Part shown: piece by piece, positions 1 to 64,000 of the stretch
How positions within the stretch are numbered: position 1 is the first letter of the stretch
Layout of the letters: each line of letters opens with the position of its first letter
Virus record (IMG/VR): IMGVR_UViG_3300031951_000001
Coordinates: 62,001 to 126,000 of that record
Reading direction: 5' to 3' (one strand)
DNA length: 64,000 nt
Notes under the pieces: generated by a model
What the model was told of the DNA's origin: nothing
Databases searched by the model: none
Seen by the model: the letters and a program-made list of their open reading frames with translations, nothing else
Translations under genes and position numbers: made by a program

Positions 1-103
1 TGGAGAATATTTCTTATCTTTAATAAAACCAACCGAATGGAAACAAGAATTCATTGGTGAGTTTGAACTTGATTCAGATAATAAATGGAAAAAAATATAA
101 ATT

Positions 104-289
104 ATGGAAAATCTATTATTAAAATCAGAACCAGTGGACGCACCTTCTTTTACATTTAGTCTAGAAGAAAAGACAATCATTGTTATTGACTCAAAAGGAT
201 TTAGTTATAAAGGAGAGTTAATTGAAGATGCCGGAGAAGTGTATAATTTATTTAAAAGTTTTTTGGAACAATCATTAAATAACTACTAA
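104..289 (+). CDS. hypothetical protein
   Basis: 61-aa ORF in a tightly packed + strand run; no motif recognised. Confidence 0.55.
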   Translation: MENLLLKSEPVDAPSFTFSLEEKTIIVIDSKGFSYKGELIEDAGEVYNLFKSFLEQSLNNY

Positions 290-300
290 AAATAAAACCA

Positions 301-528
301 ATGGCACGCTATAGAGTATTAGAAATCACAGATAAGTTAATTTATAACGGAAGACCATATTGGGTTATTGAAAAAAAAATACTAGGTCTATGGTGGACTC
401 AGTATTTTGAAGAACATTCAGAGTGGGGAGCAACCTATTATGAAAAAGATAAGGCGATGACCTGGTATGAATATCACTGCGATAATGACTCAAGAATAAA
501 AACCAAAGTAATTGCTCAAAACAAATGA
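301..528 (+). CDS. hypothetical protein
   Basis: 75-aa ORF with A-rich upstream region; ATGA overlap with next gene. Confidence 0.6.
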   Translation: MARYRVLEITDKLIYNGRPYWVIEKKILGLWWTQYFEEHSEWGATYYEKDKAMTWYEYHCDNDSRIKTKVIAQNK

Positions 529-857
529 TGGAAGACCTCAAACATAGATGGGAACAAATTGACGAGGACGATTATGTTGCCAAATATCGTGATATGATGC
601 TCCGAGTTGAAAAGATGGAGGAGCAACAATGGTGGTGGGCGGTTTATAGAGGAAAAGAAGAACTATGTCCCGAGAAACCATTTGCGAGAAAGAAAGATTA
701 TGCGATGAAGATGGCAGAGGAATGTGCCGAGGAAAACATTGAACCATATGTTTCAGATGATTTTCAGATTGGACCGGATGGTGCGTTTGAATATACTGAC
801 GATGAAATATCAGAGTGGGACGGAACATTAATGGACGGACTTGAAGAAGAGGAATAA
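525..857 (+). CDS. hypothetical protein with acidic C-terminus
   Basis: 110-aa ORF coupled to the upstream gene. Confidence 0.6.
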   Translation: MMEDLKHRWEQIDEDDYVAKYRDMMLRVEKMEEQQWWWAVYRGKEELCPEKPFARKKDYAMKMAEECAEENIEPYVSDDFQIGPDGAFEYTDDEISEWDGTLMDGLEEEE

Positions 858-1998
858 GAATATTATTTGGTTAATAATTCTCACATTAAGTGGATTGGTG
901 TCGCTCGCCCAATGTCCTAACGCAAATTTTGAATTTGGTACCTTTACTAACTGGACTGGTAAGAGAGGAACTTGTTGTCCGATTAATCTACCATTTGTAG
1001 GTATATTGGCAGGTAGACAAACAATTGTAAGTGCCGGACTTGACCCCCATTCTTGTGGGGGACTAAACAGAGTATATCAAGGTAATTTTTCGGCAAGATT
1101 GGGTAATGACCAAAACAATTCAAGAGCCGAAGGGTTGTATTATACATTTACCGTAAGCCCCGCAACAACGTTAGTTCAGTATGCTTATGCTGTTGTTTTA
1201 CAAGACCCTGGACATAATGACGGAGCTCAACCAAGATTCCAATCAAGGGTTAGATTATCTAATGGTAGTATTATACCTTGCACAGAATATGTTGTAACTG
1301 CGGGACCTAACCTTCCTGGTTATAATTATTGTATGGAAAATGATATTTTTGGAAATCCAGTACAGGTTGCTTATAGTGATTGGAGGGTTATTTCAATTGA
1401 TTTATCTTCTTATGTTGGACAAAGTGTTACACTTGAATTTGAGACAGGTGATTGTGATTTAGGTGCTCACTATGGTTACGCATATATTGACGCAATATCT
1501 TGTGGACCAATTGAGACAGAAATTTATTATTGTCAAGCAAGTGACTCTATTTTGATTGAGGGACCTGAAGGTTTTGCAACATATGAGTGGGTTGAAACTG
1601 GTGACACAACAAGGGTTATAACAATTCCCCCATTAGTTTATGATACGTTAAATTTAAATGTTACAACTGTTACTGGATGTGAATTAACTCTCCAAATTAT
1701 TTTGGACCCAATTCCACTTCTTGCAAATATTATTTGTGAGGATGTTTGTTTTCCTGATTCTAATAATTTTATTAATCTTACTCCTACCATAGAAGGATAT
1801 AATGTAAAATTTTTATGGGATTTTGACGACGGAAATATATCTGATGATATATCACCAACTCACCAGTACTTGTCACCAGGTGTTTATAATGTAACAATGA
1901 CCGCAAATGTATTAAATACAAACTGCACGGATATTGTAAATTGCGAGGTTGAGGTCTTCGATATTCCTGTAATTCCTGGAATTATTAGTCACGATTAG
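841..1998 (+). CDS. secreted Bacteroidota-type surface protein with C-terminal PKD domain
   Basis: Signal peptide ending SLA-Q; N-domain motifs SARLGN and YAVVLQDPGH; PKD motif FLWDFDDG..PTHQYLSPGVYNVTMT; ends IPVIPGIISHD. Confidence 0.75.
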   Translation: MKKRNKNIIWLIILTLSGLVSLAQCPNANFEFGTFTNWTGKRGTCCPINLPFVGILAGRQTIVSAGLDPHSCGGLNRVYQGNFSARLGNDQNNSRAEGLYYTFTVSPATTLVQYAYAVVLQDPGHNDGAQPRFQSRVRLSNGSIIPCTEYVVTAGPNLPGYNYCMENDIFGNPVQVAYSDWRVISIDLSSYVGQSVTLEFETGDCDLGAHYGYAYIDAISCGPIETEIYYCQASDSILIEGPEGFATYEWVETGDTTRVITIPPLVYDTLNLNVTTVTGCELTLQIILDPIPLLANIICEDVCFPDSNNFINLTPTIEGYNVKFLWDFDDGNISDDISPTHQYLSPGVYNVTMTANVLNTNCTDIVNCEVEVFDIPVIPGIISHD

Positions 1999-2046
1999 TC
2001 TTTTTCAAGATATTTATAGTAGAATAAACTCTAACTATTCTTTACT

Positions 2047-2604
2047 ATGAAAAAACTTATTCTATTTTTTTTGGTTCTACTTCCAGTAACATTACTGGCT
2101 CAATTTACAACTATTAATCCTGATACGGTTTGTATTAACTCTCCGTTTGCAACTTATCAGGTTCCAAATACTCCAAACTATACTTACAATTGGACTGTTT
2201 CAGCACCTGGTGTTTTAACTGCAGGTCAAGGAACAAACGAGATTACCGTTGATTGGTCGGCAGCACCTGCTGGCGGTCCTATAGTAGATGCGATTAGTGT
2301 TTATGCAACAACGCCGGCAGGTTGTGACGGACCTCCGATTACAATGAATGTTTTTATTTTGGAAATATTACCAATTGTTCTACCACTTGATTTTTGTGAA
2401 GGTGACCCTTGTGAAGATTTGGTGGCAACACCAGCTGGTGGAGTATTCACAGGACCAAATATTGTTAACGGTCAGTATTGTCCGCAAACTGCGGGAACTG
2501 AAACGGTGACTTACACCATAACTGAGGCGGGATGCACATTTACTGCGACAGCTGATATGACCGTCTATCCAATTCCTGTCTTGGACAACATTTCTCATGA
2601 CTAA
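2047..2604 (+). CDS. secreted Ig/PKD-like repeat protein
   Basis: Signal peptide ending LLA-Q; YNWTV..GQGTNEITVDW; ATPAGGVFTGP; ends IPVLDNISHD. Confidence 0.7.
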   Translation: MKKLILFFLVLLPVTLLAQFTTINPDTVCINSPFATYQVPNTPNYTYNWTVSAPGVLTAGQGTNEITVDWSAAPAGGPIVDAISVYATTPAGCDGPPITMNVFILEILPIVLPLDFCEGDPCEDLVATPAGGVFTGPNIVNGQYCPQTAGTETVTYTITEAGCTFTATADMTVYPIPVLDNISHD

Positions 2605-2606
2605 TA

Positions 2607-3179
2607 ATGAAACAAATAAAAACACTTTTGTTGTTTTTGTTGGTCATGATTGTTTCAGGACAAGACCAAAAGATAGACATATGCGAAGACGAATCTAAAA
2701 CAGAATATACGTATTCGATAGAGTCTAATACACCAAATACAACATTTTATTGGTACGTAGATGGTATCTATCATTTTGGACAAACCCTGACCGTCAATTG
2801 GGAAACTTATTCTCCTGGAGTCCATACAATTAAAGTTTATGGAAAAAGTGATGGATGTAGGTCAAACCCGATGGAGTTTAAAGTTTTCATTGGGGAATGT
2901 TCTTCAATCTATATTCCAAATGCTTTTACTCCAAACGATGATGGGTTTAACGATACTTGGTTTCCCCAAGGAACAGGATGGGAAAGTATAGAAGTATTAG
3001 TATTTGACAGATGGGGGGTACTTGTATTTAAGTCAGTTGACCCAAAAGGACAATGGATTGGTAACTTTAGAGGTGGAGAATATTACGTTCAAAATGATGT
3101 CTACGAATATAAGGTTACTTGGAAGGGTATTGACCGAGAACCTGAAATAATTTTTGGTCATGTTACAGTTGTTAGGTAA
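2607..3179 (+). CDS. secreted protein with gliding-motility-associated (T9SS type B) C-terminal domain
   Basis: Signal peptide; IYIPNAFTPNDDGFND..VFDRWG..W.G..VY.Y..GHVTVVR signature. Confidence 0.85.
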   Translation: MKQIKTLLLFLLVMIVSGQDQKIDICEDESKTEYTYSIESNTPNTTFYWYVDGIYHFGQTLTVNWETYSPGVHTIKVYGKSDGCRSNPMEFKVFIGECSSIYIPNAFTPNDDGFNDTWFPQGTGWESIEVLVFDRWGVLVFKSVDPKGQWIGNFRGGEYYVQNDVYEYKVTWKGIDREPEIIFGHVTVVR

Positions 3180-3234
3180 AAACATTTGATTTTTCATATT
3201 TGATTTAGTATGTTTATGTCAAATTAATAATTAT

Positions 3235-3468
3235 ATGTCATTACAGAAACTAGTATTTAACACAACAGACAAAACCGCTCGAGTTTTTTCAGCATCAATT
3301 CCGGATGAAGTAGTATTTCATTACGAAAACATATCAACCGTAAAACCTTTGGACGGTTACTATGAAATAATGCAGAGAGTTGATAGCTCAACCGCACCAT
3401 CAGGGTATTCAGCAATTCCCGTATTACGAGTACCGATTGTTAATACAAACATGGTTATTGAGAAATGA
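3235..3468 (+). CDS. hypothetical protein
   Basis: 77-aa ORF coupled to the next gene. Confidence 0.6.
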   Translation: MSLQKLVFNTTDKTARVFSASIPDEVVFHYENISTVKPLDGYYEIMQRVDSSTAPSGYSAIPVLRVPIVNTNMVIEK

Positions 3469-3986
3469 AATATAAAATCATTGTGAGTGGACGTGGCGCA
3501 GAATGCTACGTCCATTCTATTGACGAAAATCAAAAGTCGAAATTGTTTGAGTGTGATGTCGAGAATGACAATTGCGAACACGAAGAAATTATTGAAATAT
3601 TAAATAAAAATGATATCTTCGAAACCGATAATATCTATCTCGGTCCTTACAATGACCCCGAAAATTTTATAATCGAAGTATTCAACGAAAATGAGGTTAA
3701 AGTATGGTCATCAGAAAATGACCATGAATTCAAAGAAGACGAGTACGAGTTTATAATCGGAAAAGAAAATTACCTTATTGTAGAAGATTACACAAAAGGA
3801 CAATTCTTCAATTATGAGATTGAACTTGATGAAGAATTCGATTCTGATAAATTAAAGCCGGTAATTACTGAAGTTATCGATGGGATTGAAATAATCACCA
3901 AAATTAGATATGGTGAAATTGATTTGGAAGTATTTAAAGAATATGGTGATTACTGGAGTAAAGGTATCACATATTATTTATCATGA
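3465..3986 (+). CDS. hypothetical acidic protein
   Basis: 173-aa ORF. Confidence 0.65.
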   Translation: MKYKIIVSGRGAECYVHSIDENQKSKLFECDVENDNCEHEEIIEILNKNDIFETDNIYLGPYNDPENFIIEVFNENEVKVWSSENDHEFKEDEYEFIIGKENYLIVEDYTKGQFFNYEIELDEEFDSDKLKPVITEVIDGIEIITKIRYGEIDLEVFKEYGDYWSKGITYYLS

Positions 3987-4049
3987 GAAAAATACCATTC
4001 TATTTTTATCACATAACAAATATTATTTTAACTAAAATATTTAATATTT

Positions 4050-4868
4050 TTACGCGACGTTAATCTCAAAGTTATCAACTTTGGCAACCGCGTTAGCTCT
4101 ATGTGAGCTAGTACCTCCTCCCGCATTTATATCGGCAAAATATTCCGCAGCCTCTTTTTTGTCTGTAAAGTTTGGGAAAGTTGATGCGGATTTACCTTTA
4201 GTAAAAAATGCGATTGCGATTTTTGCTGCGATTTCAGGGTCATTAACTAAATCTGGATTTTTAACTAACTCATCACCCATACCAATCATTCTACTATATT
4301 TTTCATAATTTTTAATACCGGTTAGTTGGTTGAACCCTCTACCTCTATACGTGAAACCATCGTCTCCACCTTGATTACCAACTGTTTTAGCGTAAACTAC
4401 ATTGAAAAATTTTCTCATATCACTTTTTAATGCGTTTAATTCACTATCACTATATCCGGCCACTCTTTTACCGAATATTTTTCTAATTCTACTATTGGCC
4501 GTGGTTGCGTATGAAACCTCACTTTTAGGTTTGAAATTACATTCCTTATTAATAACTGATAAAATACCTACTTGAGTATAGGGGTTTGTTATACCCGCCT
4601 CATTCATTTTATCTATTAAAAAATTTATATTTTTTTGTTGTTCAGAATCAAAATTACCAACAATTTTCACATCACCGTTTACAGGTGAACTTTTAGTGGT
4701 GCCTGTTTCCGATGGTTTTTCTTCTGATGAGCTTGGGGTTTTGGAGGGTTTCTCAAACATTTTCTTTATTGATAAAGCAAGTGCCTTTTCAATAAAAGAT
4801 TGCTCATTTATATTGTGTAGTTTTTTTATATGACTTTTTTCTTCTTCGGTAATTAATAATTTTCTCAT
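4050..4868 (-). CDS. glycoside hydrolase family 19 (chitinase/lysozyme-like) lytic enzyme
   Basis: DGFTYRGRGFNQLTGIKNY and NPDLV..P..AA motifs; N-terminal leader MRKLLITEEEKSHIKKLH. Confidence 0.8.
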   Translation of the reverse strand: MRKLLITEEEKSHIKKLHNINEQSFIEKALALSIKKMFEKPSKTPSSSEEKPSETGTTKSSPVNGDVKIVGNFDSEQQKNINFLIDKMNEAGITNPYTQVGILSVINKECNFKPKSEVSYATTANSRIRKIFGKRVAGYSDSELNALKSDMRKFFNVVYAKTVGNQGGDDGFTYRGRGFNQLTGIKNYEKYSRMIGMGDELVKNPDLVNDPEIAAKIAIAFFTKGKSASTFPNFTDKKEAAEYFADINAGGGTSSHRANAVAKVDNFEINVA

Positions 4869-4914
4869 TACAACCTTTTTATTATAAATATATTTATAGT
4901 GATAAAGTGATACA

Positions 4915-5304
4915 ATGAAAGTTACGGTAGTGCATCAGGATAAAGACAGAGCCTCAAGAAATAAAGAGGTGTGCGATAGATTTATAAAGTTTTTATTTTC
5001 ACAATATCCTCTAAAACATGACTTAAAGATATTTTTCCTTAAAAATCGTATAGGTGAAATGAGTACCGGCTCCAGAAGTGAAAATCACGTTATTAAAGTT
5101 CTGACCAAAAATAGAATCAATAGAGATATTCTTCGCACATTGGCACACGAGTGGGTACATGAATATCAGATGGATATTATGAAAAGGGAAAGAGGTCAAG
5201 ATATTGGTGGTAAGAATGAAAATGAAGCTAACGCTCTATCCGGCTCATTAATAAAAAAGTTCGAGAAAAAATTCCCGAACTTTGAAGATACGATGTATGA
5301 ATAG
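4915..5304 (+). CDS. HExxH zincin-like metalloprotein
   Basis: LRTLAHEWVHEYQ..ENEANA. Confidence 0.65.
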   Translation: MKVTVVHQDKDRASRNKEVCDRFIKFLFSQYPLKHDLKIFFLKNRIGEMSTGSRSENHVIKVLTKNRINRDILRTLAHEWVHEYQMDIMKRERGQDIGGKNENEANALSGSLIKKFEKKFPNFEDTMYE

Positions 5305-5308
5305 AATG

Positions 5309-5734
5309 TTAGTCGATACTAACAACTTCTAAATCAAAAATCAATTTTTTACCCGCCAAAGGATGATTAGCATCAATTTTAACGGTAGATTCATTAATTT
5401 CAACAATACGAACATTAATTGGTCCATTTGGACCCATTCCCTGCAGCATATCACCAACTGAAACATTTTCCGGAACCTGCTCTTTTGCAATTTCACTAAC
5501 CAACATTTCGTTTACATCACCATAAGCATCCTCACAAGGAATTTCAATGGTTCTTTTTTCGCCAATTGTCATACCAATCAAACCGCTTTCAAAACCTTTG
5601 ATTAGTTGTCCTTGACCTAATTTAGCTTTCAATGGCTCACGACCTTCAGTAAGTGAAGTATCGAAAACTGAACCATCTTCCAATCGACCGGTGTAGTTAA
5701 CCGATACTGAATCTGAATCTTGTATTGTTTTCAT
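5309..5734 (-). CDS. FKBP-type peptidyl-prolyl isomerase (SlyD/FkpB-like, no His-rich tail)
   Basis: VNYTGRLEDGSVFDTS, GQLIKGFE, DANHPLAGKKLIFDLEV. Confidence 0.92.
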   Translation of the reverse strand: MKTIQDSDSVSVNYTGRLEDGSVFDTSLTEGREPLKAKLGQGQLIKGFESGLIGMTIGEKRTIEIPCEDAYGDVNEMLVSEIAKEQVPENVSVGDMLQGMGPNGPINVRIVEINESTVKIDANHPLAGKKLIFDLEVVSID

Positions 5735-5891
5735 ATTGTATTTTTTTAAATAATAAGGTATTTTTTATATTAAACAAACTTTTTATTTGAAATTTTTTAA
5801 TAAAAAAAACTTGTGTGATGACTAAATCGTAGTATATTTGTAAAAATAACATATTTATAATATATAATAATTTTCTAATTCATTTGGGGGA

Positions 5892-6071
5892 ATGACAAGC
5901 GAAAAAATAATGGAAGAAATGTTTCATATTGCCTACAGACACGGTCTTATGAACGAATTACATGAAAGAGCAGGACAAATTCAAAAAGAATATAGTGCTC
6001 CTATTACAACCGCAGTACCACTTGCTTTTCAAGCTATGAGAAAAGAGGGGTTACTTCAGGATGAAGAGTAA
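5892..6071 (+). CDS. small hypothetical protein (59 aa, not in ORF track)
   Basis: MTSEKIMEEMFHIAYRHG..LLQDEE translated by hand; TATATTTG and TATTTAT motifs upstream. Confidence 0.5.
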   Translation: MTSEKIMEEMFHIAYRHGLMNELHERAGQIQKEYSAPITTAVPLAFQAMRKEGLLQDEE

Positions 6072-6346
6072 TTTTCGAGTAAATCATAGGATGATTGAAT
6101 AATCAGTCGTTCTCCGTCAAATCCGGTGTATTTCCAGCATTCTTCAATGACATAATCTAATGAAGTAATTTGAGATTCCTCAAATAATTTAATGTCTGAT
6201 AGATACAACTTACAATCAACCATATAAGATTTTTTGGTTGTACAGTATTTTACGGATAAGACATCAACAATACTGTCTTTACCAAACAATAGCTCAATAT
6301 CTTTGTAGTAAAGATAGTTTAAAAGTATAATGAGGCACCCTTTCAT
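6056..6346 (-). CDS. hypothetical protein
   Basis: 96-aa ORF. Confidence 0.55.
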   Translation of the reverse strand: MKGCLIILLNYLYYKDIELLFGKDSIVDVLSVKYCTTKKSYMVDCKLYLSDIKLFEESQITSLDYVIEECWKYTGFDGERLIIQSSYDLLENYSSS

Positions 6347-6395
6347 CTTTTTTTATAATTATAATAGTAAATAAACCTAACTTAAACAAAAAATA

Positions 6396-6638
6396 ATGAT
6401 AGAATCCACTATTACTCTATTAAAAAAACTTGACAAACGTAAAAAAATTGAAAAAGACTTCGAATGGGTGGTAAAAATCGTGTCATCTAGTGAAAATTTT
6501 AACCATATTGTGATTAGTAATAGGCTTTTTGAGGCTTTTACTCACAAATGGAGAAATCATATGACTGAAAACCAATTAAAGGAGTATAGTTTTACATTTG
6601 AACAAGAAAAAATGATAACAATAGGACATTTTTTGTAG
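6396..6638 (+). CDS. hypothetical protein
   Basis: 80-aa ORF with A-rich upstream region. Confidence 0.55.
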   Translation: MIESTITLLKKLDKRKKIEKDFEWVVKIVSSSENFNHIVISNRLFEAFTHKWRNHMTENQLKEYSFTFEQEKMITIGHFL

Positions 6639-6697
6639 AAAAAGTTGATTTTTAAGTGTTTTAGGACTATTTTTCTCAAAATTACAATATTTATCAA

Positions 6698-6765
6698 AAC
6701 TATCACTCTCATCAGAGAGCCTATATATAGAAAAAGGGACTTAATTTTTGTTAAGTCCCTTTTTT
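6698..6765 (+). ncRNA. candidate small RNA
   Basis: TATTTAT at 6688-6694, hairpin CTCTC-ATCA-GAGAG, then terminator GGGACTTAA/TTAAGTCCC plus T-run; no ATG in between. Confidence 0.35.
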
Positions 6766-6794
6766 CATTAAAAAACTTGCCTTATCTTTGTAAC

Positions 6795-7034
6795 ATGAAA
6801 GCAAAACTAACATTTGATTTAGATGACATCGATGATAAGATGGCTCACGAGCGTTGTGTTAAGTCAACCGACATGGCATTAGTTCTTTGGGAGATTATGA
6901 CCAATTCATACCGTGGTTTAACCAACGGATATGACGAAGATGACTCATATCACAAAGGAGTTGATGCGGTTTATGAAAAACTTCGTGAATTGATGGAAGA
7001 ACATGACATAAATCCACATAATTTAATACGATGA
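6795..7034 (+). CDS. hypothetical protein
   Basis: Start reassigned to the ATG 4 nt after TATCTTTG; begins MKAKLTFDL. Confidence 0.65.
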   Translation: MKAKLTFDLDDIDDKMAHERCVKSTDMALVLWEIMTNSYRGLTNGYDEDDSYHKGVDAVYEKLRELMEEHDINPHNLIR

Positions 7035-7079
7035 GAAAATTTTGGAATAAATTAGTTAAATTTTTTAAAACAGTATCAG

Positions 7080-7625
7080 ATGGTATCGATGAAACACAGT
7101 ATAAAAATGGTTGGGGAAAGCTTTAAAGACATAAAATACGCTGTTAAGCGATTTATTCGAAAAATTAAGAACGTTTTTCGATGGCTTCCCACAATTTGGA
7201 AGGATGAGGACTATGATAGTCACTTCATTAATGAAATATTAATCAAAAAACTCGAACATACCCGAGATTTCTTCTTGTCTGATAATACTCACATCCTTAA
7301 TGCTAAAGAGGTTGCTGCCGAAATTCAGGAGGCAATTGACCGTCTTCACATGACCCGTGATAGTTGGGAGTTTTATGAAGACCCGGCCATGGAGGAGATT
7401 CAGAAGAAGTGGGGGAAGAGTACATTCAATTGGATTCCGACAAATGATGGTACCGGCTCAATGTTTATGGAGATTGAACATGAGAATGTAAAAACTCCCG
7501 AGGATGAGGAACAATACTCAACCGAGTTTAGAGCCACAATGAAACAAGCTCGTAAGGATTATAGAAAAGATAAAAAAGAAGCGTATAAATTCATCGCGAA
7601 GAATATTGATAAATGGTGGGATTAA
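7080..7625 (+). CDS. hypothetical protein
   Basis: 181-aa ORF ending WWD; start uncertain. Confidence 0.65.
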   Translation: MVSMKHSIKMVGESFKDIKYAVKRFIRKIKNVFRWLPTIWKDEDYDSHFINEILIKKLEHTRDFFLSDNTHILNAKEVAAEIQEAIDRLHMTRDSWEFYEDPAMEEIQKKWGKSTFNWIPTNDGTGSMFMEIEHENVKTPEDEEQYSTEFRATMKQARKDYRKDKKEAYKFIAKNIDKWWD

Positions 7626-7636
7626 AAATTAATAAT

Positions 7637-8158
7637 ATGGAATGGTATATTGTAAGAGCACAAGCTAATCGGGAACGTAAAGTTTCAGAACGACTTCTTA
7701 AAGAAGGTGAAAAAGGGGAATTATCTGGAGTATTGGGTAGAGTTGTTGTACCGTTGGAGAAGGTATTTGCCACAAAAAACGGGAAAAAGACACAACGAGA
7801 AAAAGTATTGTTTCCTGGTTATGTATTTGTTGAGACCTCGGCAATTGGGGAACTCAAACAGGTTGTTAAAAAGATTGATGGAGCCACAGGACTATTGTCT
7901 GACAGAGCCGGTAACATCCAAGTTATTCCCGAAAATGAAGTTAGTCGTATGATTGGACTTCACGAAGAGAATAAGGCGAAAGAATTCACCGATATTTTCA
8001 GTATTGGTGATGAAGTTACGGTCGCTGAAGGCCCATTCGCATCATTCAAGGGGAATATTGAACATATTGACAAAGAAAGAGGTAAAATTAAGGTAAATGT
8101 CCTTATTTTTGGTAGACCAACATCAGTTGAACTCGAAGACACACAAATAAGAAAATGA
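7637..8158 (+). CDS. nusG: transcription termination/antitermination factor NusG
   Basis: WYIVRAQANRERKV, FPGYVFVE, KOW motif GDEVTVAEGPFASFKG, IFGRPTSVEL. Confidence 0.93.
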   Translation: MEWYIVRAQANRERKVSERLLKEGEKGELSGVLGRVVVPLEKVFATKNGKKTQREKVLFPGYVFVETSAIGELKQVVKKIDGATGLLSDRAGNIQVIPENEVSRMIGLHEENKAKEFTDIFSIGDEVTVAEGPFASFKGNIEHIDKERGKIKVNVLIFGRPTSVELEDTQIRK

Positions 8159-8841
8159 AGATAACATTCATCAGCGATACTCACAATAAGCACAAACAAA
8201 TACAGGATTTACCTGGCGGTGACTTGCTTATTCACGCTGGTGATATATCAAGTATGGGTCACAAACACGAGATTCAACAATTCTGTAAGTGGTTTGATGG
8301 CTTGACTAATTATTCTGCGGTTGTCTTCATTGCCGGTAATCACGACTTTGGATTTGAGAAACGACCCGAAGAAACTATGGAAATTGTTAATTCATACAAG
8401 TGGATTACATACCTTCAAGACAATCATTTGTCCTTTGGTCCTGATATGGAAACCCTTGTTAAAATTTATGGTAGTCCATGGCAACCTGAGTTTCATAATT
8501 GGGCGTTTAATTTACCAAAGAATGGATGGGAACTTGAGCAGAAGTGGAACGACATTCCTGAGGATACGGACATCTTGATTACTCACGGACCTGCGTTTGG
8601 TATCTTGGATACTGTGGTGGGTCAGTATGATAATCTTGGTTGTGAATTACTAACCAAGCGGATTAAGAAAATTAAACCCAAAATTCATGTCTGCGGACAT
8701 ATACACTCAGGGTATGGTTATGTTTTTGACGGAGATACTCACTTCATAAATGCATCAGTGCTGGATGAACAGTATCAATACACCCAAAAACCTCTAACAG
8801 TAGAGTGGGACCCTGTAACGAATAACTTGGAGTTTATTTAA
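8155..8841 (+). CDS. calcineurin-like metallophosphoesterase
   Basis: SDTH, HAGD, AGNHD, THGP and CGHIH motifs. Confidence 0.9.
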   Translation: MKITFISDTHNKHKQIQDLPGGDLLIHAGDISSMGHKHEIQQFCKWFDGLTNYSAVVFIAGNHDFGFEKRPEETMEIVNSYKWITYLQDNHLSFGPDMETLVKIYGSPWQPEFHNWAFNLPKNGWELEQKWNDIPEDTDILITHGPAFGILDTVVGQYDNLGCELLTKRIKKIKPKIHVCGHIHSGYGYVFDGDTHFINASVLDEQYQYTQKPLTVEWDPVTNNLEFI

Positions 8842-8845
8842 TTTG

Positions 8846-8872
8846 AAACCCCTCAGAAATGAGGGGTTTTTT
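8846..8872 (+). terminator. intrinsic terminator
   Basis: CCCCTCA-GAAA-TGAGGGG followed by T6. Confidence 0.85.
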
Positions 8873-8935
8873 ATTGTCGGTTAATTATAGTAAATCAAAA
8901 AATTTTATAAAGAGTATAATGATATTTATCAATAT

Positions 8936-10528
8936 ATGGATAAAAAAATAAAAATTTTAATTTTATCGTCATTGGTCATAATGTCGGTATTTTTCATGGT
9001 TAAAACTGCGGTTTTAATCGAAATTATATCTAGCTCAAAATTAACAAGAGGAACGGAATATGTTTGTTTTTTATTTTTTATTCCTGTTTTTTACAATTTA
9101 ATTAGACACTACATTAAAACTAATAGGTTATATAATCAGTTTAAAGAATTTGAAAATTTTGTTGATACCTCAGTACTGGTTAGTAAGGCTGATAAGAATG
9201 GTAAGATAACATATGTTAACCAAAAATTCAGTGAAGTGTCAGGGTGGAGTTTAGAAGACGCCGCAGGTAAAGACCACCGAATAGTTAACTCAGGATTTCA
9301 TCCCAAAGAAATGTGGGAGGAAATGTATAAAACAACAATCAAAGATAAAAAAATATGGAATGCTGTCGTAACTAACAAAGCAAAGGATGGTCATCTATAT
9401 TGGGTTGATTCATATATTAAAGCCGAATTTGAAGAAAATGGAGACCTAAAAGGTTTTATGTCAATAAGATATGATGTTTCAGAAGTTAAGAAAAAAGAAC
9501 TTGAGATTAGAAACAGAATGAATGCCATCAATCAATCTAATGCGGTTATTGAGTTTGATTTGAGTGGTAATATAATGTATGCCAATAAAAATTTCTGTGA
9601 TACTATGGGATATACTATGGAAGAAATTGTGGGAAAACATCATAGTATATTTTTAAATGAGGAGTATTCAAAGTCACAGGAGTATAAAGAATTTTGGGAT
9701 ACTTTAAGAAGTGGTGATTTCATATCTGCTCAATTTATGAGAATTAAAAAGAATGGTGATGAAATTTGGTTACAAGCCACATATAACCCAATCTTTGATA
9801 ATGATGGTAAAGTTATTCGAATTATGAAAATTGCGATTGATATTACTGACAAAGTTTTACAATCCCAAGAGATAGAAAAAAAGAATACTTATTTGGAACA
9901 TGCCGCAAAAATATTGAGACACGACATGCACTCGGGTATTAACACTTACATGCCGAGGGGGTTAAGTTCTTTGGAGAGAAGATTAAAAACTGAAGACATT
10001 GAGAATTTAAAAATTGAAGCTCCGATTAAAATGATTAAGGAGGGATTAAGACACTCACAAAAAGTATATAAGGGTGTTTATGAATTTACCAATTTGGTTA
10101 AAAAGGATGTTGTGTTAAATAAAGCTGAATGTAATTTAAGAGACATATTAAATGATTATCTATCATCAACCGCATATCATAGTCAGGTTATTATTGAAGA
10201 ATTACCAACCATAGAAGTTAATGAAGCATTATTCTGTACTGCGGTAGATAACTTAATTAGGAATGGATTGAAGTACAATGATTCTGAATCAAAATTTGTA
10301 AAAATATACATGGAAGGTGATGAGTTAATGGTTCAGGACAATGGACGAGGTATAACTCAAGAAGATTTCGACCACTTATCAAAACCATACACAAGAAAAG
10401 AAGGACAAAAAGAGTCAGGAACTGGACTCGGATTAAACATATGTGTGGCGATATTACAAGAACACAAGTTTTTGGTAAGATGCGAGAAAAATGAGATAGG
10501 AACTAAACTGAAAATAAAAATAAAATAA
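8936..10528 (+). CDS. membrane-anchored PAS-PAS sensor histidine kinase
   Basis: Two N-terminal TM segments; two PAS/PAC domains; H-box LRHDMH, N-box NLIRNGLKY, G1 DNGRGI, G2 GTGLGL. Confidence 0.9.
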   Translation: MDKKIKILILSSLVIMSVFFMVKTAVLIEIISSSKLTRGTEYVCFLFFIPVFYNLIRHYIKTNRLYNQFKEFENFVDTSVLVSKADKNGKITYVNQKFSEVSGWSLEDAAGKDHRIVNSGFHPKEMWEEMYKTTIKDKKIWNAVVTNKAKDGHLYWVDSYIKAEFEENGDLKGFMSIRYDVSEVKKKELEIRNRMNAINQSNAVIEFDLSGNIMYANKNFCDTMGYTMEEIVGKHHSIFLNEEYSKSQEYKEFWDTLRSGDFISAQFMRIKKNGDEIWLQATYNPIFDNDGKVIRIMKIAIDITDKVLQSQEIEKKNTYLEHAAKILRHDMHSGINTYMPRGLSSLERRLKTEDIENLKIEAPIKMIKEGLRHSQKVYKGVYEFTNLVKKDVVLNKAECNLRDILNDYLSSTAYHSQVIIEELPTIEVNEALFCTAVDNLIRNGLKYNDSESKFVKIYMEGDELMVQDNGRGITQEDFDHLSKPYTRKEGQKESGTGLGLNICVAILQEHKFLVRCEKNEIGTKLKIKIK

Positions 10529-10536
10529 AAAAAACT

Positions 10537-10968
10537 ATGATTGATTCAATTTTACTGGTAGATGACGAGGATTTATTCCATTTAGTGTTTGAAGATAGTT
10601 GTTCACTTCTTGATATAACATTATCTTTAAAAAGTTTAAATAGTTCAGATGAGGCAGCCAAATTATTTGAGAAATGGCAATCAAACAGTGCCGACAAACC
10701 TGAATGTGTGTTTGTTGATTTGAATATCATTGGGTCTTCCTTTGATGGTATTGAACTTATTAGAAAGATTAACTTTGAATACGGAAATAATGTTGTGATT
10801 GGAATCATTTCATCATCAAACGAACCTGAAGAACAGGCAAAGGCAATTCAATCTGGTGCTCAATTTTGGATTATAAAATCAGACGAGATTGAACCACGAT
10901 TAGAGGAGTTTAAGAAGGATTACGAAGGATATAAAAATAGAACAGCCCCATTTAAGATTTACAAATGA
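10537..10968 (+). CDS. single-domain response regulator (receiver)
   Basis: ILLVDDED, phosphoacceptor VFVDLN, ISSS, WIIKS. Confidence 0.88.
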   Translation: MIDSILLVDDEDLFHLVFEDSCSLLDITLSLKSLNSSDEAAKLFEKWQSNSADKPECVFVDLNIIGSSFDGIELIRKINFEYGNNVVIGIISSSNEPEEQAKAIQSGAQFWIIKSDEIEPRLEEFKKDYEGYKNRTAPFKIYK

Positions 10969-11648
10969 TAAAATTTACCCCTGAAATAAAAAAAGAATTA
11001 ATTACCTTATCTGAAACAAAAAATTTATTTTTGGAAGGAAACATTGTTAAGGTAATTGATTCTGATGGGGATGATAATTTTAAAGAATACCTTAAAAAGT
11101 GTGGGGAAAGGGATACCGCAAATCGTAAGAAAAGGCTCGATATTACCAAACAAATTCAGACACAAAACAAAGAGCTATCTGACTTAAATGACGAGAATCA
11201 AAAAATATTAGAGGAGTTACAGTCAACCCTAAAAGAAGTTGAGGACTCCAAGATGACATTTGAGGTTCAAAACAGAGAATTAAACGAGTGGAAAGCCGAT
11301 AATATAAGATTAACCGAAGAACTAACAGTTGAGATGGTTAAATCCGAACAGGCGAGAGTGGATGCCGAAAAGGCAAAACAGAATGCTGAAAATGACTTGG
11401 ATGTACTTCAAAAGAAAACTCAATTTGAGTTAATCAATACAATTGTTAGAGTGGCATTATTTGTAATAATCGGTGTTGGTATTACTACCACGGCATTATA
11501 TACTGTTGCGTTATTTACAAACCAAGACACCCAAATAATAGGTTCAACTTGGAGTAATATGTTTGGTATCTTACTTACTAATGCGTTTAGTATAGTCGGA
11601 ACAATAATGGGTGTTAAATACGCATCAGAAAAACCAAAGAAGAATTAG
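10965..11648 (+). CDS. coiled-coil protein with two C-terminal TM helices
   Basis: Long heptad region then two hydrophobic segments; ATGA overlap with the receiver gene. Confidence 0.75.
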   Translation: MIKFTPEIKKELITLSETKNLFLEGNIVKVIDSDGDDNFKEYLKKCGERDTANRKKRLDITKQIQTQNKELSDLNDENQKILEELQSTLKEVEDSKMTFEVQNRELNEWKADNIRLTEELTVEMVKSEQARVDAEKAKQNAENDLDVLQKKTQFELINTIVRVALFVIIGVGITTTALYTVALFTNQDTQIIGSTWSNMFGILLTNAFSIVGTIMGVKYASEKPKKN

Positions 11649-11995
11649 TCATTAGTCATATAATCTTGGAAAATTCTTTTCTCAACAAGATTACCTTCCA
11701 TATCATACATCCACCCTTCGTATTTTCTTCCCTTAACATATTTGACTTGTGATATTTTGATACCGAATGGTGAATATGTAACCCATATTCCATCTTTTCT
11801 ACCCTCATCATAATGACCCACAGAAAATATACTACCATTATCGTAATATGCGGTCCACTCACCGGTTTTTAGATTATTTGATAGATGACCTTTCTGTTCG
11901 ATTTGACCCTTCTCATTTCTAAATAAAACTTCTTCTACTTGTGAATAACCTACAACCTGTAGGAACATAAACACCAAAAAAACAATCTGTCTCAT
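11645..11995 (-). CDS. secreted MORN-variant repeat (YwqK-like) protein
   Basis: Signal peptide; GEWTAYYDNG and GRKDGIWVTY repeats. Confidence 0.7.
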   Translation of the reverse strand: MRQIVFLVFMFLQVVGYSQVEEVLFRNEKGQIEQKGHLSNNLKTGEWTAYYDNGSIFSVGHYDEGRKDGIWVTYSPFGIKISQVKYVKGRKYEGWMYDMEGNLVEKRIFQDYMTND

Positions 11996-12086
11996 AATAT
12001 TAAGGATATATTATAAATAGATTAAGGAAATGTTAAGTAATATTAACAATTTTGACTATCGAAAAATTTAACATACATATTAGTGT

Positions 12087-12326
12087 ATGAAAACAATTCT
12101 TATATCAGTATTTTTTAGAATCATTTTTTTAGATTCACAAACGGACGAAACTTTGACAGGTGTTAAAGTTGAAACTAATCAGGGTGTATATTTTTCTAAT
12201 TTGGATGGTGAAGTTTTTATACCAACAGAGGAAGAAGTTCTATCTGTAAGTTATGTTTCTTACGAAACAAAAAATGGTGTCACCCTTTCGAATGACACCA
12301 TTATGTCTTTGAGTCAAATTCAGTAA
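12087..12326 (+). CDS. small carboxypeptidase-regulatory-like domain protein
   Basis: DSQTDETLTGVKV..SNLDG..VSYVSYE pattern. Confidence 0.55.
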   Translation: MKTILISVFFRIIFLDSQTDETLTGVKVETNQGVYFSNLDGEVFIPTEEEVLSVSYVSYETKNGVTLSNDTIMSLSQIQ

Positions 12327-12329
12327 TTT

Positions 12330-12497
12330 TTACTTTTTGAAAGAATTTTTATACTCCTCGGTACCAAATTTTTTCCATTCCCAATTCCCGTAAAAGTCGG
12401 GATTTTCAACTGAACATTCACCTGAAGATTTGTATTCGGATAAGAACTTATCCGACATTTCTTTGGTGTATCTATTTTTGACCTCAAAATTTTTCAT
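12330..12497 (-). CDS. small hypothetical protein (55 aa, not in ORF track)
   Basis: MKNFEVKNRY..FYGNWEWKKFG; abuts the stop of the upstream gene. Confidence 0.5.
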   Translation of the reverse strand: MKNFEVKNRYTKEMSDKFLSEYKSSGECSVENPDFYGNWEWKKFGTEEYKNSFKK

Positions 12498-13355
12498 TCA
12501 AAACTTATTTACATCACCGTAATTCATGTGTAATTCATCGTGTTCGGCTTTCATCATTTCGTAAGCTCGAGCCATTCGAGTCATTCCGATACCGCCACCA
12601 AATCTTTTGAAGAATTTGTGAGACAAGAATTCTTCCAATTCCTTCTCAACCCTTTCTTTACCAAACAATTCAAACAATTTGGCCGAATAACCACCATTTT
12701 CAATAGTATAGAACATTTCTCTCATTTCATCAACATCACAACTTCTTTCGGCCGAACCAATTGTTTCTTGACCATAAAGAATAACATCCACTTTGTTGAA
12801 TTTATCTCCCTCACCCGACTTCATATTCCAGAATGGGTTTGTTCTAACGGGGAAATTCTGTAATGACACTACACTACCTTTTTCATTCCACATTCTTGTT
12901 TCGTGCTCGTTCTCCAAAATCGGTACACCACCATATTCTTCACAAACATCGTCATAATTCACTTCAACAGGTGAATCAAAACCTAAAAACGCAAGTAATT
13001 CAGATTCTAATTTAAGTAATTCCTTCATACCACCCTTTGACTCGAACTCAAACATTGGGAAGATTAATTCGTGACGACCTGGGATTGGGTCTTTTTCTTG
13101 TCTGTACGATGTTGAGATACAGAACACACCTGGCCATTCAGGATTTTGTAACAATTCATACTCTAACCACATTTGACCTGTTTGTGGTAATGGCCAAATT
13201 TGACCTTGGTACTCAAACGTTGTGATTGAGTGTGGATTCTCACATGCTGCGAGAATTGATAATCTTGATTGGGTCGGAACCTCAAGAAAACCTTTGTTTA
13301 GAAAAAAGGTCCTCATCTTTTGGACCAACTCGTGATAAACTTTTGTGTTTTTCAT
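12498..13355 (-). CDS. stand-alone class IIb aaRS-like catalytic domain (AsnRS paralog; possible asparagine synthetase)
   Basis: Motif 1 FFLNKGFLEVPT, LPQTGQ, motif 2 SYRQE..GRH..FPMFEFE, ETIGSAER, motif 3 GGGIGMTR; no anticodon-binding OB domain. Confidence 0.8.
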   Translation of the reverse strand: MKNTKVYHELVQKMRTFFLNKGFLEVPTQSRLSILAACENPHSITTFEYQGQIWPLPQTGQMWLEYELLQNPEWPGVFCISTSYRQEKDPIPGRHELIFPMFEFESKGGMKELLKLESELLAFLGFDSPVEVNYDDVCEEYGGVPILENEHETRMWNEKGSVVSLQNFPVRTNPFWNMKSGEGDKFNKVDVILYGQETIGSAERSCDVDEMREMFYTIENGGYSAKLFELFGKERVEKELEEFLSHKFFKRFGGGIGMTRMARAYEMMKAEHDELHMNYGDVNKF

Positions 13356-13368
13356 ATTACTTTAGGGT

Positions 13369-13393
13369 AAAAAAAAACCTCCCGAAGGAGGTT
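13369..13393 (-). terminator. leader (attenuator) terminator 13 nt upstream of the AsnRS-like start codon
   Basis: Minus strand AACCTCC-TTCG-GGAGGTT followed by T7; no long upstream minus-strand gene to terminate. Confidence 0.75.
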
Positions 13394-13397
13394 ACGT

Positions 13398-13427
13398 TTA
13401 TTTATTATTTATTAAATTCTTGTTCAT
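13398..13427 (-). CDS. putative Asn-rich leader peptide MNKNLINNK
   Basis: ATG AAC AAG AAT TTA ATA AAT AAT AAA TAA; starts 6 nt after a TATTTAT motif and ends 4 nt before the terminator stem. Confidence 0.5.
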   Translation of the reverse strand: MNKNLINNK

Positions 13428-13499
13428 TTTGAAATAAATACGAGATAAAGTTGAAAAAATAAAGTAATCACTTAAAATTTTTTTTGAGTATTTATTAGT

Positions 13500-14540
13500 A
13501 TGAGAGTTAGATTATCGGAAGAACAATTAAAAAAGTTGATAAAAGAGGATTTGGGAGTGTCCAGAGCGGCATTAGCATATACCAATTTAATCTATTCTAA
13601 ATTAGAATCTGAAGTAAAAGAATTTTTAGACACAAAAAAAAGTGGCAAATACAAATTTACGATTTCAGTAGATGAAATGTCATATATCTATCAATCTAGT
13701 ATGGATGACTTTATCGAATTACCTATTGAACAGATTGAAATTACTCTAACTTTTGTGAGCTCTCCCAGAAAAAAAGCCAATGTTCCATTCACAACTGGTG
13801 GAGCGGCCCAATCAATACAAAAAGAATATCTAAAAGGGTCTTATTTAAAAGAACCATCATTTGAATTACCAAAATATATTTTAGAGGAAGTTGACCAAAC
13901 TATTGTTGCCAGAATGGACCTGTCTGTAGAAATAAGAAGTTCTTATGATGACAGTATGAGTGAATCGGTATTATTTGATTTTAGAGATACGATTACACAT
14001 GAATGTAACCACTTGTATGAATTCTACAAAAGAGCTGAAAGGGGTGCTAAACAGATGAATGTAACTTTAAGTTGGGCTGGTAACAAAAATGTTAATGTAA
14101 AAAGGGAAATTTTCAGTGTTTGGCAAAATTTTATGGATTATGTATATAATTCAGAACCGTATGAGGTTAATGCCAAAGTACAAGAAGCATTTAGTTTGAG
14201 GTCTAGAATGCCTTTTGAAGAATTCAAAAATACAAAGTATTGGAGAGGGGCTAATAACCTAAAGAATTTCAATTCAGATGTGTTTATTGAAACATTATTA
14301 TCTAAAATAGGTGAATTATCACCAGGTAAAGAAGTCAGTATTTTCAATAATCTATATAAGTGGTTTTTAACTGATTACTACAAATGGATGAAACTTCACA
14401 ATGAAAAACCAGCAAGATTCATCGATAACTCAAAAAATTTGGTAGATTTGATTAGTAAATTCCAACCAAGAATCAATAAAGCGGGTGAAACCTTATTAAA
14501 AAAATATATGAGGTTGTATGCTTTAGAACCGGAAATCTAA
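13500..14540 (+). CDS. HExxH zincin-like protein with N-terminal LSEEQL leader
   Basis: THECNHLYE..YEVNA; begins MRVRLSEEQLKKLIKE. Confidence 0.65.
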   Translation: MRVRLSEEQLKKLIKEDLGVSRAALAYTNLIYSKLESEVKEFLDTKKSGKYKFTISVDEMSYIYQSSMDDFIELPIEQIEITLTFVSSPRKKANVPFTTGGAAQSIQKEYLKGSYLKEPSFELPKYILEEVDQTIVARMDLSVEIRSSYDDSMSESVLFDFRDTITHECNHLYEFYKRAERGAKQMNVTLSWAGNKNVNVKREIFSVWQNFMDYVYNSEPYEVNAKVQEAFSLRSRMPFEEFKNTKYWRGANNLKNFNSDVFIETLLSKIGELSPGKEVSIFNNLYKWFLTDYYKWMKLHNEKPARFIDNSKNLVDLISKFQPRINKAGETLLKKYMRLYALEPEI

Positions 14541-14541
14541 T

Positions 14542-14584
14542 TGTCAGATATCCTGACATTTTGTCATACTTTTATTTTTGGCAC
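14542..14584 (+). promoter_or_regulatory. candidate operator upstream of dnaK
   Basis: Overlapping inverted repeats TGTCAG-N5-CTGACA and TGACA-TTT-TGTCA, then TGGCAC. Confidence 0.35.
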
Positions 14585-14657
14585 ATTATTTAATATTTTG
14601 TTGTCGGACTTGATTCCATAAAATAAACAACATATATTTCTTAAAAATAAAAGTTAT

Positions 14658-16523
14658 ATGGGTAAAATTATAGGTATTGATTTAGGAACAACAAATTCGT
14701 GTGTTGCCGTTATGGAAAGCGGCGAACCTGTTGTGATTACAAACAGTGAAGGAAAAAGAACCACCCCTTCAATTGTAGGTTTTGCGAATGGTGGTGAGAG
14801 AAAGATTGGTGACCCGGCTAAACGTCAATCAGTTACTAATCCTGACAAAACAGTTTATTCTATCAAACGTTTCATGGGAGGCAGTTTTGATGAGAGTAAA
14901 AAAGAAATTAAACGAGTACCTTACAAGGTAGTTAAAGGTGACGGTAATACTCCTCGTGTCCAAATTGAAGACAGGAAGTATTCACCACAAGAAATCTCGG
15001 CAATGGTTCTCCAAAAGATGAAACAAACTGCTGAAGATTATTTGGGCGAAACTGTAACAGAGGCGGTTATCACGGTACCGGCGTATTTCAACGACGCTCA
15101 ACGTCAGGCGACTAAAGAAGCTGGTGAAATCGCGGGTCTTACCGTTAGACGTATAATTAACGAACCAACTGCGGCGGCACTTGCTTACGGTCTTGACAAA
15201 CAAGGTAAAGACATGAAAGTTGTGGTGTTCGACTGTGGTGGTGGTACTCACGACGTATCAGTCCTTGAATTGGGTGATGGTGTATTTGAAGTATTGGCAA
15301 CTGATGGTGACACTCACCTCGGTGGTGATGACTTCGATAACGTAATCATTGACTGGCTCGTTAAAGAATTCCAAGATGAAAACGGACTTGATTTGACCAA
15401 AGACCCAATGGCACTTCAACGTCTCCGTGAAGGAGCTGAAAAGGCAAAAATTGAGTTGTCAACTTCACCATCAACAGAAATCAACCTACCTTACATTATG
15501 CCGGTAGATGGTGTTCCAAAACACCTTGTTCGCACAATGACAAAGGCAAAGTTTGAGCAACTTGTTGACAGTTTGGTACAACGTACAATCGCACCGTGTA
15601 AGTCAGCTCTCAAAAATGCCGGTTTGAAACCTGCGGACATTGATGAAATTATCTTGGTTGGAGGCTCAACTCGTATTCCGGCAATCCAAGAAGCGGTTAA
15701 AAAATTCTTCGGTAAAGAACCATCAAAAGGAGTTAATCCTGACGAAGTTGTGGCACTCGGTGCAGCAATTCAGGGAGGTGTACTCGCAGGGGATGTTAAA
15801 GATGTATTGTTACTTGATGTGACTCCACTATCACTTGGTATTGAAACTCAAGGTGGTGTATTCACAAAACTCATCGAGGCAAACACAACAATCCCAACTA
15901 AAAAGTCCCAAGTGTTCTCAACGGCGGTTGATAATCAACCATCAGTAGAGATTCACGTTCTACAAGGGGAGAGAGCAATGGCTCAAGACAACCGAACAAT
16001 TGGTCGTTTCATTTTGGACGGACTACCACCAGCAATGAGAGGTGTTCCACAAGTTGAAGTTACTTTTGACATCGATGCCAACGGTATTATCAATGTATCG
16101 GCGATGGATAAGGCAACCAACAAACAACAATCAATCCGTATTGAATCATCGTCAGGTCTTTCAAAAGAAGAAATCGAAAAGATGAAACAAGATGCGGAAA
16201 TGAACGCAGAGGCGGACAAAAAATCACGAGAAGATGCCGACGCTATTAACCAAGCGGATTCTTTGGTATTCCAATCCGAAAAAACCATGAAAGATTTGGA
16301 GGAGAAGATGACCGAAGAACAAAAAACCCAACTTGCTGAAGCAATATCAGAATTGAAGACATCAATCGCTGAAAAGGATATTGAAAAGGTAAGAAACGGT
16401 ACTGGTAAATTGGCGTTGGTCGCTCAAACGATTACTCAAGGAATTTATAGTCAAGGAGACGAAGGTCAAGTTAGCGACCCTGAAGTTTCAGACGTAGATT
16501 TTGAAGAAGTAAAACCAAGTTAA
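14658..16523 (+). CDS. dnaK: molecular chaperone DnaK (Hsp70)
   Basis: [50 protein letters not shown]. Confidence 0.98.
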
Positions 16524-16533
16524 AAAAAAAGAC

Positions 16534-16560
16534 AAAAATCCCACTTCGGTGGGATTTTTT
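16534..16560 (+). terminator. intrinsic terminator after dnaK
   Basis: ATCCCAC-TTCG-GTGGGAT followed by T-run. Confidence 0.85.
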
Positions 16561-16575
16561 GTTTATATTTGTCAA

Positions 16576-16755
16576 ATGTATTCATTTATAATCTTGTGTT
16601 TGATAAACACTTTTAGCCGTAGATTTTCCGATTATCATATACGTGATGAGAATTGGGTGTCTATAAAAGTGGAAGTTATAAAATTAATTAATGCTTTTTT
16701 TTGGAGCATTCCCATAGTTTTAATAATTTTGTTCATAATAAATCTTTTAACATAA
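16576..16755 (+). CDS. small membrane protein
   Basis: ATG 4 nt after TATATTTG; hydrophobic C-terminus. Confidence 0.45.
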   Translation: MYSFIILCLINTFSRRFSDYHIRDENWVSIKVEVIKLINAFFWSIPIVLIILFIINLLT

Positions 16756-16895
16756 TGAGTAAATTTGTAAGAAAATACGAAGACGAGGACACAATCTCAA
16801 TTTGGACTTATGATTTGGATAAGTTTAAAAATGGACCAGTTTCAGTTGAAACTATTGACAAGAAACCTGAACCCGTTAAGAAAAAAAGAAAATAA
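16755..16895 (+). CDS. small hypothetical protein
   Basis: MSKFVRKYEDED..KKKRK; TAATG coupling to upstream ORF. Confidence 0.5.
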   Translation: MSKFVRKYEDEDTISIWTYDLDKFKNGPVSVETIDKKPEPVKKKRK

Positions 16896-16924
16896 AAAAC
16901 CCCCTAAAAAGGGGGTTAATTTTA

Positions 16925-17197
16925 TTATGATTCTTCTTCGTCTTTTTTCTTATGTTTTCTTGCAGTGAATTTATCAATACTCGCAAGTCCAAGACATCCG
17001 AATGCTAATAACGCAACCGCATCAACCAAATATTCTGCCGGAGCCACATCAACAGTTGAAAAACTGTTGTGATACATGGTTAAACAAAGGGCCACGGAGC
17101 AACCCATACCAACAATTCTTTTTGATGATGGATTTCCCTTTTCATCATTAAAAATTCCTTTTAACCAGAATAATATTTCACCAATTAGTTTTTTCAT
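16925..17197 (-). CDS. holin-like two-TM membrane protein
   Basis: SSKR then two hydrophobic segments and a charged C-terminal tail. Confidence 0.5.
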   Translation of the reverse strand: MKKLIGEILFWLKGIFNDEKGNPSSKRIVGMGCSVALCLTMYHNSFSTVDVAPAEYLVDAVALLAFGCLGLASIDKFTARKHKKKDEEES

Positions 17198-17209
17198 TGT
17201 TTTGTTTTT

Positions 17210-17335
17210 TTATTTTCCTTGTCCTCTGTAAGATTTGGGTTTATTTTCTTTTGGTCCGTACTTTCTTTTCGCCTTCCCTTTTTTTCTAGTACCGAAAGTT
17301 TCTTTAGCACCAACTGCCGATGATGATTTTGCCAT
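17210..17335 (-). CDS. small basic protein ending YRGQGK (41 aa, not in ORF track)
   Basis: MAKSSSAVGAKETFGTRKKGKAKRKYGPKENKPKSYRGQGK; TATTTAT upstream. Confidence 0.65.
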   Translation of the reverse strand: MAKSSSAVGAKETFGTRKKGKAKRKYGPKENKPKSYRGQGK

Positions 17336-17384
17336 AATTTTTATTTTATTTTTGTTTTATTACTTATAAATATTTTCATAAAAC

Positions 17385-17459
17385 AAAAAAGGGGACAGTA
17401 GCGAACTTCCCCTTTTCCTGTTATGTAACATAACGGTCCTAAGACTCCTCTTACGAGGT
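17385..17459 (-). other. multi-hairpin intergenic element ending in a terminator
   Basis: CCTC-GTAA-GAGG, GTC-TTAG-GAC, GTTATG-TTA-CATAAC, GGGGA..TCCCC plus T6. Confidence 0.45.
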
Positions 17460-17981
17460 TTATTTTTCTTTAATTAAAGCTATACATCTTTTCAAATATT
17501 CTTTGGCTCTTGGTGATGGAGTGAACTCGTCATCTCTCGATTGTAATGCCAAAACTCTTTCAATGTCCTTTACAAGTTCGGTACCGTGCTCATTTTCTTT
17601 GTATAATTCTATGACTTTATCCATAGCTTTATTACATTCACCACTTGTTTCATCATAGTAGTTTTTGTTTCTAAATTTGTTAAGGTGATTCATCATTTCA
17701 TAAGATAAATGAGCTCCACCATCGGTAACGTCCTTAAATAATCTCAAATTATTAAGGATACCAATGGTATCAACCATAGAATTGACACCCATACCCCTTC
17801 TCATAACACCTGGAGTGTAATTAACGTAGTTATCGGCCTGACCGACAATCTCATCCAAAGGAATGGTGTTATTAGTTAAACACATTGGTTTGCGTTCTTT
17901 TTCTTTAATTTCAGTTTCTTCTAAAATTCTTTGACGTATTACTTTTCGTAGTTGAGCTTCGTCTATTTTAATTCTTTCCAT
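17460..17981 (-). CDS. hypothetical protein with IKIDEAQLRKVI leader
   Basis: Start reassigned to MERIKIDEAQLRKVIRQRILEE. Confidence 0.65.
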   Translation of the reverse strand: MERIKIDEAQLRKVIRQRILEETEIKEKERKPMCLTNNTIPLDEIVGQADNYVNYTPGVMRRGMGVNSMVDTIGILNNLRLFKDVTDGGAHLSYEMMNHLNKFRNKNYYDETSGECNKAMDKVIELYKENEHGTELVKDIERVLALQSRDDEFTPSPRAKEYLKRCIALIKEK

Positions 17982-18104
17982 TTTTGGGTTACTTTTCTTC
18001 CATAAATATATCGTAACTACCAATTTATTTCATTAACGACATATTTATCGATGTTAGACATGTTAATTGTCGAAACATAAAAAGTAAATGTCCTAACATG
18101 GAAG

Positions 18105-18323
18105 ATGGAGATAGTAAAAACAACTTGGAGAAAAATTTTCGTGGGGAATCTATCAGTCAAATTTCTAATGTTAGGGATGTTTTTCAACCCGTTTGGATTC
18201 GATATAATTCAGTACTACCTTTTATCTTTGACAGGAGATTTGTGGAAAGCAAATTTCGTTTTGTACTGTTTGTCGGTTTTGTCCTTTGGGTTTGCTTTTT
18301 TGTTTCGCAAATATTCTAAATAG
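18105..18323 (+). CDS. small membrane protein
   Basis: 72 aa, hydrophobic, FFNPFGFD. Confidence 0.55.
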   Translation: MEIVKTTWRKIFVGNLSVKFLMLGMFFNPFGFDIIQYYLLSLTGDLWKANFVLYCLSVLSFGFAFLFRKYSK

Positions 18324-18327
18324 AAAA

Positions 18328-18519
18328 TCAGTAATGTTGTATGATTTCTTGAACTGCTCTAGCGGTACCCCAAGAAAAAATTATATATAGTAATTTTCCG
18401 TATATTGGCCAAACGAGTGGATTAAACTCACTTGATAATAGAATTCCGATACAGTACCAAAATCCAAAACCAAATAAGAAGGATACTGATACCTGTGTTA
18501 TAAATTTAAGTAATTTCAT
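18328..18519 (-). CDS. small membrane protein
   Basis: Two hydrophobic segments; TATATTTG upstream on the minus strand. Confidence 0.55.
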   Translation of the reverse strand: MKLLKFITQVSVSFLFGFGFWYCIGILLSSEFNPLVWPIYGKLLYIIFSWGTARAVQEIIQHY

Positions 18520-18571
18520 TTTTTTAGGTTTATATACAAATATAAGGGTATTTATTAATAAAGTTAATATT

Positions 18572-19006
18572 ATGTCTAAAATTGTAAGATTGACAGAATC
18601 TGATTTAAAAAGAATTATCGAAATGGTCTCTTTGGAGATGAAAAAAAACTTAACTGAATCTGTTGAGTCAAAATCAAGAATTATCTATGAAGATGCATAT
18701 GGTAGCGTTGAGGAAACTGATTTTGTGGTCAGTGATTTATTAAGTGAAGCTGAATATAAAGGTAGAAAAGTACAACTTGGTAAAATCATGCAGGGTGACG
18801 TAAAGAAATTCAAAGTTTATGTTAAAAACGATAAAGGTAATGTGGTTAAAGTTAATTTTGGATTTGGGGGCTCGTCGGCCAAAGGTAAAAGAATGGTAAT
18901 TAAAAAAAATAATCCGGCAAGACGTAAATCATTCAGAGCAAGACACAACTGTGACAATCCTGGACCAAGATGGAAGGCCAGATATTGGGCGTGTCGTACT
19001 TGGTAA
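18572..19006 (+). CDS. basic phage protein with RLTESDL leader
   Basis: KKFKVYVK..KVNFG..RRKSFRARHNC..ARYWAC..W; begins MSKIVRLTESDLKRII. Confidence 0.7.
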   Translation: MSKIVRLTESDLKRIIEMVSLEMKKNLTESVESKSRIIYEDAYGSVEETDFVVSDLLSEAEYKGRKVQLGKIMQGDVKKFKVYVKNDKGNVVKVNFGFGGSSAKGKRMVIKKNNPARRKSFRARHNCDNPGPRWKARYWACRTW

Positions 19007-20014
19007 TTACTTATCGTATCTTTTACGGGCGTTTTCTGTTATGAACACAAAATCAGAATATTTGAATGACTCAAGATTTTTTGAATTGGTATAAGACATT
19101 GCCGACCTCAAATAATCCTTAAAGTTTTCAGTCCAACCCGTTAATGAGTATTCGACTTTATTCATCCGATGGACACCCTCGGATGTTTTAATTTTACCTC
19201 GACCCCATTTTTTCTGAACCTCCTTTGTACTCATACCTCTAAACTTTTTGTAGAAATACTTTCTCATAAATGGATATTTTTCCCAAATTTTAGTAGCCCG
19301 TTCTTTGGATAATTTAAACTTACCAAACAACAGAGTATCTGAACATGATTCCAAAGTTTTATTCAACATACCTCCTAACATCACATAGTCGGCACCTAAA
19401 GCAAGGGCTTTAATAATGTCATCATAATTTTTAAAACCACCATCGGCAACAATTTTAGAGTTATAACCCCACTGTTTTTTAATTTCAAAACATTCCTTAA
19501 TCAAAGACGCCATGGGATAATGGACACCAGTATTTGCCGATGTTAAACAACCACTACCACCACCGATACCAACACGAATATATTTTACACCAATCTCGGC
19601 AAATTTTTCATACGTCTTTGGGTTGGCAATATTACCAATCATCAGTTCTCCATATGGGTATTGTTCCATAAATCTTTTGGATAGATTATATAGTTTTTCC
19701 ATATGACCGTTGGCAATATCAACCAGTATTTTTGGTAGTACCGAACACTTGGTATTTACCAATTTCTCAAATTCATCTAATGATATAGATTTGAAACCTG
19801 TATAAGTCGGCTCCATTCCCCTTGGGTAACATAGAACCATGTTTTCTTGCCAAAAATCGATAGAACTTGTGTAATCAATAACAGTATCCATTGGTGACAC
19901 CATAAGGGGTAAATGTTTAGAATCTGTCAAAATATCAATCTCACTACGAGACGAAATTGATGAGATGGTTTCAGGAACCAATGTGATATCTTTGAAATCG
20001 AACTTTTTATCCAT
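19007..20014 (-). CDS. GMP reductase / IMP dehydrogenase family protein
   Basis: SPMDTV, DIANGH, RVGIGGGSGCLT, ADGG, VMLGGML, FRGMS, SAMSY. Confidence 0.88.
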   Translation of the reverse strand: MDKKFDFKDITLVPETISSISSRSEIDILTDSKHLPLMVSPMDTVIDYTSSIDFWQENMVLCYPRGMEPTYTGFKSISLDEFEKLVNTKCSVLPKILVDIANGHMEKLYNLSKRFMEQYPYGELMIGNIANPKTYEKFAEIGVKYIRVGIGGGSGCLTSANTGVHYPMASLIKECFEIKKQWGYNSKIVADGGFKNYDDIIKALALGADYVMLGGMLNKTLESCSDTLLFGKFKLSKERATKIWEKYPFMRKYFYKKFRGMSTKEVQKKWGRGKIKTSEGVHRMNKVEYSLTGWTENFKDYLRSAMSYTNSKNLESFKYSDFVFITENARKRYDK

Positions 20015-20077
20015 ATTATTTGTTTAACACTAAAATATAAGTGAAAAATTATTATTGGTCAAAGAGTATTTATTGAT

Positions 20078-21058
20078 ATGTTAAGTGAAAAATCGATAGA
20101 TAGGATTAATGATATACTAAAGGACCAAACATTCAACTACACTGGAGAAATATTGAGCACTATTGATTGTGATATTGATTTCAAAATTGAGTTGTTAGGG
20201 TATCGAAATATGATAAGAGTGGGTACGGAATACCCATATATGAGAGTCAAAATTATTTTTACAAAGTTTAATGATGATGTTAGTAAATTGATTTTCAGAA
20301 GATTGGAGGAAGTTGGCCCTAATCATAAATTTAATTTTATGAAAACTGCGTTATCCATGAAGTATGGATTAGAAAATTACTTATCTTCGGTGCTACAATT
20401 CTTCGACCCCGAAAATAATCAAAATGTGGTTATAGATGATGTTGAAATACGAGACAAGTTTGAAAGTGACGAACCAATACTAGAACAAAGAATGAGCAGA
20501 CAAGCAACCAGACAAGTAGTACGAGACATTGTAAATGCTTTAAAATTAGGTAAATCAGGTGAATTTTATTTACCTGAAGATGAATCTGGTTTGTATATTT
20601 TTTCTAAATACCCTATTGGATTTACAGTTGAGTTATCATTGAAAAGAACAAAAAAAGTTGATGGTTTTAAAATCAATGCGAATTATGTTCCTGATGAGGA
20701 TGTGATTGAAATAGTCATTATGTTTAATCCTGCCAATTTGTCTAAAAATCTATATGATATCATTGGAGAACTTAATGAAATTATTGCTCACGAATTAGAA
20801 CATGGGGTGCAAACTTACAAAGGTGAATTTGACGGTCACGATGAGGACGATGTTGAAAATTCATTGGAGTATTATACCCAATCTCACGAAATTCCGGCTC
20901 AAGTGAAAGGTTTTAGAAGATTATCAAGTTTGAGAAAACAACCATTTGAACAAATTGTTAGAAATTGGTTTGATACTCACGGAGATATTCACAATTTAAG
21001 TGATGATGAAAAAGAACAAGTAATTGACCAAATTATGGATTATAATAAAACGATTTAA
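20078..21058 (+). CDS. two-domain protein with C-terminal HExxH zincin-like domain
   Basis: IAHELEHGVQ..YYTQSHEIPA; internal ILE|Q junction. Confidence 0.65.
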   Translation: MLSEKSIDRINDILKDQTFNYTGEILSTIDCDIDFKIELLGYRNMIRVGTEYPYMRVKIIFTKFNDDVSKLIFRRLEEVGPNHKFNFMKTALSMKYGLENYLSSVLQFFDPENNQNVVIDDVEIRDKFESDEPILEQRMSRQATRQVVRDIVNALKLGKSGEFYLPEDESGLYIFSKYPIGFTVELSLKRTKKVDGFKINANYVPDEDVIEIVIMFNPANLSKNLYDIIGELNEIIAHELEHGVQTYKGEFDGHDEDDVENSLEYYTQSHEIPAQVKGFRRLSSLRKQPFEQIVRNWFDTHGDIHNLSDDEKEQVIDQIMDYNKTI

Positions 21059-21687
21059 TTACCTCTGAATCGATTTACCATTTTTTTGACAAGTTTGACG
21101 ATACCAATAGAAGATACGGTCAATAATCCAAAGGATGAAATTCTCAAAGCCAACTGTTTTAAATCGGCTTCATCCAATTGACCCGTTTGAGCAATACCGA
21201 TTAGTTTTTCAACCAAAGGAATGATGAATGTGTAGGTCATCATATTAGTTACTTTATGAAATGTCAAATTTAAACTTTCAATAAAAGTTAAAAAACTATC
21301 CTTTAATTCTTTTGCCTTTGTAAAAACCTCCTTAAAATATTCGGATAACCCCTTCTCTTTAATTTTTTCAAGAATTGAGGAAATCATTTTTTTATTGTCC
21401 AAATAAAATGTTGAAATGATTCCAATTAATATTGAAGTTATTTGAGCCGAATTTAATTCAGGAAATTTTCCCTCGATAAAATCTGTCAGAGGACCAACAA
21501 AACCACCAATACTAGCTCCCCAAGTCATCATAAACTGAAGATTAAGTCCCATCTGTTCTTTTGATTCCTTTAGAATTTCAGAGGCCATTTGGTAATTTTT
21601 TTTAATGGTTTCAGCAAAATCATCAGATAAAGATTCTGTAATTAGAACTTTTCTCTGATGTTCTGTTATTAATACTGACATTTTCAT
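21055..21687 (-). CDS. hypothetical protein with VLITEHQ leader
   Basis: MKMSVLITEHQRKVLITES; hydrophobic segments. Confidence 0.65.
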   Translation of the reverse strand: MKMSVLITEHQRKVLITESLSDDFAETIKKNYQMASEILKESKEQMGLNLQFMMTWGASIGGFVGPLTDFIEGKFPELNSAQITSILIGIISTFYLDNKKMISSILEKIKEKGLSEYFKEVFTKAKELKDSFLTFIESLNLTFHKVTNMMTYTFIIPLVEKLIGIAQTGQLDEADLKQLALRISSFGLLTVSSIGIVKLVKKMVNRFRGN

Positions 21688-21732
21688 ATACTAATAAATA
21701 CTTCGAATATATTTATTGGTATAATTTTATAG

Positions 21733-22308
21733 ATGTTAAATCCTGAACTAAAAAAAGGCGATACAGTAATTTGTTACCACATGGAAGACGAGTGGAACAG
21801 TGTGCCACCAGGTACCAAGGGTACCGTAACTGGTAAAAGTAGTTTATTTGGTGATATTCAATATTCAGTAAATTGGGAAAACGGCTCAACATTGGCGTTG
21901 ATTTCATCTTGTGACGCTTGGAAACTAGATAAAGAAAGGGTCGACGAACAAGACGGGTCAAATGAAGTTTTCATGAGAAACATTGACGTATTCAGTTACT
22001 TTAAAATGAAATTTTTCAAAAACTACTTACTTAAATTGAGAGAATGTAGTGCTGTTAATATGTTTCAAGCGGCTCCATTTTTATATATGGGAAAAGATAG
22101 GATGGAATTAGAATTTAGATACCACAGAACGGATAATGAAATTTGTGATGAGGTTTTGGATATGGCTAACATAGCTCAAGCCGAAATGATTTCTGGTGTC
22201 ATCAGATATTTGGAAGATAACGGTAAAGAAGTCGAATTAAGCTCAATTAATCGTTTTATACCTAGATTTGCGACTAAAGTACTTGAGAATTACATGCATT
22301 TAGTCTAG
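21733..22308 (+). CDS. DUF4314-like N-terminal domain protein
   Basis: GDTV..MED..VPPGTKGTV..VNWENGSTLAL. Confidence 0.55.
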   Translation: MLNPELKKGDTVICYHMEDEWNSVPPGTKGTVTGKSSLFGDIQYSVNWENGSTLALISSCDAWKLDKERVDEQDGSNEVFMRNIDVFSYFKMKFFKNYLLKLRECSAVNMFQAAPFLYMGKDRMELEFRYHRTDNEICDEVLDMANIAQAEMISGVIRYLEDNGKEVELSSINRFIPRFATKVLENYMHLV

Positions 22309-22587
22309 ATTAAAGACCCATTCACCATTTACAGGAACCGGAGTAATCTCAATATCTAAAAAAACAGGATTTAAGTCGGACGCGTATAACCCAAGAATAT
22401 TATAATCATAGAATTCTTGTGCTTCACTCTCGGTCATACCATCTCTAACCATCAAAATGTTTATAATTTTGGTTTTAGAGTATAATATTTTTCTACCTGT
22501 GAAATCTTCCACAATTCCGATGATTGCGTTATCTAAACCTGTTAGTAAAACCGCATCTTCGGCGTATTCATGAATATCTATCGTCAT
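22300..22587 (-). CDS. phage hypothetical protein
   Basis: GLDNAIIG..EAQEFYDYNILG..PVF; coupled to rmlC. Confidence 0.65.
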   Translation of the reverse strand: MTIDIHEYAEDAVLLTGLDNAIIGIVEDFTGRKILYSKTKIINILMVRDGMTESEAQEFYDYNILGLYASDLNPVFLDIEITPVPVNGEWVFNLD

Positions 22588-23081
22588 TTTTGTATGTATT
22601 CGTTAAATTCTATAGCAACATTATCTTTATCACTTATTACAAGTTGGTTATTACCCAAGTGAGATTCAACAACCGACTTAACTTCAGGAACACTCATCCA
22701 ATGAACCGAAACTTCGTGTTCTTTTGAATAAATCTCATCCACAAAATAACTTACAATTGTACCCGACTCTAAAGTTAAAAACCCGTGAGCATAATTCTTG
22801 GGGACATAAAGACCTTCACCTTCCTTCAACTCATAAACTTCAACCTCACCTATATTATCACCTGTTAAACATACAATAACATCGATGATTCTACCTTTGA
22901 TTACTGTGATGTATTTTGATTGTCTCCTTGGACCGACTTGGAAATGGAGACCTCTCCATGTATATGGGTTGTCGTTAATGCTTAAATTACTTTGCACCCA
23001 ATTATCTTCTAATTTAATTGGTACGAACGACCCTCTGTTATCTTTGTAAACTGGTTGAGTAAATTTTTTCGGAGTTTTCAT
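22584..23081 (-). CDS. rmlC: dTDP-4-dehydrorhamnose 3,5-epimerase
   Basis: DNRGSF, WVQSNLS, RGLHFQ, LYVPKNYAHGFLTL. Confidence 0.88.
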   Translation of the reverse strand: MKTPKKFTQPVYKDNRGSFVPIKLEDNWVQSNLSINDNPYTWRGLHFQVGPRRQSKYITVIKGRIIDVIVCLTGDNIGEVEVYELKEGEGLYVPKNYAHGFLTLESGTIVSYFVDEIYSKEHEVSVHWMSVPEVKSVVESHLGNNQLVISDKDNVAIEFNEYIQK

Positions 23082-23140
23082 GACAGAAATATAAAAAACA
23101 ATTTAACATCAATCAATATATTTATTATAAAAACAAAACT

Positions 23141-23740
23141 ATGAATTCATATTTTTTCAAGATGACCCAAGCAGAAAAGAATAATATTCTTGACCAACAT
23201 AAAACAGTATATGATGGATACGCCACCCAATACGGCCAAAATAACCAACAACCATTATATGTACAAGATTTGGCTAACGACAAAGGTGGTATAACTGTGA
23301 ATAATAGAGGTGATGTTAAATCATACACAAATATGAATATCAATGAGATGTATTATAGTGTAGATGCCGAAACCGCTCCAGAAGTGTCTTTTGATTTTGG
23401 TGGTCCTGATAGCATGGCCGTTAATATGGAAGAACATGAAGATATGATTGGTGATGGACCAACAGATATGGACCACGGGACATTTGAAGATGATGAAACA
23501 GAAATGTTGGTAGGCCCTGAAGGTGAAATGGAAATATTTGTTGATGATGACGATGAGGATATGGATACAATGAGAGGTCGTTTCTTTGATGACGAGGATA
23601 TGGAATCAGAATGGGATGAGCCAAAATTTGACAAGATTGATTTGTCAAAATCAGATGATATTGACATGGACCAATTGGAACCACTTGAAGAACAAGTTAA
23701 TAAAACATTGGACATGTTTAAAAGAATAATTGGCAGATAA
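23141..23740 (+). CDS. acidic hypothetical protein (possibly head-associated)
   Basis: Very D/E/M-rich; ends LEEQVNKTLDMFKRII; TATTTAT upstream. Confidence 0.65.
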   Translation: MNSYFFKMTQAEKNNILDQHKTVYDGYATQYGQNNQQPLYVQDLANDKGGITVNNRGDVKSYTNMNINEMYYSVDAETAPEVSFDFGGPDSMAVNMEEHEDMIGDGPTDMDHGTFEDDETEMLVGPEGEMEIFVDDDDEDMDTMRGRFFDDEDMESEWDEPKFDKIDLSKSDDIDMDQLEPLEEQVNKTLDMFKRIIGR

Positions 23741-23780
23741 TCTGTATTTTAATTTTTTTTTTAATATTTGTTAAGAAAAG

Positions 23781-24122
23781 ATGGATATTATGGAAATCAA
23801 AGAATTAGTTTCATATAGTGTGAACGAAACGACTCAAACTTTGGATGTTACATTCAGATTAATTGAGGATAGCGATGATGAAATCAGAACAGACCAAATT
23901 GGTTTAGATGAAATAAAGAAATTTGGTTATTCTTTTTTAGATAACGATTCAATTAAATTCAGCGACTTATTTGAGGAAGATGAAGAATATGCCGACTTCG
24001 ATGATTTCGATGACGAAGATGAATATCTTGAAGAATCAATCGACGAAGGAGAAGTGGTTTCTTTTTTGACTGAATATTATTTAGTTAATTCAAGAAATTT
24101 ACCAAACGCAGAATTGTTTTAA
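23781..24122 (+). CDS. acidic hypothetical protein
   Basis: 113-aa ORF. Confidence 0.6.
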   Translation: MDIMEIKELVSYSVNETTQTLDVTFRLIEDSDDEIRTDQIGLDEIKKFGYSFLDNDSIKFSDLFEEDEEYADFDDFDDEDEYLEESIDEGEVVSFLTEYYLVNSRNLPNAELF

Positions 24123-24625
24123 GGACCAATTCTTGTCATCTGTAAGGTTATCGATTTTTGGGATAATTCCGTTTCATCATAATACCATTGACCTGTTGTT
24201 CTCAAGGTCAAGCTTTCAAGACCATCGTCTATAATTTTGAATAAAACTCTACGACCTGGTATATTAAATTCAACATAACCAGGGTCATGTATGGACCAAG
24301 ACGGAATCAAATCGTAGAAATATTTTTCAGACCATTCATACTCACCCCATGGAGTGGGAGTAGGACTAAAACAAACGGCACTATAGTCAAAGTGCCAACG
24401 AGAAGAACCGACTTCAATAAAATCGGTAGGGAAATCAGACAACGTATCAGAGTATATATCACCTGGTAAATAGATACTATCGTTAGGTGACCCAAAACTT
24501 TCATTATTCAAAACCGTAATTTTATCAATAACATACTCACCTGATAGAGTTGGAGTGGTTTGTTCTGCGTATCTATAACAAGAAGTTAGACATACGACAA
24601 AAAATAAAATCAGTGTGTTCTTCAT
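24119..24625 (-). CDS. lipoprotein
   Basis: Lipobox CLTS-C; ATG 6 nt after TATATTTG. Confidence 0.65.
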   Translation of the reverse strand: MKNTLILFFVVCLTSCYRYAEQTTPTLSGEYVIDKITVLNNESFGSPNDSIYLPGDIYSDTLSDFPTDFIEVGSSRWHFDYSAVCFSPTPTPWGEYEWSEKYFYDLIPSWSIHDPGYVEFNIPGRRVLFKIIDDGLESLTLRTTGQWYYDETELSQKSITLQMTRIGP

Positions 24626-24674
24626 AATGGGCAAATATAAATTAAATTTTCTATACTACAAAATATTTATCATT

Positions 24675-24935
24675 ATGTCAATGAATATTGATGATTTAAT
24701 TTTAGTATTTAATAAGTACAGTACTGACACCTCAAAAGAAGAATTTGGGGAACAAGACGCGGCGCCGGCAAGTAGTGGTGGGGCATCATCCGGAGGTGGA
24801 GCTAAACCCGTATACCCCACGGTAACAAAGTGGGAATCAGGTGTTGCCAGAACGGGTCCGGCTAATCAAATAGGTCTTACCAAATGGTCCGAAATCGTCA
24901 AAATAAATAGAGGTAAAGCAAACACTTTATTATAG
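24675..24935 (+). CDS. hypothetical protein
   Basis: ATG 4 nt after TATTTAT; KWESGVARTGPANQI. Confidence 0.6.
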   Translation: MSMNIDDLILVFNKYSTDTSKEEFGEQDAAPASSGGASSGGGAKPVYPTVTKWESGVARTGPANQIGLTKWSEIVKINRGKANTLL

Positions 24936-24966
24936 AAAGATATATTTATTAAAAAACCATTTTAAA

Positions 24967-25875
24967 ATGAACAAAAGACAAATTGCTGAGGAAGAGTTAA
25001 AAAGAGCTCTACTCATGATGAAATACGATAGTCGTAAGACTTTAACTGAAAATATTAACAGTAATCAATTAATTACCGAAATAATTCCTGCCGCCTTTCT
25101 TACGATACCTTGGCTTACCACGTATGGGATTGCCGCGGCTAGCTCAATAGGTGCTTGGATTTACAACACTTCTGGTGGAGGAGATGCTTTTGCAAAAACT
25201 CAAGCGTTTTTTCAAGGATGTAATTCAAATACTAAAAATTTAAAACCCACTTTGGGTAAAAGTGAGCACAGGGCCGCCGCAGATAAAATATATAATGCAA
25301 TTGAGGGGGTGGGAACAACACTTAACGATATAAAATCGGCCTTTTCTGAAATGACAACCGTAGCTGACATTTGTGCTATGTACCAGTACTATAATAATAC
25401 CTATGGTGATTTATATGATGATTTGGATAGTGATATTGATGGGGAAGATTTTAGAAAGTATGTTTGGTCGGCAATAGCCCCGCAAGTTGCTGATGCGGAA
25501 GAAGAATTAAACAAAGTCCAAGCAAATCCTGAAACGACTGATGGTAAAAAAACCGAAGATGGTAAAAAAACCGAAGATGGTAAAAAAACCGTATATACTG
25601 GAGGTTCATATAAAGCATGTACTGGTACATACACTCAAGGATGTAAATCAGAAGCAATTAAAAAAGTTCAGGGTTGTTTAGGTTTAGTTGCCGACGGTAA
25701 ATTTGGACCTAAAACTCAAAAAGCTCTCACCGCTAAAGGTTTTACCGGTGGATTTACAGATGCTGATGTTGATAAGATTTGTAAAGTACAAGCGTCTCCA
25801 GAACCTAAAAAAGACGCAATTGATATGTCGGTTGACACAGGACGTGATGTTGCCGATAATAATATAGCACCTTAA
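24967..25875 (+). CDS. protein with C-terminal peptidoglycan-binding domain
   Basis: IKKVQGCLGLVADGKFGPKTQKAL; N-terminal EEELKRALLMMKYD..LTE. Confidence 0.7.
   Translation: MNKRQIAEEELKRALLMMKYDSRKTLTENINSNQLITEIIPAAFLTIPWLTTYGIAAASSIGAWIYNTSGGGDAFAKTQAFFQGCNSNTKNLKPTLGKSEHRAAADKIYNAIEGVGTTLNDIKSAFSEMTTVADICAMYQYYNNTYGDLYDDLDSDIDGEDFRKYVWSAIAPQVADAEEELNKVQANPETTDGKKTEDGKKTEDGKKTVYTGGSYKACTGTYTQGCKSEAIKKVQGCLGLVADGKFGPKTQKALTAKGFTGGFTDADVDKICKVQASPEPKKDAIDMSVDTGRDVADNNIAP
25540..25591 (+). repeat. 18-bp in-frame tandem repeat, about 3 copies (DGKKTE)
   Basis: GATGGTAAAAAAACCGAA repeated. Confidence 0.9.
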
Positions 25876-25887
25876 AATCAAAAAAAA

Positions 25888-27678
25888 ATGAAAAAAAATA
25901 TTAAAGAACAAGCGGCAGGGGCGGCCCAAACGCAATCAGATGAGGGATTTTTGAAAAATTCGTTGAATGCTTGCTTCAAAATTGACCCTAATACTAATAT
26001 TTCAGGAAAATACGGATGGTTCAAATTAGATACTGACCATACCCAACCTGTAAAATTGAAAGATGGTAGATTCGCAATCAAAGGATTTAAAATAAAATTT
26101 ACTAAAACTGAGGGGGTAAATGAAAACATTTATTTTTTAGCTGACAAAACAGTAGTTAACGCAACAACAGGAAACAAGAAACTTTGGGATTGTACAGAAA
26201 TCGCTCAAACCGCCGGTGTGGCTCAAGACACTACAAATTTAACTCCGGACCAAGGCATTAAGCTTAAGGTCATCCAGTCAAAAGATAAAGGTATAACTAC
26301 CACAAAACCTGAAGATATGACAGGTTGGAAATCGGATACTACATCAATCCCTGGTGTTACTCTTTACAAGCAAACCGCTCTTACAAACATGAGGCCAGAC
26401 CAAATTACAAAGCTAGATGAAGTATTGACTGAGAAGGGATATACTAGAGAAGCCCCGGCTTATGGAACACCTGACTATGAGTATGCGAAAAGCAACCCTA
26501 AGACTTTAGCTGATGTGCTTACCCAATATGATATTACTGAAATAGGTATTACTGATTTAACTACAAGAATATATAGATTAAATGTGACTGATTTGGGGCC
26601 TAAGAAGAAAGAAGATGTAAAAAAAGAGATTAAATCATACAAAAATGCTCCAAGATATACCGCATTAGAATGTAAGACAAATATTGAAAACCTTTATTAT
26701 AATTCACCATCGGCAACAAAAAAACCAAGAAAATTCACACCACTCACTGACGAATATGCTATTGAGGAGGCAAAAAATATCGTAATGGCCTGTATAGCTC
26801 AACAAGGTATTGATGGATTTACTGTTGCAAGAGGTTACGACGCAGGAGTATTTGGGGTAAGCACCGATGACCAAGTTAGACAATTAACTAGAGATAAAGG
26901 AATGTATGGTATAAAATCTATGTACGACAGTTGGAGAACATCCCAAAGAACTGCAAGTAATGAAGGAATTGAAAAAGAATTAAAAAATATTATACGTGAA
27001 AATCTAATCTCAATCCAACAAAACAAGAAAAAAGTTTTAACTGAAGAAAGTAAAATCGTTAAAAATAGATTTAAAATTATTGGTGAAGGTAGAACAATTA
27101 AAGGTAAAAAAGATAGAATTAAGTTAAGTGATGAATTAATCAATGAAATGGTCTACCTTAGTTCTCAAGGTTTTGACAAACAAGTAATTAACGAAGGGTT
27201 TTGGGAAGTTCTTTCTGGATTATTTCCAAAAGGAATAGATTCAATATTTGACACATTCAAGGAAAGAGGAATTGCTTGGTTATTAGAAAAAGTAGGATTA
27301 AATCCTGATAGCTGGTTAGGTAGCGTTTTAGTTACAGGACTAGGCGATGTTGATATCATGGATATACCAAAATTATTTAGTGATTGTAATTTTGCAACTA
27401 AAGTGATTTCAAAGGCAATGGCTGAAGGCACGGTTAGACAATTACAACAAAAATATGCTAGTGATAGCCCACTTGCGGATATATTAAGAAATACCGTAGT
27501 TGAGGTGTTAAGTGATACTGAATTAGGTCAAAAGATTGAATCGGCATTGGGTTCAGTGATATGTCCTTTAATTAGTTCAATATCGGGTAAAATGAAAGAT
27601 GCCGCTGCTAGCATTACGGATAATGCGGTAGGGGCTAAAGAAGATTCAGGTATTTTATCAAAAATTGGATTAAGTTAA
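25888..27678 (+). CDS. large hypothetical protein (possibly virion-associated)
   Basis: 596 aa; internal ELKNIIRE, VLTEE and VINE motifs. Confidence 0.7.
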   Translation: MKKNIKEQAAGAAQTQSDEGFLKNSLNACFKIDPNTNISGKYGWFKLDTDHTQPVKLKDGRFAIKGFKIKFTKTEGVNENIYFLADKTVVNATTGNKKLWDCTEIAQTAGVAQDTTNLTPDQGIKLKVIQSKDKGITTTKPEDMTGWKSDTTSIPGVTLYKQTALTNMRPDQITKLDEVLTEKGYTREAPAYGTPDYEYAKSNPKTLADVLTQYDITEIGITDLTTRIYRLNVTDLGPKKKEDVKKEIKSYKNAPRYTALECKTNIENLYYNSPSATKKPRKFTPLTDEYAIEEAKNIVMACIAQQGIDGFTVARGYDAGVFGVSTDDQVRQLTRDKGMYGIKSMYDSWRTSQRTASNEGIEKELKNIIRENLISIQQNKKKVLTEESKIVKNRFKIIGEGRTIKGKKDRIKLSDELINEMVYLSSQGFDKQVINEGFWEVLSGLFPKGIDSIFDTFKERGIAWLLEKVGLNPDSWLGSVLVTGLGDVDIMDIPKLFSDCNFATKVISKAMAEGTVRQLQQKYASDSPLADILRNTVVEVLSDTELGQKIESALGSVICPLISSISGKMKDAAASITDNAVGAKEDSGILSKIGLS

Positions 27679-27748
27679 GAAACCTCTCGGAGTAGACTCC
27701 GAATGGGATAAACCAATTAAAGAAAGGGGGTATTCCAAATCTAACAGA

Positions 27749-27778
27749 AAGATGTCGAGAGACATCTTTTTGTTTTTT
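27749..27778 (+). terminator. intrinsic terminator between convergent genes
   Basis: AGATGTC-GAGA-GACATCT followed by T-run. Confidence 0.75.
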
Positions 27779-28268
27779 ATATGAAACTCTTTCTGAACTC
27801 TTCCCAAATGAACTCAACCTGAGGATTTACAACATCTGAAAATATTGTGGGTTCATACGGTTTTTTTAACAGTTTCATGCCGGCTTCATCAGGAGTTCGA
27901 TTGTCTTTAAATCTATTACAACTTGAACAACACGTTACCAAATTGGTCCAACCATTTCCACCACCTCTAGATTTGGGGACAACATGGTCCACGGTTAAAT
28001 TCCTTTTACTTCCACAATAAACACATTGGTAATCATCTCGTCTGAAAAGCCGGTGACGATTAATTTTTAATTTGTGGTATCTGAATTTTACGTAATTGAA
28101 TAAGCGTATTATGAGAGGTCTAACAAATGTTTGTAAACCAGCAAGTATTGGCTTTTCGTGAGATTTTAATATCTCCGCCTTACCTTTATTAACCAAATTG
28201 AACCCCTTATAAACGGATGTCACATTAATGGGGGTAAAATCTGAGTTTAAAACTAAAACTTTCTCCAT
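27777..28268 (-). CDS. HNH endonuclease
   Basis: RDDYQCVYCG..LTVDHVVPKSRGG..NLVTCCSSCNRFK. Confidence 0.9.
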   Translation of the reverse strand: MEKVLVLNSDFTPINVTSVYKGFNLVNKGKAEILKSHEKPILAGLQTFVRPLIIRLFNYVKFRYHKLKINRHRLFRRDDYQCVYCGSKRNLTVDHVVPKSRGGGNGWTNLVTCCSSCNRFKDNRTPDEAGMKLLKKPYEPTIFSDVVNPQVEFIWEEFRKSFI

Positions 28269-28378
28269 CTATCCAAATATACAAAATTTATGTCGGATAA
28301 AAAATAACTTGTAAAAAAATAATTTATTTGGTTATTTGAAATATGTTCGTATATTTGTACTCAGGAACAACAACATTT

Positions 28379-28450
28379 GCCCCTGTAAGTAAAGGGATAT
28401 ACTATTTCACTTCTAATGAAATTTTTCTGGTTCGAATCCAGACGGGGGTA
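28379..28450 (+). tRNA. tRNA-Arg(TCT)
   Basis: Acceptor GCCCCTG/CGGGGGT; anticodon arm TTTCA-CTTCTAA-TGAAA; T-arm TCTGG-TTCGAAT-CCAGA. Confidence 0.85.
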
Positions 28451-28495
28451 CTAATTTTTTTTGACTATTGGTTCGAGTTGTGATATTTATTAAAT

Positions 28496-29098
28496 ATGGA
28501 AACCGAACAAAAATTTAAAAAAGAAGATTTATATAAATTAATCTTCGAAGAAAAAAAATCCTACAGAGAAATTGGTAGGATGTACAATGTAAGTGATACT
28601 TACATAAAAAAAATATCTAAAAAAATGGGATTAACTTTAGAAAAAAGAAAGGTTTTCCCTGAAGATTTTGTCCCCCATAATAAAGGGATAAATGAACAAA
28701 AAAATTGTAAGTATTGTAGTAATAATATATCTGAAAATGCCCCTAAAGAGCAGAAATATTGTTCTTTTGAATGTTCGGTAAAAGACAGAACAAAGTTTAA
28801 TTACGAAAACTATTTAAATAATCAAAAAGATTATTGTTATGATAGGAATATTAGTTATTTAAAACCATATTTTCTCGAAGACCAAAACCACAAATGTGCG
28901 ATTTGTGATTTGGAGGATAAATGGAATGAAAAGAAGTTAGTTTTTGTTTTAGACCACATTGATGGAAATGCGTCGAACAATATGAGAGATAATTTAAGAT
29001 TGGTTTGCCCCAACTGTGATTCACAGCTCGATACATTTAAGAGAAAAAACAAAAACTCGGCAAGAAAAGAAAGATATTTGAAAAATTATAAAAATTAA
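28496..29098 (+). CDS. HNH homing-endonuclease-like protein with N-terminal HTH and Cys motifs
   Basis: SYREIGR HTH; CKYC..YCSFEC; CAIC..LDHIDGNASNN..NLRLVCPNC. Confidence 0.85.
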   Translation: METEQKFKKEDLYKLIFEEKKSYREIGRMYNVSDTYIKKISKKMGLTLEKRKVFPEDFVPHNKGINEQKNCKYCSNNISENAPKEQKYCSFECSVKDRTKFNYENYLNNQKDYCYDRNISYLKPYFLEDQNHKCAICDLEDKWNEKKLVFVLDHIDGNASNNMRDNLRLVCPNCDSQLDTFKRKNKNSARKERYLKNYKN

Positions 29099-29099
29099 A

Positions 29100-29480
29100 A
29101 TGAAAAAAACACTAATTACGTTAGTTTTATGTTTACTCACATCACTAACATTTGCCCAAACATGGGCCGCCGCGGTTAATCTTACAATTGGTATTAGAGA
29201 CAACGAGTATTCTAAATTTGCTTGGGGTGAAACAAAACCGGTATCTGACAAACTTCTAATTAAGTTAGAAGGTAGTGATGTTATAGTATATACTGAAGAA
29301 ATTCAGTTCTATCAAACCTTGAATCCCGAATATAAAACTGATGACGGTAATGGTTCATATTGGTATGCGGTTGATGAGGAAATGAAGAGATGTAAAGTTT
29401 ATTTATATTATAGGAATGGTAATGTTCTAATGATTGAATATGATGATGTTTGTATTATTTACGGTATAATTTATAGATGA
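29100..29480 (+). CDS. secreted hypothetical protein
   Basis: Signal peptide ending TFA-Q. Confidence 0.65.
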   Translation: MKKTLITLVLCLLTSLTFAQTWAAAVNLTIGIRDNEYSKFAWGETKPVSDKLLIKLEGSDVIVYTEEIQFYQTLNPEYKTDDGNGSYWYAVDEEMKRCKVYLYYRNGNVLMIEYDDVCIIYGIIYR

Positions 29481-29481
29481 T

Positions 29482-30423
29482 ATGAGAGTAATTGTAACAG
29501 GTGGTGCCGGTTTTATTGGGTCGAGTTTTATTAACTACTTACTTGACCACTACGAATTGGATGTTGTTTGTGTTGATAAAATGACATATTGTGCAAATAA
29601 AGATAACATAAAACATAAAGTCGAGTTTATTGAGAAAGATATCTGCGATATAACTGCCGATGACCTGGGAAGTTATGATTATCTTGTGAATTTTGCGGCG
29701 GAGAGTCACGTAGATAACTCTATATCTAACGGAATGCCCTTTATTAAATCAAACATAGAGGGAACATTTAATCTTTTGGAGGTTGCAAGGAAAAATCCTA
29801 ACCTCATTAAGTTCATTCAAATTTCGACGGACGAAGTTTATGGTGATATGTTTGACTATGGTGTAGGAGTAGAAGCCGATGAGACTTTCCCATTAAAGGC
29901 GAGTTCATATTATTCGGCATCAAAAGCGGCAGCCGACCTTTTAGTCCAAGCTTGCCATAGAACATTCGGACTCCCATATCTTATCACAAGAACTTGTAAT
30001 AATTTCGGAGAACACCAGTATCCTGAGAAGTTCCTACCTAAAATATATCAGTCAATTAAAGAAGGAAAAGAAATTCCACTCTATGGTGATGGGAGTCACG
30101 TAAGAGAATGGATACACTCTGAAGATAACGCAAGATATATCGCTCTTTTAATGTTTTCTGATATTAAAAACGAAGTGGTTAATATTGGTTCGGGGATAAA
30201 ATACTCAAACAATAGAATTATCAATATTATCTATGAAAAAACTGGCGGAAAAGGGGTTAAAATTAAATCGGTCCCCGATAGATTAGGTCATGATAAAAAA
30301 TATTCATTAAACTCTGATAAATTAAAGGATATTTTAGTTAAAATTGGTCAAGTGACTTATACATTACATATTTTAGAATATTTTGATAAATTATATGGAA
30401 GACCCGATAAAATACAAAATTAA
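29482..30423 (+). CDS. rmlB: dTDP-glucose 4,6-dehydratase
   Basis: TGGAGFIG, FAAESHVDNSI, ISTDEVYG, YSASKAA, DRLGHD. Confidence 0.92.
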   Translation: MRVIVTGGAGFIGSSFINYLLDHYELDVVCVDKMTYCANKDNIKHKVEFIEKDICDITADDLGSYDYLVNFAAESHVDNSISNGMPFIKSNIEGTFNLLEVARKNPNLIKFIQISTDEVYGDMFDYGVGVEADETFPLKASSYYSASKAAADLLVQACHRTFGLPYLITRTCNNFGEHQYPEKFLPKIYQSIKEGKEIPLYGDGSHVREWIHSEDNARYIALLMFSDIKNEVVNIGSGIKYSNNRIINIIYEKTGGKGVKIKSVPDRLGHDKKYSLNSDKLKDILVKIGQVTYTLHILEYFDKLYGRPDKIQN

Positions 30424-30586
30424 AAATTCTCATTATTATAAATTTGAGGGTATTGCCCCCGATGGATTTAAGTTAATACCTAATAAAACATTTGAAAGAT
30501 TGTTAGATTTTGACAACTGGAAAGAGTGGAAAACCAACCCCGAAATTTTAGAAAAGTGGATGATTGAGGATACTACAGATAAATAA
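30395..30586 (+). CDS. hypothetical protein
   Basis: 63-aa ORF overlapping the end of rmlB. Confidence 0.5.
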   Translation: MEDPIKYKIKNSHYYKFEGIAPDGFKLIPNKTFERLLDFDNWKEWKTNPEILEKWMIEDTTDK

Positions 30587-30623
30587 ATTTGTGTAATTCA
30601 AATTACTACCGTATATTTGTCAA

Positions 30624-31247
30624 ATGAAAACAATAACAATAACATTATTTATTACAATTTTACTTTCATCTTGTCAATCAAAAGGTGACCACACTTTCCC
30701 ACTTTTAGATAATGAAGAACGCGATAAAATTTATACTAGTGTATCAGAGATACCTGTCACCAAACCTAAATCTTTAAAACCAAGACCTAAGCGAGTTATA
30801 ATTCGGGGGCTCGGTGACTTCAATCAATCAGTATTGGAGCAGGTTGAATCAAATATCGAAGAGTTTTATGGATACGACTGTATTATTGAATCTCCCGTAC
30901 AAACCAATCCCGAGATGTACAGTTCGAATGGAAATAGTTTGGAAATTACAAACTGTATTCCCCAACTCAGACGTGATGGAGTAAAAATGATTTACATCAC
31001 CAATGAAAACTTAGTCGCGGGTGATATGGAATTACGTGGAGGTACTACTTACCGAAGTAATACAGTTATTTTGGAGTCTGGTAGATATAATAAAAAGACA
31101 ATTCTCCATGAGATTGGGCATACTTTAGGACTTGAGCACTGTAATAATATGAATTGTCTTATGGCAATTTATAATGATGACTACGATGTTAATGATTTTT
31201 GTGAAAATTGTAAAAAATTAATTAAAACCGATGAAGAACTTTATTGA
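30624..31247 (+). CDS. archaemetzincin-like zinc metalloprotease lipoprotein
   Basis: Lipobox LLSS-C; HEIGHTLGLEHC..CLM..FCENC. Confidence 0.8.
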   Translation: MKTITITLFITILLSSCQSKGDHTFPLLDNEERDKIYTSVSEIPVTKPKSLKPRPKRVIIRGLGDFNQSVLEQVESNIEEFYGYDCIIESPVQTNPEMYSSNGNSLEITNCIPQLRRDGVKMIYITNENLVAGDMELRGGTTYRSNTVILESGRYNKKTILHEIGHTLGLEHCNNMNCLMAIYNDDYDVNDFCENCKKLIKTDEELY

Positions 31248-31515
31248 TTTAGAATTCAAACCACACCCAAATGGAATGGGTGGTAAATTAGCCCAAATGG
31301 AATTGGGTAATGGATACAAAATATCAGTTGTTGGTGGTGGAAAAGGTTTATACGGGGATGGTGAAAAAACATTCGAAGTTGCTGTGTTTGATAGAGTGGG
31401 AGATATGATTAAACTTGGAGAAAACGACCAAGTTTTGGGATGGCAAACAATTAATGAGGTTAATGAAATTATTGAAAAATTTGATAGTCAACCAATATTA
31501 AAGGTAAAAATATGA
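31231..31515 (+). CDS. phage hypothetical protein
   Basis: NGYKISVV..LYG..FEVAV..VLGW. Confidence 0.65.
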   Translation: MKNFIDLEFKPHPNGMGGKLAQMELGNGYKISVVGGGKGLYGDGEKTFEVAVFDRVGDMIKLGENDQVLGWQTINEVNEIIEKFDSQPILKVKI

Positions 31516-31676
31516 GTAAAGAAGCTAAAGATTTCGCATTTTGGATTCCAACGGTGTATGAACCTTGTGGGCAGCATGATTGGAAATATAGGTACCCAAA
31601 AACATCAGAAGAGATGACAATGTGTTTTACGGTTGAGGAGGTATATAATCATTATACACAAAAAAAGGGGAGTTAA
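31512..31676 (+). CDS. small hypothetical protein (54 aa)
   Basis: ATGA-coupled ORF MSKEAKDFAFW.. Confidence 0.45.
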   Translation: MSKEAKDFAFWIPTVYEPCGQHDWKYRYPKTSEEMTMCFTVEEVYNHYTQKKGS

Positions 31677-31705
31677 AACTCCCCTTAATACTCAAAAATG
31701 AGGTA

Positions 31706-31870
31706 TTATTTATTGGATAATACAGACCAAACAGCACCTACAAAGGTTACAGCCATACCAACAATATCCATGATTTGACCTTCAGATGCTAAACCTTTAG
31801 CGACCAAAATACCACCGATAAAAGTTAGACCGTGTCTAATTAAACCCAAAATTTGTTCTTTTTGTACCAT
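31706..31870 (-). CDS. small holin-like two-TM protein (54 aa, not in ORF track)
   Basis: MVQKEQILGLIRHGLTFIGGILVAKG..VGAVWSVLSNK; TATTTAT upstream. Confidence 0.6.
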   Translation of the reverse strand: MVQKEQILGLIRHGLTFIGGILVAKGLASEGQIMDIVGMAVTFVGAVWSVLSNK

Positions 31871-31949
31871 TATTTTTTGATTAAAGTTTATTTACTATAA
31901 ATATTCGGTTGATTGAGTAAAATTAGTTAGTATATTTGTAACTCAATAT

Positions 31950-32084
31950 AGTCAAGTGGCGGAAATGAAAGAGTACTCTTCAGGCAGACGCGACGCATGG
32001 TTATAGCAGCGTGGGTTAAAAAGCATCGTTTCGATGTGGTTACTATAATGACACCCCGTGAAGGTTCGAACCCTTCCTTGACTA
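31950..32084 (+). ncRNA. expanded tRNA-like RNA (135 nt)
   Basis: Acceptor AGTCAAG/CTTGACT, T-arm GAAGG-TTCGAAC-CCTTC, Leu-type D-arm with insertion, non-canonical centre; own TATATTTG promoter at 31931. Confidence 0.7.
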
Positions 32085-32100
32085 CTAATTTTTTAATAAA

Positions 32101-32217
32101 ATGAAATACAATAACAATACACCTTTCGAAGAATTTATGTATCGTTTTGCGGTGGCTTTCGGAGTAACCGTGGTAGTTTTAAACTTAATTATTTTGGTTT
32201 TTAAGTTGATTGGTTAA
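32101..32217 (+). CDS. small single-TM protein (38 aa)
   Basis: MKYNNNTPFEEFMYRFAVAFGVTVVVLNLIILVFKLIG. Confidence 0.4.
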   Translation: MKYNNNTPFEEFMYRFAVAFGVTVVVLNLIILVFKLIG

Positions 32218-32253
32218 GGTTTTCGCCTTACATTTGCATAAGTTATTTGAAAT

Positions 32254-32337
32254 GCTGGGATGGTGTAACGGTAGCCACGAGGGACTTAAAATCCCTTGGA
32301 CATTGTGTCTGTGCGGGTTCGAGTCCCGCTCCCAGTA
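32254..32337 (+). tRNA. tRNA-Leu(TAA)
   Basis: Anticodon arm AGGGA-CTTAAAA-TCCCT; long variable arm; T-arm GCGGG-TTCGAGT-CCCGC. Confidence 0.92.
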
Positions 32338-32343
32338 CTTTTA

Positions 32344-32417
32344 GTGCCTTTAGCTCAATCGGTTAGAGCAACTGACTCATAATCAGTAGGTCGTAGGTTC
32401 GATTCCTACAAGGCGCA
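32344..32417 (+). tRNA. tRNA(CAT), probably Ile2 (lysidine type) rather than Met
   Basis: ACTGA-CTCATAA-TCAGT; acceptor GTGCCTT/AAGGCGC with C4-G69 and C5-G68. Confidence 0.85.
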
Positions 32418-32448
32418 CGATATTTATATAAACTAAAAACTAAATTTG

Positions 32449-33480
32449 ATGAAAAACGTAACTCTAACTTTAATTGCTTTTTTATTCTCGATAGTTTCGT
32501 TCTCACAATGTGAGAATGATTCGATTAACCCTTATTTTGTTAATTTTGAACCTGAAATCAGCATATCTTGTGATGTTGATTTGAGTGTTATCTTTCCTGT
32601 TGCGTTAGATGAATGTGATGACAGTGTAGAGATTGCATGGTATCAGGAAGTTTCTACTGGTATATGTGAAAACAATTATGATATTTTTAGAGTATACAGA
32701 GCCTTCGATAACTTTGGAAATCAGTCAGTGGAGAGTCAAATGATTCACGTTGTTGACGAGACATCACCACTTTTTATCCCATTTGAAGCTCGTACTGTAG
32801 ATTGTAGTGATTCGATAGTATTCGACGACCCCCAAGTTACAGATAACTGTAGTGATTTTGCTTTAACAAGTTATGACATTATATCTCAAATAGATAGTTG
32901 TACGACTAACTATATTAGAGTTTGGCAAGCAATTGATTTTTGTGGTAATACTTCAATTTCATCACAAACAATTACTTCACAAGATTTAACTCCACCTGTT
33001 ATAACTGGTCAAATTTACCTTGAATTTTCGGACAGTGTAAATATAGATTCTATTTTTATTACAGTAACTGATAATTGTGTCATTCCGGTCATTACTTATT
33101 CAGATGTTGAAACATCAGGAAACAACATTATTAGAACTTACACCGCTACTGACTATTGTGGAAATACATCAACTTTTGAGCAAATTATCCATATTGATGT
33201 TGTTATCCCGCCTGGCGATGATGACGATGATGACGATGATGATGGTAATAATGGTGGCGGAAATTTAGTTGCTATCTGTCATGCTGAAGGTAATGGTAGT
33301 TATCATACTATTTACGTGGCACCACAGGCGGTACCGGCTCACCTTGCTCACGGTGACTATCTCGGTCCTTGTACGGAAATAATTATTGATTGGCAGTCAA
33401 TACTACCTAATAGTGATTTACAAATGAGAGTTATCAAAGGAAAAGACAATAAGTATAAAAAGTTTGTCAAAGTACAATAA
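32449..33480 (+). CDS. secreted HYR-like repeat protein
   Basis: Signal peptide; repeated D.C..R...A.D.CGN.S...Q.I; poly-Asp linker; ICH..AHLAHGDYLGPC. Confidence 0.7.
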   Translation: MKNVTLTLIAFLFSIVSFSQCENDSINPYFVNFEPEISISCDVDLSVIFPVALDECDDSVEIAWYQEVSTGICENNYDIFRVYRAFDNFGNQSVESQMIHVVDETSPLFIPFEARTVDCSDSIVFDDPQVTDNCSDFALTSYDIISQIDSCTTNYIRVWQAIDFCGNTSISSQTITSQDLTPPVITGQIYLEFSDSVNIDSIFITVTDNCVIPVITYSDVETSGNNIIRTYTATDYCGNTSTFEQIIHIDVVIPPGDDDDDDDDDGNNGGGNLVAICHAEGNGSYHTIYVAPQAVPAHLAHGDYLGPCTEIIIDWQSILPNSDLQMRVIKGKDNKYKKFVKVQ

Positions 33481-33498
33481 AGTAACTATATTTGTCTG

Positions 33499-33969
33499 AT
33501 GAAACACAAAATATATCTCGATGACGTAAGAACACCAATCAACCCTGATTGGGTTGTGGTTCGTTCTTATGATGAATTTGTTGAAAAAGTAAGGGAACTT
33601 GGATTTGAGAGCATCGAAGTAATTTCTTTGGACCACGATTTGGGTGATACCGCAATGAATGAATACTTCAATAATGTTAGTCCTAACTATACTTTGGATT
33701 ATACTCATATAACCGAAAAGACAGGTATGGATTGTGCCAAATGGCTTGTTGATTATTACTATGATAATTATAATTTCGCGGAGGACATAATTTCAAGGAA
33801 GAGTAAAAAAATTAATGGAATTACTTTTCCAAAAGTTTATACTCACTCGGCAAATCCTATCGGTTCGGCAAATATTATGGGGTATATTAATAACTTTTTA
33901 ATGAACGAAGCTCAACCACAAGATTGTGTTAGAGTACAAATAGAACACAATGTTGAACACTTTAATTAA
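33499..33969 (+). CDS. cyclic-phosphate-processing receiver-like domain protein
   Basis: YLDDVRTP, VRSYDEF, ISLDHDLG, TGMDCAKWL, HSANPIG. Confidence 0.75.
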   Translation: MKHKIYLDDVRTPINPDWVVVRSYDEFVEKVRELGFESIEVISLDHDLGDTAMNEYFNNVSPNYTLDYTHITEKTGMDCAKWLVDYYYDNYNFAEDIISRKSKKINGITFPKVYTHSANPIGSANIMGYINNFLMNEAQPQDCVRVQIEHNVEHFN

Positions 33970-34105
33970 ACTGTATGTGGTTTTCTGTTTAAGCTTTTAT
34001 GGTTTCATTATAATATCTGAAATCATAAGTAGAAAACTACCTAACACAGGTTATAGTAAATGGTGGAGAAAGTATTTTATGGATGAGTGTGAGAAGTGTG
34101 ACTAA
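33950..34105 (+). CDS. small membrane protein (51 aa)
   Basis: MLNTLIKLYVVFCLSFYGFIII..KWWRKYF; followed by a terminator hairpin. Confidence 0.45.
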   Translation: MLNTLIKLYVVFCLSFYGFIIISEIISRKLPNTGYSKWWRKYFMDECEKCD

Positions 34106-34157
34106 ATGTCACACTTTTTTTTTATTTCATAATATTTATAGATATATTTTTTGCTTA

Positions 34158-34493
34158 ATGGAACAACAAATTTATACTGTGGTAATCACATTGTTAACTG
34201 TTTTAACTTCTACCGCTGCGTGGAGGTATTATGAAAAAAGGATGGTGTTAAAGGCTAAACAAGAACAGGATGTACATAAAGATAGCGAAATGTATCGAGA
34301 TGACCTGAGAGAAAGAGTTGTTAAGTTGGAGACATTGTTAAATGAGTCGGCTAAAGAAAAAGATAAAATGAGAGAAAACATTGTATTATTGACTGCTCAA
34401 GTATCCAAATTAGAAGTGGAAGTTGAATTTTTAAGAAGGGATAACGAAAATCTTCGAGCCGAAAATCATTCATTAAGACAAAGATTGGTATAA
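34158..34493 (+). CDS. N-terminal TM plus coiled-coil protein (possibly lysis-related)
   Basis: Start reassigned to MEQQIYTVVITLLTVL; coiled coil; directly precedes the M23 gene. Confidence 0.65.
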   Translation: MEQQIYTVVITLLTVLTSTAAWRYYEKRMVLKAKQEQDVHKDSEMYRDDLRERVVKLETLLNESAKEKDKMRENIVLLTAQVSKLEVEVEFLRRDNENLRAENHSLRQRLV

Positions 34494-35215
34494 TGACAAA
34501 TTTTTCTTACATAACAAATACCTCTAAAGGTAGAATAACATCCCCTTTCGGTAATAGGGTACATCCTACATTAGGTAAGGTTAAAAAACATTCTGGATTA
34601 GATATTGCTCATCCAACAGGAACTGAAGTACTAGCAATGACCGATGGTGTTGTTATTCAAAGTGAAATGGCGAATAATGCTTGTGGTGGCACAATTGCTA
34701 TAGACCACGGAATGGTTGATGGAAAAAAACTTAAAACCAGATTTTGTCATAATAGTAAATTACTTAAAAAAGTAGGAGATAATGTTAAAAAGGGTGAGGT
34801 AATTGCAATTTCTGGAGGGGGTAAAAGTGATGTTGGTAGAGGTCGCTCAACAGGACCTCATATCCATTTTGAAGTGTATGAAAACGGTCAAACTGTAAAT
34901 CCAAAACCGTATTATGAGGGTTCATCAGTGGGATTAAAATCTGATAGTGAAACTACAACCGATTCAGATACCACAACTGAACCAACCAAACCAATTACCT
35001 CACAATCGAGTGATGAAGATATTGAAAATTTTATAAAATATTTGATTGGTGGTAAGGACATGACAATCGCTCAAAAAAACAAAGCTTTGATGCCACTTGT
35101 TAAACAATTATCACCAGGATTGGCGGATATTTTAAGTTCAGCAATACAAAATGAATCAACGGAATATGTTACAAAATTGACCGAAGATATAAAAAGAATA
35201 AAAAATTTACTTTAA
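34493..35215 (+). CDS. M23 family peptidase
   Basis: ITSPFG.R.HP, HSGLD, STGPHIHFEV, VNP; ends LTEDIKRIKNLL. Confidence 0.9.
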   Translation: MTNFSYITNTSKGRITSPFGNRVHPTLGKVKKHSGLDIAHPTGTEVLAMTDGVVIQSEMANNACGGTIAIDHGMVDGKKLKTRFCHNSKLLKKVGDNVKKGEVIAISGGGKSDVGRGRSTGPHIHFEVYENGQTVNPKPYYEGSSVGLKSDSETTTDSDTTTEPTKPITSQSSDEDIENFIKYLIGGKDMTIAQKNKALMPLVKQLSPGLADILSSAIQNESTEYVTKLTEDIKRIKNLL

Positions 35216-35216
35216 T

Positions 35217-35786
35217 ATGGACTATTTTTCACCAGTAAACGGAGTAGAAGCCGAAGAAAAAACGTTTTCAAAAACAGTAGAATTTAATCCAAGGTCCGAA
35301 AGTACTATACTATCTCCTGTAGACGGAACAGTAATAGACAAAAGAGGTGAAAGTATTAAAATAGAAGGTGATGATGGACATATACTAACTTTTGATAAAG
35401 TTGGTAGAGCGTCGGTCACAAATGGAAGCAGAGTTTTTAAAAAAAGAACTGTAGTAGGATATACCAAATCAGACGATGCTCTTGAGCTTACAATTTTTAA
35501 TGACAAAAATTCTAAAGTGGATGTAAAAAAATATCTAAAAGGTGAAATCGCACCAATTACTACAGGAAATGATAAGACAGGTTCATCGACTGGTAGTAAA
35601 TTATATAAAAGTACAAATGTTACTGATGGTAAAAAAATAAGTGACTACGCTTTAGTACGAGGAGTTGTAAAAGACGTGGCACTGGCCCCATTTACCGCAT
35701 TCCAAGCTCTAACAAAAGAAAGTGTTGAGGAGTCGGAAAAAATCTTAAAGGAACAAGTCGAGAGAATCAAACAATTGATGAAATAA
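35217..35786 (+). CDS. degenerate M23-like protein
   Basis: ILSPVDGTV scaffold without zinc His ligands; ends LKEQVERIKQLMK. Confidence 0.55.
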   Translation: MDYFSPVNGVEAEEKTFSKTVEFNPRSESTILSPVDGTVIDKRGESIKIEGDDGHILTFDKVGRASVTNGSRVFKKRTVVGYTKSDDALELTIFNDKNSKVDVKKYLKGEIAPITTGNDKTGSSTGSKLYKSTNVTDGKKISDYALVRGVVKDVALAPFTAFQALTKESVEESEKILKEQVERIKQLMK

Positions 35787-35800
35787 AAAAAATTTCAGAT

Positions 35801-36074
35801 TTTGCTTGTTCCAGCAATATTTATTCTTACATTTGTAGAGGATTTGACACCTACAGGTGATGAAAGATACTCGGAAGTTAAATCTAAAAAAACTTACAAA
35901 TAAATTTGGTAGAATGAAAAAGTCACCATATATTTGTAAAAGATTTGAGACGGACAACGATTAAGATACAAGTCTCGAATCTTTAAAAAAAAGTTTAAGA
36001 AAAATTTGACAGAACGAAAAATTTGACTTAAATTTGTAAAACAATTCGGAAATGACCGAAGAAGTTCTTTGAAA
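35801..36074 (+). promoter_or_regulatory. three tandem Bacteroidota-type promoters plus boxB/boxA-like site
   Basis: TAnnTTTG at 35828, 35929 and 36029, the last two with TTTG 20 nt upstream; hairpin TTCGG-AAATGA-CCGAA then AGTTCTTTGAAA. Confidence 0.7.
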
Positions 36075-36079
36075 ATTAG

Positions 36080-36925
36080 ATTATCCATCAGGATGTTGAT
36101 GATGAGACCTTAGGGTTGATTCTGAGACAACTGTAAAAGATAATGGGCCGTGTATGGTCCTTAAATAAACTACGAAAGTAGGATAAAGTGACCTCCCCCG
36201 TGTTGAGGAGGTTGCGGTTTCGAAAGGAACTCGAGTACACAAGTGGGATATCACAAGACCTTTAGTACCGAGGGTAACACTGTAGGGAAAGTGGTCAGGT
36301 GACTTGGCAAAGTGGATTGTCAAGTTGAGGTGGGAACACCAACAAGAATAACCCATAGGAATCAAGTAAGAAATGTGGCTTCCAACTACAATATTGCGGA
36401 TTCCAATACAGAAGGGTACTTAAAACCGAAAGGTAAGGTAGAGAACGAGTGGTGTCGCTACTACCCCTAAGGAAGACCTACCAAGGTCTCTTTATGAAGT
36501 AATCTGAAAGTATGGAGATAGGGATATCTCACGGAGTAGTTTAGTATTCTGTCGCTCAAAAGGAGACGGAACTTACGGTGGACCACTACTCTGACACATC
36601 CACGACACAATCTTAAATTATTAAAAAATAATTAAAGGAAAAGTGTCCATCAGGTTTAAGTGAAAGGTCACTACCTAATCACTGGCTGTCAGTGGTACAG
36701 AAAGACCCCAAGTCCGACTGTAGTTTTACGAAAAACCTTTAATCCCGCAAGGATGAACTGGGGTGGCAACCTCGGAAAGAGTTAAGTAATAAGAGAGTAA
36801 CTTAAACCTCAAGGAGTGGTAAACCTAAAAGACCGTGACTGAGAAATACTTCTCAAAAGGAAGTGGATACGAAGGGAAACAATAATCCTTCAAAAGGTTC
36901 TCACAGAAAGCTGTAATCTCAGGCT
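36080..36925 (+). ncRNA. giant structured RNA, probably GOLLD
   Basis: About 845 nt, GC-richer than its flanks, many GNRA-capped hairpins, no credible ORF, directly upstream of a tRNA in a phage; family call from size and context only. Confidence 0.65.
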
Positions 36926-36941
36926 TCGTTTAATCTTACAT

Positions 36942-37014
36942 CGCAACTTAGAGCAGAGGCCAGCTCGTCAGGCTCATAACCTGAAGGTCGGAGGTTCGAA
37001 TCCTTCAGTTGCAA
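36942..37014 (+). tRNA. initiator-type tRNA-fMet(CAT)
   Basis: C1-A72 mismatch; anticodon arm TCAGG-CTCATAA-CCTGA; T-arm GGAGG-TTCGAAT-CCTTC. Confidence 0.85.
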
Positions 37015-37099
37015 CAAATTTACAGGTGAGCTTGTCTCACCTTTTTTTATTCTTATATTTCTTATACCATTCAGGTATAAACAATAATTCTTTTATTTT

Positions 37100-37399
37100 A
37101 TGGAAATGTTTTATTTCACTTTAGGTGTTCTTACGGTTATTGCTCTGACATTAGTTGGGGTGGTAGTTTTGGGAATGGGTAGAGTTCAAAAGCTCCAAAG
37201 AGAAATGCAGAGTTACAGAGAACAGTACAGATGGGATTTTGAAAATAACCATCGTCGTTTTGATGAACAACAGAGAATAACTCAAGAAAGATTCTCGGAT
37301 TTCTACAGAGATTTTGAAAAACTTCACCAAGAATGTACAAGTTACACGGACAAAAGAATTGATAAATTTATTTATCAATACAAAGAGAAAGAAAGTTAA
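37100..37399 (+). CDS. N-terminal TM plus coiled-coil protein
   Basis: 99 aa; hydrophobic residues 4-26. Confidence 0.65.
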   Translation: MEMFYFTLGVLTVIALTLVGVVVLGMGRVQKLQREMQSYREQYRWDFENNHRRFDEQQRITQERFSDFYRDFEKLHQECTSYTDKRIDKFIYQYKEKES

Positions 37400-37430
37400 A
37401 AAGAAAACCCCTCCGAGTGAGGGGTTTTTT
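37397..37430 (+). repeat. 34-bp direct repeat, copy 1 (stop codon plus bidirectional terminator)
   Basis: TAAAAAGAAAACCCCTCCGAGTGAGGGGTTTTTT, identical to 38517-38550. Confidence 0.9.
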
Positions 37431-37505
37431 ATTATTAAAATATTACAAAAAAGTAATACACATTTGAGGTTTTCACCTTATTTATAGATATAATCCCACC
37501 CAATT

Positions 37506-38519
37506 ATGAAAAAAGAAAAAAAAGTCCTTTTTATATTGAAAAAAAGGCAATCGTCCCACCCAAATTATAGTTCAGTATCGTCTGGATTGTTAAACTCCGC
37601 TAAATTCGTATCAGATATGTTAAACAAAAATGGTATCGAATCGAATTTAGTCGAAGTAAATGATAACAACTGTATTGACAGAGAGGTTACCAAATATAAA
37701 CCAACTCATGTAATTATTGAGGCTCTTTGGGTTGTCCCATCAAAGTTTGAAGTTTTAACAAAACTACATCCTAATGTAAAGTGGATTATAAGATTACATA
37801 GTGATATATCATTTTTGGCAAATGAAGGGATTGCAATTGACTGGATATATCAATACACAAAATATCCGAATGTCATTATATCAGCAAATGATTATGATAC
37901 TAATGAAAATTTTTCAGACCTGACAAATAGAGCTTTTTTATATCTACCAAATTATTACCCTGTAGGATTTTTTAACAAAAATAAACCAAAACCATTCTTC
38001 AAAAAAGAATTAAATATTGGTTGTTTTGGTGCTGTAAGACCACTTAAAAATCAGTTGATACAAGCGGTTGCAGCTATTGATTATGCTGACACCTATGGTA
38101 AAAAATTAAAATTTCACATCAATGTTAAAAGAATTGAAGGAAAGGGTGAGCCGGTATTAAAGAATATTCGAGAACTCTTTAAGAACAACCCAAGACACGA
38201 ATTAATTGAATATAGCTGGTTAACTCACGATGAATTTATTGATGTTGTACAATCTATGGACTTGGGGATGCAGGTTTCATTCACGGAGACTTTTAACATT
38301 GTAACCGCTGATTTTGTAAATAACAATATACCTGTTGTTGTGTCAAAAGAGATACCATGGGTTAGTCGATTGTTCCATGCCAACCCATCAAAGGTTGATA
38401 GTATTGTTAGAAGAATGAGGTTAGCGTTGTTATATCCACACACAAGAGTGTTCAATAAGTTAGGATTGTGGTGGTATTCACTGAAATCAGAAAGAATTTG
38501 GACAAAATACTTTTCATAA
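37506..38519 (+). CDS. GT-B fold glycosyltransferase (GT4-like)
   Basis: IRLHS, FGAVRPLKNQ, SFTETFNIV..D..IPVV. Confidence 0.75.
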   Translation: MKKEKKVLFILKKRQSSHPNYSSVSSGLLNSAKFVSDMLNKNGIESNLVEVNDNNCIDREVTKYKPTHVIIEALWVVPSKFEVLTKLHPNVKWIIRLHSDISFLANEGIAIDWIYQYTKYPNVIISANDYDTNENFSDLTNRAFLYLPNYYPVGFFNKNKPKPFFKKELNIGCFGAVRPLKNQLIQAVAAIDYADTYGKKLKFHINVKRIEGKGEPVLKNIRELFKNNPRHELIEYSWLTHDEFIDVVQSMDLGMQVSFTETFNIVTADFVNNNIPVVVSKEIPWVSRLFHANPSKVDSIVRRMRLALLYPHTRVFNKLGLWWYSLKSERIWTKYFS

Positions 38520-38550
38520 AAAGAAAACCCCTCCGAGTGAGGGGTTTTTT
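38517..38550 (+). repeat. 34-bp direct repeat, copy 2 (terminator between the GT and tmRNA)
   Basis: Identical to 37397-37430. Confidence 0.9.
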
Positions 38551-38557
38551 CTTACGG

Positions 38558-38932
38558 TGGAGGTACGGGGAGTCGAACCCCTTCCTACTCATCTTAACTA
38601 CTAAGCCCTACATGTTTAGGTCAACATCGCTTCTCAATGTTCCGAAATATTGGTTTTTGAGCTCTCAAAACCACAAACGAGTTGTGTTTCTTTTCGGGTA
38701 GAAACCACACCACAGTACGAGCTTCTGTTCCAAGGTTGTATGCTTACCGACCCGTTTTGTATCCCAATCCTAGATTAGGCTACTGAAATGTTCTCTTCAG
38801 TACGGATAAGACCAACTGCAGAGAGTTTGTTGATAACGTTGCCGTTTATCGTGTGAACCAGTTTTACAAGGTTAGTTCAGCCTCGACATGCTCCGAGTAA
38901 TTAACTATGCTAGTCAATTCCAAGTTACCCCC
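38558..38932 (-). ncRNA. ssrA: tmRNA
   Basis: 5' GGGGGTAACTTGGAATTGAC; 3' GGTTCGACTCCCCGTACCTCCA with G3-U70; tag frame 38843-38775 after ATAAAC. Confidence 0.93.
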
Positions 38933-39005
38933 ATATTTCAAATAACGTTCTACAAATATATACATAGTTTATTGGTAATCCAAGTATTTATATAAAAAGT
39001 TTTTA

Positions 39006-40067
39006 ATGGAATTATATCAGGCACTTGTACAATTTCGTGATTCGGATATTGACCCTATGTTTGTTAGGGAGGCGGATGATGACAATGTTGTTAAAATAAT
39101 CAAAGTTGCTAAAAATAGAGGTAAATCTTTGGTTGAGCTACGTTTTACCGAAGAGGAGTTTATGAAAATTTTTATTGACGATAAAAATGAATACGGTAAT
39201 AATAGTGCGGTAATTGCCGCTTGTGAAAATAAATATTCAAGTAATTTATTTGTCGACTCATATTGGGGTAGGGACGAAATGAAAGGAGGTTATCCATTTC
39301 ATTATTTTAATGAAGAAAATATGCAGTTATTAAGAAATATTTTAAAATTAGTTAATCCATCACTCGCTAATTTTAACCTTGGTAATACAGAAGACGCTGG
39401 TGCTTTTTTTTCTAGAGTTTTTGAAAGGGAATCTGATGATATTGCGGATTACTATGCGGATTATTATGATGAGGCGCTTAAGGCCGGGTGTTTGGATTAT
39501 GTGAATCGAAAATTATGTGGAAAGTTTGACAATTATGGTATTATGGAAAAAAGTTGTCGAGAACATTATGTAACAACAGTAGATTTTTTAATTGATTTTT
39601 GGGACTCTACAGGAACACCACATGATGAAAGTATTATAGAAATGTTTAAAAATTTTGTATCTAAAAATAATTTGGAGTTTGATGAAGATTTATGGGAGGA
39701 CTATTGGGATTATTGGAGCAGTAATAATTGGGATGGAGATTCATTTAATAAAGAGGTTGATAGAATTTTGGTTAGATTATATGATAGATTAACCGAAGAC
39801 ATGGAACCCGAAGAATTGGAAAACATGAAAAAGGTCTATGTTATGTTGGATAAATTAAATGTTCAAATTGGAAATTGGAGTACATTCCCAAAACAAAAAA
39901 CATTTGGTAAAACGGACCCAAACAAGATTTTTCAAGTTTCTGATTTTGAAGATGGTAAAATAAAAGTTCTTTATAAAAAAGATAAAGGTAACTTTTACGG
40001 TGTGGAAAAAATGTTAATTCCTATAGAAGATTTTGCCAATTTCTTATATCACCCAGAATTATTCTAA
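39006..40067 (+). CDS. hypothetical protein
   Basis: 353 aa, rich in acidic and aromatic residues; TATTTAT upstream. Confidence 0.7.
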   Translation: MELYQALVQFRDSDIDPMFVREADDDNVVKIIKVAKNRGKSLVELRFTEEEFMKIFIDDKNEYGNNSAVIAACENKYSSNLFVDSYWGRDEMKGGYPFHYFNEENMQLLRNILKLVNPSLANFNLGNTEDAGAFFSRVFERESDDIADYYADYYDEALKAGCLDYVNRKLCGKFDNYGIMEKSCREHYVTTVDFLIDFWDSTGTPHDESIIEMFKNFVSKNNLEFDEDLWEDYWDYWSSNNWDGDSFNKEVDRILVRLYDRLTEDMEPEELENMKKVYVMLDKLNVQIGNWSTFPKQKTFGKTDPNKIFQVSDFEDGKIKVLYKKDKGNFYGVEKMLIPIEDFANFLYHPELF

Positions 40068-40109
40068 ATAAATTTTATTTATAAACAATCTTGACCTATC
40101 TTTGTCATT

Positions 40110-40934
40110 ATGACAAGAGACCTAAATTTACTTAAATCAGTTTTATCTGTGCCAACCAAAACTTATCAAGAGGAATTGATGATTGAGTTTTTGATTGATT
40201 GGTTAGAACGAAACAACATTGAATATTCGGTAGACGAACATTGGAATGTTTATGCGACCAAAGGTGAAGTTGATGAGCATTCTTACTATCCTTGCGTTGT
40301 TGCTCACACAGATACCGTACATAACATTGATGTAATCAATATACGTGAGGAGGAATTAAAGAACGCACAAGGTCAGATTCGACCATCTTTGAAGGCGTAT
40401 AATGACTTTGGAAAACCAACTGGTATTGGTGGTGATAATAAGTGTGGAGTTTTTGCTTGTTTGGAATTGTTAAAAGAACTTCCCGTATTAAAGGCGGCAT
40501 TTTTTGTATCAGAAGAAACAGGTTGTCACGGCTCAAGAAAGGCGGACCCAAATTTCTTTGAAAACGTAGGATACGCAATTCAATTCGATGCTCCATTCAA
40601 TTGGATGGTCACTGAATACAGCATGGGAGTTAAATTGTTTGATAAGTCAGACGATTTCTTCAAGAAATGTGATGAAGTCCTGAATGAATCATTTGAAGGA
40701 CGACAAAAATATGGGTCACACCCATACACCGATGTATATGCCTTGAGAAGCAAGTTTGATTTTTCTTGTATCAATATCTCAATCGGATATTATGATTATC
40801 ACACACCTGAAGAATATGTTGTAATCGAAGATGTATTCAGTGGAATTGATGCTGGTAAAAAAATGATTGAAAAATTGGGTAACAAAAAACACAAGGCCTC
40901 AATTGTAAAAGAAAAACAATTTTTGCTTTTTTAG
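40110..40934 (+). CDS. M20/M28-clan zinc peptidase-like protein
   Basis: VAHTDTVH, GGDNKCG, SEETGC, QFD, GYYDYHT.EE. Confidence 0.8.
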   Translation: MTRDLNLLKSVLSVPTKTYQEELMIEFLIDWLERNNIEYSVDEHWNVYATKGEVDEHSYYPCVVAHTDTVHNIDVINIREEELKNAQGQIRPSLKAYNDFGKPTGIGGDNKCGVFACLELLKELPVLKAAFFVSEETGCHGSRKADPNFFENVGYAIQFDAPFNWMVTEYSMGVKLFDKSDDFFKKCDEVLNESFEGRQKYGSHPYTDVYALRSKFDFSCINISIGYYDYHTPEEYVVIEDVFSGIDAGKKMIEKLGNKKHKASIVKEKQFLLF

Positions 40935-40957
40935 GATATTTATTAAAAAAAAATATC

Positions 40958-41347
40958 ATGGCAAAAGTTATTAAACTCACAGAAGCGGATTTAGAAAATA
41001 TTGTAAGAAAAGTAATAGAGGAACAAGAAACCCAAGAAGGTGTTTTTGACCCTTTGGTTAATGCGGCTCAAGGTCTAAAAGGCGTTTGGAGAGGAGAAGG
41101 ATATGACTACTTCAAATATTTGAGCTCATTGAGAGGTTTAACTCGTAAGTTAAAAAAACTTGATGCTCCGAATGTTAAAATAATGACTCAATTAACCGAT
41201 TTGAAAAATAAGGTTACCGTTTCAAAAATGCCAACCGATAAAAAACAAAATCTTATAAATACAATAGATAAAGCGATAGCTCATTTTAACGCCTATTCCG
41301 GATTGATTAATACAATAGAACAGTTAGCATCACAAAAATTAGCATAA
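40958..41347 (+). CDS. hypothetical protein with IKLTEADL leader
   Basis: MAKVIKLTEADLENIVRKVIEEQ. Confidence 0.7.
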   Translation: MAKVIKLTEADLENIVRKVIEEQETQEGVFDPLVNAAQGLKGVWRGEGYDYFKYLSSLRGLTRKLKKLDAPNVKIMTQLTDLKNKVTVSKMPTDKKQNLINTIDKAIAHFNAYSGLINTIEQLASQKLA

Positions 41348-41358
41348 AAAAAGGGGTC

Positions 41359-43389
41359 TTATGACCCCTTCTTCTTTCTTACCTTTTTAGTCTCGATAAT
41401 TTTGACATTACCTTCTTCCGCGACTAACTCATATTCCTTTTCTTCGGATATGTTTCCTTTTAATACTTCTTCAGAAATATAATCTTCTATTTTATCTTGG
41501 ATTGCCCTTTTAAGTGGACGAGCTCCATATGTTTCATCAAAACCAACTTCAGATATTAAATCGATAATTGAATCCGTGAAATTAATTTGATATTTCAAAC
41601 CACTTAATCTTTTAGATAATTTATTCAATTCAATTTTAACAATCTCGGCAATTTGTTCTTTCTTGAGATTATTGAAGACAATTATTTCATCGATTCGGTT
41701 AAGGAATTCAGGTGCGAAGAATTTCTTCAATTCTTTTTTCAATATATCCCTTTTGTATTCTTCTTCAATGTACGTATTTGTTCCAGATTTAAATCCAATC
41801 CCCGTACCAAAATCTTGTAACATTTTAGCCCCAATGTTTGAGGTCATAATAATGACACAATTCTTGAAGTTGATTTTTCTACCCAAACCATCGGTGATAT
41901 GACCATCATCCAATACTTGTAACAGTGCTGAAAAAATATCTTTGTTTGCCTTTTCAATTTCGTCAAACAATACCACAGAATAAGGTTTGTTTTTCACTTG
42001 TTCTGTAAGTTGTCCTCCTTCATCATAACCAACATATCCGGGAGGAGCTCCAATCAAACGAGAGATTGTATGTTTTTCTTGGAATTCAGACATATCAACT
42101 CTGATAAGGCTGTCCTCACTACCAAATATTTCTTTGGCAAGTTGTTTTGCGAGTAATGTTTTACCAACACCAGTAGAGCCCAAGAATATAAATGACCCAA
42201 TTGGTTTGTTAGGGTCCTTGATACCCAAACGATTTCTTCTGATTGATTTTGAAATTTTGATTACCGCTTCTTCTTGACCAATAACTTTTCCTGAAAGATT
42301 TTTCTCTAATTCTGTCAGTAATTTTGTTTCATCGGAGTTTAGTTTTGAGATTGGAATTTTGGTCATATTTGATACAACCTCATATACCAATTCTTCGGTC
42401 ACATCTCGTTTTGATAACAACAAATCACTCTCAAATTTCTTTTTCTCATCTTCAAGTTTTGATAGGATTTTCTTTTCCTTATCTCTCAAATTTGCGGCTT
42501 CCTCATAGTTTTGTTTTTTAACAACATCTAACTTTTGTTGTTTAATATCTTGAGCCTGCTTCTTCAAATCATCAATAATCTCCGGCATCTTAATCTCAAC
42601 TTGACTACGAGCACCAACTTCATCAATGATGTCAAAGGCTTTATCAGGAAACTCACGGTCTGTAATATATCGTTCGGCCAAATCAACGCACAAACTTAAA
42701 ATTGGGTCTGAATATGATACTTTGTGATATGTTTCATATTTGTCCTTTGTATTTTTTAGAATTTGAAGTGTTTCGGCCTTTGTTGCGGCATCCACGACAA
42801 CCTTTTGGAAACGACGCTCAAGGGCCCCATCCTTTTCAAAGTTTTTACGATATTCATCATTGGTTGTTGCCCCAACACATTGAATTTCTCCACGAGCAAG
42901 TGCCGGTTTGAAGATATTGGAAGCATCTAATGACCCCGACGAGTTACCGGCTCCTACAATAGTGTGAATTTCGTCAATGAAGACAATAATATTTGGATTA
43001 CTTTGTAACTCCTCAATAATCACCTTCATACGTTCTTCAAACTGACCACGATACTTTGTACCGGCAACAATTGAAGTCATATCTAAAGATACAATTCTTT
43101 TGTCCTGTAGATTTCTTGGGCAATCTCCTTCAAAGATTTTAATTGCTAATCCTTCGACAATTGCGGTTTTACCACAACCTGGCTCACCAATGATAATTGG
43201 ATTGTTCTTTTTTCTTCTTGAAAGAATTTGAGCTATCCTTGTTATTTCTCGTTCTCTACCGACCACAGGGTCAATTTTACCTTGTTCTGCAAGTTTAATT
43301 AAATCCCTACTAAAATTATCTAGTACAGGGGTACCACTATCACTAGTTTGTTTTGATTTTTTTCCATCATTATCCGCAGATTCTATCAT
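41359..43389 (-). CDS. ClpC/ClpB-family AAA+ ATPase lacking the Clp N-domain
   Basis: Walker A GEPGCGKT and GSTGVGKT; FIDEIH; UVR-like YEEAANLRD; GAPPGYVGY; GARPL. Confidence 0.93.
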   Translation of the reverse strand: MIESADNDGKKSKQTSDSGTPVLDNFSRDLIKLAEQGKIDPVVGREREITRIAQILSRRKKNNPIIIGEPGCGKTAIVEGLAIKIFEGDCPRNLQDKRIVSLDMTSIVAGTKYRGQFEERMKVIIEELQSNPNIIVFIDEIHTIVGAGNSSGSLDASNIFKPALARGEIQCVGATTNDEYRKNFEKDGALERRFQKVVVDAATKAETLQILKNTKDKYETYHKVSYSDPILSLCVDLAERYITDREFPDKAFDIIDEVGARSQVEIKMPEIIDDLKKQAQDIKQQKLDVVKKQNYEEAANLRDKEKKILSKLEDEKKKFESDLLLSKRDVTEELVYEVVSNMTKIPISKLNSDETKLLTELEKNLSGKVIGQEEAVIKISKSIRRNRLGIKDPNKPIGSFIFLGSTGVGKTLLAKQLAKEIFGSEDSLIRVDMSEFQEKHTISRLIGAPPGYVGYDEGGQLTEQVKNKPYSVVLFDEIEKANKDIFSALLQVLDDGHITDGLGRKINFKNCVIIMTSNIGAKMLQDFGTGIGFKSGTNTYIEEEYKRDILKKELKKFFAPEFLNRIDEIIVFNNLKKEQIAEIVKIELNKLSKRLSGLKYQINFTDSIIDLISEVGFDETYGARPLKRAIQDKIEDYISEEVLKGNISEEKEYELVAEEGNVKIIETKKVRKKKGS

Positions 43390-43436
43390 AACTGTTTTTT
43401 TTCTAATAATAACCATTATTTTTTAAAAAAAAAGTT

Positions 43437-43679
43437 ATGGCAATACTCAAAGAAGAAATTATTGGTACAAAGATTATCAACGAGATTCAGTCAAGTAATA
43501 TTAAGAAGACCGAATATGATACTGAAACTAAAAATTTATTGGTGACATTCAATAATGGAGCAATATACGAATATCAGGAAGTACCTCACCAACTTTATAC
43601 TCAATTTAGGATGAGCGAGTCACAAGGTAAGTTTTTTAGTGGAAAAATTGCAAAGGCGTTTAAATACAAAAAATTCTAA
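43437..43679 (+). CDS. KTSC domain protein
   Basis: SSNI..YD..L.VTFNNGAIYEYQEVP..SQGKFF. Confidence 0.85.
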   Translation: MAILKEEIIGTKIINEIQSSNIKKTEYDTETKNLLVTFNNGAIYEYQEVPHQLYTQFRMSESQGKFFSGKIAKAFKYKKF

Positions 43680-43709
43680 CAATTAACTCAACTCAAATAT
43701 TTATGAGTG

Positions 43710-45923
43710 ATGAGTAATTTAAAAAAGATTTTATCAAGTTTTAAGGTTAGAGAATCTTTAAATCCTAAAATTTGGAAAAAAATTGATGGTACGGTTAAAA
43801 TGAATCCAGAAGTTAGGGCAGCCCTTTTGGATATTGCTAATGATTTTATAGAGTACCTTAAAGTTGAAATTGTGGTTACGGATGTAATCATGACGGGGTC
43901 TTTGGCTAATTTTAATTGGTCAAGTTTCTCTGATATTGATTTACACATAGTTGCTGATTTCAGTCAATTTCCTGAAGAACAATTGGACCTTTACAAAGAA
44001 CTTTTTAATCTAAAAAAAACTTTATACAACGACAAACATGATATAACTATTTTTGGTTATGACGTTGAGTTATATGTTCAGAACGAAACCGAATCTCACT
44101 TTAGTAGTGGAGTTTATTCCGTTTTATTTGATGAGTGGTCAAACAAACCAAAAAAAGAAAATGTAAAAATTGATACATCATTGATTAAAACAAAAACAAA
44201 TCAATGGATGGATATTATCGATGGAGTTATTGAGAATGTATCTGACGAACCGATTGATAAGGCAAAACAAATCATCAAAAAATATAAAGACAAACTTAAA
44301 AAATATAGAACTTGCGGTCTTGAAAAACAGGGTGAATATTCTGATGAAAATCTAGTCTTTAAGGCTTTAAGAAGAAATGGGTATATTGAAAAATTACACA
44401 GTTTTGAAGACAAACTTATCGACAAAACTTACACTCTAAAAGAGGCTTCCACATCGATTGGAGGACCATTCAAAACAGATATTGAGAATGGTCCATCAAA
44501 TCACTCCAAAAGAGCATTTGGTAATTGGCAGTCAGATAACGCTTGGGACATATTTGCCCCTCCTGGTAGTGTGGTAAATTCTTACACTGAAGGTAAAGTG
44601 ACTAAAATAAGAAATACTAATAAAAGGTCAGGAAAAGTTTTCGGAACCCAAGTTAGTATTAAAGGCACTGGAGAATATCCTGATATATTTTACACTCACT
44701 TAAAGAATGTAAAACTTAAACCTGGTGATACAGTAAGATTAGGTGATTATATTGGTGAAGTCACAGAATGGTGTAAGGACGAATCATGTAAGGAAATGCA
44801 TGGAGGAACTCACGTACATTTAGGACTTCCAAAAGGAAGACATTTAAGAGAGTTACTTACTAATTCTGATAAAATATTTACGGGAAGCGAGTCTTCATCA
44901 CCATCGAAGGAAGATTCCACCGGACTAGAAATAACACCATCAAAAGAATTATCTGGAACTGAGGAAGTAAATTTTGAAAATTTTGTAGATAAGTTATCTC
45001 AACTGAAAAATTTAATCAAACCTCTAAAAAACCTAAAATCTGAGGGGTCATCGATACCATTTGATTCAAACGTTGAAACATTACAAACCGCTTTACAAAT
45101 TTTAGGTTTTTCACTGCCAAAATGGGGTGTGGATGGTAAGTTTGGTAATGAAACAGAAGCGGCTGTTAAAAAATATCAACAGTCCATTGGGTTAGAAGAA
45201 ACAGGAATAATATCACCATATGATATTGAAAAATTGGTTTCTTTGGTATCGACTACAATAGAAAAGAATCCAGATGCGGTTGGTGATGTACAAAAAACTA
45301 AGGTGGAAACTATGCCTGATGGGCCAAAACCGAATGAAATGTCACCTTCTGAAGTATCATCTACTTCAGATAATGAGTATGCGATAATTAGACCTAATGG
45401 ATACAAAGGAAATAGAGTTCACGTATTATTTGGAGGTGCTCACACTTCAGGTTATTCCCCAAATAGTGCTAAACCACAAAATATTAGAAAATATATTGGT
45501 GTAATGACACCTTATGCAAATAATATTATTATTGTTGTAACTCATCACCAAAACACTTTGGCAAATGTTAGACAATATGTTAAAGAAAAATTTGGTGGAA
45601 TTGTTACGTCTATCGCCGGATTTTCACAAGGAGGCAAGGAAGCTTGGGAACATGCTGACGACAGTACTTTGAGTTTGGTTGGTTTGATTGACCCATCAAC
45701 TTATGAGACAGGTTTAACTTTTGGTTCAAATACTATTCTTTATTGTGACCCTAAAAATTGGGGAACTTCAGGTTTTTATGGTCAAACTAGAAAAAGACTT
45801 GAATGGTATTGTGCGAACAAAAATCAATATGCTGGGCGAGTAGTATGCTTCAATAAAGGAGGTACTCACATGAATTTCGAGATATTAAAATCTTTTTACA
45901 GTCAATACGGAGGTAAGATGTAA
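43710..45923 (+). CDS. multidomain fusion: nucleotidyltransferase + M23-like + PG-binding + alpha/beta hydrolase
   Basis: GSLANFNWSSFSDIDLH; FYTHL..THVHLG; LQTALQILG..VDGKFGNETEAAVKKYQ; AGFSQGG. Confidence 0.75.
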   Translation: MSNLKKILSSFKVRESLNPKIWKKIDGTVKMNPEVRAALLDIANDFIEYLKVEIVVTDVIMTGSLANFNWSSFSDIDLHIVADFSQFPEEQLDLYKELFNLKKTLYNDKHDITIFGYDVELYVQNETESHFSSGVYSVLFDEWSNKPKKENVKIDTSLIKTKTNQWMDIIDGVIENVSDEPIDKAKQIIKKYKDKLKKYRTCGLEKQGEYSDENLVFKALRRNGYIEKLHSFEDKLIDKTYTLKEASTSIGGPFKTDIENGPSNHSKRAFGNWQSDNAWDIFAPPGSVVNSYTEGKVTKIRNTNKRSGKVFGTQVSIKGTGEYPDIFYTHLKNVKLKPGDTVRLGDYIGEVTEWCKDESCKEMHGGTHVHLGLPKGRHLRELLTNSDKIFTGSESSSPSKEDSTGLEITPSKELSGTEEVNFENFVDKLSQLKNLIKPLKNLKSEGSSIPFDSNVETLQTALQILGFSLPKWGVDGKFGNETEAAVKKYQQSIGLEETGIISPYDIEKLVSLVSTTIEKNPDAVGDVQKTKVETMPDGPKPNEMSPSEVSSTSDNEYAIIRPNGYKGNRVHVLFGGAHTSGYSPNSAKPQNIRKYIGVMTPYANNIIIVVTHHQNTLANVRQYVKEKFGGIVTSIAGFSQGGKEAWEHADDSTLSLVGLIDPSTYETGLTFGSNTILYCDPKNWGTSGFYGQTRKRLEWYCANKNQYAGRVVCFNKGGTHMNFEILKSFYSQYGGKM

Positions 45924-45980
45924 AAAAATTTTCATAAAACTGATATATTTATATAAAAATAATTTACACAAAAAAATAAC

Positions 45981-47222
45981 ATGGGAAAATTAAAGCCTAT
46001 TGGAAGTGAAAAACTTCAGGGTATGGACAAAATCAATCGTATGATTGAGATTGCTAGATACAAAGAAAACATACCAAATCCAATCAATGAAGATGCTTCT
46101 GTTGAGTACAAAAAAGTTTTACCTGACGGACATACTTACCGAATTGATAAGGAGAAGAATGGTTATGTAATCGTTAAAGGACTTAATGAGTCTGAAATGG
46201 ATTATATTGAACCAATGAAAAATAGAAAATATTATTCTTCATACTCGCAAGCATTCAAGAGATTGAACTTAATCACCAAAGAAGTTAATAGTTTGGTGGG
46301 TAACGAAAAAAATGTTTCATTGTTCAATGAAGGTGATGAGAAGAAGGATAAAACAAAATATTTCCTGAAAATGGAACAAGCTCCTCCCACCGCGGCTCCC
46401 GCACCGGCACCTGCTCCGGCACCTGCTCCGGCGCCTGCGGAAGTACCGGCTGAAGAACCAGCTCCTGAAATGCCAGAGGAACCAATGGAACCTGAAATGG
46501 ATGCGGAGACTGAAATGGGTGATGAACAAGATGAAGAGATTGTAACTTTCAAAACCATTCAGAAATTAACAGGTAAGTTGGCTCAAAAAATTAGAACACT
46601 TGCGGCTGACGAGGAAAACCCAATGTCATCAAAAGACATTAAGTATGTAATTAATTCTGTTTTATCAGCATTTGATTTGAATTTATTGGATGAAGAAGAC
46701 AGAGATGAAATCATGGGTAAATTCGAAGGTGAAGAAATGGCAGGTGATGAGATGGGAATGGAAGATATGGGTGATATGGGTGATGAAGAAATGCCTGCGG
46801 ATGAAATGGGGGCTGAAGAAATACCTGCGGAAATGATGGAGATGTTTGATGAATATGAATCAGAAGCTCCTGAAGAACCAAGAATGGCTAAAATCAAAGG
46901 TCTTGATGACAAACATTCGTTTGGGGTTGAGGACATGATTGAAGGTTTGTTTAGTGAGTCGAAAGTTGACCAAATCCTGAAAAAATATTTCAATGTAAGT
47001 GAAACTGAAAAAGTAATCACTGAACAAAAGAAAGATAGAAAAAAAGAAATGATTTGGAAAATTAATCAGTTGAGTGAAAATGTGGAACAAGAAGTTATCT
47101 CACGTAAATTGATTAACAAATTTTCTGACGCTAAATTACTTGGCAGAACAAAGAAAAAAGATTTAGTTTTTGAAATAAATGAATCAAAAGTTAGAGTAAC
47201 CCCAAAAGGTGAAATTCTATGA
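45981..47222 (+). CDS. acidic hypothetical protein with Pro-Ala linker
   Basis: 413 aa; (PA)n and E/M/D-rich tracts; several INE/LNE/ITE/LSE motifs. Confidence 0.7.
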   Translation: MGKLKPIGSEKLQGMDKINRMIEIARYKENIPNPINEDASVEYKKVLPDGHTYRIDKEKNGYVIVKGLNESEMDYIEPMKNRKYYSSYSQAFKRLNLITKEVNSLVGNEKNVSLFNEGDEKKDKTKYFLKMEQAPPTAAPAPAPAPAPAPAPAEVPAEEPAPEMPEEPMEPEMDAETEMGDEQDEEIVTFKTIQKLTGKLAQKIRTLAADEENPMSSKDIKYVINSVLSAFDLNLLDEEDRDEIMGKFEGEEMAGDEMGMEDMGDMGDEEMPADEMGAEEIPAEMMEMFDEYESEAPEEPRMAKIKGLDDKHSFGVEDMIEGLFSESKVDQILKKYFNVSETEKVITEQKKDRKKEMIWKINQLSENVEQEVISRKLINKFSDAKLLGRTKKKDLVFEINESKVRVTPKGEIL

Positions 47223-47629
47223 GTTATTTGATTTATGTAAATGAGTTAGGTCCAAACTATAAGGGAGACAACATTTATGAGTTTATTTTCTCGGATAGTT
47301 TAGACGGAGTTTGGGGTGACTCTTGGGAATCAAAACCGTCAAACGGTTACCCATCACCACCGGACTTGGAATTTATAAAAAAGGTAGGAGTTCTAAAAAA
47401 CGATACAATTAGTATGTCAGTTATTCAGAACTCCGATTTTTTTTCTATGATAGACGCAATTGACGGAGTTATTGCCCTATCTTGGGAGAACGATAGTGAA
47501 GAAGTTAATTTCGATACGAAAAAAAGATTAGTTTTTCGTTTCGGAGAAAAAGAAGAAACGGTTAAAAATAAACTTTACGAACGAGATTTAGTATTAGAGT
47601 TCGAAAAAAAAGTGGTTTATGAACATTGA
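47219..47629 (+). CDS. hypothetical protein
   Basis: 136 aa, coupled to its neighbours. Confidence 0.7.
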   Translation: MSYLIYVNELGPNYKGDNIYEFIFSDSLDGVWGDSWESKPSNGYPSPPDLEFIKKVGVLKNDTISMSVIQNSDFFSMIDAIDGVIALSWENDSEEVNFDTKKRLVFRFGEKEETVKNKLYERDLVLEFEKKVVYEH

Positions 47630-48578
47630 AAAAAAGATATTAAGATTATTGGAACATGGGTTCAATACATCTACATTAGCAGACCTGAAACCAAAGCAGA
47701 TTGAAGCGTTATACAATAGATTGGTTGAGGCTAAAGAAGAAAATAAAGAACAGTCAACACCCCAAAATACAACCGCAACAAGTAAAACAATCACATCATA
47801 TGAAGTTAAACCAAATAGTAAAACTATGGTTAATGGACTTGAGGTTGATACTACGGGAGGTAAAACCAGAATAACTCCATTAAAAGAAATAGATGACACT
47901 GAAACCGAGGATATTGCTTTAGCGGTAAGTGAGAAAGACCCTGATTTAGGTTTAGCGATGAGTGAAGACTTAAAAGAAAAATTTGAATCCAAGAAACAAC
48001 AGAAATATTTTTTTGCTAAATGTGGTGATGGTAAAACTAAAGAACAAAAAAAATGGTGTAAAATGGCAAAAGAATTCGCCGATTCTACCAAAAACTTTAG
48101 TAAATTACCTGAAAAAAAAGATGAAACAAATGAAGATTTTTCCTTCAAAAATTATTTAGAAAAGGTTGGAAGTACTATAGCGGGAAATATTGCTAAAGAG
48201 GTTCCAAACTCATTAAGACCAACATTCGAAGGTAAATTGGAAGAAAGTATTATGAACATGGTAAACAAACACATAACACCAAAAATGACCAAAAAAGATT
48301 TTATAAAAACAATCACTGAAGCGGAAAGGGAAGTTGAGACACCTGTTAAACCAGATGTTAAACCTGAAAGACCAAGACCACAAACTCCGTATCAACCGAA
48401 GCATAAACCAGCCCCAAAGGCGGGTGAGAAAGAAGTAGAAACCCCTGTCAAACCTGACGTTAAACCTGAAAGACCAAGACCGGCAACTCCATATCAACCA
48501 AAACATAAACCAGCCCCAAAAGCGGAGGATATCCCACAGTGGATAACATTTGACGCTATTGGTATTAATTTGAAGTAA
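47619..48578 (+). CDS. hypothetical protein with duplicated Pro/Lys-rich tail
   Basis: FESKKQQKYFFAKC; 34-aa tandem repeat. Confidence 0.7.
   Translation: MNIEKKILRLLEHGFNTSTLADLKPKQIEALYNRLVEAKEENKEQSTPQNTTATSKTITSYEVKPNSKTMVNGLEVDTTGGKTRITPLKEIDDTETEDIALAVSEKDPDLGLAMSEDLKEKFESKKQQKYFFAKCGDGKTKEQKKWCKMAKEFADSTKNFSKLPEKKDETNEDFSFKNYLEKVGSTIAGNIAKEVPNSLRPTFEGKLEESIMNMVNKHITPKMTKKDFIKTITEAEREVETPVKPDVKPERPRPQTPYQPKHKPAPKAGEKEVETPVKPDVKPERPRPATPYQPKHKPAPKAEDIPQWITFDAIGINLK
48324..48527 (+). repeat. 102-bp in-frame tandem duplication
   Basis: E(R/K)EVETPVKPDVKPERPRP(Q/A)TPYQPKHKPAPKA twice, with synonymous divergence. Confidence 0.85.
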
Positions 48579-48579
48579 A

Positions 48580-49905
48580 ATGAGCTTTAATCCTAATATG
48601 AAAAAAACTTTAGAGACAAAAACTAAATTGGAAAAAAAATTAGTTACTGAAGGTCTAACAAAAAAAGAAAAAGATACTTTGAAAAAGTTGAAAACAAAAA
48701 TTAATGAAGCTCCAATCGATTATGAAGGTCCTGAAAGAATGGACCCCAATATCGAGAGAAAAATTACAAGTAGAGAAACTCCATTTTCATCTAGTCCGGC
48801 AATGCCAACAGGTGACCGTGATTTCGTTGAATTGGTTTCATCTCAAAGATTTAAAAACTCTGTAGAGAATGTTGGTCGTTATTTAGGAACTACCGCACCT
48901 TTACAAGGTCGTAATCCTTTGATGCAACTTATGGGAATGGCGATGCAATCGCTACAACAAGTTATGAGAATTGAATTCCAGAACAGGGAATATCTCGAAA
49001 GACTGGCAGTTGATTTGGTTAAAAAAGAAATGGGAATTCCTGAAGGAGCAATGCAGTTTGATGCGAAGTTAGTTTCAGGTCCAATGTCTTCGGCTGAAGG
49101 AATGAGAGCCGAACCTCAAACACCAAGTAAGGAAGATGTAAAACAGGCTTTCAAACACCAAGAAGAACTTGAGGATTTTGCCGATGAGTTTGAAAAATTT
49201 AATTTGGAGAAGTCAAAAAGAAGATTTATTAATTCATTGATACAAGGTGCGTCTAAAAAAGGACACTATATGTTTGAGTTGGTTAGAGATGAACTAAATC
49301 GTCTTGACCCGAATTTGGTTAATTTATATGGTGTTAATCAATCGCTTATGGACCATTTATATTGGGTAATGCCTGATATGGAAAGTATGGCTGCTAGCGG
49401 TGGAGGTCAAATGGGGCAAACTAGTGTTGACCCTGAAACAGACCCCCCAACAGTTAAAGCAAGAGCCGCAACTTTTCCACTCCTTATTCACGAATTGATT
49501 AAGGGTGTTTATGAAATATTTGGTACTCACGGATTACCTGATGACCCACGTCAAGCCGAAATGGTTATGGGGTCTGAAGATACATTACCTGCGGAAATAT
49601 GGGATATGAGATTAGGTCCGATATTTTGGGAAAAATTCACCGCGGCATATCCAATTGAATTATTTGATGATGATAAGAAACATATCCAACATTACTTGTT
49701 CATGAGATTTTCTAAATTACCGGCTGAGGACTTTTTCAAATTTGCCAAAGCGGTATTAAACGGAGACCCGGCAGGAACAAAAGCGATACAAAGAATGGTT
49801 GATGAGATTGTTTCTGATTTGAAGAAACAAGAATATGAACAAGAAGCTTCCAAATGGGAAGACGATGATATCGATGACGTAGATTTAAGTAGTTTAGGTC
49901 TTTAA
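48580..49905 (+). CDS. phage protein upstream of terminase
   Basis: 441 aa; KRRFINSLIQG and HELIKG motifs. Confidence 0.7.
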   Translation: MSFNPNMKKTLETKTKLEKKLVTEGLTKKEKDTLKKLKTKINEAPIDYEGPERMDPNIERKITSRETPFSSSPAMPTGDRDFVELVSSQRFKNSVENVGRYLGTTAPLQGRNPLMQLMGMAMQSLQQVMRIEFQNREYLERLAVDLVKKEMGIPEGAMQFDAKLVSGPMSSAEGMRAEPQTPSKEDVKQAFKHQEELEDFADEFEKFNLEKSKRRFINSLIQGASKKGHYMFELVRDELNRLDPNLVNLYGVNQSLMDHLYWVMPDMESMAASGGGQMGQTSVDPETDPPTVKARAATFPLLIHELIKGVYEIFGTHGLPDDPRQAEMVMGSEDTLPAEIWDMRLGPIFWEKFTAAYPIELFDDDKKHIQHYLFMRFSKLPAEDFFKFAKAVLNGDPAGTKAIQRMVDEIVSDLKKQEYEQEASKWEDDDIDDVDLSSLGL

Positions 49906-49958
49906 TTAAAAACCCCCACATTGTTGGGGGTTTAATATTTATATACAAATACAATCTT

Positions 49959-51719
49959 ATGACAAAAGAACAAGTGATGATTGAATACGTTAGGTGTATG
50001 AAGGATACTTCATATGCCCTTCGTACATATCTACAAACCTATGACAATACAGTTTCAAAATACGTTCCTTTGGAATTATTCCCTGACCAGATATCCTTAC
50101 TTGAGGATTATGAGAACTTTAATGAAAACATTGCGTTAAAATATAGACAGGCGGGGGTATCTACGGTGACCGCCGCTTGGATATCAAAAAAACTGGCGTT
50201 CGCTAAAAAAATTAAGCCTGAAAAAATTCTTATAATCGCCAACAAACTTGATACATCTCAAGAAATGGCAAATAAAATTAGGGCATTTATGACACAATGG
50301 CCGTCTTGGGTTGGGATTGATTTTTCAACAGAAAAAGACTCACAGAAACATTATAAATTAAATAATGGTTGTGAGGTTAAAGCCGTGGCAACATCTAAAG
50401 ACGCATTACGTGGATTTACCCCAACGATATTAATATTTGACGAGGCGGCATTTATAGACGCTGACAGTGATTTTTGGGCGGCTTGTATGGCGTCGTTGTC
50501 TACGGGTGGTAAAGTAATAGTTGTATCAACTCCTAACGGATATGACCCAATCTATTATGAAATCTACGACCAAGCATTAAGGAATATGAACGATTTCAAA
50601 ATTTCTGAAATGTATTGGTTTAGAGACCCAAGATATACAAAAGATTTATATCTTGTTAAGACAAAAGACATTATTCATTATCTATTAAATAAAGAAGAAT
50701 ATAATCCTGATGATATTATAAGTTGGGAAAATATACCATTTGAAAAACGAGATTACGTTGAGTTAAAATCAATTATGGACACAGGTTATAAGCCATGTTC
50801 TGCTTGGTTTGAGGGGATGGTTAAGAAACTTAAGTACGACAAACGTAAGGTTTCACAGGAATTGGAATGTAACTTTTTGGGGTCAGGTGATAACGTATTT
50901 GACTCAAATTTGTTACAAAAAGTTAGGGAAAATTATATACGAGAACCACAAAATAAAATGATGGGTAACGCCCTTTGGATTTGGAAAGAACCTGTTATTG
51001 GTCATAAGTATGTGATGGGTGTCGATGTTAGTAGGGGTGATAGTGAAGATTTTAGTTCGTTTCAAATAATTGATTTTGATACTAGAGAACAAGTTGCGGA
51101 GTTTGTTGGAAAACTTCCTCCTGACACCATGGCCGATGTTTGTTACAAATGGGCAAATATGTATTCTTGTTTTGTTGTGATTGATATCACTGGTGGAATG
51201 GGCGTTTCTACCGCAAGAAAAATGCAAGAAATAGGATATAAGGACTTATATGTTGATGGTGTTGATACCGCGAACAAATGGAAGTGGGACCCAAAGGCTG
51301 CTGAAAAAATACCGGGAATAAATTTTAACAATAAACGAGTACAGATTATTGCGGCTTTTGAGGAAGCAATGAGACACGAATTTAAGATTTACAGTAATCG
51401 TTTGTTTAACGAGATGAATACGTTTGTTTATATAAACGGACGACCTGACCACCAAAAAGGTCACCACGATGACTTAATCATGTCAATCGCTATGGCTTGT
51501 TATGTTGCGGAATCTTCATTCTCACAATTAACAAAAGTTACAGAACAGACAAAAGCGATGTTAGAATCTTGGTCTGTCAGTAATAACGATAATGTAAGTG
51601 CTCAAATCGCATTTAATCCGGTAATACCAAATTATACAGATAGAACCAATCAATTTAACGGTAATAATATAACCAAAGATGATTATATGAAATACGGTTG
51701 GTTATTTGGAGGTAGATAA
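49959..51719 (+). CDS. terminase large subunit
   Basis: KYRQAGVST (Walker A-like), LIFDEAAF, STPNG, QELEC, GVDVSRG..DFS, HDDLIMS. Confidence 0.92.
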   Translation: MTKEQVMIEYVRCMKDTSYALRTYLQTYDNTVSKYVPLELFPDQISLLEDYENFNENIALKYRQAGVSTVTAAWISKKLAFAKKIKPEKILIIANKLDTSQEMANKIRAFMTQWPSWVGIDFSTEKDSQKHYKLNNGCEVKAVATSKDALRGFTPTILIFDEAAFIDADSDFWAACMASLSTGGKVIVVSTPNGYDPIYYEIYDQALRNMNDFKISEMYWFRDPRYTKDLYLVKTKDIIHYLLNKEEYNPDDIISWENIPFEKRDYVELKSIMDTGYKPCSAWFEGMVKKLKYDKRKVSQELECNFLGSGDNVFDSNLLQKVRENYIREPQNKMMGNALWIWKEPVIGHKYVMGVDVSRGDSEDFSSFQIIDFDTREQVAEFVGKLPPDTMADVCYKWANMYSCFVVIDITGGMGVSTARKMQEIGYKDLYVDGVDTANKWKWDPKAAEKIPGINFNNKRVQIIAAFEEAMRHEFKIYSNRLFNEMNTFVYINGRPDHQKGHHDDLIMSIAMACYVAESSFSQLTKVTEQTKAMLESWSVSNNDNVSAQIAFNPVIPNYTDRTNQFNGNNITKDDYMKYGWLFGGR

Positions 51720-51784
51720 TATTTATATAAAACCAACAAAATAATATCTATTTAGTTATTATTTGTGGTGATTAAAATTACCCT

Positions 51785-53584
51785 ATGGAGAATAACAATA
51801 ATCAAATTACGGTTTGGCAAAGGTTAACGAGAGCATTTGGTCCAAATGCGTTACTCAACCAGGATTATCCAACCTACAAATTCGATAAGAAGGAGTTACT
51901 TCGCACAACTTCAAAACAAGAATACGATAAAGAGCTGTTACAAGCTCAACAAACTTTTTATTTAGCAAATCAATGGACTAAAATAGAAAGTAATCTTTAT
52001 ACCCAAGCGGTTTATTACGAACCAACAAGATTGGCTTCGTTTTATGATTATGAATCTATGGAATATACTCCCGAGATTTCAGCGGCTTTGGATATCTACG
52101 GTGAAGAGTCAACAACCGTTGACCAGAATGGTTATATGCTTCAGATTTATTCTGAATCAAAAAGAATTAAGGGTATTCTAACCGATTTATTTAACAATGT
52201 TTTAGATATTAACACCAACTTACCTATGTGGACTAGAAACACTTGTAAGTATGGTGATAACTTTGTGTATTTGAAATTAGACCCTGAAAAGGGTGTTGTT
52301 GGGTGTATGCAGTTACCGAACATTGAGATTGAGCGTTTGGAACGTGGTATGCCGGCAAAATCACAGAATGTAGAAGAACCAAAAGAAAATAGAGGGTTAA
52401 GATTTAAGTGGAAAGCAAAGGACATGGAATTTAATTCATGGGAAATTGCTCACTTTAGATTGATGGGTGATGACAGAAAGCTGCCATACGGTACATCTAT
52501 GTTGGAAAAGGCTCGTCGTATTTGGAAACAATTATTGTTATCTGAAGATGCTATGTTGATTTATAGAACATCGAGAGCACCTGAAAGAAGGGTATTCAAA
52601 GTGTTTGTTGGTAATATGGACGATAAAGATGTGGAGGCGTATGTACAACGTGTCGCCAACAAATTCAAACGTGACCAAGTTGTTGACAATAAAACAGGTA
52701 ATGTTGATATGAGATTTAATCAAATGGCCGTTGACCAAGATTACTTTATCCCTGTTAGAGACGCGGCAGCTCCAAACCCAATTGATACATTACCTGGTGC
52801 TCAAAACCTGTCAGAAATTGCGGATATTGAATATATCCAAAAGAAACTTTTGACCGCACTTCGCGTACCAAAAGCATTTTTAGGGTTTGAAGAAGTTGTT
52901 GGTGAAGGTAAAAATTTATCATTACAGGATATTCGTTTTGCTCGCACAATCAATAGAATTCAAAAATGTATGATTGCCGAATTAAATAAAATCGCAATCA
53001 TTCACTTGTTCTTGATGGGATTTGAAGATGAGTTATCAAACTTTACATTAGGGTTAACCAATCCGTCAACCCAAGCAGATTTACTTAAAATTGACGTTTG
53101 GAAAGAAAAAGTTTTATTATATAAAGACGCGGTTACCGCCATCGAAGGTATTGCACCTGTGTCAGTTTCTTGGGCTAAAAAACACGTACTTGGTTTTTCT
53201 GATGAAGAAATTAAACTTGATTTACAACAACAAAGAATTGAAAAGGCAGTTGGTGCAGAATTGACTAACACCGCAACAATCATTACACATACAGGTATAT
53301 TTGATAATATCGATAAATTATATGGTTCTATCACTGGAGGTACTGCGGCTGGAGGAGCACCACCTCCACCACCAGGAGGTGAAGAAATGGGAGGAGCTCC
53401 CCCACCATCTCCACCGGCAGGAGGTGAAGAACCGCCAATTCCCGAGTCGTTTAAGAGGGATAATTTGAAAATTTTACTAGAGAATGATAGTCTAACTGAA
53501 TCAGATAGTTTTATCGATTTATCAAGAGCTAAAAATTCTTTGGGGGAAATTGAGTCTGAATTGTCAAAACTCTTGAGGGATTGA
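51785..53584 (+). CDS. portal protein (T4 gp20-like)
   Basis: EDAMLIYRTSRAPERRVF, DYFIPVR, IDTLPGAQNL, ALRVPK. Confidence 0.93.
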   Translation: MENNNNQITVWQRLTRAFGPNALLNQDYPTYKFDKKELLRTTSKQEYDKELLQAQQTFYLANQWTKIESNLYTQAVYYEPTRLASFYDYESMEYTPEISAALDIYGEESTTVDQNGYMLQIYSESKRIKGILTDLFNNVLDINTNLPMWTRNTCKYGDNFVYLKLDPEKGVVGCMQLPNIEIERLERGMPAKSQNVEEPKENRGLRFKWKAKDMEFNSWEIAHFRLMGDDRKLPYGTSMLEKARRIWKQLLLSEDAMLIYRTSRAPERRVFKVFVGNMDDKDVEAYVQRVANKFKRDQVVDNKTGNVDMRFNQMAVDQDYFIPVRDAAAPNPIDTLPGAQNLSEIADIEYIQKKLLTALRVPKAFLGFEEVVGEGKNLSLQDIRFARTINRIQKCMIAELNKIAIIHLFLMGFEDELSNFTLGLTNPSTQADLLKIDVWKEKVLLYKDAVTAIEGIAPVSVSWAKKHVLGFSDEEIKLDLQQQRIEKAVGAELTNTATIITHTGIFDNIDKLYGSITGGTAAGGAPPPPPGGEEMGGAPPPSPPAGGEEPPIPESFKRDNLKILLENDSLTESDSFIDLSRAKNSLGEIESELSKLLRD

Positions 53585-53603
53585 TATTTATAAATAAAAA
53601 GAC

Positions 53604-54320
53604 ATGGTAAAGTTCGGTTTATTAAAATCAAAGATAGAAAAATTGATGTTAGAATCTTATTCTAACGGAACATTCAAGACTGAAATGAAAAATTTCAAAA
53701 AGAATGTATTGGAAAATAAAAACATTTCAAAACTTTTTTATCTATATGATGAATTGAATTCTAATAAAGGTTTGAATGAATCTATTGTGGATGATTATAT
53801 CTACGAATGTATAACGATATATGAAAATACAATCAATAAGATTAAAAATTCAACCCTTGTTGATTTATCTAATTGGGTGGTTAATGTAAAGTCAGATAAC
53901 AATTACTCTACTATCGACAATCTATTCTCTAATGATGTTCTCACAATTGAATCTAGATTATCTAGCAAAAAATTGATTAAAGAGTCGTTAAAGAAAAAAC
54001 CTGCAGATAAAAAAGAAGTTGTTAATTTACCATTAAGTACTATGGTAAATGTTGCTAATAAAACAATTTCTAATTTTATTGAAAGTTTGAATGAGTCTGA
54101 AAAGAAAGAATTAGTTGATTTTCTTAAGACTGACGATAAAGAATTAGAGGGTAATTTTGAGCAACTAAAAGAAAGTGTCACCAAAAAATTGGAGACAATT
54201 AAAGAGAATGCTGACACAGAAACTAAAAGTAGGATTAATGAAACTTTGGAAAAGGTGGTTTCAGAAAAATACGACAAATTTACTTATTTCAAATTAAAGA
54301 ATCTTAACGAGAATCTTTAA
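53604..54320 (+). CDS. head-module hypothetical protein
   Basis: 238 aa directly after the portal; LNES motifs. Confidence 0.7.
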   Translation: MVKFGLLKSKIEKLMLESYSNGTFKTEMKNFKKNVLENKNISKLFYLYDELNSNKGLNESIVDDYIYECITIYENTINKIKNSTLVDLSNWVVNVKSDNNYSTIDNLFSNDVLTIESRLSSKKLIKESLKKKPADKKEVVNLPLSTMVNVANKTISNFIESLNESEKKELVDFLKTDDKELEGNFEQLKESVTKKLETIKENADTETKSRINETLEKVVSEKYDKFTYFKLKNLNENL

Positions 54321-54505
54321 AAGTCTTTGTTTTTCATTTTCTGAACATACTTGGCCTTTTTCAACATTTTTCTTTTTCTAACCGACTTCTTTTCATACTC
54401 CTTTCTTTCGACGAGTTGACTTGACTGTCGGGTCTTAATCACTTTACTTTTGAGTAACTTTAATGCTCTCTCAATACCGTTTTTATCTACTTTGACAATT
54501 AACAT
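54317..54505 (-). CDS. rpsU: phage-encoded ribosomal protein bS21
   Basis: IERALKLLKSKV..RKEYEKKSVRKR pattern; 62 aa, basic. Confidence 0.85.
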   Translation of the reverse strand: MLIVKVDKNGIERALKLLKSKVIKTRQSSQLVERKEYEKKSVRKRKMLKKAKYVQKMKNKDF

Positions 54506-54599
54506 ATATAATAAATAACGCTTAAATTGAATTTTTTTTGACTACCGATACAAATATACTTATTTTTTTAAAAATAAACATCGGTAAAATGAAAAGTTG

Positions 54600-55061
54600 A
54601 TGAAAAAAGGGAAAACTTCACCAATCGCAGGATTTAAAAATGCGAAGGTGATTTATGGCACGGTAGATTCAGTTGAATTTAAGTCTTTATATTTAAACAT
54701 ACAAACTTGGGTAGAACCAATTGTTGATTCTGATAACTGGCAAAGGGTTGTATTAAATCTAACAAGGTCGATTAAACATACGGTACATGAAATATTAGAT
54801 AGATTAGTCTTTGAGGAAAACTTTATTGTGGATTTAGATTTAAGGTCAAGTGGATTATCTCTAAAGAAAAAATCGTTTTTAAATCTAGAGATAAATTTTT
54901 ATATTAAAAAGAAAGATTTAGATTTTAAATCAAAAAAATTAAAGGATATATTGAAAAAAGTAACCAAGGAAATAATATCAATACACTTCACAAAAAACGA
55001 ATACTTCAAATTTTATTTACGTAAAACCGTCAAACCAAAGGAAACTATACTACAAAGTTGA
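54600..55061 (+). CDS. hypothetical protein
   Basis: YGTVD..SLYLNIQTW..IVDLDLRSSG. Confidence 0.7.
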   Translation: MKKGKTSPIAGFKNAKVIYGTVDSVEFKSLYLNIQTWVEPIVDSDNWQRVVLNLTRSIKHTVHEILDRLVFEENFIVDLDLRSSGLSLKKKSFLNLEINFYIKKKDLDFKSKKLKDILKKVTKEIISIHFTKNEYFKFYLRKTVKPKETILQS

Positions 55062-55085
55062 AAAACAAAGTATTTATTATAAAAA

Positions 55086-55811
55086 ATGAATATGGAAGTT
55101 TTGAAACCCGGACAATCAGGCAAAGGCATTCTAATCGAATACGATGCTGGATACTTATCACCAACTGAAAAACGTAATGTTGATTTGATACATGAGTCCA
55201 AAGGAATGTTGGACCATTCAAAACCATTTGAATTCTACGCAGTACTTCAGAAATTTAACACCCCAAACAGAAACGGAAGAATATATCCTGAAAAAGTATT
55301 AAAGAGAGAAGCCGACAATTATAAGAAAATGATTAACAAGGGTATTGCTTTATCCGAACTTAATCACCCTGAGTCATCACTTGTTGACTTGGACAGAGTT
55401 TCTCATTCAATTAGTGATATATGGTGGGAAGGTCCTGTTCTTATGGGTAAATTAAAATTATTAACTTCACCAGGTTTTCATGAGAGAGGTATTGTATCAA
55501 CCAAAGGAGACCAAGCGGCAAATCTTTTAAGACAAGGTGTTACACTTGGTATATCATCTCGTGGTGTAGGGTCGCTTAAAAAAATTGGGGAACAAAACGA
55601 AGTACAGGATGACTTTGAGTTGATTTGTTTTGACCTTGTATGGTCTCCATCCACTCCTGGTGCTTATCTTTTCACTGAACCTGATGACAGATTTAAGTTT
55701 GAAGAAAACTTGGATGAGGAGAAAAAAATGAAAGCTGAAAGAGAATTTGGTGGCCCAACCGACAAATCGCTTGACTTAATGAAGAAATTGAACGATTATT
55801 TGGGTTACTAA
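55086..55811 (+). CDS. prohead core protease (T4 gp21-like)
   Basis: NRNGRIYP, ELNHP, VSH, GISSRGVGS, FDLV..PSTPGA. Confidence 0.92.
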   Translation: MNMEVLKPGQSGKGILIEYDAGYLSPTEKRNVDLIHESKGMLDHSKPFEFYAVLQKFNTPNRNGRIYPEKVLKREADNYKKMINKGIALSELNHPESSLVDLDRVSHSISDIWWEGPVLMGKLKLLTSPGFHERGIVSTKGDQAANLLRQGVTLGISSRGVGSLKKIGEQNEVQDDFELICFDLVWSPSTPGAYLFTEPDDRFKFEENLDEEKKMKAEREFGGPTDKSLDLMKKLNDYLGY

Positions 55812-55822
55812 AACTCAATAAA

Positions 55823-56032
55823 ATGGACGAAAAATATTTTGTAGCAAAAATTACAACAGACATGCCTGACTCCGAAACAGGTAAAATTAAAAAATTAAGA
55901 CAGGAAAAATTAGTTAAAGGTTATTCACCGACTGATGTTGAAGCAAAAGTGACAAAGGTTTTTGAGAACTATTCGGAAGACTGGAGAATAACAGCTATTG
56001 TAGAAAGTAAAATTGATGAAGTGATAGGATAA
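55823..56032 (+). CDS. small hypothetical protein
   Basis: 69 aa followed by a terminator at about 56055-56082. Confidence 0.7.
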   Translation: MDEKYFVAKITTDMPDSETGKIKKLRQEKLVKGYSPTDVEAKVTKVFENYSEDWRITAIVESKIDEVIG

Positions 56033-56103
56033 TCAAAAAATTATCAATAGTTGTAAAAGGAGGGGAAACCCTCCTTTTTTTTATTCTGATATATTTATCA
56101 GAT

Positions 56104-57060
56104 ATGAAAATTACAATTTCAGAGGGTCAGTATAAGATACTATCAGAATATTTCAAAAGACCAACAGACCCTATTGCCGCTCATATTAGGAAAACATTGA
56201 AAGATGTTTATTCCCCATCTAATTGGGGTAAAATTGAAAACCCTGATGAGGGTTGTGCCACCGATTTTGGGGTCATTGGGGTTTATCAGCATATACCTGG
56301 TAAAGATGAATGGTCGATACTTAACAGATTTGACACCAATACCAAAGTAAGACGAAAAATGGAGTCCTTGTTTCATGAGGATGAACCTGATACTGAATTA
56401 ACTCCTAAAAAATTCATGGAGTGGATTACTCTGAACGCAGAAAGATTATTTAAGGGTCCAATCACTGATGAATTAGTAGAATTGAATAAAACCACAATTG
56501 AGAGGGGAAATCAAAATGAAGATTATGCAATTCAAATATTACAAGAATTTTTCGGTGAGAACGCCAAAATTGTAAGATTTTGTTCTGGTGATATTAGAGA
56601 CACTAGAAAGGGAATGGATATTGCGGTAACTGCGGGTGGTAAAACATTTCACGTACAAGTAAAACCATTTACCTACATAAGAAGTTTGGTTGATAAAGAT
56701 GGTGATACTTTTTTTGAAGTAACATCAAGGGGTTTTGACTCTACAAAATATTCTGAATCAAATGTACAAGTATTTTTATTCGTTGATTTAGATAGAAAAA
56801 GATATGTTGCATTCGCTAATAAGAAAAATAAAATTAGAAAAGTAACAACTGAAATAACAAGGTATGACGAACCGTATCTGTTAAGCAATATAAATTTTGA
56901 AGGTCAAACAAAAGTTAAGTCATATAGAAACACTCCTGTCGAAGACGATATATTCAAAGTCGGAGAAAGAAGATTACAAAATCTAGAATTTAGAAAAGCG
57001 GAAATCGAAAAAATGATTGAGCTTGAAAAACAAAAGTTAGGAAAATCAGGAGAAAAATAA
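56104..57060 (+). CDS. PD-(D/E)xK-like nuclease with ITISEGQY leader
   Basis: GNQNE..D..KGMDIAV..HVQVKP. Confidence 0.55.
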   Translation: MKITISEGQYKILSEYFKRPTDPIAAHIRKTLKDVYSPSNWGKIENPDEGCATDFGVIGVYQHIPGKDEWSILNRFDTNTKVRRKMESLFHEDEPDTELTPKKFMEWITLNAERLFKGPITDELVELNKTTIERGNQNEDYAIQILQEFFGENAKIVRFCSGDIRDTRKGMDIAVTAGGKTFHVQVKPFTYIRSLVDKDGDTFFEVTSRGFDSTKYSESNVQVFLFVDLDRKRYVAFANKKNKIRKVTTEITRYDEPYLLSNINFEGQTKVKSYRNTPVEDDIFKVGERRLQNLEFRKAEIEKMIELEKQKLGKSGEK

Positions 57061-57142
57061 TAAAAAATATTTAGTATCAAAACGAATAATAAAAAATTTT
57101 TATGATTTGATACATATTTATATAGAAAAATAAAAACAAAGA

Positions 57143-58663
57143 ATGGCAAAAGAAAAATCTATTGTTGAAGAAGCAATCCTCCAAATGAAAAATTTGGAAG
57201 AAGCGGTTGCGGAAAATGCAAAAGGAATACTTGCTTCGACTATGAAGGAAGAAATCAAAGAATTAGTAAAAGAATCTCTTAACGAACAAGGCGAAGAAGA
57301 GGTTGACATGGAAGTGGACATGGAAGAACCCGAAATGGAAGATGAGGACGAAATGGACTCAGACGAAATGGATATGGGTATGGAAATGGACACTGATAAC
57401 ATCGAAGATGACGAACCTATCGACTTAACTGACAAATCAGATGAGGAGGTTTTACGTGTTTTCCAATTAATGGGTCCTGATGACCATATCGTTGTTACTA
57501 AAGATGACAGCGGTAACATTAGTGTGAAAGATACTGAAACTGACAAAGAATACATGATTGTTGGTGAAGGAGAAGAATCTGATTACACATCTATGGAAAA
57601 AGACATGTATGACATGGCGGACGACTCAGAAATGGGTGATGCTATGATGGATGACACAATGATGGATGACACAATGATGGAAGATGACGACGTTATTCCT
57701 ATGGAAGAAGAAGAATATCTATCTGAAAAAAGTGTTGAAGACATCGTTAATGACATATTCGATGAAGGTAATGAAGAACAAGAAGAAGGTTACGTCTATG
57801 AAATCGACATGAATGAAGAATCTGACGATGATGAGGATGATACTGATGAGGAATCTGAAGGTATTGTCTATGAAATCGAAATGGATGAAGAAATCGAAGA
57901 GGACATGGATGAATCATATGACCAAGAAAATGAAGGTTACTTGGAAGAAGGTAAAAAATCCACCAGGGCTAAAGGCATGGGCATGGGTAAGGCTTCAAAA
58001 TTCAAGTATCGTAAAAATCCGAATCAAGGCGAAGGGTTTAAAGTTGTTAAGAAAACCGCCAACAAAACTATGGGAACAGGAAGTGCTAAAAAAGGCTTCT
58101 CCTATGACAAGAATGGTGAAAATCTTGACGGCGAATTTAAAATTAAACCAAAAGGCGTTAAGAAGGCGGAAACAAAAGAAGCTGCACGTACATACGGAAA
58201 TGGTTCTAAAGAAGGACGTGGTTTAAGAAAAGGAATCACACCTAACAGAAACTTGAAGTTTGAAAGTGTGGATAGCAGTGAGTTACAACTTCTTCGTGAA
58301 AAGAATGAAGAATACAGAAAAGCGTTGAACGTATTCAGAAACAAATTAAATGAAGTTGCCGTGTTTAATTCAAATTTGGCATACGCAACTCGTTTATTTA
58401 CTGAACACTCAACATCTAAACAAGAGAAAATTAACATCTTGAGAAGATTTGATTCTGTTGAAACATTGAAAGAATCGAAGAATTTGTACAAATCAATCAA
58501 AGATGAGTTGTCAGGAAGTTCTGCTCAACCAATGAATGAGTCAATCGGTCAAGTAATCGAAAAGGCACCATCAACAGGTTCAGCAATCAACTTAATTGAG
58601 TCAAAAACATATGAAAACCCTCAATTCCTGAGAATGAAAGATTTGATGAATAAATTAAAATAA
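57143..58663 (+). CDS. prohead scaffold/core protein
   Basis: Highly acidic centre, C-terminal coiled coil (LNEVAVFNSNLAY), immediately upstream of the capsid gene. Confidence 0.8.
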   Translation: MAKEKSIVEEAILQMKNLEEAVAENAKGILASTMKEEIKELVKESLNEQGEEEVDMEVDMEEPEMEDEDEMDSDEMDMGMEMDTDNIEDDEPIDLTDKSDEEVLRVFQLMGPDDHIVVTKDDSGNISVKDTETDKEYMIVGEGEESDYTSMEKDMYDMADDSEMGDAMMDDTMMDDTMMEDDDVIPMEEEEYLSEKSVEDIVNDIFDEGNEEQEEGYVYEIDMNEESDDDEDDTDEESEGIVYEIEMDEEIEEDMDESYDQENEGYLEEGKKSTRAKGMGMGKASKFKYRKNPNQGEGFKVVKKTANKTMGTGSAKKGFSYDKNGENLDGEFKIKPKGVKKAETKEAARTYGNGSKEGRGLRKGITPNRNLKFESVDSSELQLLREKNEEYRKALNVFRNKLNEVAVFNSNLAYATRLFTEHSTSKQEKINILRRFDSVETLKESKNLYKSIKDELSGSSAQPMNESIGQVIEKAPSTGSAINLIESKTYENPQFLRMKDLMNKLK

Positions 58664-58691
58664 ACTTTAAATTAATAAAAAACCAAACAAA

Positions 58692-60545
58692 ATGGGAGCA
58701 TTATTAGAATCAGGTCTTGTTGGTAACATCGGTCTTAAGCACCTTAAAGTTATCAAAGAAGATACTATCAACAAATGGGACAAATTAGGGTTCCTCGAAG
58801 GTCTTAAGGGCCACCTAAAAGAAAATGTTGCGCAGTTATATGAAAACCAAGCGTCACATTTGATTAACGAAGCAACTTCTGACGGTTCTTCAGGTTCATT
58901 TGAAACTGTTGTATTCCCAATCGTTAGACGTGTATTCTCTAAGTTACTTGCTAACGACATTGTATCTGTACAAGCTATGAACTTACCAATTGGTAAATTG
59001 TTCTACTTCGTACCGAAGATTCAAGGTTATAACAATGGTGTTGGTGGTTCCTCAACCGGACCATTTGACTCAAGTTCAGGTCAGCACTACGCACCTGTAG
59101 GTTCACCTGGTAATTACCCTGGTGACCCAAATTCTGGTTACACTTTGTCAAATGGTTCATACAACGGTACTTATGCTAAAAACCTTTATGATTTATTCTA
59201 TGAAGGCACTGAACCTGGATTGAACCCAGCAGGTCTTTTTGACTATTCAAAAGGTCGTTGGTCGGCAGTAACCACATCAGCTACAGTTGTTGCTTGGTCT
59301 AATGGTACACTAGAACCCGCTCAGTCAGTTTACATCGGTAACAACATAAGAAAAGTTATTATCAGAGTTGGTGGTTTCACTAACACTGGTGTAGGTAAAT
59401 TAATAGCACCTGATGGTAATGAGATTGATACTGAAACTTTCTTGGCTAGTTTGATTGTTTATACTGGTACAGGTATTAGCGCGTCAACAACACCATGTGC
59501 GATTTCTACAGGACCACTTTTGTATAGAGTTGTAACTCAACAGTATGGTAAGGGTATTGTTAGTCCTACCTACACTCCAACAACAACTACTTGGCCTACC
59601 GATGGTGGTGGTGGTACTTATGATAAAGTTTGTGACCAGACAGGTTATATCTATTTAGAAGTTGATTTGTCATGTCCTACATGTCCAACATGTGGTAGTG
59701 ACACTATCGATGGTTACACAGGTGCAACTATCACTAACATTTTCTCAGGTTCAGCATTTAACGTAGCTTGGAGACGTTATGAAGAACTCGAATTCGAAGA
59801 TAAAATCGGTGAAGTTTCTTTCGACCTTGAGTCAGTAACAGTTTCTGTGACTGAAAGAAAGTTGAGAGCTCAGTGGTCACCAGAACTTGCTCAAGACGTT
59901 GCGGCATTCCACAACATCGACGCTGAAGCCGAATTGACAGCTTTATTGTCAGAACAAGTTGCGGCTGAAATTGACCGTGAAATTCTTCGTGACCTTCGTA
60001 AAGGAGCGGCTTGGAATTTACGTTGGGATTACAACGGATGGAGAAGAGTTGCTAATACAACTTCTTACACTCAAAAAGACTGGAACCAAACTTTGATTAC
60101 AGCAATCAACCAATTATCTGCTCAAATTCACAAGTCAACACTTCGTGGTGGAGCAAACTGGATTGTTGTTTCTTCCGAAGTTTCAGCTATCTTTGATGAC
60201 TTGGAATATTTCCACGTTTCAAATGCGTCACCTGAACAAGACCAATACAACATGGGTATTGAGAGAGTGGGTACACTTGCTGGTCGTTACCAAGTATATC
60301 GTGACCCATACTTCCCATCAAACCAAGTATTGATTGGTCATAAAGGTACATCGTTACTTGATACTGGTTACATTTACGCACCGTATGTACCACTTCAATT
60401 AACTCCAACTATGTACAACCCATTCAACTTTACACCTATCAAGGGTATCATGACACGTTACGCGAAGAAAATGGTTAATAACCGTTTCTACGGACGTATC
60501 ACAGTTGATGGTGTACGTACATTTGACTTACAAGAACTTAGATAA
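58692..60545 (+). CDS. major capsid protein (T4 gp23-like)
   Basis: FPIVRRVF, VSVQAMNLPIG.LFY, RKLRAQWSPELAQD, EIDREI, YAPYVPL, GIMTRYA; probable cleavage LINE|A. Confidence 0.96.
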   Translation: MGALLESGLVGNIGLKHLKVIKEDTINKWDKLGFLEGLKGHLKENVAQLYENQASHLINEATSDGSSGSFETVVFPIVRRVFSKLLANDIVSVQAMNLPIGKLFYFVPKIQGYNNGVGGSSTGPFDSSSGQHYAPVGSPGNYPGDPNSGYTLSNGSYNGTYAKNLYDLFYEGTEPGLNPAGLFDYSKGRWSAVTTSATVVAWSNGTLEPAQSVYIGNNIRKVIIRVGGFTNTGVGKLIAPDGNEIDTETFLASLIVYTGTGISASTTPCAISTGPLLYRVVTQQYGKGIVSPTYTPTTTTWPTDGGGGTYDKVCDQTGYIYLEVDLSCPTCPTCGSDTIDGYTGATITNIFSGSAFNVAWRRYEELEFEDKIGEVSFDLESVTVSVTERKLRAQWSPELAQDVAAFHNIDAEAELTALLSEQVAAEIDREILRDLRKGAAWNLRWDYNGWRRVANTTSYTQKDWNQTLITAINQLSAQIHKSTLRGGANWIVVSSEVSAIFDDLEYFHVSNASPEQDQYNMGIERVGTLAGRYQVYRDPYFPSNQVLIGHKGTSLLDTGYIYAPYVPLQLTPTMYNPFNFTPIKGIMTRYAKKMVNNRFYGRITVDGVRTFDLQELR

Positions 60546-60564
60546 TCTTATCTATAGTATAATT

Positions 60565-60593
60565 AAAAAGGGACGAGAAATCGTCCCTTTTTT
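60565..60593 (+). terminator. intrinsic terminator after the capsid gene
   Basis: GGGACGA-GAAA-TCGTCCC followed by T6. Confidence 0.88.
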
Positions 60594-60698
60594 ATTTATA
60601 AATATATTGTAAAAAACATCACATAATAAGTTTATTTTACAAATTGCGTGAATTAGACTATATTTATCATTATTATAATAAATTTTAAAAAACAAATA

Positions 60699-61493
60699 AT
60701 GAAAAAACAAATCTTATTTTTAACCTTAATGATTATGTCGTTATTTACAATGGCCCAAACTTCAGTTCCTGTAGATACGACAAAAACCGGTGGTCTATTC
60801 TACAAACCGGCTAAAAAACAAAGTCCGTTCACAAGTGAATTTGGTATTGCCACATCTAATCTTTGGAGAGGTGTTGATGTAGGTAAGCAACCCGTAATAA
60901 AAATGATTGCGGATTATCAACCAGTAGATTGGTTTACACTAACTTCAGAGGCGAATGTGGTGTATAATCAATTTAAAGATGGTTATGGAAACACAGTGAA
61001 GAATCAAGCAATGTTCAATATCTATAACACTTCTTTAGGCGTTCAGGACATTTACTTTACTCAAAACACTTTTTTACAGAGTGATACAAATTATTTCCAT
61101 TATAATAAAAAAACAACTTCCCACTTTTTAGAAGCGGCTATTAGATATAAGGGTGATGCTAAAAGTAGAATTGACTTTTTAGCAACTTATGTGTTCTACC
61201 AAAACGAAGCTTACAAAAAAGGAGCGGCATATTTTGAAGCAACCTACCACTTGGATTATAACGCGGACCTATTCGTAGGATACGTGACAGGAGAATCCCA
61301 AGTTAATTTCCAACAAAAGGCGGGTTTCACTAATGTCGGTGTTGTTGTTAAAAGAACATTACAATTCTCTAAAACAACTGACGCAAATACAAGACTTACA
61401 ATTATGGTAAATCCTATGTATAAAACGGCAATTGTACCAAACTCAACGGTTGCTAATAGACCTATTACGGCCAATCTACAGATATTATTTTAA
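60699..61493 (+). CDS. putative outer-membrane beta-barrel (TorF-like)
   Basis: Signal peptide; SNLWRG; alternating hydrophobic strands; C-terminal Phe. Confidence 0.65.
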   Translation: MKKQILFLTLMIMSLFTMAQTSVPVDTTKTGGLFYKPAKKQSPFTSEFGIATSNLWRGVDVGKQPVIKMIADYQPVDWFTLTSEANVVYNQFKDGYGNTVKNQAMFNIYNTSLGVQDIYFTQNTFLQSDTNYFHYNKKTTSHFLEAAIRYKGDAKSRIDFLATYVFYQNEAYKKGAAYFEATYHLDYNADLFVGYVTGESQVNFQQKAGFTNVGVVVKRTLQFSKTTDANTRLTIMVNPMYKTAIVPNSTVANRPITANLQILF

Positions 61494-61633
61494 TCTGATA
61501 TAAGATTTTTGATTAAAGGAGGGTATAACCCTCCTTTTTTTTTAGACAAAAATATTTAATCCTTCGACATAAAATCTTATAGAAACAGAATATGAATATT
61601 TATTAAGATATTTATATATGAATTGTTTTTTAT

Positions 61634-62215
61634 ATGAGGTTTATTTTATTCTCGATTTTATTATTTTTACAAATTAGTGTTTTTTCACAGTTAAGAGATT
61701 CGGTCTATGTTAAGACTGAAATTTTTAATATTGTCTATTCTGAAAAATTACAACAACCTAAGTGGGTTGAATATAACGTGATATGTCACGATGGTAAAAT
61801 ATCTAGAAAAGGGTTAGATTTTTATCCTATAAAGGGAATAGTTACTTCTACAAATGAAGATTATGAAAATAATATTTATGATAAGGGCCATCTAGCACCC
61901 GCAGCGGACTTCAATTGTAATCAAGACTATCTAAAACAAACATTTTCTTACTTGAATTGTGTTCTACAACACGAAAGATTAAATAGAGGGGTTTGGAGAT
62001 TACTAGAATCTCGTGAGAGAGAACTCTCAAAACAATATAAGGTATCTGTTGAAATAAGAATTAATTACAGTAAAAATTCAAAAGTCCTGTCAACAGGGGC
62101 CACAGTTCCCGATTCTTTTACTAAGACAATTATGTATAATAATAAAAAAGAAAAATATTTCTTCAAAAATGAAGAACCGAAATCATCTGACCCTAATTTA
62201 TATAGGGTTAATTGA
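61634..62215 (+). CDS. secreted DNA/RNA non-specific endonuclease
   Basis: Signal peptide; YDKGHLAPAADF, TFSYLN..LNRG.W..LE. Confidence 0.9.
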   Translation: MRFILFSILLFLQISVFSQLRDSVYVKTEIFNIVYSEKLQQPKWVEYNVICHDGKISRKGLDFYPIKGIVTSTNEDYENNIYDKGHLAPAADFNCNQDYLKQTFSYLNCVLQHERLNRGVWRLLESRERELSKQYKVSVEIRINYSKNSKVLSTGATVPDSFTKTIMYNNKKEKYFFKNEEPKSSDPNLYRVN

Positions 62216-62248
62216 TGTTTAATAAACAAATAAAATAAAATTAAAAAA

Positions 62249-64000
62249 ATGAAAAAAGTAATCTTATCATTACTGTTTGTTTTCTCATTTATTTTCGGGT
62301 ATAGTCAATACGACTTATCTAAAAATATTGACAGACAAATTATTGTGGTTCCGAAAAAAGGAATGGAACCACAAGCAAAGAATCACTTTAATCAAGGTGA
62401 TACAAAAGTTGTAGTCGAATTTGACCAACTTGGATGGTATGTTGTCCTGATTCCGAATGGTGTAAACCAAGATGAATTTATTAATCAAAACAAAAGTTTA
62501 AGTTTCGTTCAAAATCTTTACAAAGACGAGGCAAGACAGATGCAATTGGATTATATTCCAAACGACGCCGAGTTCACATCTTGTTGGCATCTTAAACAAT
62601 CTACCGATAAGGATATTGATGCGGACGAAGCTTGGGATTTAGTTCCGACCGACAATCCATTTGTTAGTGTTGCAATGTTTGACGGGGGATTGGATTTAAC
62701 TATTCCTGACCTAGTTGGTAATACTAACAGCCCATTTAACGCAGTTAATAGTACAACGTCAATCCCCTATGTGAATTCTTTTGATAAACACGGAACAGCT
62801 TGTTCAGGAACAATTGCCGCAGTAACAAATAATAGTATTGGTGTTAGTAGTGTTGGTAACAACAAAGTAAAAGTAATGCCAGTTAATATTATGTCACAAG
62901 TTTATGATGGAGGTAGTTTTGCTACTTCAGACGTTATTCAAATTAATGGAGTAAATGCTGCAATGGCAAACCCAACTTGTGTTGCAATTGCGATGTCCTA
63001 TGGTGGTTCATCATACTCGGCGTCTCTTGAAGCGGCTTTTAACGCTGCAAGAACAACTGCAAGAGGTGGTAAAGGTATGGTGGTTATGGCATCATCAGGT
63101 AATCAATACTCAGGAACCGCGGCTCAGTATCCCGCAAATTACAATAATGTTTGGGGAATTGGAGCAACTTCTTCAACAGATGTAAGAGCTTCTTTCTCAA
63201 ACTACGGACAAATTTGTGACATTTCAGCACCTGGTGTAAGTATTAGAACTACAGATAGATTGGGAGCTGCAGGTTACGACCCTGGTGATTATCGTAGTAT
63301 TAGTGGAACATCATTTTCGTGCCCGATAACAGCCGCCGCAGCGGCATTTATATTCTATAAAAATTGGGAACTTACTGACGACCAAGTATTACAGATACTT
63401 GCTCAAACATGCGAGAAAGTAGGAGGATATACTTACTCCAACAATCCTACGTGGCCACTCTCAACAAGAAGTAACGAACTTGGATATGGTAGAATTAACT
63501 TGAAGGACGCTATTAATGCCACACCAAACCCTGGTGGAGTAATTCCACCTCCTCCACCACCTCCTACACAAATTCATAATTTTGTTATTAACACTTTAAC
63601 TGTTAATCCAACATCAGTTATCGCTGGTAACAATATTACTATAACGGCGACGATTGCAACTCAAAACCCTACATATCCATCGGTTAATGTAATGACCCAA
63701 CATAGACTATCAACCAATACAACTTGGGGTGATGCTGATGACATTGTAATCGGAACAACTAGTGGTAATCTTGGTGGTGGAGTTGCAACTGATGTTGAAA
63801 CAATTATTTATACTGTTGGAAATATAACAGGGACAAGATATATTATTAGTAGAGTTAATTATATGGGGTCTATTTCAGAAACCGTATCTACAGATAATAC
63901 AAGACAGGCTAGTTTTATATCAAGTCAACCAGCAATTTCAGGAGCCGACTTATCTGCAACCCTTACTTCACCATCAACATCTAGTGTTACAATTTCACCA
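62249..64000 (+). CDS. secreted S8 (subtilisin-like) peptidase, runs off the window end (not in ORF track)
   Basis: Signal peptide; FDGG, HGTACSG, SSGN, SGTSFSCP catalytic motifs; Pro linker then Ig/CARDB-like region. Confidence 0.88.
   Translation, partial: MKKVILSLLFVFSFIFGYSQYDLSKNIDRQIIVVPKKGMEPQAKNHFNQGDTKVVVEFDQLGWYVVLIPNGVNQDEFINQNKSLSFVQNLYKDEARQMQLDYIPNDAEFTSCWHLKQSTDKDIDADEAWDLVPTDNPFVSVAMFDGGLDLTIPDLVGNTNSPFNAVNSTTSIPYVNSFDKHGTACSGTIAAVTNNSIGVSSVGNNKVKVMPVNIMSQVYDGGSFATSDVIQINGVNAAMANPTCVAIAMSYGGSSYSASLEAAFNAARTTARGGKGMVVMASSGNQYSGTAAQYPANYNNVWGIGATSSTDVRASFSNYGQICDISAPGVSIRTTDRLGAAGYDPGDYRSISGTSFSCPITAAAAAFIFYKNWELTDDQVLQILAQTCEKVGGYTYSNNPTWPLSTRSNELGYGRINLKDAINATPNPGGVIPPPPPPPTQIHNFVINTLTVNPTSVIAGNNITITATIATQNPTYPSVNVMTQHRLSTNTTWGDADDIVIGTTSGNLGGGVATDVETIIYTVGNITGTRYIISRVNYMGSISETVSTDNTRQASFISSQPAISGADLSATLTSPSTSSVTISP

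What the first reader, a model, noticed from the sequence alone, without database searches (positions are those of the whole stretch)
35801..36074. rRNA-operon-style leader driving the giant RNA
Seen: three -7 boxes 101 and 100 nt apart, each followed by a hairpin (GATTTGAC/GTTAAATC, AGATTTGAGAC/GTCTCGAATCT, TTCGG/CCGAA). The last hairpin is followed by AGTTCTTTGAAA. Known: rRNA leaders have tandem promoters and boxB-boxA sites that recruit Nus factors including NusG. Inference: the phage transcribes the giant RNA and tRNA-fMet at rRNA-like levels with Nus antitermination, possibly using its own NusG (7637-8158).
Basis: partly seen in the sequence, partly recalled or inferred. Interest (0 to 1): 0.7.

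Follow-up and report, generated by a model that had tools for sequence, protein, structure and literature searches.

The report
rRNA-style leader of phage GOLLD operon
A 322-kb phage that probably infects Flavobacteriales-like bacteria drives its giant GOLLD RNA and an initiator-type tRNA from a copy of its host's ribosomal-RNA leader (tandem promoters, 5' hairpins and a boxA site), which suggests the phage uses the host's rRNA transcription machinery to make a very abundant structured RNA.

Summary
Three Bacteroidota-type promoters have -7 boxes (TAnnTTTG) at 35828, 35929 and 36029, each with a -33 TTG 19-20 nt upstream. Each is followed by a hairpin that starts near the predicted start site. 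The third hairpin is followed by AGTTCTTTGAAA (36063-36074).

The 'giant RNA' is GOLLD (Rfam, 317 bits). It is followed by an initiator-like tRNA-Met and an intrinsic terminator.

I compared this with 16S leaders from Flavobacteriales genomes.
- 22 of 24 carry GTTCTTTGA upstream of 16S.
- They hold 2-3 tandem -33/-7 promoters, median 107 nt apart.
- Each promoter is followed by a hairpin.
This is the same architecture as in the phage.

All 17 related phage GOLLD loci that had upstream sequence keep the proximal promoter and the boxA. Most also keep a hairpin between them, though its sequence varies. The same module precedes phage tmRNA and tRNA genes.

In seven metatranscriptomes the GOLLD body is 100-fold or more above a neighbouring mRNA, and the leader is absent from the stable RNA.

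The phage encodes NusG but not NusB or S10. Start-site usage, Nus binding, read-through and any role of the phage NusG remain inferred.

Hairpin 2 belongs to a widespread, apparently undescribed phage hairpin family with a conserved loop.

The parts
35805..35835 (+). Promoter P1: -33 (C)TTG 35805-35808, 19-nt spacer, -7 box TACATTTG 35828-35835. Predicted start about 35840.
   Evidence: 8th best of 644,744 positions with the host rrn promoter matrix. Conserved in L004, L009, L011, L013, L016 and L018. Start-site rule: -7 box at -12 to -5 (PMC9723704).
35841..35884 (+). Hairpin HP1: stem GATTTGAC/GTTAAATC, 28-nt loop holding GGTGATGAAAGATACTCG.
   Evidence: -9.4 kcal/mol, z -1.5. The loop is conserved and the stem differs in L021 (GGTTTGA/TCAAATC).
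35905..35936 (+). Promoter P2: -33 TTTG 35905-35908, 20-nt spacer, -7 box TATATTTG 35929-35936. Predicted start about 35941.
   Evidence: 9th best. A nearly identical 40-mer stands twice before tRNA genes in phage LR745206.1.
35941..35982 (+). Hairpin HP2: 11-bp stem, with loop motif AACGATTAAGATACAA at 35956-35971. It belongs to a widespread phage hairpin family with a conserved loop.
   Evidence: z -5.6. (all six stem pairs show compensatory changes across 34 hairpins). (49 bits; the only copy in the 322-kb genome).
36005..36036 (+). Promoter P3: -33 TTTGACA 36005-36011, 20-nt spacer, -7 box TAAATTTG 36029-36036. Predicted start about 36041. This is the proximal promoter conserved across the related loci.
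   Evidence: 11th best. Present upstream of the boxA in all related GOLLD loci with upstream sequence.
36045..36060 (+). Hairpin HP3 in the boxB position: TTCGG/CCGAA with a 6-nt loop.
   Evidence: Weak alone (z -0.6). A hairpin of varying sequence occupies this place in relatives: ATCGG/CCGAT, ATTCGAA/TTCGAAT, GACGGGA/TCCCGT, GTTACTC/GAGTAAC. Host rrn leaders have the same feature.
36063..36074 (+). boxA-type element AGTTCTTTGAAA (core GTTCTTTGA 36064-36072), 35 nt after the start of the P3 -7 box.
   Evidence: The core GTTCTTT is invariant in 17 related loci, followed by GA in 15 and AA in two near-identical ones. The same 9-mer is in 22 of 24 Flavobacteriales 16S leaders and 18 of 24 leaders in the phylum sample. 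It matches published boxA consensus sequences.
36078..36925 (+). GOLLD RNA. The 5' domain is conserved from AGATTATCC at 36078. The Rfam model covers the 3' half, 36532-36925.
   Evidence: RF02032, 317 bits. (alignment with LR745206.1). RNA contigs cover about 36096-36900 in seven metatranscriptomes.
36942..37015 (+). tRNA-Met (CAT) with initiator features: C1xA72 mismatch, A11:U24, and two of the three G:C pairs at the base of the anticodon stem.
37024..37050 (+). Intrinsic terminator (7-bp stem followed by TTTTTTT) that closes the operon.
7613..8158 (+). Phage NusG homologue (181 aa; alternative start at 7637).
   Evidence: Pfam NusG and KOW. (TIGR00922, 139.4 bits, cut-off 135.7). A 46%-identical homologue is in LR745206.1.
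38933..38960 (-). A second stable-RNA leader in the window: -7 box TATATTTG (38960-38953), then the boxA variant GTTATTTGA (38946-38938), directly before the phage tmRNA (38932-38555).
   Evidence: (tmRNA, 94.6 bits).

Best explanation
Window 35805-37050 is one stable-RNA operon built like the rRNA operons of the phage's Bacteroidota host.

Three tandem promoters for the host's main sigma factor (-33 TTG, -7 TAnnTTTG) lie about 100 nt apart. They start transcripts that each begin with a hairpin. After the last promoter and hairpin, the nascent RNA shows a boxA element (GUUCUUUGA).

Inferred mechanism: host NusB-S10 binds this boxA and assembles the rrn-type antitermination complex on RNA polymerase, with NusG from the host or possibly the phage. 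The untranslated transcript of about 1.0-1.2 kb is then completed without Rho-dependent termination and may be helped to fold. It comprises GOLLD plus an initiator-type tRNA and ends at the terminator at 37024-37050.

The leader is then removed or decays, and only the GOLLD body accumulates.

Shown here: the sequence elements, their match to host-order rrn leaders, their conservation in related phages, and high accumulation of the GOLLD body without the leader.

Inferred: which start sites are used, Nus factor binding, antitermination, processing rather than decay, and any part played by the phage NusG.
For: The RNA:
- It is GOLLD, followed by tRNA-Met and a terminator.

The promoters:
- All three sites have a -33 TTG at 19-20 nt. 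They rank 8th, 9th and 11th in the whole genome against a matrix of 48 host-order rrn promoters.
- Many other phage genes carry the same promoter type directly before their ATG.

Comparison with the host order:
- 22 of 24 Flavobacteriales 16S leaders hold GTTCTTTGA about 55-220 nt before 16S, often followed by nnnATTGA as in the phages.
- These leaders have on average 2.3 tandem promoters, median spacing 107 nt (the phage has 101 and 100).
- Each promoter is followed by a hairpin: mean MFE -5.9 against -3.2 kcal/mol for control segments.
- 18 of 24 leaders across the phylum sample carry the 9-mer.

Published boxA:
- E. coli UGCUCUUUAACA.
- B. subtilis AUGAUCUUUGAAA, placed after a 5' hairpin and bound by NusB (PMC13753749).
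- Gamma-proteobacterial GYTCTTTAANA, with a critical C at position 4 (10.1101/091223). The phage element keeps that C.

Conservation in phages:
- All 17 related GOLLD loci with upstream sequence keep the boxA (GTTCTTTGA in 15, GTTCTTTAA in two near-identical loci). Flanks, hairpin sequence and promoter number (1-3) vary.
- In L006 an ORF has been inserted between promoter and boxA, yet the boxA stays directly before GOLLD.

Generality:
- The promoter-(hairpin)-boxA module also precedes phage tmRNA (L056), tRNA-Met (L115), other GOLLD variants (L057, L080, L117), and an unidentified RNA of about 400 nt elsewhere in this genome.
- The window's own tmRNA has a variant boxA.
- Short tRNA transcripts in the window lack it.

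Expression:
- Seven metatranscriptome runs come from seven different studies. Contigs cover about 36096-36900 at word depths of 10^2 to 6x10^3. The leader (35762-36085) has none.
- Contigs identical to the window in run X10 give depths of 350-705 for GOLLD and 3.5 for the downstream ORF.

Nus factors:
- The phage has NusG but no NusB or S10.
Against: - No start site is mapped. Only assembled contigs were available, so use of P1 and P2, or even P3, is inferred from sequence.
- In the true RNA libraries the leader, including the boxA, is absent from RNA contigs. Its transcription is therefore not directly seen. The only runs that cover it (X1-X4) are labelled ambiguously and are probably DNA.
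- Depths sum related phages and reflect RNA stability as well as synthesis.
- HP1 and HP3 are not stable beyond shuffled controls.
- GTTCTTTGA is not rare in this AT-rich genome: I counted 8 copies in the list, against about 4 expected from base composition by my own arithmetic. The argument therefore rests on position and conservation.
- The host is inferred only from promoter type, boxA flanks and one NusG relative (Fluviicola, 39% identity).
- The attempt to model NusB-S10-boxA was not folded and gives no evidence.
Confidence: 0.72

Rival explanations
1. P3 alone is the working GOLLD promoter. On this reading the P1-HP1 and P2-HP2 units are separate functional modules: small hairpin RNAs, or binding sites for a phage or host factor that recognises the conserved loops. 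They would not simply be extra rrn-style promoters. This overlaps with the main explanation and does not exclude it.
For: - HP2 belongs to a hairpin family with an invariant loop and freely varying stems.
- That family also occurs as two-hairpin units of about 110 nt ending in a T-run, away from any boxA.
- Relatives have 1, 2 or 3 promoters, but always the proximal one.
- HP1 and HP2 loops share AGATAC.
Against: - Neither HP1 nor HP2 is followed by a T-run in the window, so transcripts from P1 and P2 should run on into GOLLD.
- Host rrn leaders also have 2-3 tandem promoter-hairpin units at the same spacing.
- In 31 of 93 hairpin instances a boxA follows at fixed distances of about 9, 83-96 or 174-181 nt. 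The hairpin therefore appears to be a regular part of these leaders.
Confidence: 0.3
2. The promoters are real, but GTTCTTTGA is not a Nus-loading site. It would instead be a processing or folding signal for the mature 5' end of stable RNAs, shared with host pre-rRNA.
For: - The element lies 4 nt before the conserved GOLLD 5' domain, and directly before tmRNA 5' ends.
- The leader is missing from accumulated RNA.
- BoxA function has not been tested in Bacteroidota, as far as my literature searches show.
Against: - The sequence matches boxA elements shown to bind NusB in E. coli and B. subtilis, including the critical C.
- In host leaders it lies 55-220 nt from the 16S 5' end, a variable distance that fits a loading site better than a cleavage site.
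- I found no conserved leader-trailer pairing between the GOLLD flanks, by inspection.
Confidence: 0.12
3. HP3 plus the U-rich GUUCUUU acts as a weak intrinsic terminator or attenuator that limits GOLLD transcription.
For: The pattern scan lists 36045-36060 with its tail GAAGTTCTTT as terminator-like.
Against: - The stem has only 5 bp and the T-run is interrupted and offset.
- The hairpin is replaced by unrelated or much larger structures, or by an ORF, in relatives, while GTTCTTTGA stays.
- GOLLD accumulates to very high levels downstream.
Confidence: 0.03
4. The pattern is a chance product of AT-rich intergenic sequence or a decayed tandem repeat with no function.
For: - TAnnTTTG is only slightly enriched genome-wide (559 against about 503 expected).
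- Two of the three hairpins are not significant by energy.
Against: - The three sites rank 8th, 9th and 11th in the genome with the host rrn promoter matrix.
- The elements are conserved in 17 related loci while their flanks diverge.
- The architecture matches host rrn leaders.
Confidence: 0.02

Closest known systems
Flavobacteriales (Bacteroidota) rrn leaders, as read here from 24 genomes
   Same: - 1-3 tandem -33 TTTG / -7 TAnnTTTG promoters about 100 nt apart, with an A-rich spacer and an upstream A-tract.
- A hairpin starting near +1 of each promoter.
- GTTCTTTGA after the last promoter, often followed by nnnATTGA.
   Different: - The phage boxA lies closer to the last -7 box (35 nt against a median 61.5).
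- The phage hairpins have their own sequences and conserved loops, whereas host hairpins are short and GC-rich.
- The product is GOLLD plus a tRNA, not rRNA.
E. coli rrn P1-P2 with the boxB-boxA-boxC leader and the rrn antitermination complex (NusA, NusB, S10, NusG, S4, SuhB)
   Same: Tandem promoters, hairpin-then-boxA order, an untranslated structured product, and removal of the leader from the mature RNA (background: PMC10931766, PMC10250234, PMC13753749).
   Different: - The boxA is GUUCUUUGAAA against GCUCUUUAACA.
- The promoter type differs (Bacteroidota sigma A).
- No boxC was identified.
- No protein binding was tested here.
B. subtilis rrn leader: a 5' hairpin immediately followed by boxA (AUGAUCUUUGAAA), bound by NusB (PMC13753749)
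   Same: - A small hairpin at the transcript's 5' end with boxA directly after it.
- 10 of 11 boxA positions are identical (GAUCUUUGAAA against GUUCUUUGAAA).
   Different: Different phylum and promoter type; a phage operon rather than a cellular one.
Phage lambda nut sites (boxA plus the boxB hairpin bound by N protein)
   Same: - A phage uses a boxA and a nearby hairpin on nascent RNA to make RNA polymerase termination-resistant with host Nus factors.
- A hairpin with a conserved loop (the HP2 family) is reminiscent of boxB.
   Different: - The order is hairpin then boxA, as in rrn (lambda has boxA then boxB).
- No N-like protein was identified.
- The target is a stable-RNA operon, not delayed-early genes.
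boxA elements outside rRNA (the suhB 5' UTR, CRISPR arrays)
   Same: A boxA placed at the head of a transcript that is untranslated, or whose translation is blocked (10.1101/091223; PMC13753749).
   Different: - Those cases are cellular and gamma-proteobacterial.
- Here the element is phage-borne, in Bacteroidota, and comes with a full rrn-like promoter array.
GOLLD RNA loci as described in the literature
   Same: Phage-borne, next to tRNA genes (env-38 lies downstream of a tRNA-Met), with a conserved 3' half and a variable 5' half (10.1101/2024.12.08.627333).
   Different: The papers I could search do not describe the leader, promoters or a boxA for GOLLD.

Membership tests
GOLLD RNA (Rfam RF02032) | Match to the covariance model above the gathering score | tested here: met
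   317.4 bits against 150, window 36532-36925. The 5' domain aligns with LR745206.1 and 18 IMG/VR loci.
Bacteroidota sigma-A promoter | -7 box TAnnTTTG with a -33 TTTG/TTG about 19-20 nt upstream | tested here: met
   All three sites meet this. They rank 8th, 9th and 11th genome-wide with the host rrn promoter matrix. Consensus from PMC9723704.
Bacteroidota sigma-A promoter | Transcription actually starts about 5 nt after the -7 box | not testable with these tools
   Only assembled contigs of public runs were available. No contig from a true RNA library covers the leader.
rrn-type antitermination leader (boxB-boxA) | A boxA sequence matching the consensus, including the critical C | tested here: met
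   GTTCTTTGAAA matches GYTCTTTAANA at 10 of 11 positions with C4 kept. It matches B. subtilis GAUCUUUGAAA at 10 of 11. It is identical to the 9-mer in 22 of 24 Flavobacteriales 16S leaders.
rrn-type antitermination leader (boxB-boxA) | Position in the transcribed leader, after the promoter(s) and before the structured RNA, with a hairpin upstream | tested here: met
   The boxA lies at predicted +23 to +34 of P3, 3 nt after HP3 and 4 nt before the GOLLD 5' domain.
rrn-type antitermination leader (boxB-boxA) | Tandem promoters | tested here: met
   Three in the window and 1-3 in relatives. Host leaders have a mean of 2.3 at a median spacing of 107 nt.
rrn-type antitermination leader (boxB-boxA) | NusB-S10 binds the boxA RNA | not testable with these tools
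   The complex prediction with Flavobacteriales NusB, S10, phage NusG and the leader RNA was not folded. This is no evidence either way.
rrn-type antitermination leader (boxB-boxA) | boxA-dependent read-through of Rho-dependent terminators | not testable with these tools
   This needs reporter or in vitro transcription experiments.
Lambda-type nut site | boxA followed by a boxB hairpin that a phage N-like protein binds | tested here: not met
   The order is hairpin then boxA. No N-like protein was sought or found. The HP2-family loop could be a protein site, but that is untested.
Bacterial initiator tRNA | C1xA72 mismatch, A11:U24, three G:C pairs at the base of the anticodon stem | tested here: inconclusive
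   The first two features are present. Only two of the three G:C pairs are present (A29-U41 replaces the third).
NusG (TIGR00922) | Score above the curated cut-off; NGN plus KOW domains | tested here: met
   139.4 bits against 135.7. Pfam NusG 5e-18 and KOW 2e-5.

The most novel reading that the evidence does not exclude
The hairpins that open the transcripts, above all the HP2 family with its invariant loop AACGAUU(C/A)AGAUACAA, may be a phage-specific counterpart of boxB. On this reading a phage-encoded factor, possibly the phage NusG or an unrecognised N-like protein, binds the loop. Together with host NusB-S10 on the adjacent boxA it would build a dedicated, rrn-ordered antitermination and folding complex for phage stable RNAs (GOLLD, tmRNA, tRNA arrays). 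A more speculative version is that the loops imitate the 16S '790 loop' (GGAUUAGAUACCC) and titrate a ribosome-assembly or initiation factor.
Probability: 0.2. Interest if true: 0.8.

Novelty: new member of a known kind. Interest (0 to 1): 0.6.

Why it matters
GOLLD is one of the largest bacterial or phage non-coding RNAs. It is now known to assemble into a 14-mer RNA cage, but its function and its mode of expression are unknown.

If it is made from a copy of the host's rRNA leader, three things follow:
- The phage likely uses the cell's most powerful transcription programme: strong tandem promoters, Nus-factor antitermination, and the RNA-chaperoning rrn elongation complex. This would explain the very high RNA levels and offers a way for an RNA of roughly 850 nt to fold correctly.
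- There are concrete handles for experiments: boxA and promoter mutants, and reporters in Flavobacterium.
- boxA-mediated control would extend to phage stable-RNA genes (GOLLD, tmRNA, tRNA) and to Bacteroidota, where it has not been studied.

The conserved-loop hairpin family found on the way is a separate candidate RNA motif in phages.

Tried and rejected
- The genome search with 'relatives' is not available for a virus record.
- The annotated phage collection holds only one real relative of the locus, LR745206.1, which is unannotated. All other hits are tRNA-only matches.
- Literature searches found nothing on a Bacteroidota boxA or on GOLLD promoters.
That MAG has no 16S and only a truncated NusB, so I used other genomes of its order.
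- The complex prediction with NusB, S10, phage NusG and boxA RNA was counted but not folded. It gives no evidence.
- An Rfam scan at E up to 5 over the leader and the GOLLD 5' half gave only a chance-level hit.
- The pattern TTTGTA...AGTTCTTTGAA in viral contigs is mostly chance. In the loci read, 68 of 82 matches have no full promoter; only the 14 with a full -33/-7 promoter were used.
- I looked for a leader-trailer helix joining the GOLLD flanks. Only a 6-bp AGATTA/TAATCT match is possible in the window and it is not conserved in LR745206.1, so I rejected it (by eye).
- I looked for an antisense target of the HP1 and HP2 loops in the GOLLD operon and in host rrn loci. Nothing longer than 8 nt turned up, which is chance level.
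- The covariance model of the HP2 family does not recognise HP1. A common origin of the two hairpins therefore rests only on the shared AGATAC.
- Exact 5' end of GOLLD: the contigs start at 36096, 36102 or 36162. These are likely graph break points at strain variants, so the mature end is only bracketed between about 36064 and 36096.
Full report
WHAT IS THERE

The window is part of a 322,372-base virus record rated complete, with 34% G+C. Between the stop of an upstream ORF (35786) and the next ORF (37100) lies about 1.3 kb without a credible reading frame.

- Rfam places GOLLD RNA at 36532-36925 (317 bits; the model covers only the conserved 3' half).
- ARAGORN and Rfam place a tRNA-Met (CAT) at 36942-37015.
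- A strong intrinsic terminator follows at 37024-37050.
- The tRNA has a C1xA72 mismatch and A11:U24, as bacterial initiators do. It has only two of the three G:C pairs at the base of the anticodon stem.

THE OBSERVATION

| Element | Sequence | Coordinates |
|---|---|---|
| -7 box 1 | TACATTTG | 35828-35835 |
| -7 box 2 | TATATTTG | 35929-35936 |
| -7 box 3 | TAAATTTG | 36029-36036 |
| HP1 | GATTTGAC/GTTAAATC | 35841-35884 |
| HP2 | AGATTTGAGAC/GTCTCGAATCT | 35941-35982 |
| HP3 | TTCGG/CCGAA | 36045-36060 |
| boxA-type element | AGTTCTTTGAAA | 36063-36074 |

- The boxes are 101 and 100 nt apart. Each has a TTG or TTTG 19-20 nt upstream.
- TAnnTTTG with a -33 TTTG is the promoter of the main sigma factor of Bacteroidota. 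In Flavobacterium psychrophilum the box sits at -12 to -5 (PMC9723704). This predicts starts at about 35840, 35941 and 36041, so each hairpin begins within the first five nucleotides of its transcript.
- The same promoter type stands directly before many ATG codons in this genome. The phage therefore uses host-type promoters generally.
- HP2 is far more stable than shuffles (z -5.6). HP1 and HP3 are not.

COMPARISON WITH HOST rRNA LEADERS

The phage NusG found one relative in the species-genome collection, a Fluviicola MAG of the order Flavobacteriales. I used that genome as a centre and fetched 16S loci from its order.

- 24 leaders had usable upstream sequence. 22 carry GTTCTTTGA about 55-220 nt before 16S, one has ATTCTTTGA and one has GTTCTTTGT.
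- The motif is often followed by nnnATTGA. The same is seen in the related phage LR745206.1.
- The same leaders hold on average 2.3 tandem -33/-7 promoters, with median spacing 107 nt (range 77-175).
- Each promoter is followed within a few bases by a hairpin. Upstream units often carry decayed boxA copies.
- In a wider sample of the phylum, 18 of 24 leaders carry the 9-mer.
- A weight matrix of 48 host-order rrn promoters ranks the three phage sites 8th, 9th and 11th of 644,744 positions in the phage genome. Other stable-RNA promoters of the phage rank 4th, 7th and 15th.
- Published boxA sequences are UGCUCUUUAACA (E. coli) and AUGAUCUUUGAAA (B. subtilis). The B. subtilis element sits just after a 5' hairpin and is bound by NusB (PMC13753749). 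The gamma-proteobacterial consensus is GYTCTTTAANA, with a critical C at position 4 (10.1101/091223). The phage element fits all of these.

CONSERVATION IN RELATED PHAGES

- A conserved stretch of the GOLLD 5' domain retrieved 18 IMG/VR loci. LR745206.1 (635 kb) came from the phage collection.
- All 17 IMG/VR loci with upstream sequence have the boxA (GTTCTTTGA in 15, GTTCTTTAA in two near-identical loci) within about 100 nt of the conserved domain. It is followed by the start of GOLLD (AGATTATCC) and preceded by a -33/-7 promoter.
- Between promoter and boxA there is a hairpin whose sequence differs among loci: TTCGG/CCGAA, ATCGG/CCGAT, ATTCGAA/TTCGAAT with an 85-nt insertion, GACGGGA/TCCCGT. 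In LR745206.1 it is GTTACTC/GAGTAAC.
- In L006 a small ORF has replaced the hairpin, but the boxA remains.
- The number of tandem promoters is 1, 2 or 3.
- In LR745206.1 the boxA precedes GOLLD even though a tRNA-Met lies upstream of it. A second promoter-hairpin-boxA module opens the tRNA cluster.

THE MODULE IS GENERAL FOR PHAGE STABLE RNAs

- A pattern scan for a -7 box followed by the boxA in viral contigs gave mostly chance hits. The 14 matches with a full promoter precede GOLLD (L057, L080, L117 and others), a phage tmRNA (L056) or a tRNA-Met (L115).
- In the window itself the tmRNA on the minus strand (38932-38555) is preceded by TATATTTG and the variant GTTATTTGA.
- Elsewhere in this genome (about 19.9 kb, minus strand) the same promoter plus GAAGTTCTTTGAG opens an unidentified RNA of about 400 nt. 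A second promoter with the variant opens a row of tRNA-like genes.
- Short tRNA transcripts in the window have the promoter but no boxA.

EXPRESSION

Public runs that hold the sequence are mostly freshwater metatranscriptomes. Only assembled contigs could be laid.

- In seven true RNA libraries from seven different studies, contigs cover about 36096 to 36900 at word depths from tens to about 6,000.
- The leader (35762-36085), the tRNA and the flanking ORFs have none or almost none.
- In run X10, contigs identical to the window give 350-705 for GOLLD and 3.5 for the ORF at 37082-37327.
- GOLLD therefore accumulates at least 100-fold above a neighbouring mRNA of the same strain. The leader is not part of the stable RNA, as with rRNA leaders.
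- These data cannot show where transcription starts. Depth also mixes synthesis, stability and related phages.

Nus FACTORS

- The ORF at 7613-8158 is a NusG (TIGR00922, 139.4 bits against 135.7; NGN and KOW domains).
- LR745206.1 has a 46%-identical one. The other relatives are fragments, so their lack of a hit says nothing.
- The phage has no NusB or S10. Host-order genomes have both.
- If the boxA works as in E. coli and B. subtilis, it is read by host NusB-S10. Whether the phage NusG takes part is open.
- A structure prediction of the complex was not run by the tool.

MECHANISM PROPOSED

1. Host RNA polymerase with sigma A starts at up to three consensus-like promoters.
2. The nascent RNA forms 5' hairpins and exposes the boxA.
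3. Host NusB-S10 and the other Nus factors convert the polymerase into the rrn-type complex. This complex resists Rho and is reported to chaperone RNA folding (PMC10931766, PMC8632103).
4. GOLLD and the initiator-type tRNA are completed up to the terminator.
5. The tRNA and GOLLD are cut out, and the leader decays.

Steps 1, 3 and 5 are inferred. The sequence elements, their homology of arrangement with host rrn leaders, and the accumulation pattern are shown.

AN UNEXPECTED SIDE RESULT

- The loop of HP2 (AACGATTAAGATACAA, 35956-35971) is not private to this phage. The 16-mer, with A or C at position 8, occurs in at least 120 viral contigs.
- I read 122 instances. In 93 it sits in the loop of a hairpin.
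- 58 of those 93 hairpins start right after a -7 box. 31 are followed by a T-run. 31 are followed by a boxA at fixed distances of about 9, 83-96 or 174-181 nt.
- Across 34 hairpins all six stem pairs show compensatory changes.
- A covariance model finds exactly one copy in this genome (HP2, 49 bits) and one in LR745206.1.
- In L279 this hairpin sits 2 nt before the boxA, in the boxB position.
- Rfam has no match. No antisense target was found.
- The loop resembles the 16S 790 loop (GGATTAGATACCC in host 16S) with a one-base insertion. I regard this as a lead only.

VERDICT

It is a new member of a known kind: boxA-type leaders, here on phage stable-RNA operons in Bacteroidota. It has a possibly new component in the conserved-loop hairpin. 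Function remains to be tested.

Noticed in passing
window 35941-35982 (HP2); IMG/VR loci L206-L315: HP2 belongs to a widespread phage hairpin family with an invariant loop, AACGATT(C/A)AGATACAA, and freely varying stems. It occurs at transcript 5' ends, in tandem promoter arrays, directly before a boxA (L279), and as two-hairpin units of about 110 nt ending in a T-run (L210, L224, L280, L281). There is no Rfam match.
   Followed up: partly
window 38555-38960, minus strand: The phage encodes a tmRNA (94.6 bits). Its own -33/-7 promoter and a boxA variant (GTTATTTGA, with the critical C replaced by A) lie directly before its 5' end. A terminator follows at about 38520-38548.
   Followed up: partly
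L003 (G000:C1:17000-21500), minus strand, about genome 18,600-19,935: This is a second stable-RNA region of the same phage, outside the window. A promoter plus GAAGTTCTTTGAG is followed by about 400 nt of unidentified, GC-richer RNA ending in a tRNA-like T-arm and acceptor. Then come a second promoter with GTTATTTGA and three tRNA-like genes (GTCAGG...CCTGAC acceptor stems) with long insertions that ARAGORN and Rfam do not call.
   Followed up: no
L005 and L014 (about 100 nt before the GOLLD 5' domain); L017: An element of about 85 nt starting AAGGAGGTCTGGTGTGAACC is inserted into the loop of the boxB-position hairpin. A similar element follows another promoter in L017. It may be a small structured RNA of its own.
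   Followed up: no
L006:12733-12995: In this relative a small ORF of about 70 codons (starting ATGACAACAACAAAAGAC) lies between the proximal promoter and the boxA, in place of the hairpin. The boxA still directly precedes GOLLD.
   Followed up: no
L002 (LR745206.1) 3361-3470 and 4561-4660: Two near-identical tRNA-like genes (GGTCGGTTCGTCTAATGG...CTACCGACTAC) have a long insertion in the anticodon region. They flank the tRNA-Met and GOLLD. ARAGORN does not call them. ARAGORN does report a nearby tRNA with a two-base anticodon call at 3109-3196.
   Followed up: no
window 8936-10528: A 530-aa ORF just downstream of the NusG and a metallophosphoesterase-like ORF looks, by eye, like a membrane-anchored PAS sensor histidine kinase. 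I did not check it against Pfam.
   Followed up: no
runs X1-X4: Libraries labelled 'METAGENOMIC RNA-Seq' cover the leader (35810-36112) at about a third of the GOLLD depth, while the flanking genes are near zero. If these are truly RNA, the leader is transcribed. If they are DNA, the pattern only reflects higher conservation of the leader and GOLLD among related phages.
   Followed up: no

What the first reader, a model, noticed from the sequence alone, without database searches (positions are those of the whole stretch)
36080..36925. About 845-nt ornate non-coding RNA co-transcribed with the initiator tRNA
Seen: a long non-coding, hairpin-dense block (CTAC-GAAA-GTAG, ACC-GAAA-GGT, TCC-CGCAA-GGA and others) with an AT-rich internal linker near 36610-36640 suggesting two domains; it ends about 16 nt before tRNA-fMet. 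Known: GOLLD RNAs are about 800 nt, phage- and tRNA-associated and of unknown function. If it is not GOLLD it would be a new giant RNA class.
Basis: partly seen in the sequence, partly recalled or inferred. Interest (0 to 1): 0.7.

Follow-up and report, generated by a model that had tools for sequence, protein, structure and literature searches.

The report
GOLLD nanocage RNA gene, jumbo phage
The flagged block is a genuine, highly expressed member of the known GOLLD family of giant phage RNAs (which assemble into RNA-only cages), so it is not a new class; the one fresh point is that it is driven by a leader copied from the host's ribosomal-RNA operons.

Summary
Rfam GOLLD (RF02032) matches window 36532-36925 end to end (317 bits; cut-off 150). 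The 5' half (36141-36531), which the model does not cover, is homologous to the 5' domain of env-38, the GOLLD solved by cryo-EM as a 14-mer cage. With 52 non-redundant phage relatives, 186 in-domain pairs are about 97-98% paired and 140 show compensatory changes. Four metatranscriptomes cover only about 36102/36134-36922; DNA metagenomes cover the flanks too. The window lies in a 322-kb lake jumbo phage.

Boundaries need correcting. The structured core is 785 nt (36141-36925). The inferred primary transcript starts near 36041 and ends at the terminator 37024-37050, after an initiator-like tRNA-Met; co-transcription is inferred, not shown.

New here: the gene has a Bacteroidota-type promoter (TTTG-N20-TAAATTTG), a covarying hairpin and AGTTCTTTGAAA, the boxA (NusB/S10 site) found in 20 of 25 sampled Bacteroidota 16S leaders. 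This leader occurs in 57/60 and 35/36 relatives and upstream of the phage tmRNA. It switches to the proteobacterial boxA form in a clade with sigma-70 promoters. Biological function remains unknown.

The parts
35905..35936 (+). Upstream promoter-like module (TTTG-N20-TATATTTG). It is a diverged tandem copy of the main promoter module, about 100 bp upstream, followed by its own hairpin. Possibly a second promoter.
   Evidence: Pattern hit. The similarity to the 36005-36036 module was read from the sequence. It is present only in close relatives. One DNA-run contig skips 98 bp here (35886->35985), as expected if the repeat number varies between strains.
36005..36036 (+). Main promoter: -33 TTTG and -7 TAAATTTG (Bacteroidota sigma-A type). 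It can also be read as TTGACA-17-TAAATT. It is preceded by an A-tract. The inferred transcription start is near 36041.
   Evidence: The TAnnTTTG element is conserved at this aligned position in relatives. It lies upstream of boxA in 49 of 57 unique upstream regions, most often 25-27 nt away.
36045..36060 (+). Leader hairpin TTCGG-AAATGA-CCGAA, in the position of the small 5' hairpin of rrn leaders.
   Evidence: One search lists the inverted repeat. In relatives it changes to TCAGG/CCTGA with both sides compensating, so it acts as RNA.
36063..36074 (+). boxA-like element AGTTCTTTGAAA, the putative NusB:S10 loading site.
   Evidence: 57 of 60 unique upstream regions; shuffles 17 of 1200; 35 of 36 in a second set. 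The same motif is in 20 of 25 Bacteroidota 16S leaders. An exact 14-mer lies 114-166 nt upstream of 16S in 5 of 120 genome hits. The B. subtilis boxA AUGAUCUUUGAAA binds NusB (PMC13753749).
36076..36140 (+). Precursor segment: conserved flanks (GATTATCC.TCAGG ... CTG.TAAA.GATAAT) around a hairpin whose length varies between relatives. Only its 3' part (from about 36102) is seen in RNA contigs.
   Evidence: Conservation profile and alignment. RNA depth is zero or nearly so over 36048-36111, with one X16 contig starting at 36102, although DNA runs cover this segment.
36141..36531 (+). GOLLD 5' domain, env-38 type; it forms the cap of the cage in the solved structure.
   Evidence: nhmmer finds it in about 100 relatives, E down to 1e-145. 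100 pairs, 97.3% paired, 73 with compensatory changes. Its start aligns with base 1 of the env-38 cryo-EM construct.
36532..36925 (+). GOLLD 3' domain, the universally conserved half covered by Rfam RF02032.
   Evidence: 317.4 bits, model 1-416, E = 4.6e-90. 86 pairs, 97.9% paired, 67 with compensatory changes. Conservation drops sharply after 36925.
36592..36650 (+). A/U-rich variable linker inside the 3' domain. It is the counterpart of the disordered linker (nt 497-538) that points into the env-38 cage. No tRNA is embedded in it here.
   Evidence: Unpaired, gapped stretch in the Rfam alignment. Variable length in alignment A1. Paper description.
36942..37015 (+). tRNA-Met(CAT), initiator-like (C1xA72, A11:U24; no encoded CCA).
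   Evidence: ARAGORN and Rfam; features read. The same layout occurs in 15 of 81 unique relatives, and 10 of those tRNAs are initiator-like.
37024..37050 (+). Intrinsic terminator (7-bp stem, then TTTTTTTAT) that closes the GOLLD-tRNA unit.

Best explanation
This is the GOLLD RNA gene of an uncultivated 322-kb freshwater jumbo phage.

Shown:
- It belongs to the GOLLD family in both domains.
- Its structure is maintained by selection.
- It accumulates as an abundant discrete RNA of about 790 nt (about 36134 to about 36922) in natural communities, while neighbouring genes and its own leader do not.

Inferred from sequence architecture:
- Host RNA polymerase starts near 36041 at a Bacteroidota-type promoter.
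- The nascent leader (hairpin, then boxA AGUUCUUUGAAA) loads host NusB:S10 and builds an rRNA-style antitermination complex.
- That complex carries the polymerase through roughly 900 nt of untranslated, highly structured RNA without Rho-dependent termination, and may assist co-transcriptional folding.
- Transcription continues through the initiator-like tRNA-Met to the terminator at 37024-37050.
- RNase P and other host nucleases then release the tRNA and trim off the leader.

Inferred by homology to env-38:
- The mature RNA folds into a 5' cap domain and a 3' ring domain joined by a floppy A/U linker.
- It self-assembles into a closed homo-oligomeric cage, most likely a 14-mer, with the linker inside.

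What the cage does is unknown. My committed guess (about 0.3) comes from its company: an initiator tRNA, other tRNAs, a phage tmRNA, an adjacent lysis-like module, and the published ribosome pull-down. On that basis I think it acts on the translation apparatus late in infection, by sequestering or storing a translation component, rather than on DNA.
For: Family membership: Rfam 317 bits over the full model. The 5' domain aligns to the env-38 construct from its first base.

Structure: 188 consensus pairs, 140 with compensatory changes. Slid-partner controls fall to 34-47% paired.

Expression: four metatranscriptomes from four studies give word depths of about 30 to 7,800 over the core. Depth is zero on the upstream flank in all four, and downstream only X20 shows a trace (3.5). 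100%-identical contigs are present. Adapter junctions sit at 36134 and 36922. DNA run X2 covers flanks, leader and tRNA evenly at about 25-27x.

Phage origin: virus record, CheckV 100% complete.

Host-type promoter. A neighbouring peptidase is closest to those of Cellulophaga (Flavobacteriaceae) phages among isolated phages.

boxA:
- present in 57/60 and 35/36 relatives;
- present upstream of the phage tmRNA in the same layout;
- present in 20/25 Bacteroidota 16S leaders, often right after a hairpin, against 9/500 shuffles;
- switches to AGTTCTTTAACA in GOLLD loci with TTGACT-N17-TAGAGT promoters;
- the hairpin-then-boxA layout and NusB binding are documented for B. subtilis rrn.

One transcription unit with the tRNA.

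Cage. The loops CGCAA (36746-36750) and GGCA (36765-36768) each contain a self-complementary GC. The first becomes GUCGAA (CG) in three divergent relatives, the same GC/CG switch the paper uses as evidence for an intermolecular kissing loop.
Against: - No read-level 5'/3' end mapping was possible. The ends rest on assembled contigs and a few adapter junctions, and contig breaks also occur at branch points in DNA runs.
- No RNA contig bridges GOLLD to the tRNA or covers the leader, so both the upstream start and co-transcription are inferred.
- NusB:S10 binding was not tested; the complex job was not folded.
- The boxA motif count in the whole phage genome (3) does not exceed a reversed-pattern control (4). 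Only the positions of the hits are telling.
- The one Lactobacillales GOLLD examined has no boxA within 900 nt, and two GOLLD loci inside tRNA arrays have none within 840 nt, so the leader is not universal.
- The host assignment is indirect, and 0 of 151 sampled Bacteroidota genomes carry a GOLLD.
- Oligomeric state varies within the family (12-mer for S. agalactiae, 14-mer for env-38). This RNA is 48 nt shorter than env-38.
Confidence: 0.85

Rival explanations
1. The conserved AGTTCTTTGAAA and hairpin are not a working Nus-factor site. They could be passive baggage of a strong host rrn promoter that the phage captured, a promoter-proximal or discriminator element acting at the DNA level, or a nuclease (processing) signal that defines the mature 5' end.
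For: The leader is absent from steady-state RNA, which suits a processing signal as well as a transient loading site. The genome-wide motif count is not above control. Some GOLLD loci lack it. Binding is untested. Baniulyte et al. note that rRNA may be intrinsically Rho-resistant and that the role of Nus factors depends on context.
Against: - The motif stays nearly invariant where the promoter is replaced by an upstream tRNA (L100), so it is not just part of a promoter.
- It changes to the proteobacterial boxA form together with the promoter type.
- In L282 and L331 it appears a second time between the tRNA and GOLLD, as boxA does ahead of 23S in rrn operons.
- The hairpin covaries as RNA.
Confidence: 0.35
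2. GOLLD and the tRNA-Met are separate transcripts: GOLLD terminates or is made independently, and the tRNA has its own start.
For: RNA contigs end at about 36922 and give essentially no depth on 36944-37007. 63 of 81 unique relatives have no tRNA within 40 nt downstream.
Against: The spacer is only 16 nt, with no promoter-like or terminator-like site in it. The sole terminator follows the tRNA. In relatives without a tRNA, a terminator-like hairpin often sits where the tRNA is here. Mature tRNAs are routinely lost from standard RNA-seq libraries, so their absence says little (general knowledge).
Confidence: 0.2
3. It is a different or new class of giant RNA (ROOL, a group I/II intron, or something unnamed).
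For: None found. The Rfam model covers only the 3' half, so the 5' half could in principle have been something else.
Against: A permissive Rfam scan (E up to 1) of 35780-37100 returns only GOLLD and the tRNA. The 5' half aligns with the env-38 GOLLD 5' domain and with about 100 GOLLD loci.
Confidence: 0.01
4. The region encodes small proteins (for example the 94-codon minus-strand ORF 36081-36365) and the hairpins are incidental.
For: ORFs of 41-94 codons exist.
Against: There is no codon periodicity of substitutions. The ORF is open in only 11 of 52 relatives. Substitutions follow base pairing instead.
Confidence: 0.01

Closest known systems
GOLLD RNA env-38 (Rfam RF02032; cryo-EM 14-mer nanocage, PDB 9MEE; Kretsch et al., Nature 2025, PMC12286853)
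   Same: - Both domains are homologous. The 3' domain matches the family model end to end.
- The 5' domain aligns from the first base of the solved construct.
- An A/U-rich internal linker sits at the same place.
- The paired P21a/P21b-like hairpins carry GC-containing loops.
- Aquatic metagenomic phage context next to a tRNA-Met.
   Different: - 785 nt against 833 nt.
- The tRNA-Met lies downstream here, but upstream of env-38.
- The oligomeric state here is not tested.
- The promoter, hairpin and boxA leader described here lie outside the published construct, and the motif was not found in the paper's held supplementary files.
GOLLD of Lactobacillales (original L. brevis prophage example; S. 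agalactiae 12-mer, PDB 9L0R)
   Same: Same family through the 3' domain: a Lactobacillales genome copy scores 275 bits, and this clade's 3'-domain profile hits it at 1.3e-11. It is also tRNA-associated.
   Different: This clade's 5'-domain profile finds nothing there, and there is no boxA-like leader within 900 nt. The published Sag GOLLD lacks P9, P11a-c and P21b and forms a dodecamer.
rRNA operon leaders (rrn promoter, small hairpin/boxB, boxA; NusB/NusE/NusA/NusG/SuhB antitermination complex)
   Same: Same order of elements and nearly the same boxA sequence as in Bacteroidota 16S leaders and B. subtilis rrn. In both cases the product is a long, untranslated, highly structured RNA that is processed out of a precursor together with tRNA.
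   Different: The product is a phage RNA cage, not rRNA. Nus-factor binding and antitermination were not tested here.
ROOL RNA (phage and prophage RNA, 8-mer nanocage)
   Same: A large phage-borne RNA near tRNA islands that forms an RNA-only cage.
   Different: Unrelated sequence and fold. No Rfam ROOL match in the window, even at E up to 1 over the locus.

Membership tests
GOLLD RNA (Rfam RF02032) | 3' domain matches the family covariance model above the curated gathering score | tested here: met
   317.4 bits against 150, model positions 1-416 of 416, window 36532-36925
GOLLD RNA (Rfam RF02032) | Two-domain architecture of about 800 nt: a less conserved 5' domain, a conserved 3' domain and a variable unstructured linker | tested here: met
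   5' domain 36141-36531, 3' domain 36532-36925, linker about 36592-36650; matches the description
GOLLD RNA (Rfam RF02032) | 5' domain homologous to that of a solved or curated GOLLD (env-38 type) | tested here: met
   The printed start of the env-38 construct was aligned by eye to window 36141 onward. A full-length computed alignment was not made, because the construct sequence has no reference id.
GOLLD RNA (Rfam RF02032) | Secondary structure supported by covariation | tested here: met
   140 of 188 pairs have compensatory changes; 97-98% paired against 34-47% with slid partners
GOLLD RNA (Rfam RF02032) | Phage or prophage location near tRNA genes | tested here: met
   322-kb virus record; tRNA-Met 16 nt downstream and three more tRNAs within 9 kb
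GOLLD RNA (Rfam RF02032) | Accumulates as a discrete stable RNA | tested here: met
   Metatranscriptome contigs lie only over about 36102/36134-36922, whereas a DNA run covers the whole stretch evenly
GOLLD RNA (Rfam RF02032) | Self-assembly into a closed homo-oligomeric nanocage (12- or 14-mer) | not testable with these tools
   Inferred from homology only. GC-containing loops that could form symmetric kissing contacts are present.
rrn-type antitermination leader (boxA / Nus factors) | Sequence matches the boxA consensus of the relevant bacteria | tested here: met
   AGTTCTTTGAAA is identical to the boxA-like element in 3 of 25 sampled Bacteroidota 16S leaders and within 2 mismatches of 20 of 25. 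10 of 11 positions match the B. subtilis core GAUCUUUGAAA.
rrn-type antitermination leader (boxA / Nus factors) | Position in the transcribed leader just downstream of the promoter, preceded by a small hairpin | tested here: met
   Promoter 36005-36036, hairpin 36045-36060, boxA 36063-36074. Same layout in the rrn leader L250 and in B. subtilis. The transcription start itself is inferred.
rrn-type antitermination leader (boxA / Nus factors) | Binding of NusB:S10 to the RNA | not testable with these tools
Bacteroidota NusB references are not held.
rrn-type antitermination leader (boxA / Nus factors) | Confers resistance to Rho-dependent termination, or aids folding | not testable with these tools
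   Needs genetics or in vitro transcription
Bacterial initiator tRNA (tRNA-fMet) | CAU anticodon, C1xA72 mismatch, A11:U24 pair | tested here: met
   Read from 36942-37015: 5' CGCAACU / 3' AGUUGCA gives C1xA72; D-stem GAGC/GCUC gives A11:U24
Bacterial initiator tRNA (tRNA-fMet) | Three consecutive G-C pairs at the bottom of the anticodon stem (29-31:39-41) | tested here: inconclusive
   Only G30-C40 and G31-C39 are G-C; position 29-41 is A-U
ROOL / group I / group II introns | Match to the Rfam covariance model | tested here: not met
   No hit at gathering score in the window, nor at E up to 1 in 35780-37100

The most novel reading that the evidence does not exclude
GOLLD genes, and the tmRNA of this phage, are built as mimics of host rRNA operons. 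Each has a host-phylum-specific promoter, a small hairpin and a host-phylum-specific boxA. Through these the phage would recruit the NusB/NusE/NusA/NusG antitermination and RNA-folding machinery to transcribe the cage RNA, protect it from Rho and fold it co-transcriptionally. The leader would then be cut away, as it is for rRNA. That would be the first known host factor dependency for GOLLD biogenesis, and it gives a handle (boxA or nusB mutants) for switching the RNA off and finally asking what the cage is for.
Probability: 0.5. Interest if true: 0.55.

Novelty: new member of a known kind. Interest (0 to 1): 0.35.

Why it matters
GOLLD is one of the largest bacterial or phage non-coding RNAs. 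It is now known to form a cage wider than a ribosome, but it still has no known function.

This locus does not change the classification, but it adds practical leads:
- a complete jumbo-phage context with a probable Bacteroidota host;
- direct evidence of very high natural expression with defined ends that coincide with the construct solved by cryo-EM;
- an rRNA-operon-like leader that is conserved across about 90 non-identical related upstream regions and changes form with the apparent host phylum.

If the leader works as boxA does in rrn operons, GOLLD production depends on host Nus factors. That can be tested with ordinary genetics and could give the field a way to perturb GOLLD in vivo.

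Tried and rejected
- blastn of the locus against 50,697 deposited phage genomes found only the tRNA and a 138-nt, 71% match in an uncultured 634-kb phage. There is no close deposited relative.
- The single-sequence fold of the leader/P1 region (36041-36165) was not better than shuffles (z = -1.15), so I did not use it. The pairing of the conserved flanks around the variable hairpin stays unresolved.
- Complex prediction of boxA RNA with NusB and S10: Bacteroidota references are not held, and the B. subtilis job was accepted but not folded. This is no evidence either way.
- A literature search for the motif string and for GOLLD plus boxA found nothing relevant.
- A search of the cryo-EM paper's supplement for the 3' end of the env-38 construct found no match, so 3'-end equivalence rests on the Rfam model.
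- The genome-wide boxA count is not enriched: 3 hits against 4 for the reversed pattern. The third hit, at genome position 133030, lies in ordinary sequence with no RNA family and was dismissed as chance.
- The TTTG-N18-21-TAnnTTTG count in the window is only mildly above chance: 7 against 3.6 expected, with 8 of 100 shuffles reaching 7.
- No GOLLD was found in 151 sampled Bacteroidota genomes, so no prophage copy confirms the host.
- Two of my scripts used a mis-typed or mis-placed anchor and returned nothing, and an earlier strict-anchor attempt matched only 6 loci. One search corrected this.
- Ruled out: protein-coding region, ROOL, group I/II intron, new RNA class.
Full report
**1. What is there**

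The sequence at 36080-36925 is as described. ARAGORN and Rfam place a tRNA-Met(CAT) at 36942-37015. A terminator-like hairpin with a T-run follows at 37024-37050.

A scan of the whole window against Rfam 15 at gathering thresholds gives a full-length match to GOLLD (RF02032) at 36532-36925. It covers model positions 1-416 of 416, at 317.4 bits against a cut-off of 150, E = 4.6e-90. A permissive scan (E up to 1) of 35780-37100 returns only GOLLD and the tRNA. There is no ROOL and no group I or II intron.

The window is bases 62001-126000 of a 322,372-bp IMG/VR virus record that CheckV rates 100% complete. This is a jumbo phage, and it has a single GOLLD.

**2. The 5' half**

The Rfam model covers only the conserved 3' domain, so the 5' half needed its own test.

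- A 26-nt degenerate pattern from the conserved 3' core found at least 119 IMG/VR phage loci.
- nhmmer with window 36060-36531 hits about 100 of them, with E-values down to 1e-145.
- Supplementary Table 4 of the cryo-EM paper gives the env-38 construct. Its start (ATGGCCGCTATGGTCGTCAAATAAATACGAAAGTAGGATAAAGTGG...) aligns with window 36141 onward (ATGGGCCGTGTATGGTCCTTAAATAAACTACGAAAGTAGGATAAAGTGA...). The similarity continues through the printed part.

So the 5' domain is the env-38 type, and the structured core is 36141-36925 (785 nt; env-38 is 833 nt).

By contrast, a GOLLD found in a Lactobacillales genome shares only the 3' domain with this clade. That agrees with the literature statement that the 5' region is less conserved.

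**3. Structure and non-coding nature**

I aligned the window with 52 relatives that are less than 96% identical to each other (alignment A1).

- RNAalifold predicts 188 pairs, and 140 of them have at least one compensatory double change.
- In the 5' domain, 100 pairs are 97.3% paired and 73 show compensatory change. In the 3' domain, 86 pairs are 97.9% paired and 67 show compensatory change. Sliding the 3' partners by 1-3 columns drops these to 34-47% paired and 17-31 pairs.
- Substitutions show no codon periodicity (0.226/0.231/0.209). The longest ORF in the block (94 codons, minus strand) is open in only 11 of 52 relatives.

**4. Expression**

An index search found the sequence in lake and freshwater DNA metagenomes and in six metatranscriptome runs.

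I laid Logan contigs from four RNA runs, from four different studies, on 35600-37500.

- Summed word depths per run range from about 30 to 7,800 over roughly 36112-36925.
- Depth is zero on the upstream flank 35600-36047 in all four runs. Downstream of 37008 only X20 shows a trace (3.5 over 37082-37327).
- Depth is essentially zero on the tRNA.
- Contigs 100% identical to the window are present.
- In run X17, Illumina adapter sequence directly abuts 36134 on the 5' side and 36922 on the 3' side.
- In run X16, a perfect-match contig starts at 36102.

As a control, DNA run X2 covers the whole stretch, including leader, flanks and tRNA, at an even 25-27x with perfect contigs.

The RNA is therefore a discrete, abundant species. 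Its ends fall within a few bases of the boundaries of the solved env-38 construct. These are contig-level data, not read-level end maps.

**5. The leader: the part that goes beyond the known description**

Conservation does not begin at the core. The profile shows a conserved block at about 36003-36082, a variable-length segment, and then the core. It falls sharply after 36925.

The alignment shows the following elements in order:
- an A-tract;
- TTTG-N20-TAAATTTG at 36005-36036. TAnnTTTG with an upstream TTTG is, to my knowledge, the Bacteroidota sigma-A promoter consensus. The site also reads as TTGACA-17-TAAATT;
- a hairpin at 36045-36060 that covaries (TTCGG/CCGAA to TCAGG/CCTGA);
- the nearly invariant CGTTCTTTGAAA (AGTTCTTTGAAA in the window, 36063-36074).

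The evidence on this motif is as follows.

- It is present, with at most 2 mismatches, in 57 of 60 unique upstream regions of relatives, against 17 of 1200 shuffles. The other three carry a one-base deletion variant. 49 of the 57 have TAnnTTTG upstream, most often 25-27 nt away.
- In a second, independently retrieved set, 35 of the 36 loci with the same 5' domain have it.
- It persists where the promoter is replaced by an upstream tRNA (L100).
- In this phage genome it occurs at only three places with at most 1 mismatch. These are the GOLLD leader, directly upstream of the phage tmRNA in the same promoter-then-motif layout, and one apparently random site.

The motif is a boxA.

- A 2026 mBio paper shows that B. 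subtilis rrn operons start with a small hairpin immediately followed by AUGAUCUUUGAAA, which NusB binds. The E. coli consensus is UGCUCUUUAACA (PMC13753749).
- The exact 14-mer ACGTTCTTTGAAAA was sampled in 120 places of bacterial genomes. Five of them lie 114-166 nt upstream of a 16S 5' end on the same strand. Three are titled as Bacteroidota, one as Bacillota, and one title was not displayed. By my estimate chance would give about 0.07.
- Among 25 16S loci with enough leader, drawn from an even sample of Bacteroidota genomes, 20 carry the motif within 2 mismatches, against 9 of 500 shuffles. Three carry the window's exact 12-mer. The motif usually sits right after a hairpin. One leader (L250) reads TATATTTG-hairpin-AGTTCTTTGAAA, the same layout as here.
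- Two GOLLD loci with a different 5' domain (L282, L331) have sigma-70-type promoters (TTGACT-N17-TAGAGT). In L282 the boxA just before its 5' domain is AGTTCTTTAACA, the proteobacterial form; in L331 that copy is AGTTCTTTTACA, and the copy after its promoter is AGTTTTTTAACA. In both loci a boxA occurs once after the promoter and again between a tRNA-Met and GOLLD, as in an rrn operon.

No paper in the searchable library links GOLLD with boxA, and the motif is not found in the cryo-EM paper's held supplementary files.

**6. Host**

- The promoter type and the boxA form point to Bacteroidota.
- The neighbouring peptidase (40110-40934) has its best matches among isolated phages in Cellulophaga (Flavobacteriaceae) phages, at 32-33% identity and E about 1e-27.
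- No GOLLD was found in 151 sampled Bacteroidota genomes. That would fit carriage by lytic or jumbo phages rather than prophages, but it gives no positive confirmation.

I put this assignment at about 0.7.

**7. Relation to the tRNA**

The tRNA has C1xA72 and A11:U24, which are initiator signatures. It has only two of the three G-C pairs in the anticodon stem, and no encoded CCA.

Among 81 unique downstream regions of relatives:
- 18 have a tRNA within 40 nt. 15 are tRNA-Met(CAT), and 10 of those are initiator-like;
- 38 have a terminator-like hairpin within about 110 nt of the GOLLD end;
- 25 have neither by my simple scan.

Here the spacer is 16 nt with no promoter or terminator in it, and the terminator comes after the tRNA. 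One unit (promoter, leader, GOLLD, tRNA-fMet, terminator) is the economical reading, at about 0.7. No RNA contig bridges the junction.

**8. How it most likely works**

Shown: GOLLD membership, selected structure, abundant discrete RNA, phage origin.

Inferred:
- Transcription by host polymerase starts at about 36041.
- Nus-factor loading at boxA makes the polymerase processive and Rho-resistant over roughly 900 nt of untranslated RNA, and may chaperone folding.
- Processing removes the leader and the tRNA.
- The product assembles into an env-38-like cage, with the A/U linker (about 36592-36650) inside.

The paired hairpins at 36742-36754 (loop CGCAA) and 36758-36775 (loop GGCA) resemble P21a and P21b. 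The first loop switches its GC to CG in three divergent relatives. This mirrors the covariation that the cryo-EM paper takes as evidence for a symmetric intermolecular kissing loop. The assignment of these loops is my inference.

Published work gives no function. Ideas in print include encapsulation of tRNAs or ribosomes and 'inhibited storage' of embedded tRNAs.

The neighbourhood here suggests a late, translation-related role, which I hold at about 0.3. It includes:
- an M23 peptidase (Pfam 5e-25), plus a 'hol-like' PHROG hit and a weak Rz-like spanin hit;
- four tRNAs;
- a tmRNA.

**9. Verdict**

The finding is real and correctly named. It is a new member of a known family in its textbook setting, so the locus itself is of modest interest. 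The boundaries should be revised. The rrn-like leader is a testable addition that may be new to the field.

Noticed in passing
window 38555-38932 (-), leader to 39000: Phage-encoded tmRNA: Rfam RF00023, 94.6 bits against a cut-off of 47, full length, but not called by ARAGORN. It has the same promoter-plus-boxA leader as GOLLD (TTGGAT-N17-TATATTTG, then CGTTATTTGAAA 3 nt before the mature 5' end). A candidate tag reading frame ends ...EENISVA* rather than the usual ...ALAA.
   Followed up: partly
window 37404-37428 and 38524-38548: Two identical 25-nt GC-rich hairpins (AAAACCCCTCACTCGGAGGGGTTTT on the minus strand). Each sits just after a plus-strand ORF, and the second also sits just after the minus-strand tmRNA. 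They look like reused bidirectional terminators.
   Followed up: no
window 35787-36040: The 250-nt intergenic region upstream of GOLLD holds at least two tandem, diverged copies of the promoter-plus-hairpin module (35905-35936 and 36005-36036). This is reminiscent of rrn P1/P2 tandem promoters. One DNA-run contig skips 98 bp (35886->35985), which suggests that strains differ in copy number.
   Followed up: partly
window 36084-36092 and 36648-36656: The 9-mer TCCATCAGG occurs just upstream of the 5' domain, in the precursor segment, and again just after the linker at the start of the 3'-domain core helices. Both copies are conserved in relatives as TCC(A/G)T(T)CAGG. The leader copy might compete for, or guide, pairing during folding. 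Unexplained.
   Followed up: no
window 28327-28357 / 28379-28451; 32254-32418: More tRNA genes: Arg-TCT, Leu-TAA and a second Met-CAT of elongator or Ile2 type. The tRNA-Arg is preceded by a TTTG-N19-TATATTTG promoter-like site about 20 nt upstream.
   Followed up: no
window 34083-35786 and 37100-37399: GOLLD sits inside a lysis-like module. Upstream are a 'hol-like' PHROG hit, an M23 metallopeptidase/endolysin (Pfam 5e-25) and a second weak M23-like ORF. Downstream is a weak Rz-like spanin hit (E = 4e-4). This is interesting because GOLLD is reported to rise during lysis.
   Followed up: partly
L282 and L331 (IMG/VR 3300049893_002244, 3300002220_004223): A divergent GOLLD clade with a different 5' domain, organised like a miniature rrn operon: sigma-70 promoter, boxA, tRNA-Met, second boxA (AGTTCTTTAACA in L282), then GOLLD. 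L286 and L317 instead have GOLLD embedded in a tRNA array (Ser and Leu upstream; Glu and Leu downstream) with no boxA within 840 nt.
   Followed up: partly
L277, L280, L300, L307, L319, L335; L064, L045: Several IMG/VR contigs of 308-322 kb from other samples carry GOLLD genes of the same type and are likely sister jumbo phages. L064 (a 165-kb contig) is 100% identical over GOLLD and keeps the same tRNA layout.
   Followed up: no
L149, L219, L233, L239 (Bacteroidota genome contigs): The exact boxA 14-mer also recurs just after a small gene that ends ...RANRHKKKK* plus a hairpin. This may be a non-rRNA Nus-factor target in Bacteroidota.
   Followed up: no

What the first reader, a model, noticed from the sequence alone, without database searches (positions are those of the whole stretch)
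38558..38932. Phage tmRNA with a long, atypical tag
Seen: the predicted tag (A)GNVINKLSAVGLIRTEENISVA has 22 encoded residues and ends SVA; the gene ends CCG rather than CCA. Known: typical tags are about 10 residues ending in ALAA-like degrons read by ClpXP. Inference: rescued proteins are routed differently, either spared or sent to the phage Clp ATPase encoded 2.4 kb away.
Basis: partly seen in the sequence, partly recalled or inferred. Interest (0 to 1): 0.6.

Follow-up and report, generated by a model that had tools for sequence, protein, structure and literature searches.

The report
Phage tmRNA with conserved double-length tag
A 322-kb phage carries its own ribosome-rescue RNA (tmRNA) and partner protein SmpB, and the peptide tag it encodes is twice the usual length and conserved across many related phages, but its end still resembles an ordinary degradation signal, so nothing here shows a special fate for tagged proteins.

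Summary
A full-length one-piece tmRNA lies on the minus strand at 38932..38555 (Rfam 94.6 bits). Its tag frame reads GNVINKLSAVGLIRTEENISVA-stop, and CCG stands where CCA is expected.

The resume codon is secure:
- Rfam and relaxed ARAGORN agree on it.
- U85/A86 upstream are invariant.
- All 45 unique relatives keep one open 21-22-codon frame, with pN/pS 0.45 against 0.92 and 1.66 in the other frames.

The tag is about twice as long as the 8-10-residue tags in a sample of the likely host phylum, Bacteroidota. That host call rests on a conserved TAnnTTTG promoter.

The phage also encodes SmpB, but no ClpP, ClpX, Lon, SspB or CCA-adding enzyme.

The two "atypical" cues are weak:
- CCA is encoded in only 18 of 43 relatives, and the literature says it is often not encoded.
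- A published ...LVA tag is degraded by E. coli ClpXP about as well as YALAA, and some relatives end in VAA.

The nearby ClpC-like ATPase lacks the N-domain, keeps an IGF loop, and is syntenic in every locus with room. All those loci belong to one phage lineage, so this shows no functional link.

Long odd tags are already known on phage tmRNAs (Bxz1, phage G). This is a new member of a known kind.

The parts
38555..38932 (-). One-piece tmRNA gene (378 nt, counting the three CCA-equivalent positions, which read CCG)
   Evidence: Rfam RF00023, 94.6 bits, model 1-374. ARAGORN -ps. 28 of 43 predicted pairs show compensatory changes among 43 relatives, and G3:U70 is kept in 43 of 43.
38905..38932 (-). 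5' half of the tRNA-like domain (acceptor strand GGGGGUA with G3, D-loop analogue)
   Evidence: ARAGORN 5' tRNA domain 1-28. Acceptor pairs covary: GC<->AU and UA<->CG.
38854..38885 (-). Pseudoknot PK1 (stems CGAGG/CCUUG and UGAAC/GUUCA), just upstream of the resume codon
   Evidence: Aligned to the Rfam PK1 positions with high posterior probability. Read by eye, a second subgroup has different but self-complementary stems (AGUGA/UCACU; GUUUCC/GGAAAC). No formal pair count was made.
38775..38843 (-). Tag reading frame: resume codon GGC, 22 codons (GNVINKLSAVGLIRTEENISVA), stop TAA
   Evidence: U85 and A86, at -5/-4 from the resume codon, are invariant in 43 sequences.
38556..38597 (-). 3' half of the tRNA-like domain (T-arm GGGGUUCGACUCCCC, acceptor strand UACCUCC, discriminator A, CC)
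   Evidence: ARAGORN 3' tRNA domain 336-377. T-stem pairs covary.
38953..38960 (-). Candidate -7 promoter box TATATTTG (Bacteroidota sigma-A type TAnnTTTG), with TTGG 20 nt further upstream at 38983..38980
   Evidence: Seen in the sequence. TAnnTTTG lies 21-35 nt upstream of the mature 5' end in 38 of 42 unique relatives. Consensus from PMC9723704. Its function is inferred.
38524..38548 (-). Intrinsic terminator hairpin followed by a T-run, 7 nt after the tmRNA 3' end
   Evidence: 10 pairs, 5 of them G-C, loop of 5, tail CTTTTT.
41359..43416 (-). ClpC-like double AAA+ unfoldase, 685 aa, without the N-terminal Clp_N domain, with a GIGF ClpP-docking loop; same strand as the tmRNA, 2.4 kb upstream
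   Evidence: Pfam AAA, AAA_lid_9, AAA_2 and ClpB_D2-small, with no Clp_N among the 25 of 35 families shown. Residues 17-662 align to S. aureus ClpC 148-792, E 1e-221, and IGF sits opposite AGF. It is the only AAA_2 protein in the genome. Its association with the tmRNA is positional only.
40110..40934 (+). Putative M20/M42-type peptidase between the ClpC-like gene and the tmRNA (context; any link is unproven)
   Evidence: phrog_4191 'peptidase', 3.2e-38. Weak Pfam M42/M20 matches below the curated cut-offs. Weak PDB match to a Xaa-His dipeptidase.

Best explanation
This is a working phage-encoded trans-translation module. A one-piece tmRNA in the window and a phage SmpB elsewhere in the same 322-kb genome (G000:C1:6823-7203) belong to a large family of roughly 310-320-kb uncultured phages that probably infect Bacteroidota.

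The steps below are inferred from what is known of the tmRNA family:
- The gene is transcribed from a host-type TAnnTTTG promoter and ends at an intrinsic terminator.
- Host enzymes trim the RNA and complete its 3' end to CCA; the phage has no CCA-adding enzyme.
- Host AlaRS charges it with alanine through G3:U70.
- Phage SmpB brings it to ribosomes stalled on broken mRNAs.

Translation then resumes at GGC and adds Ala plus 22 residues. The peptide itself is under purifying selection, so something reads it.

My preferred reading is that the tag has two parts. The C-terminal end (acidic stretch, then x-[V/A/L/T]-A-COOH) is an ssrA-like degron that host ClpXP-type machinery can take. The conserved front and middle, GN[VI][IL][ND]K[LM][SA]x[VI]GL[IV]R, is an extra determinant whose reader is unknown. 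It could serve as an adaptor or enhancer site, much as SspB binds the front of the E. coli tag.

The benefit to the phage would be extra ribosome-rescue capacity and amino-acid recycling during infection.

The confidence of 0.6 is for the whole statement. That this is a genuine, intact phage tmRNA with this tag I put at about 0.95. That the tag acts as an ssrA-like degron read by host machinery I put at about 0.55.
For: Identity and integrity:
- Full-length Rfam hit, and hits over the cut-off in 7 of 7 diverse relatives tested.
- G3:U70 kept in 43 of 43, and 28 covarying pairs.
- U85/A86 invariant.
- Phage SmpB at 112.9 bits, also present in 3 of 4 near-complete relatives.

Peptide-level selection:
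- One open frame in 45 of 45 unique sequences.
- N2, G11, L12, R14, V21 and A22 invariant, with synonymous CTT<->TTA at L12.
- pN/pS 0.45 against 0.92 and 1.66 in the other frames.

A degron-like end:
- The last residue is always Ala and the one before it is V, A, L or T.
- Some members end EDAAVAA or EDATVAA.
- FKLVA is an efficient E. coli ClpXP substrate.
- ClpX mainly reads the last residues and the alpha-carboxylate, and tags of about 20 residues are degraded.

Dependence on host enzymes: no ClpP, Lon, SspB, CCA-adding enzyme or second AAA_2 ATPase was found in the phage.

Host:
- TAnnTTTG upstream of the tmRNA in 38 of 42 relatives.
- The motif is enriched upstream of ORFs on the coding strand, 36 against 19 on the opposite strand.
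- The nearest ClpC and SmpB relatives are huge phages, including Prevotella Lak phages, and MAGs titled Bacteroidota.
Against:
- In this window the penultimate residue is Val, not Ala. In E. coli, changes at the last two alanines raise KM, so affinity for the host ClpX could be lower.
- The ClpX of the presumed host was not examined, and the host itself is inferred, not shown.
- The conserved neighbourhood (N-domain-less ClpC with an IGF loop, plus a peptidase) fits the rival 'private pathway' reading equally well.
Confidence: 0.6

Rival explanations
1. Private degradation pathway. The long tag is a degron matched to the phage's own N-domain-less ClpC-like unfoldase. That unfoldase docks on host ClpP through its IGF loop, so rescued proteins bypass or outcompete host ClpX.
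For: The ClpC-like gene lies 2.4 kb upstream on the same strand in every related locus with enough flank (65 of 80; 32 of 32). It keeps the ClpP-docking loop and lacks the adaptor-binding N-domain. The phage has no ClpP or ClpX of its own. A peptidase gene lies between the two. The conserved internal GL[IV]R motif needs a reader.
Against: All syntenic loci carry a ClpC at 78% identity or more, so they are one lineage and the synteny is inherited. Elsewhere the traits are uncoupled: Bxz1 and phage G have odd tags without a ClpC-like gene, Lak-B5 has tmRNA and SmpB without one, and LR756502 and LR756501 have one without a tmRNA over the cut-off. No binding test was possible because the tag is shorter than the complex tool's 30-residue minimum.
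Confidence: 0.15
2. Sparing. The tag only supplies a stop codon to release the ribosome, it is not a degron, and the tagged proteins persist.
For: The tag does not end in Ala-Ala in this window. Ribosome release alone is enough for many tmRNA functions (established knowledge; see the 6xHis tmRNA alleles).
Against: A mere stop-supplying frame would not keep 21-22 codons, six invariant residues and a small hydrophobic C-terminus across 45 or more variants. VA ends are good ClpXP degrons in E. coli.
Confidence: 0.1
3. The conservation reflects RNA structure, not a peptide. The 'tag' region is kept for folding (helix 5 and the hairpin at the resume codon), and the peptide sequence is incidental.
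For: A 3-bp hairpin around the resume codon covaries CG<->UA and couples the V3/I3 change to an upstream base. Part of the frame can pair with itself (codons 7-9 with 15-17; read).
Against: Third positions vary most (14/7/20). Two-step synonymous Leu changes occur, indels come in whole codons, and pN/pS is below 1 only in this frame.
Confidence: 0.05
4. Decoy or relic: an inhibitor of host trans-translation (like the domain-only RNA of phage DS6A), or a leftover attachment-site fragment of a host tmRNA gene.
For: Such phage elements are known (PMC4131195 and PMC11915505; K1 mycobacteriophages integrate into tmRNA).
Against: The gene is full length, with PK1, a tag frame and covarying helices. 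It has its own promoter, terminator and SmpB, and shares only the T-arm/acceptor end (about 25 nt; one 64-nt, 77% match) with sampled Bacteroidota tmRNAs.
Confidence: 0.03

Closest known systems
Bacterial one-piece tmRNA (SsrA, Rfam RF00023) with SmpB
   Same: Same architecture: acceptor stem with G3:U70, T-arm, long helix 2, PK1, U85/A86 before a resume codon at position 90 (the same numbering as E. coli, from my own knowledge), a short frame ending in a stop, downstream pseudoknot region, and an SmpB partner.
   Different: Carried by a phage. The tag has 21-22 coded residues, against a most frequent length of 10 and 8-10 in sampled Bacteroidota. It ends V-A rather than A-A. The Rfam score is lower than for bacterial genes (94.6 bits against 93-198). 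Default ARAGORN misses it.
Mycobacteriophage Bxz1 (cluster C1) tmRNA
   Same: A phage-borne full tmRNA with a long, non-canonical tag: ATDTDATVTDAEIEAFFAEEAAALV, 25 residues, ending LV (listed in PMC4131195).
   Different: No phage SmpB and no ClpC-like gene were found in Bxz1. The tag sequence is unrelated, the host is an actinobacterium, and the genome is 156 kb.
Bacillus phage G tmRNA
   Same: A huge-phage tmRNA whose tag also ends Q-V-A: AKLNITNNELQVA.
   Different: The tag has 13 residues. No SmpB and no ClpC-like gene were found. The host is a Firmicute.
tmRNA and SmpB of huge phages (Al-Shayeb et al. 2020; Lak phages)
   Same: Huge phages are reported to carry tmRNA and SmpB (PMC7162821). 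Lak-B5 has both. LR756501 and LR756502 have SmpB and a ClpC-like gene, and these are the nearest phage relatives of this phage's proteins.
   Different: The Lak-B5 tag is short and canonical-looking (DDEIEFRMAA, relaxed ARAGORN). The survey used ARAGORN, which calls only 5 of 43 members of this family at default settings. No tag analysis was found in that paper.
Long bacterial tags (Chlamydia, Mycoplasma)
   Same: Long tags exist in bacteria and still act as degrons. GFP carrying the chlamydial SsrA tag is degraded by chlamydial ClpX with ClpP1P2, and its VAA-to-VDD variant is not (PMC9601184). Mycoplasma tags are read by Lon (from my own knowledge).
   Different: No sequence similarity. Those are the cell's only tmRNA, whereas this one would act beside a host tmRNA that carries a short tag.
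ClpC (Bacillus, Staphylococcus, Mycobacterium ClpC1)
   Same: The neighbouring 685-aa protein aligns end to end with ClpC residues 148-792 (E 1e-221), including the UVR-like middle domain and the ClpP-binding loop.
   Different: It lacks the roughly 145-residue N-terminal domain that binds adaptors and phospho-arginine.

Membership tests
tmRNA (RF00023, one-piece) | Match to the family covariance model over its full length, above the curated score | tested here: met
   94.6 bits against 47, model 1-374, E 1.4e-35. 7 of 7 relatives score 50-105 bits.
tmRNA (RF00023, one-piece) | tRNA-like domain: 7-bp acceptor stem with G3:U70 (alanine identity) and a T-arm | tested here: met
   G3:U70 in 43 of 43. 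Acceptor and T-stem pairs kept through compensatory changes.
tmRNA (RF00023, one-piece) | Pseudoknot PK1 between helix 2 and the resume codon | tested here: met
   Aligned to the model's PK1. Two sequence subgroups have different, self-complementary stems (read by eye). No formal count, because the MAFFT alignment is out of register between the subgroups.
tmRNA (RF00023, one-piece) | Resume codon set by conserved upstream bases (U85/A86 in E. coli), followed by a short frame that ends in a stop and in non-polar residues | tested here: met
   T85 and A86 invariant in 43 sequences. The frame is open in 45 of 45 and ends V-A-stop.
tmRNA (RF00023, one-piece) | Mature 3' CCA end, alanine charging, and actual tagging | not testable with these tools
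   The gene reads CCG; relatives read CCA in 18 of 43. CCA is 'not always' encoded.
tmRNA (RF00023, one-piece) | SmpB partner available | tested here: met
   PF01668 at 112.9 bits, profile 5-138 of 143, at G000:C1:6823-7203. The ORF has a basic C-terminal tail.
Canonical ssrA degron (about 10 residues, ...ALAA) | Length about 8-12 residues | tested here: not met
   22 coded residues here, 21-22 across the family, against 8-10 in sampled Bacteroidota.
Canonical ssrA degron (about 10 residues, ...ALAA) | C-terminal Ala-Ala | tested here: not met
   V-A in the window. A minority of relatives end VAA.
Canonical ssrA degron (about 10 residues, ...ALAA) | Degraded by ClpXP | not testable with these tools
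   Indirect only: FKLVA is degraded by E. coli ClpXP much like YALAA.
ClpC-type Hsp100 unfoldase (the neighbouring gene) | Two AAA+ modules, a short UVR-like middle domain, and a ClpP-docking (I/V/A)GF loop | tested here: met
   Pfam AAA, AAA_lid_9, AAA_2 and ClpB_D2-small. Alignment to ClpC 148-792, with GIGF opposite AGF.
ClpC-type Hsp100 unfoldase (the neighbouring gene) | N-terminal Clp_N repeat domain (adaptor and phospho-arginine binding) | tested here: not met
   No Clp_N among the Pfam families shown. The alignment starts at ClpC residue 148. I therefore call it 'ClpC-like, N-domain-less'.

The most novel reading that the evidence does not exclude
The phage runs an orthogonal quality-control circuit. 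Its tmRNA writes a phage-specific 22-residue degron, and the conserved internal GL[IV]R-containing segment is read by the phage's own N-domain-less ClpC-like unfoldase (or by an unidentified phage adaptor). That unfoldase feeds host ClpP, with the adjacent peptidase completing amino-acid recycling. This would be a matched tag-and-unfoldase pair carried by a virus.
Probability: 0.12. Interest if true: 0.75.

Novelty: new member of a known kind. Interest (0 to 1): 0.4.

Why it matters
Phage tmRNAs have been catalogued but not studied functionally, as far as I could find. This family offers a clean case for experiment. It has more than a hundred natural variants of one long tag, clear invariant positions (N2, G11-L12, R14, V-A end), a phage SmpB and a nearby N-domain-less ClpC. 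A handful of reporter experiments could show whether a virus gives rescued proteins its own fate.

There is also a practical point. Default ARAGORN, the usual annotation tool, misses about 90% of this family (it of 43), so surveys of phage translation genes probably undercount tmRNAs. The conserved TAnnTTTG promoter gives a simple host-phylum clue for these uncultured phages.

Tried and rejected
- blastn of the tmRNA region against the GenBank phage collection found no match.
I tried no other route.
- The held supplement text of the tmRNA database paper has no occurrence of 'Phage' or of the two tag fragments I searched, so I could not check whether this tag is already in that database.
- Complex prediction was not run. 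The tag (22-23 residues) is under the tool's 30-residue minimum, and a ClpC hexamer exceeds the size limit.
- No covariance model was built.
- PK1 was not put through the count of structure pairs, because MAFFT places the two sequence subgroups out of register there. It was read by eye.
- PK2-PK4 were not resolved. The Rfam alignment has low posterior probability in that region.
- I considered an attP or host-tmRNA fragment and rejected it. The gene is full length, and against sampled Bacteroidota tmRNAs it matches essentially only at the 3' T-arm/acceptor end (about 25 nt; one 64-nt match at 77%).
- I considered a cyanobacterial host, because their 'ANNIV...VAA' tags look loosely similar (from memory), but found no evidence for it. 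The promoter motif and the protein relatives point to Bacteroidota.
- The large protein searches were not used, because Pfam, PHROGs and the PDB left none of the relevant proteins open.

Full report
**Where the window lies.** The window is bases 62001-126000 of a single 322,372-bp virus record from IMG/VR. CheckV rates it 100% complete, and its G+C content is 34%.

**The observation.** Rfam's tmRNA model matches the minus strand at 38932..38555 over its full length, at 94.6 bits against a gathering score of 47. Read 5'->3', the RNA starts GGGGGUAAC and ends GGGGUUCGACUCCCCGUACCUCCA-CCG.

ARAGORN at default settings reports no tmRNA here. At its relaxed threshold it reports the same gene, with the resume context GAUAAAC|GGC and the tag GNVINKLSAVGLIRTEENISVA*, flagged as a tag it does not know.

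**Is the frame real?** I fetched relatives through the neighbouring ClpC-like protein. That search gave 486 confirmed stretches in IMG/VR, of which 80 loci were kept. nhmmer found a tmRNA in 65 of the 80, about 2.4 kb downstream of the ClpC-like gene on the same strand. Most of the other 15 loci end before that point.

The 45 unique tmRNA sequences all keep one open frame of 21-22 codons at the aligned position. The other two frames carry stops in 45 and 41 of the 45.
- The only indel is one whole codon.
- Variable sites by codon position are 14/7/20.
- N2, G11, L12, R14, V21 and A22 never change, and L12 is written both CTT and TTA.
- pN/pS is 0.45 in this frame, against 0.92 and 1.66 in the others.
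- U85 and A86 are invariant. They sit at -5/-4 from the resume codon, the positions known to set the frame in E. coli (my own knowledge of Williams 1999, Lee 2001 and Miller 2008).

In the 79 new loci read, the motif is the same, and the C-terminal ends are VVA, AVA, SVA, NVA, VLA, VTA and VAA.

**Is the RNA functional?** Among 43 aligned relatives, 28 of 43 predicted pairs are kept through double changes, and G3:U70, the alanine identity pair, is present in all 43. Seven diverse relatives all pass Rfam's cut-off.

Upstream lies TATATTTG, the TAnnTTTG -7 box of Bacteroidota sigma-A promoters (PMC9723704). The motif stands 21-35 nt before the mature 5' end in 38 of 42 unique relatives, although the flanks have diverged. 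A strong intrinsic terminator follows the gene.

**The partner and the rest of the pathway.** The phage encodes SmpB outside the window (PF01668, 112.9 bits; ORF). Three of four near-complete relatives do too. I found no ClpP, Lon, SspB, CCA-adding enzyme or second AAA_2 ATPase such as ClpX in the phage. Charging, CCA completion and proteolysis must therefore use host enzymes, apart from the ClpC-like unfoldase.

**Is the tag atypical?** Yes for length and sequence. The database paper gives 10 aa as the commonest length. Host evidence is indirect but consistent:
- the TAnnTTTG promoter upstream of the tmRNA;
- enrichment of that motif upstream of crude ORFs on the coding strand, 36 against 19 on the opposite strand, with about 20 expected;
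- the nearest phage relatives of ClpC and SmpB, which are huge uncultured phages and the Prevotella Lak phages;
- the nearest bacterial ClpC hits, which are MAGs titled Bacteroidota at 57-58% identity.

In those MAGs the tags are GERNYALAA and GERNFALAA. In 50 genomes sampled across that phylum, the tags ARAGORN calls have 8-10 letters, and all but one end in AA. The phage tag would thus be about twice the length of its host's.

**Do the 'atypical' cues imply a different fate?** Not on this evidence.

First, CCG is not informative. Across 43 relatives the three positions read CCA in 18, CCG in 7 and other triplets in 18. It is known that tmRNA genes do not always encode CCA.

Second, a V-A end is a good ClpXP signal in E. 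coli. The top hit of a C-terminal pentapeptide screen was FKLVA, with a KM close to that of YALAA. From my own knowledge, the engineered 'LVA' ssrA variant is a standard fast-degradation tag (Andersen 1998). ClpX mainly reads the last residues and the free carboxylate, and it handles 20-residue degrons. Some family members end EDAAVAA or EDATVAA, which from memory looks like the end of alphaproteobacterial tags.

I therefore favour a two-part tag, with an ssrA-like C-terminal degron and a conserved front and middle whose reader is unknown.

**The Clp ATPase.** The 685-aa protein at 41359..43416 is a ClpC homologue that aligns with ClpC residues 148-792 (E 1e-221). It lacks the N-domain, keeps the UVR-like middle domain, and has GIGF where ClpC has its ClpP-docking AGF. 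A PHROG 'peptidase' with weak M20/M42 similarity lies between it and the tmRNA.

However, the synteny comes from a single phage lineage. Outside that lineage the traits separate:
- Bxz1 (25-residue tag ending LV) and phage G (tag ending QVA) have no ClpC-like gene and no SmpB.
- Lak-B5 has tmRNA and SmpB but no ClpC-like gene.
- LR756502 and LR756501 have SmpB and a ClpC-like gene but no tmRNA above Rfam's cut-off.

**Novelty.** Phage tmRNAs (PMC4131195), tmRNA plus SmpB in huge phages (PMC7162821) and long odd phage tags (Bxz1) are all on record. What is new:
- this family, with well over a hundred contigs;
- its conserved 21-22-residue tag with defined invariant positions;
- its pairing with a phage SmpB and an N-domain-less ClpC;
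- its Bacteroidota-type promoter;
- the fact that default ARAGORN sees only 5 of 43 members.

I rate it a new member of a known kind, of moderate interest. The private-pathway reading is a low-probability, high-interest possibility that simple reporter assays could settle.

**Limits.** The host is inferred. PK2-PK4 were not resolved. No RNA data could be obtained. I could not query the 97,179-sequence tmRNA database for this tag.

Noticed in passing
window 36532-36925 (+), tRNA-Met at 36942-37015 (+): A full-length GOLLD RNA (RF02032, 317 bits) is followed directly by a tRNA-Met gene, 1.6 kb from the tmRNA. GOLLD also lies next to the tmRNA in relatives L022, L026, L047 and L067. The locus holds three structured RNAs: GOLLD, a tRNA and the tmRNA.
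   Followed up: partly
window 38953-38960 (-) and the whole genome: Bacteroidota-type TAnnTTTG -7 boxes. One is conserved upstream of the tmRNA in 38 of 42 relatives. Genome-wide, 36 of 292 crude ORFs have one within 80 nt upstream on the coding strand, against 19 on the other strand, mostly 10-30 nt from the start codon. This is a host-phylum clue for an uncultured phage.
   Followed up: partly
43 unique family tmRNAs (alignment A1): Default ARAGORN calls only 5 of 43 and relaxed ARAGORN 12 of 43, while Rfam and nhmmer find them all. Surveys that rely on ARAGORN will undercount this family.
   Followed up: yes
window 38832-38845 (-); alignment A1 columns 101-110: A 3-bp hairpin, ACG(GCAA)CGU, encloses the resume codon. 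Its middle pair switches CG<->UA in 6 sequences, tying the V3/I3 change in the tag to the base at -2. It may present the resume codon, or it may be shared ancestry.
   Followed up: no
window 40110-40934 (+): A 274-aa putative metallopeptidase (phrog_4191, 3e-38; weak M42/M20 matches; weak match to Xaa-His dipeptidase 2qyv) lies between the ClpC-like gene and the tmRNA.
   Followed up: partly
G000:C1:6823-7203 (outside the window; L003 ORF 1399-1893): Phage SmpB with a lysine-rich C-terminal tail. Its Pfam score (112.9 bits) is lower than those of SmpBs in other huge phages (138-186 bits).
   Followed up: partly
LR756502.1 and LR756501.1 (loci L166, L179, L186): These 642-kb and 735-kb phages encode SmpB and a ClpC-like protein, but no tmRNA reaches Rfam's cut-off. 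LR756501 has a 21-bit match at 718388-718731. A divergent tmRNA may be hidden there.
   Followed up: no
window 43707-45923 (+): A 738-aa fusion of a nucleotidyltransferase-like N-terminus (NTP_transf_2, phrog_36119) with an M23 peptidase and a peptidoglycan-binding domain. Two more M23-like ORFs lie at 34493-35215 and 35217-35786.
   Followed up: no
window 45981-47222 (+): A 413-aa protein with a (PA)n run and long acidic Glu/Asp/Met-rich stretches, and no family match.
   Followed up: no
whole genome G000: ARAGORN finds only five tRNA genes in 322 kb (Glu, Arg, Leu, two Met). That is few for a phage that carries its own tmRNA and SmpB.
   Followed up: no
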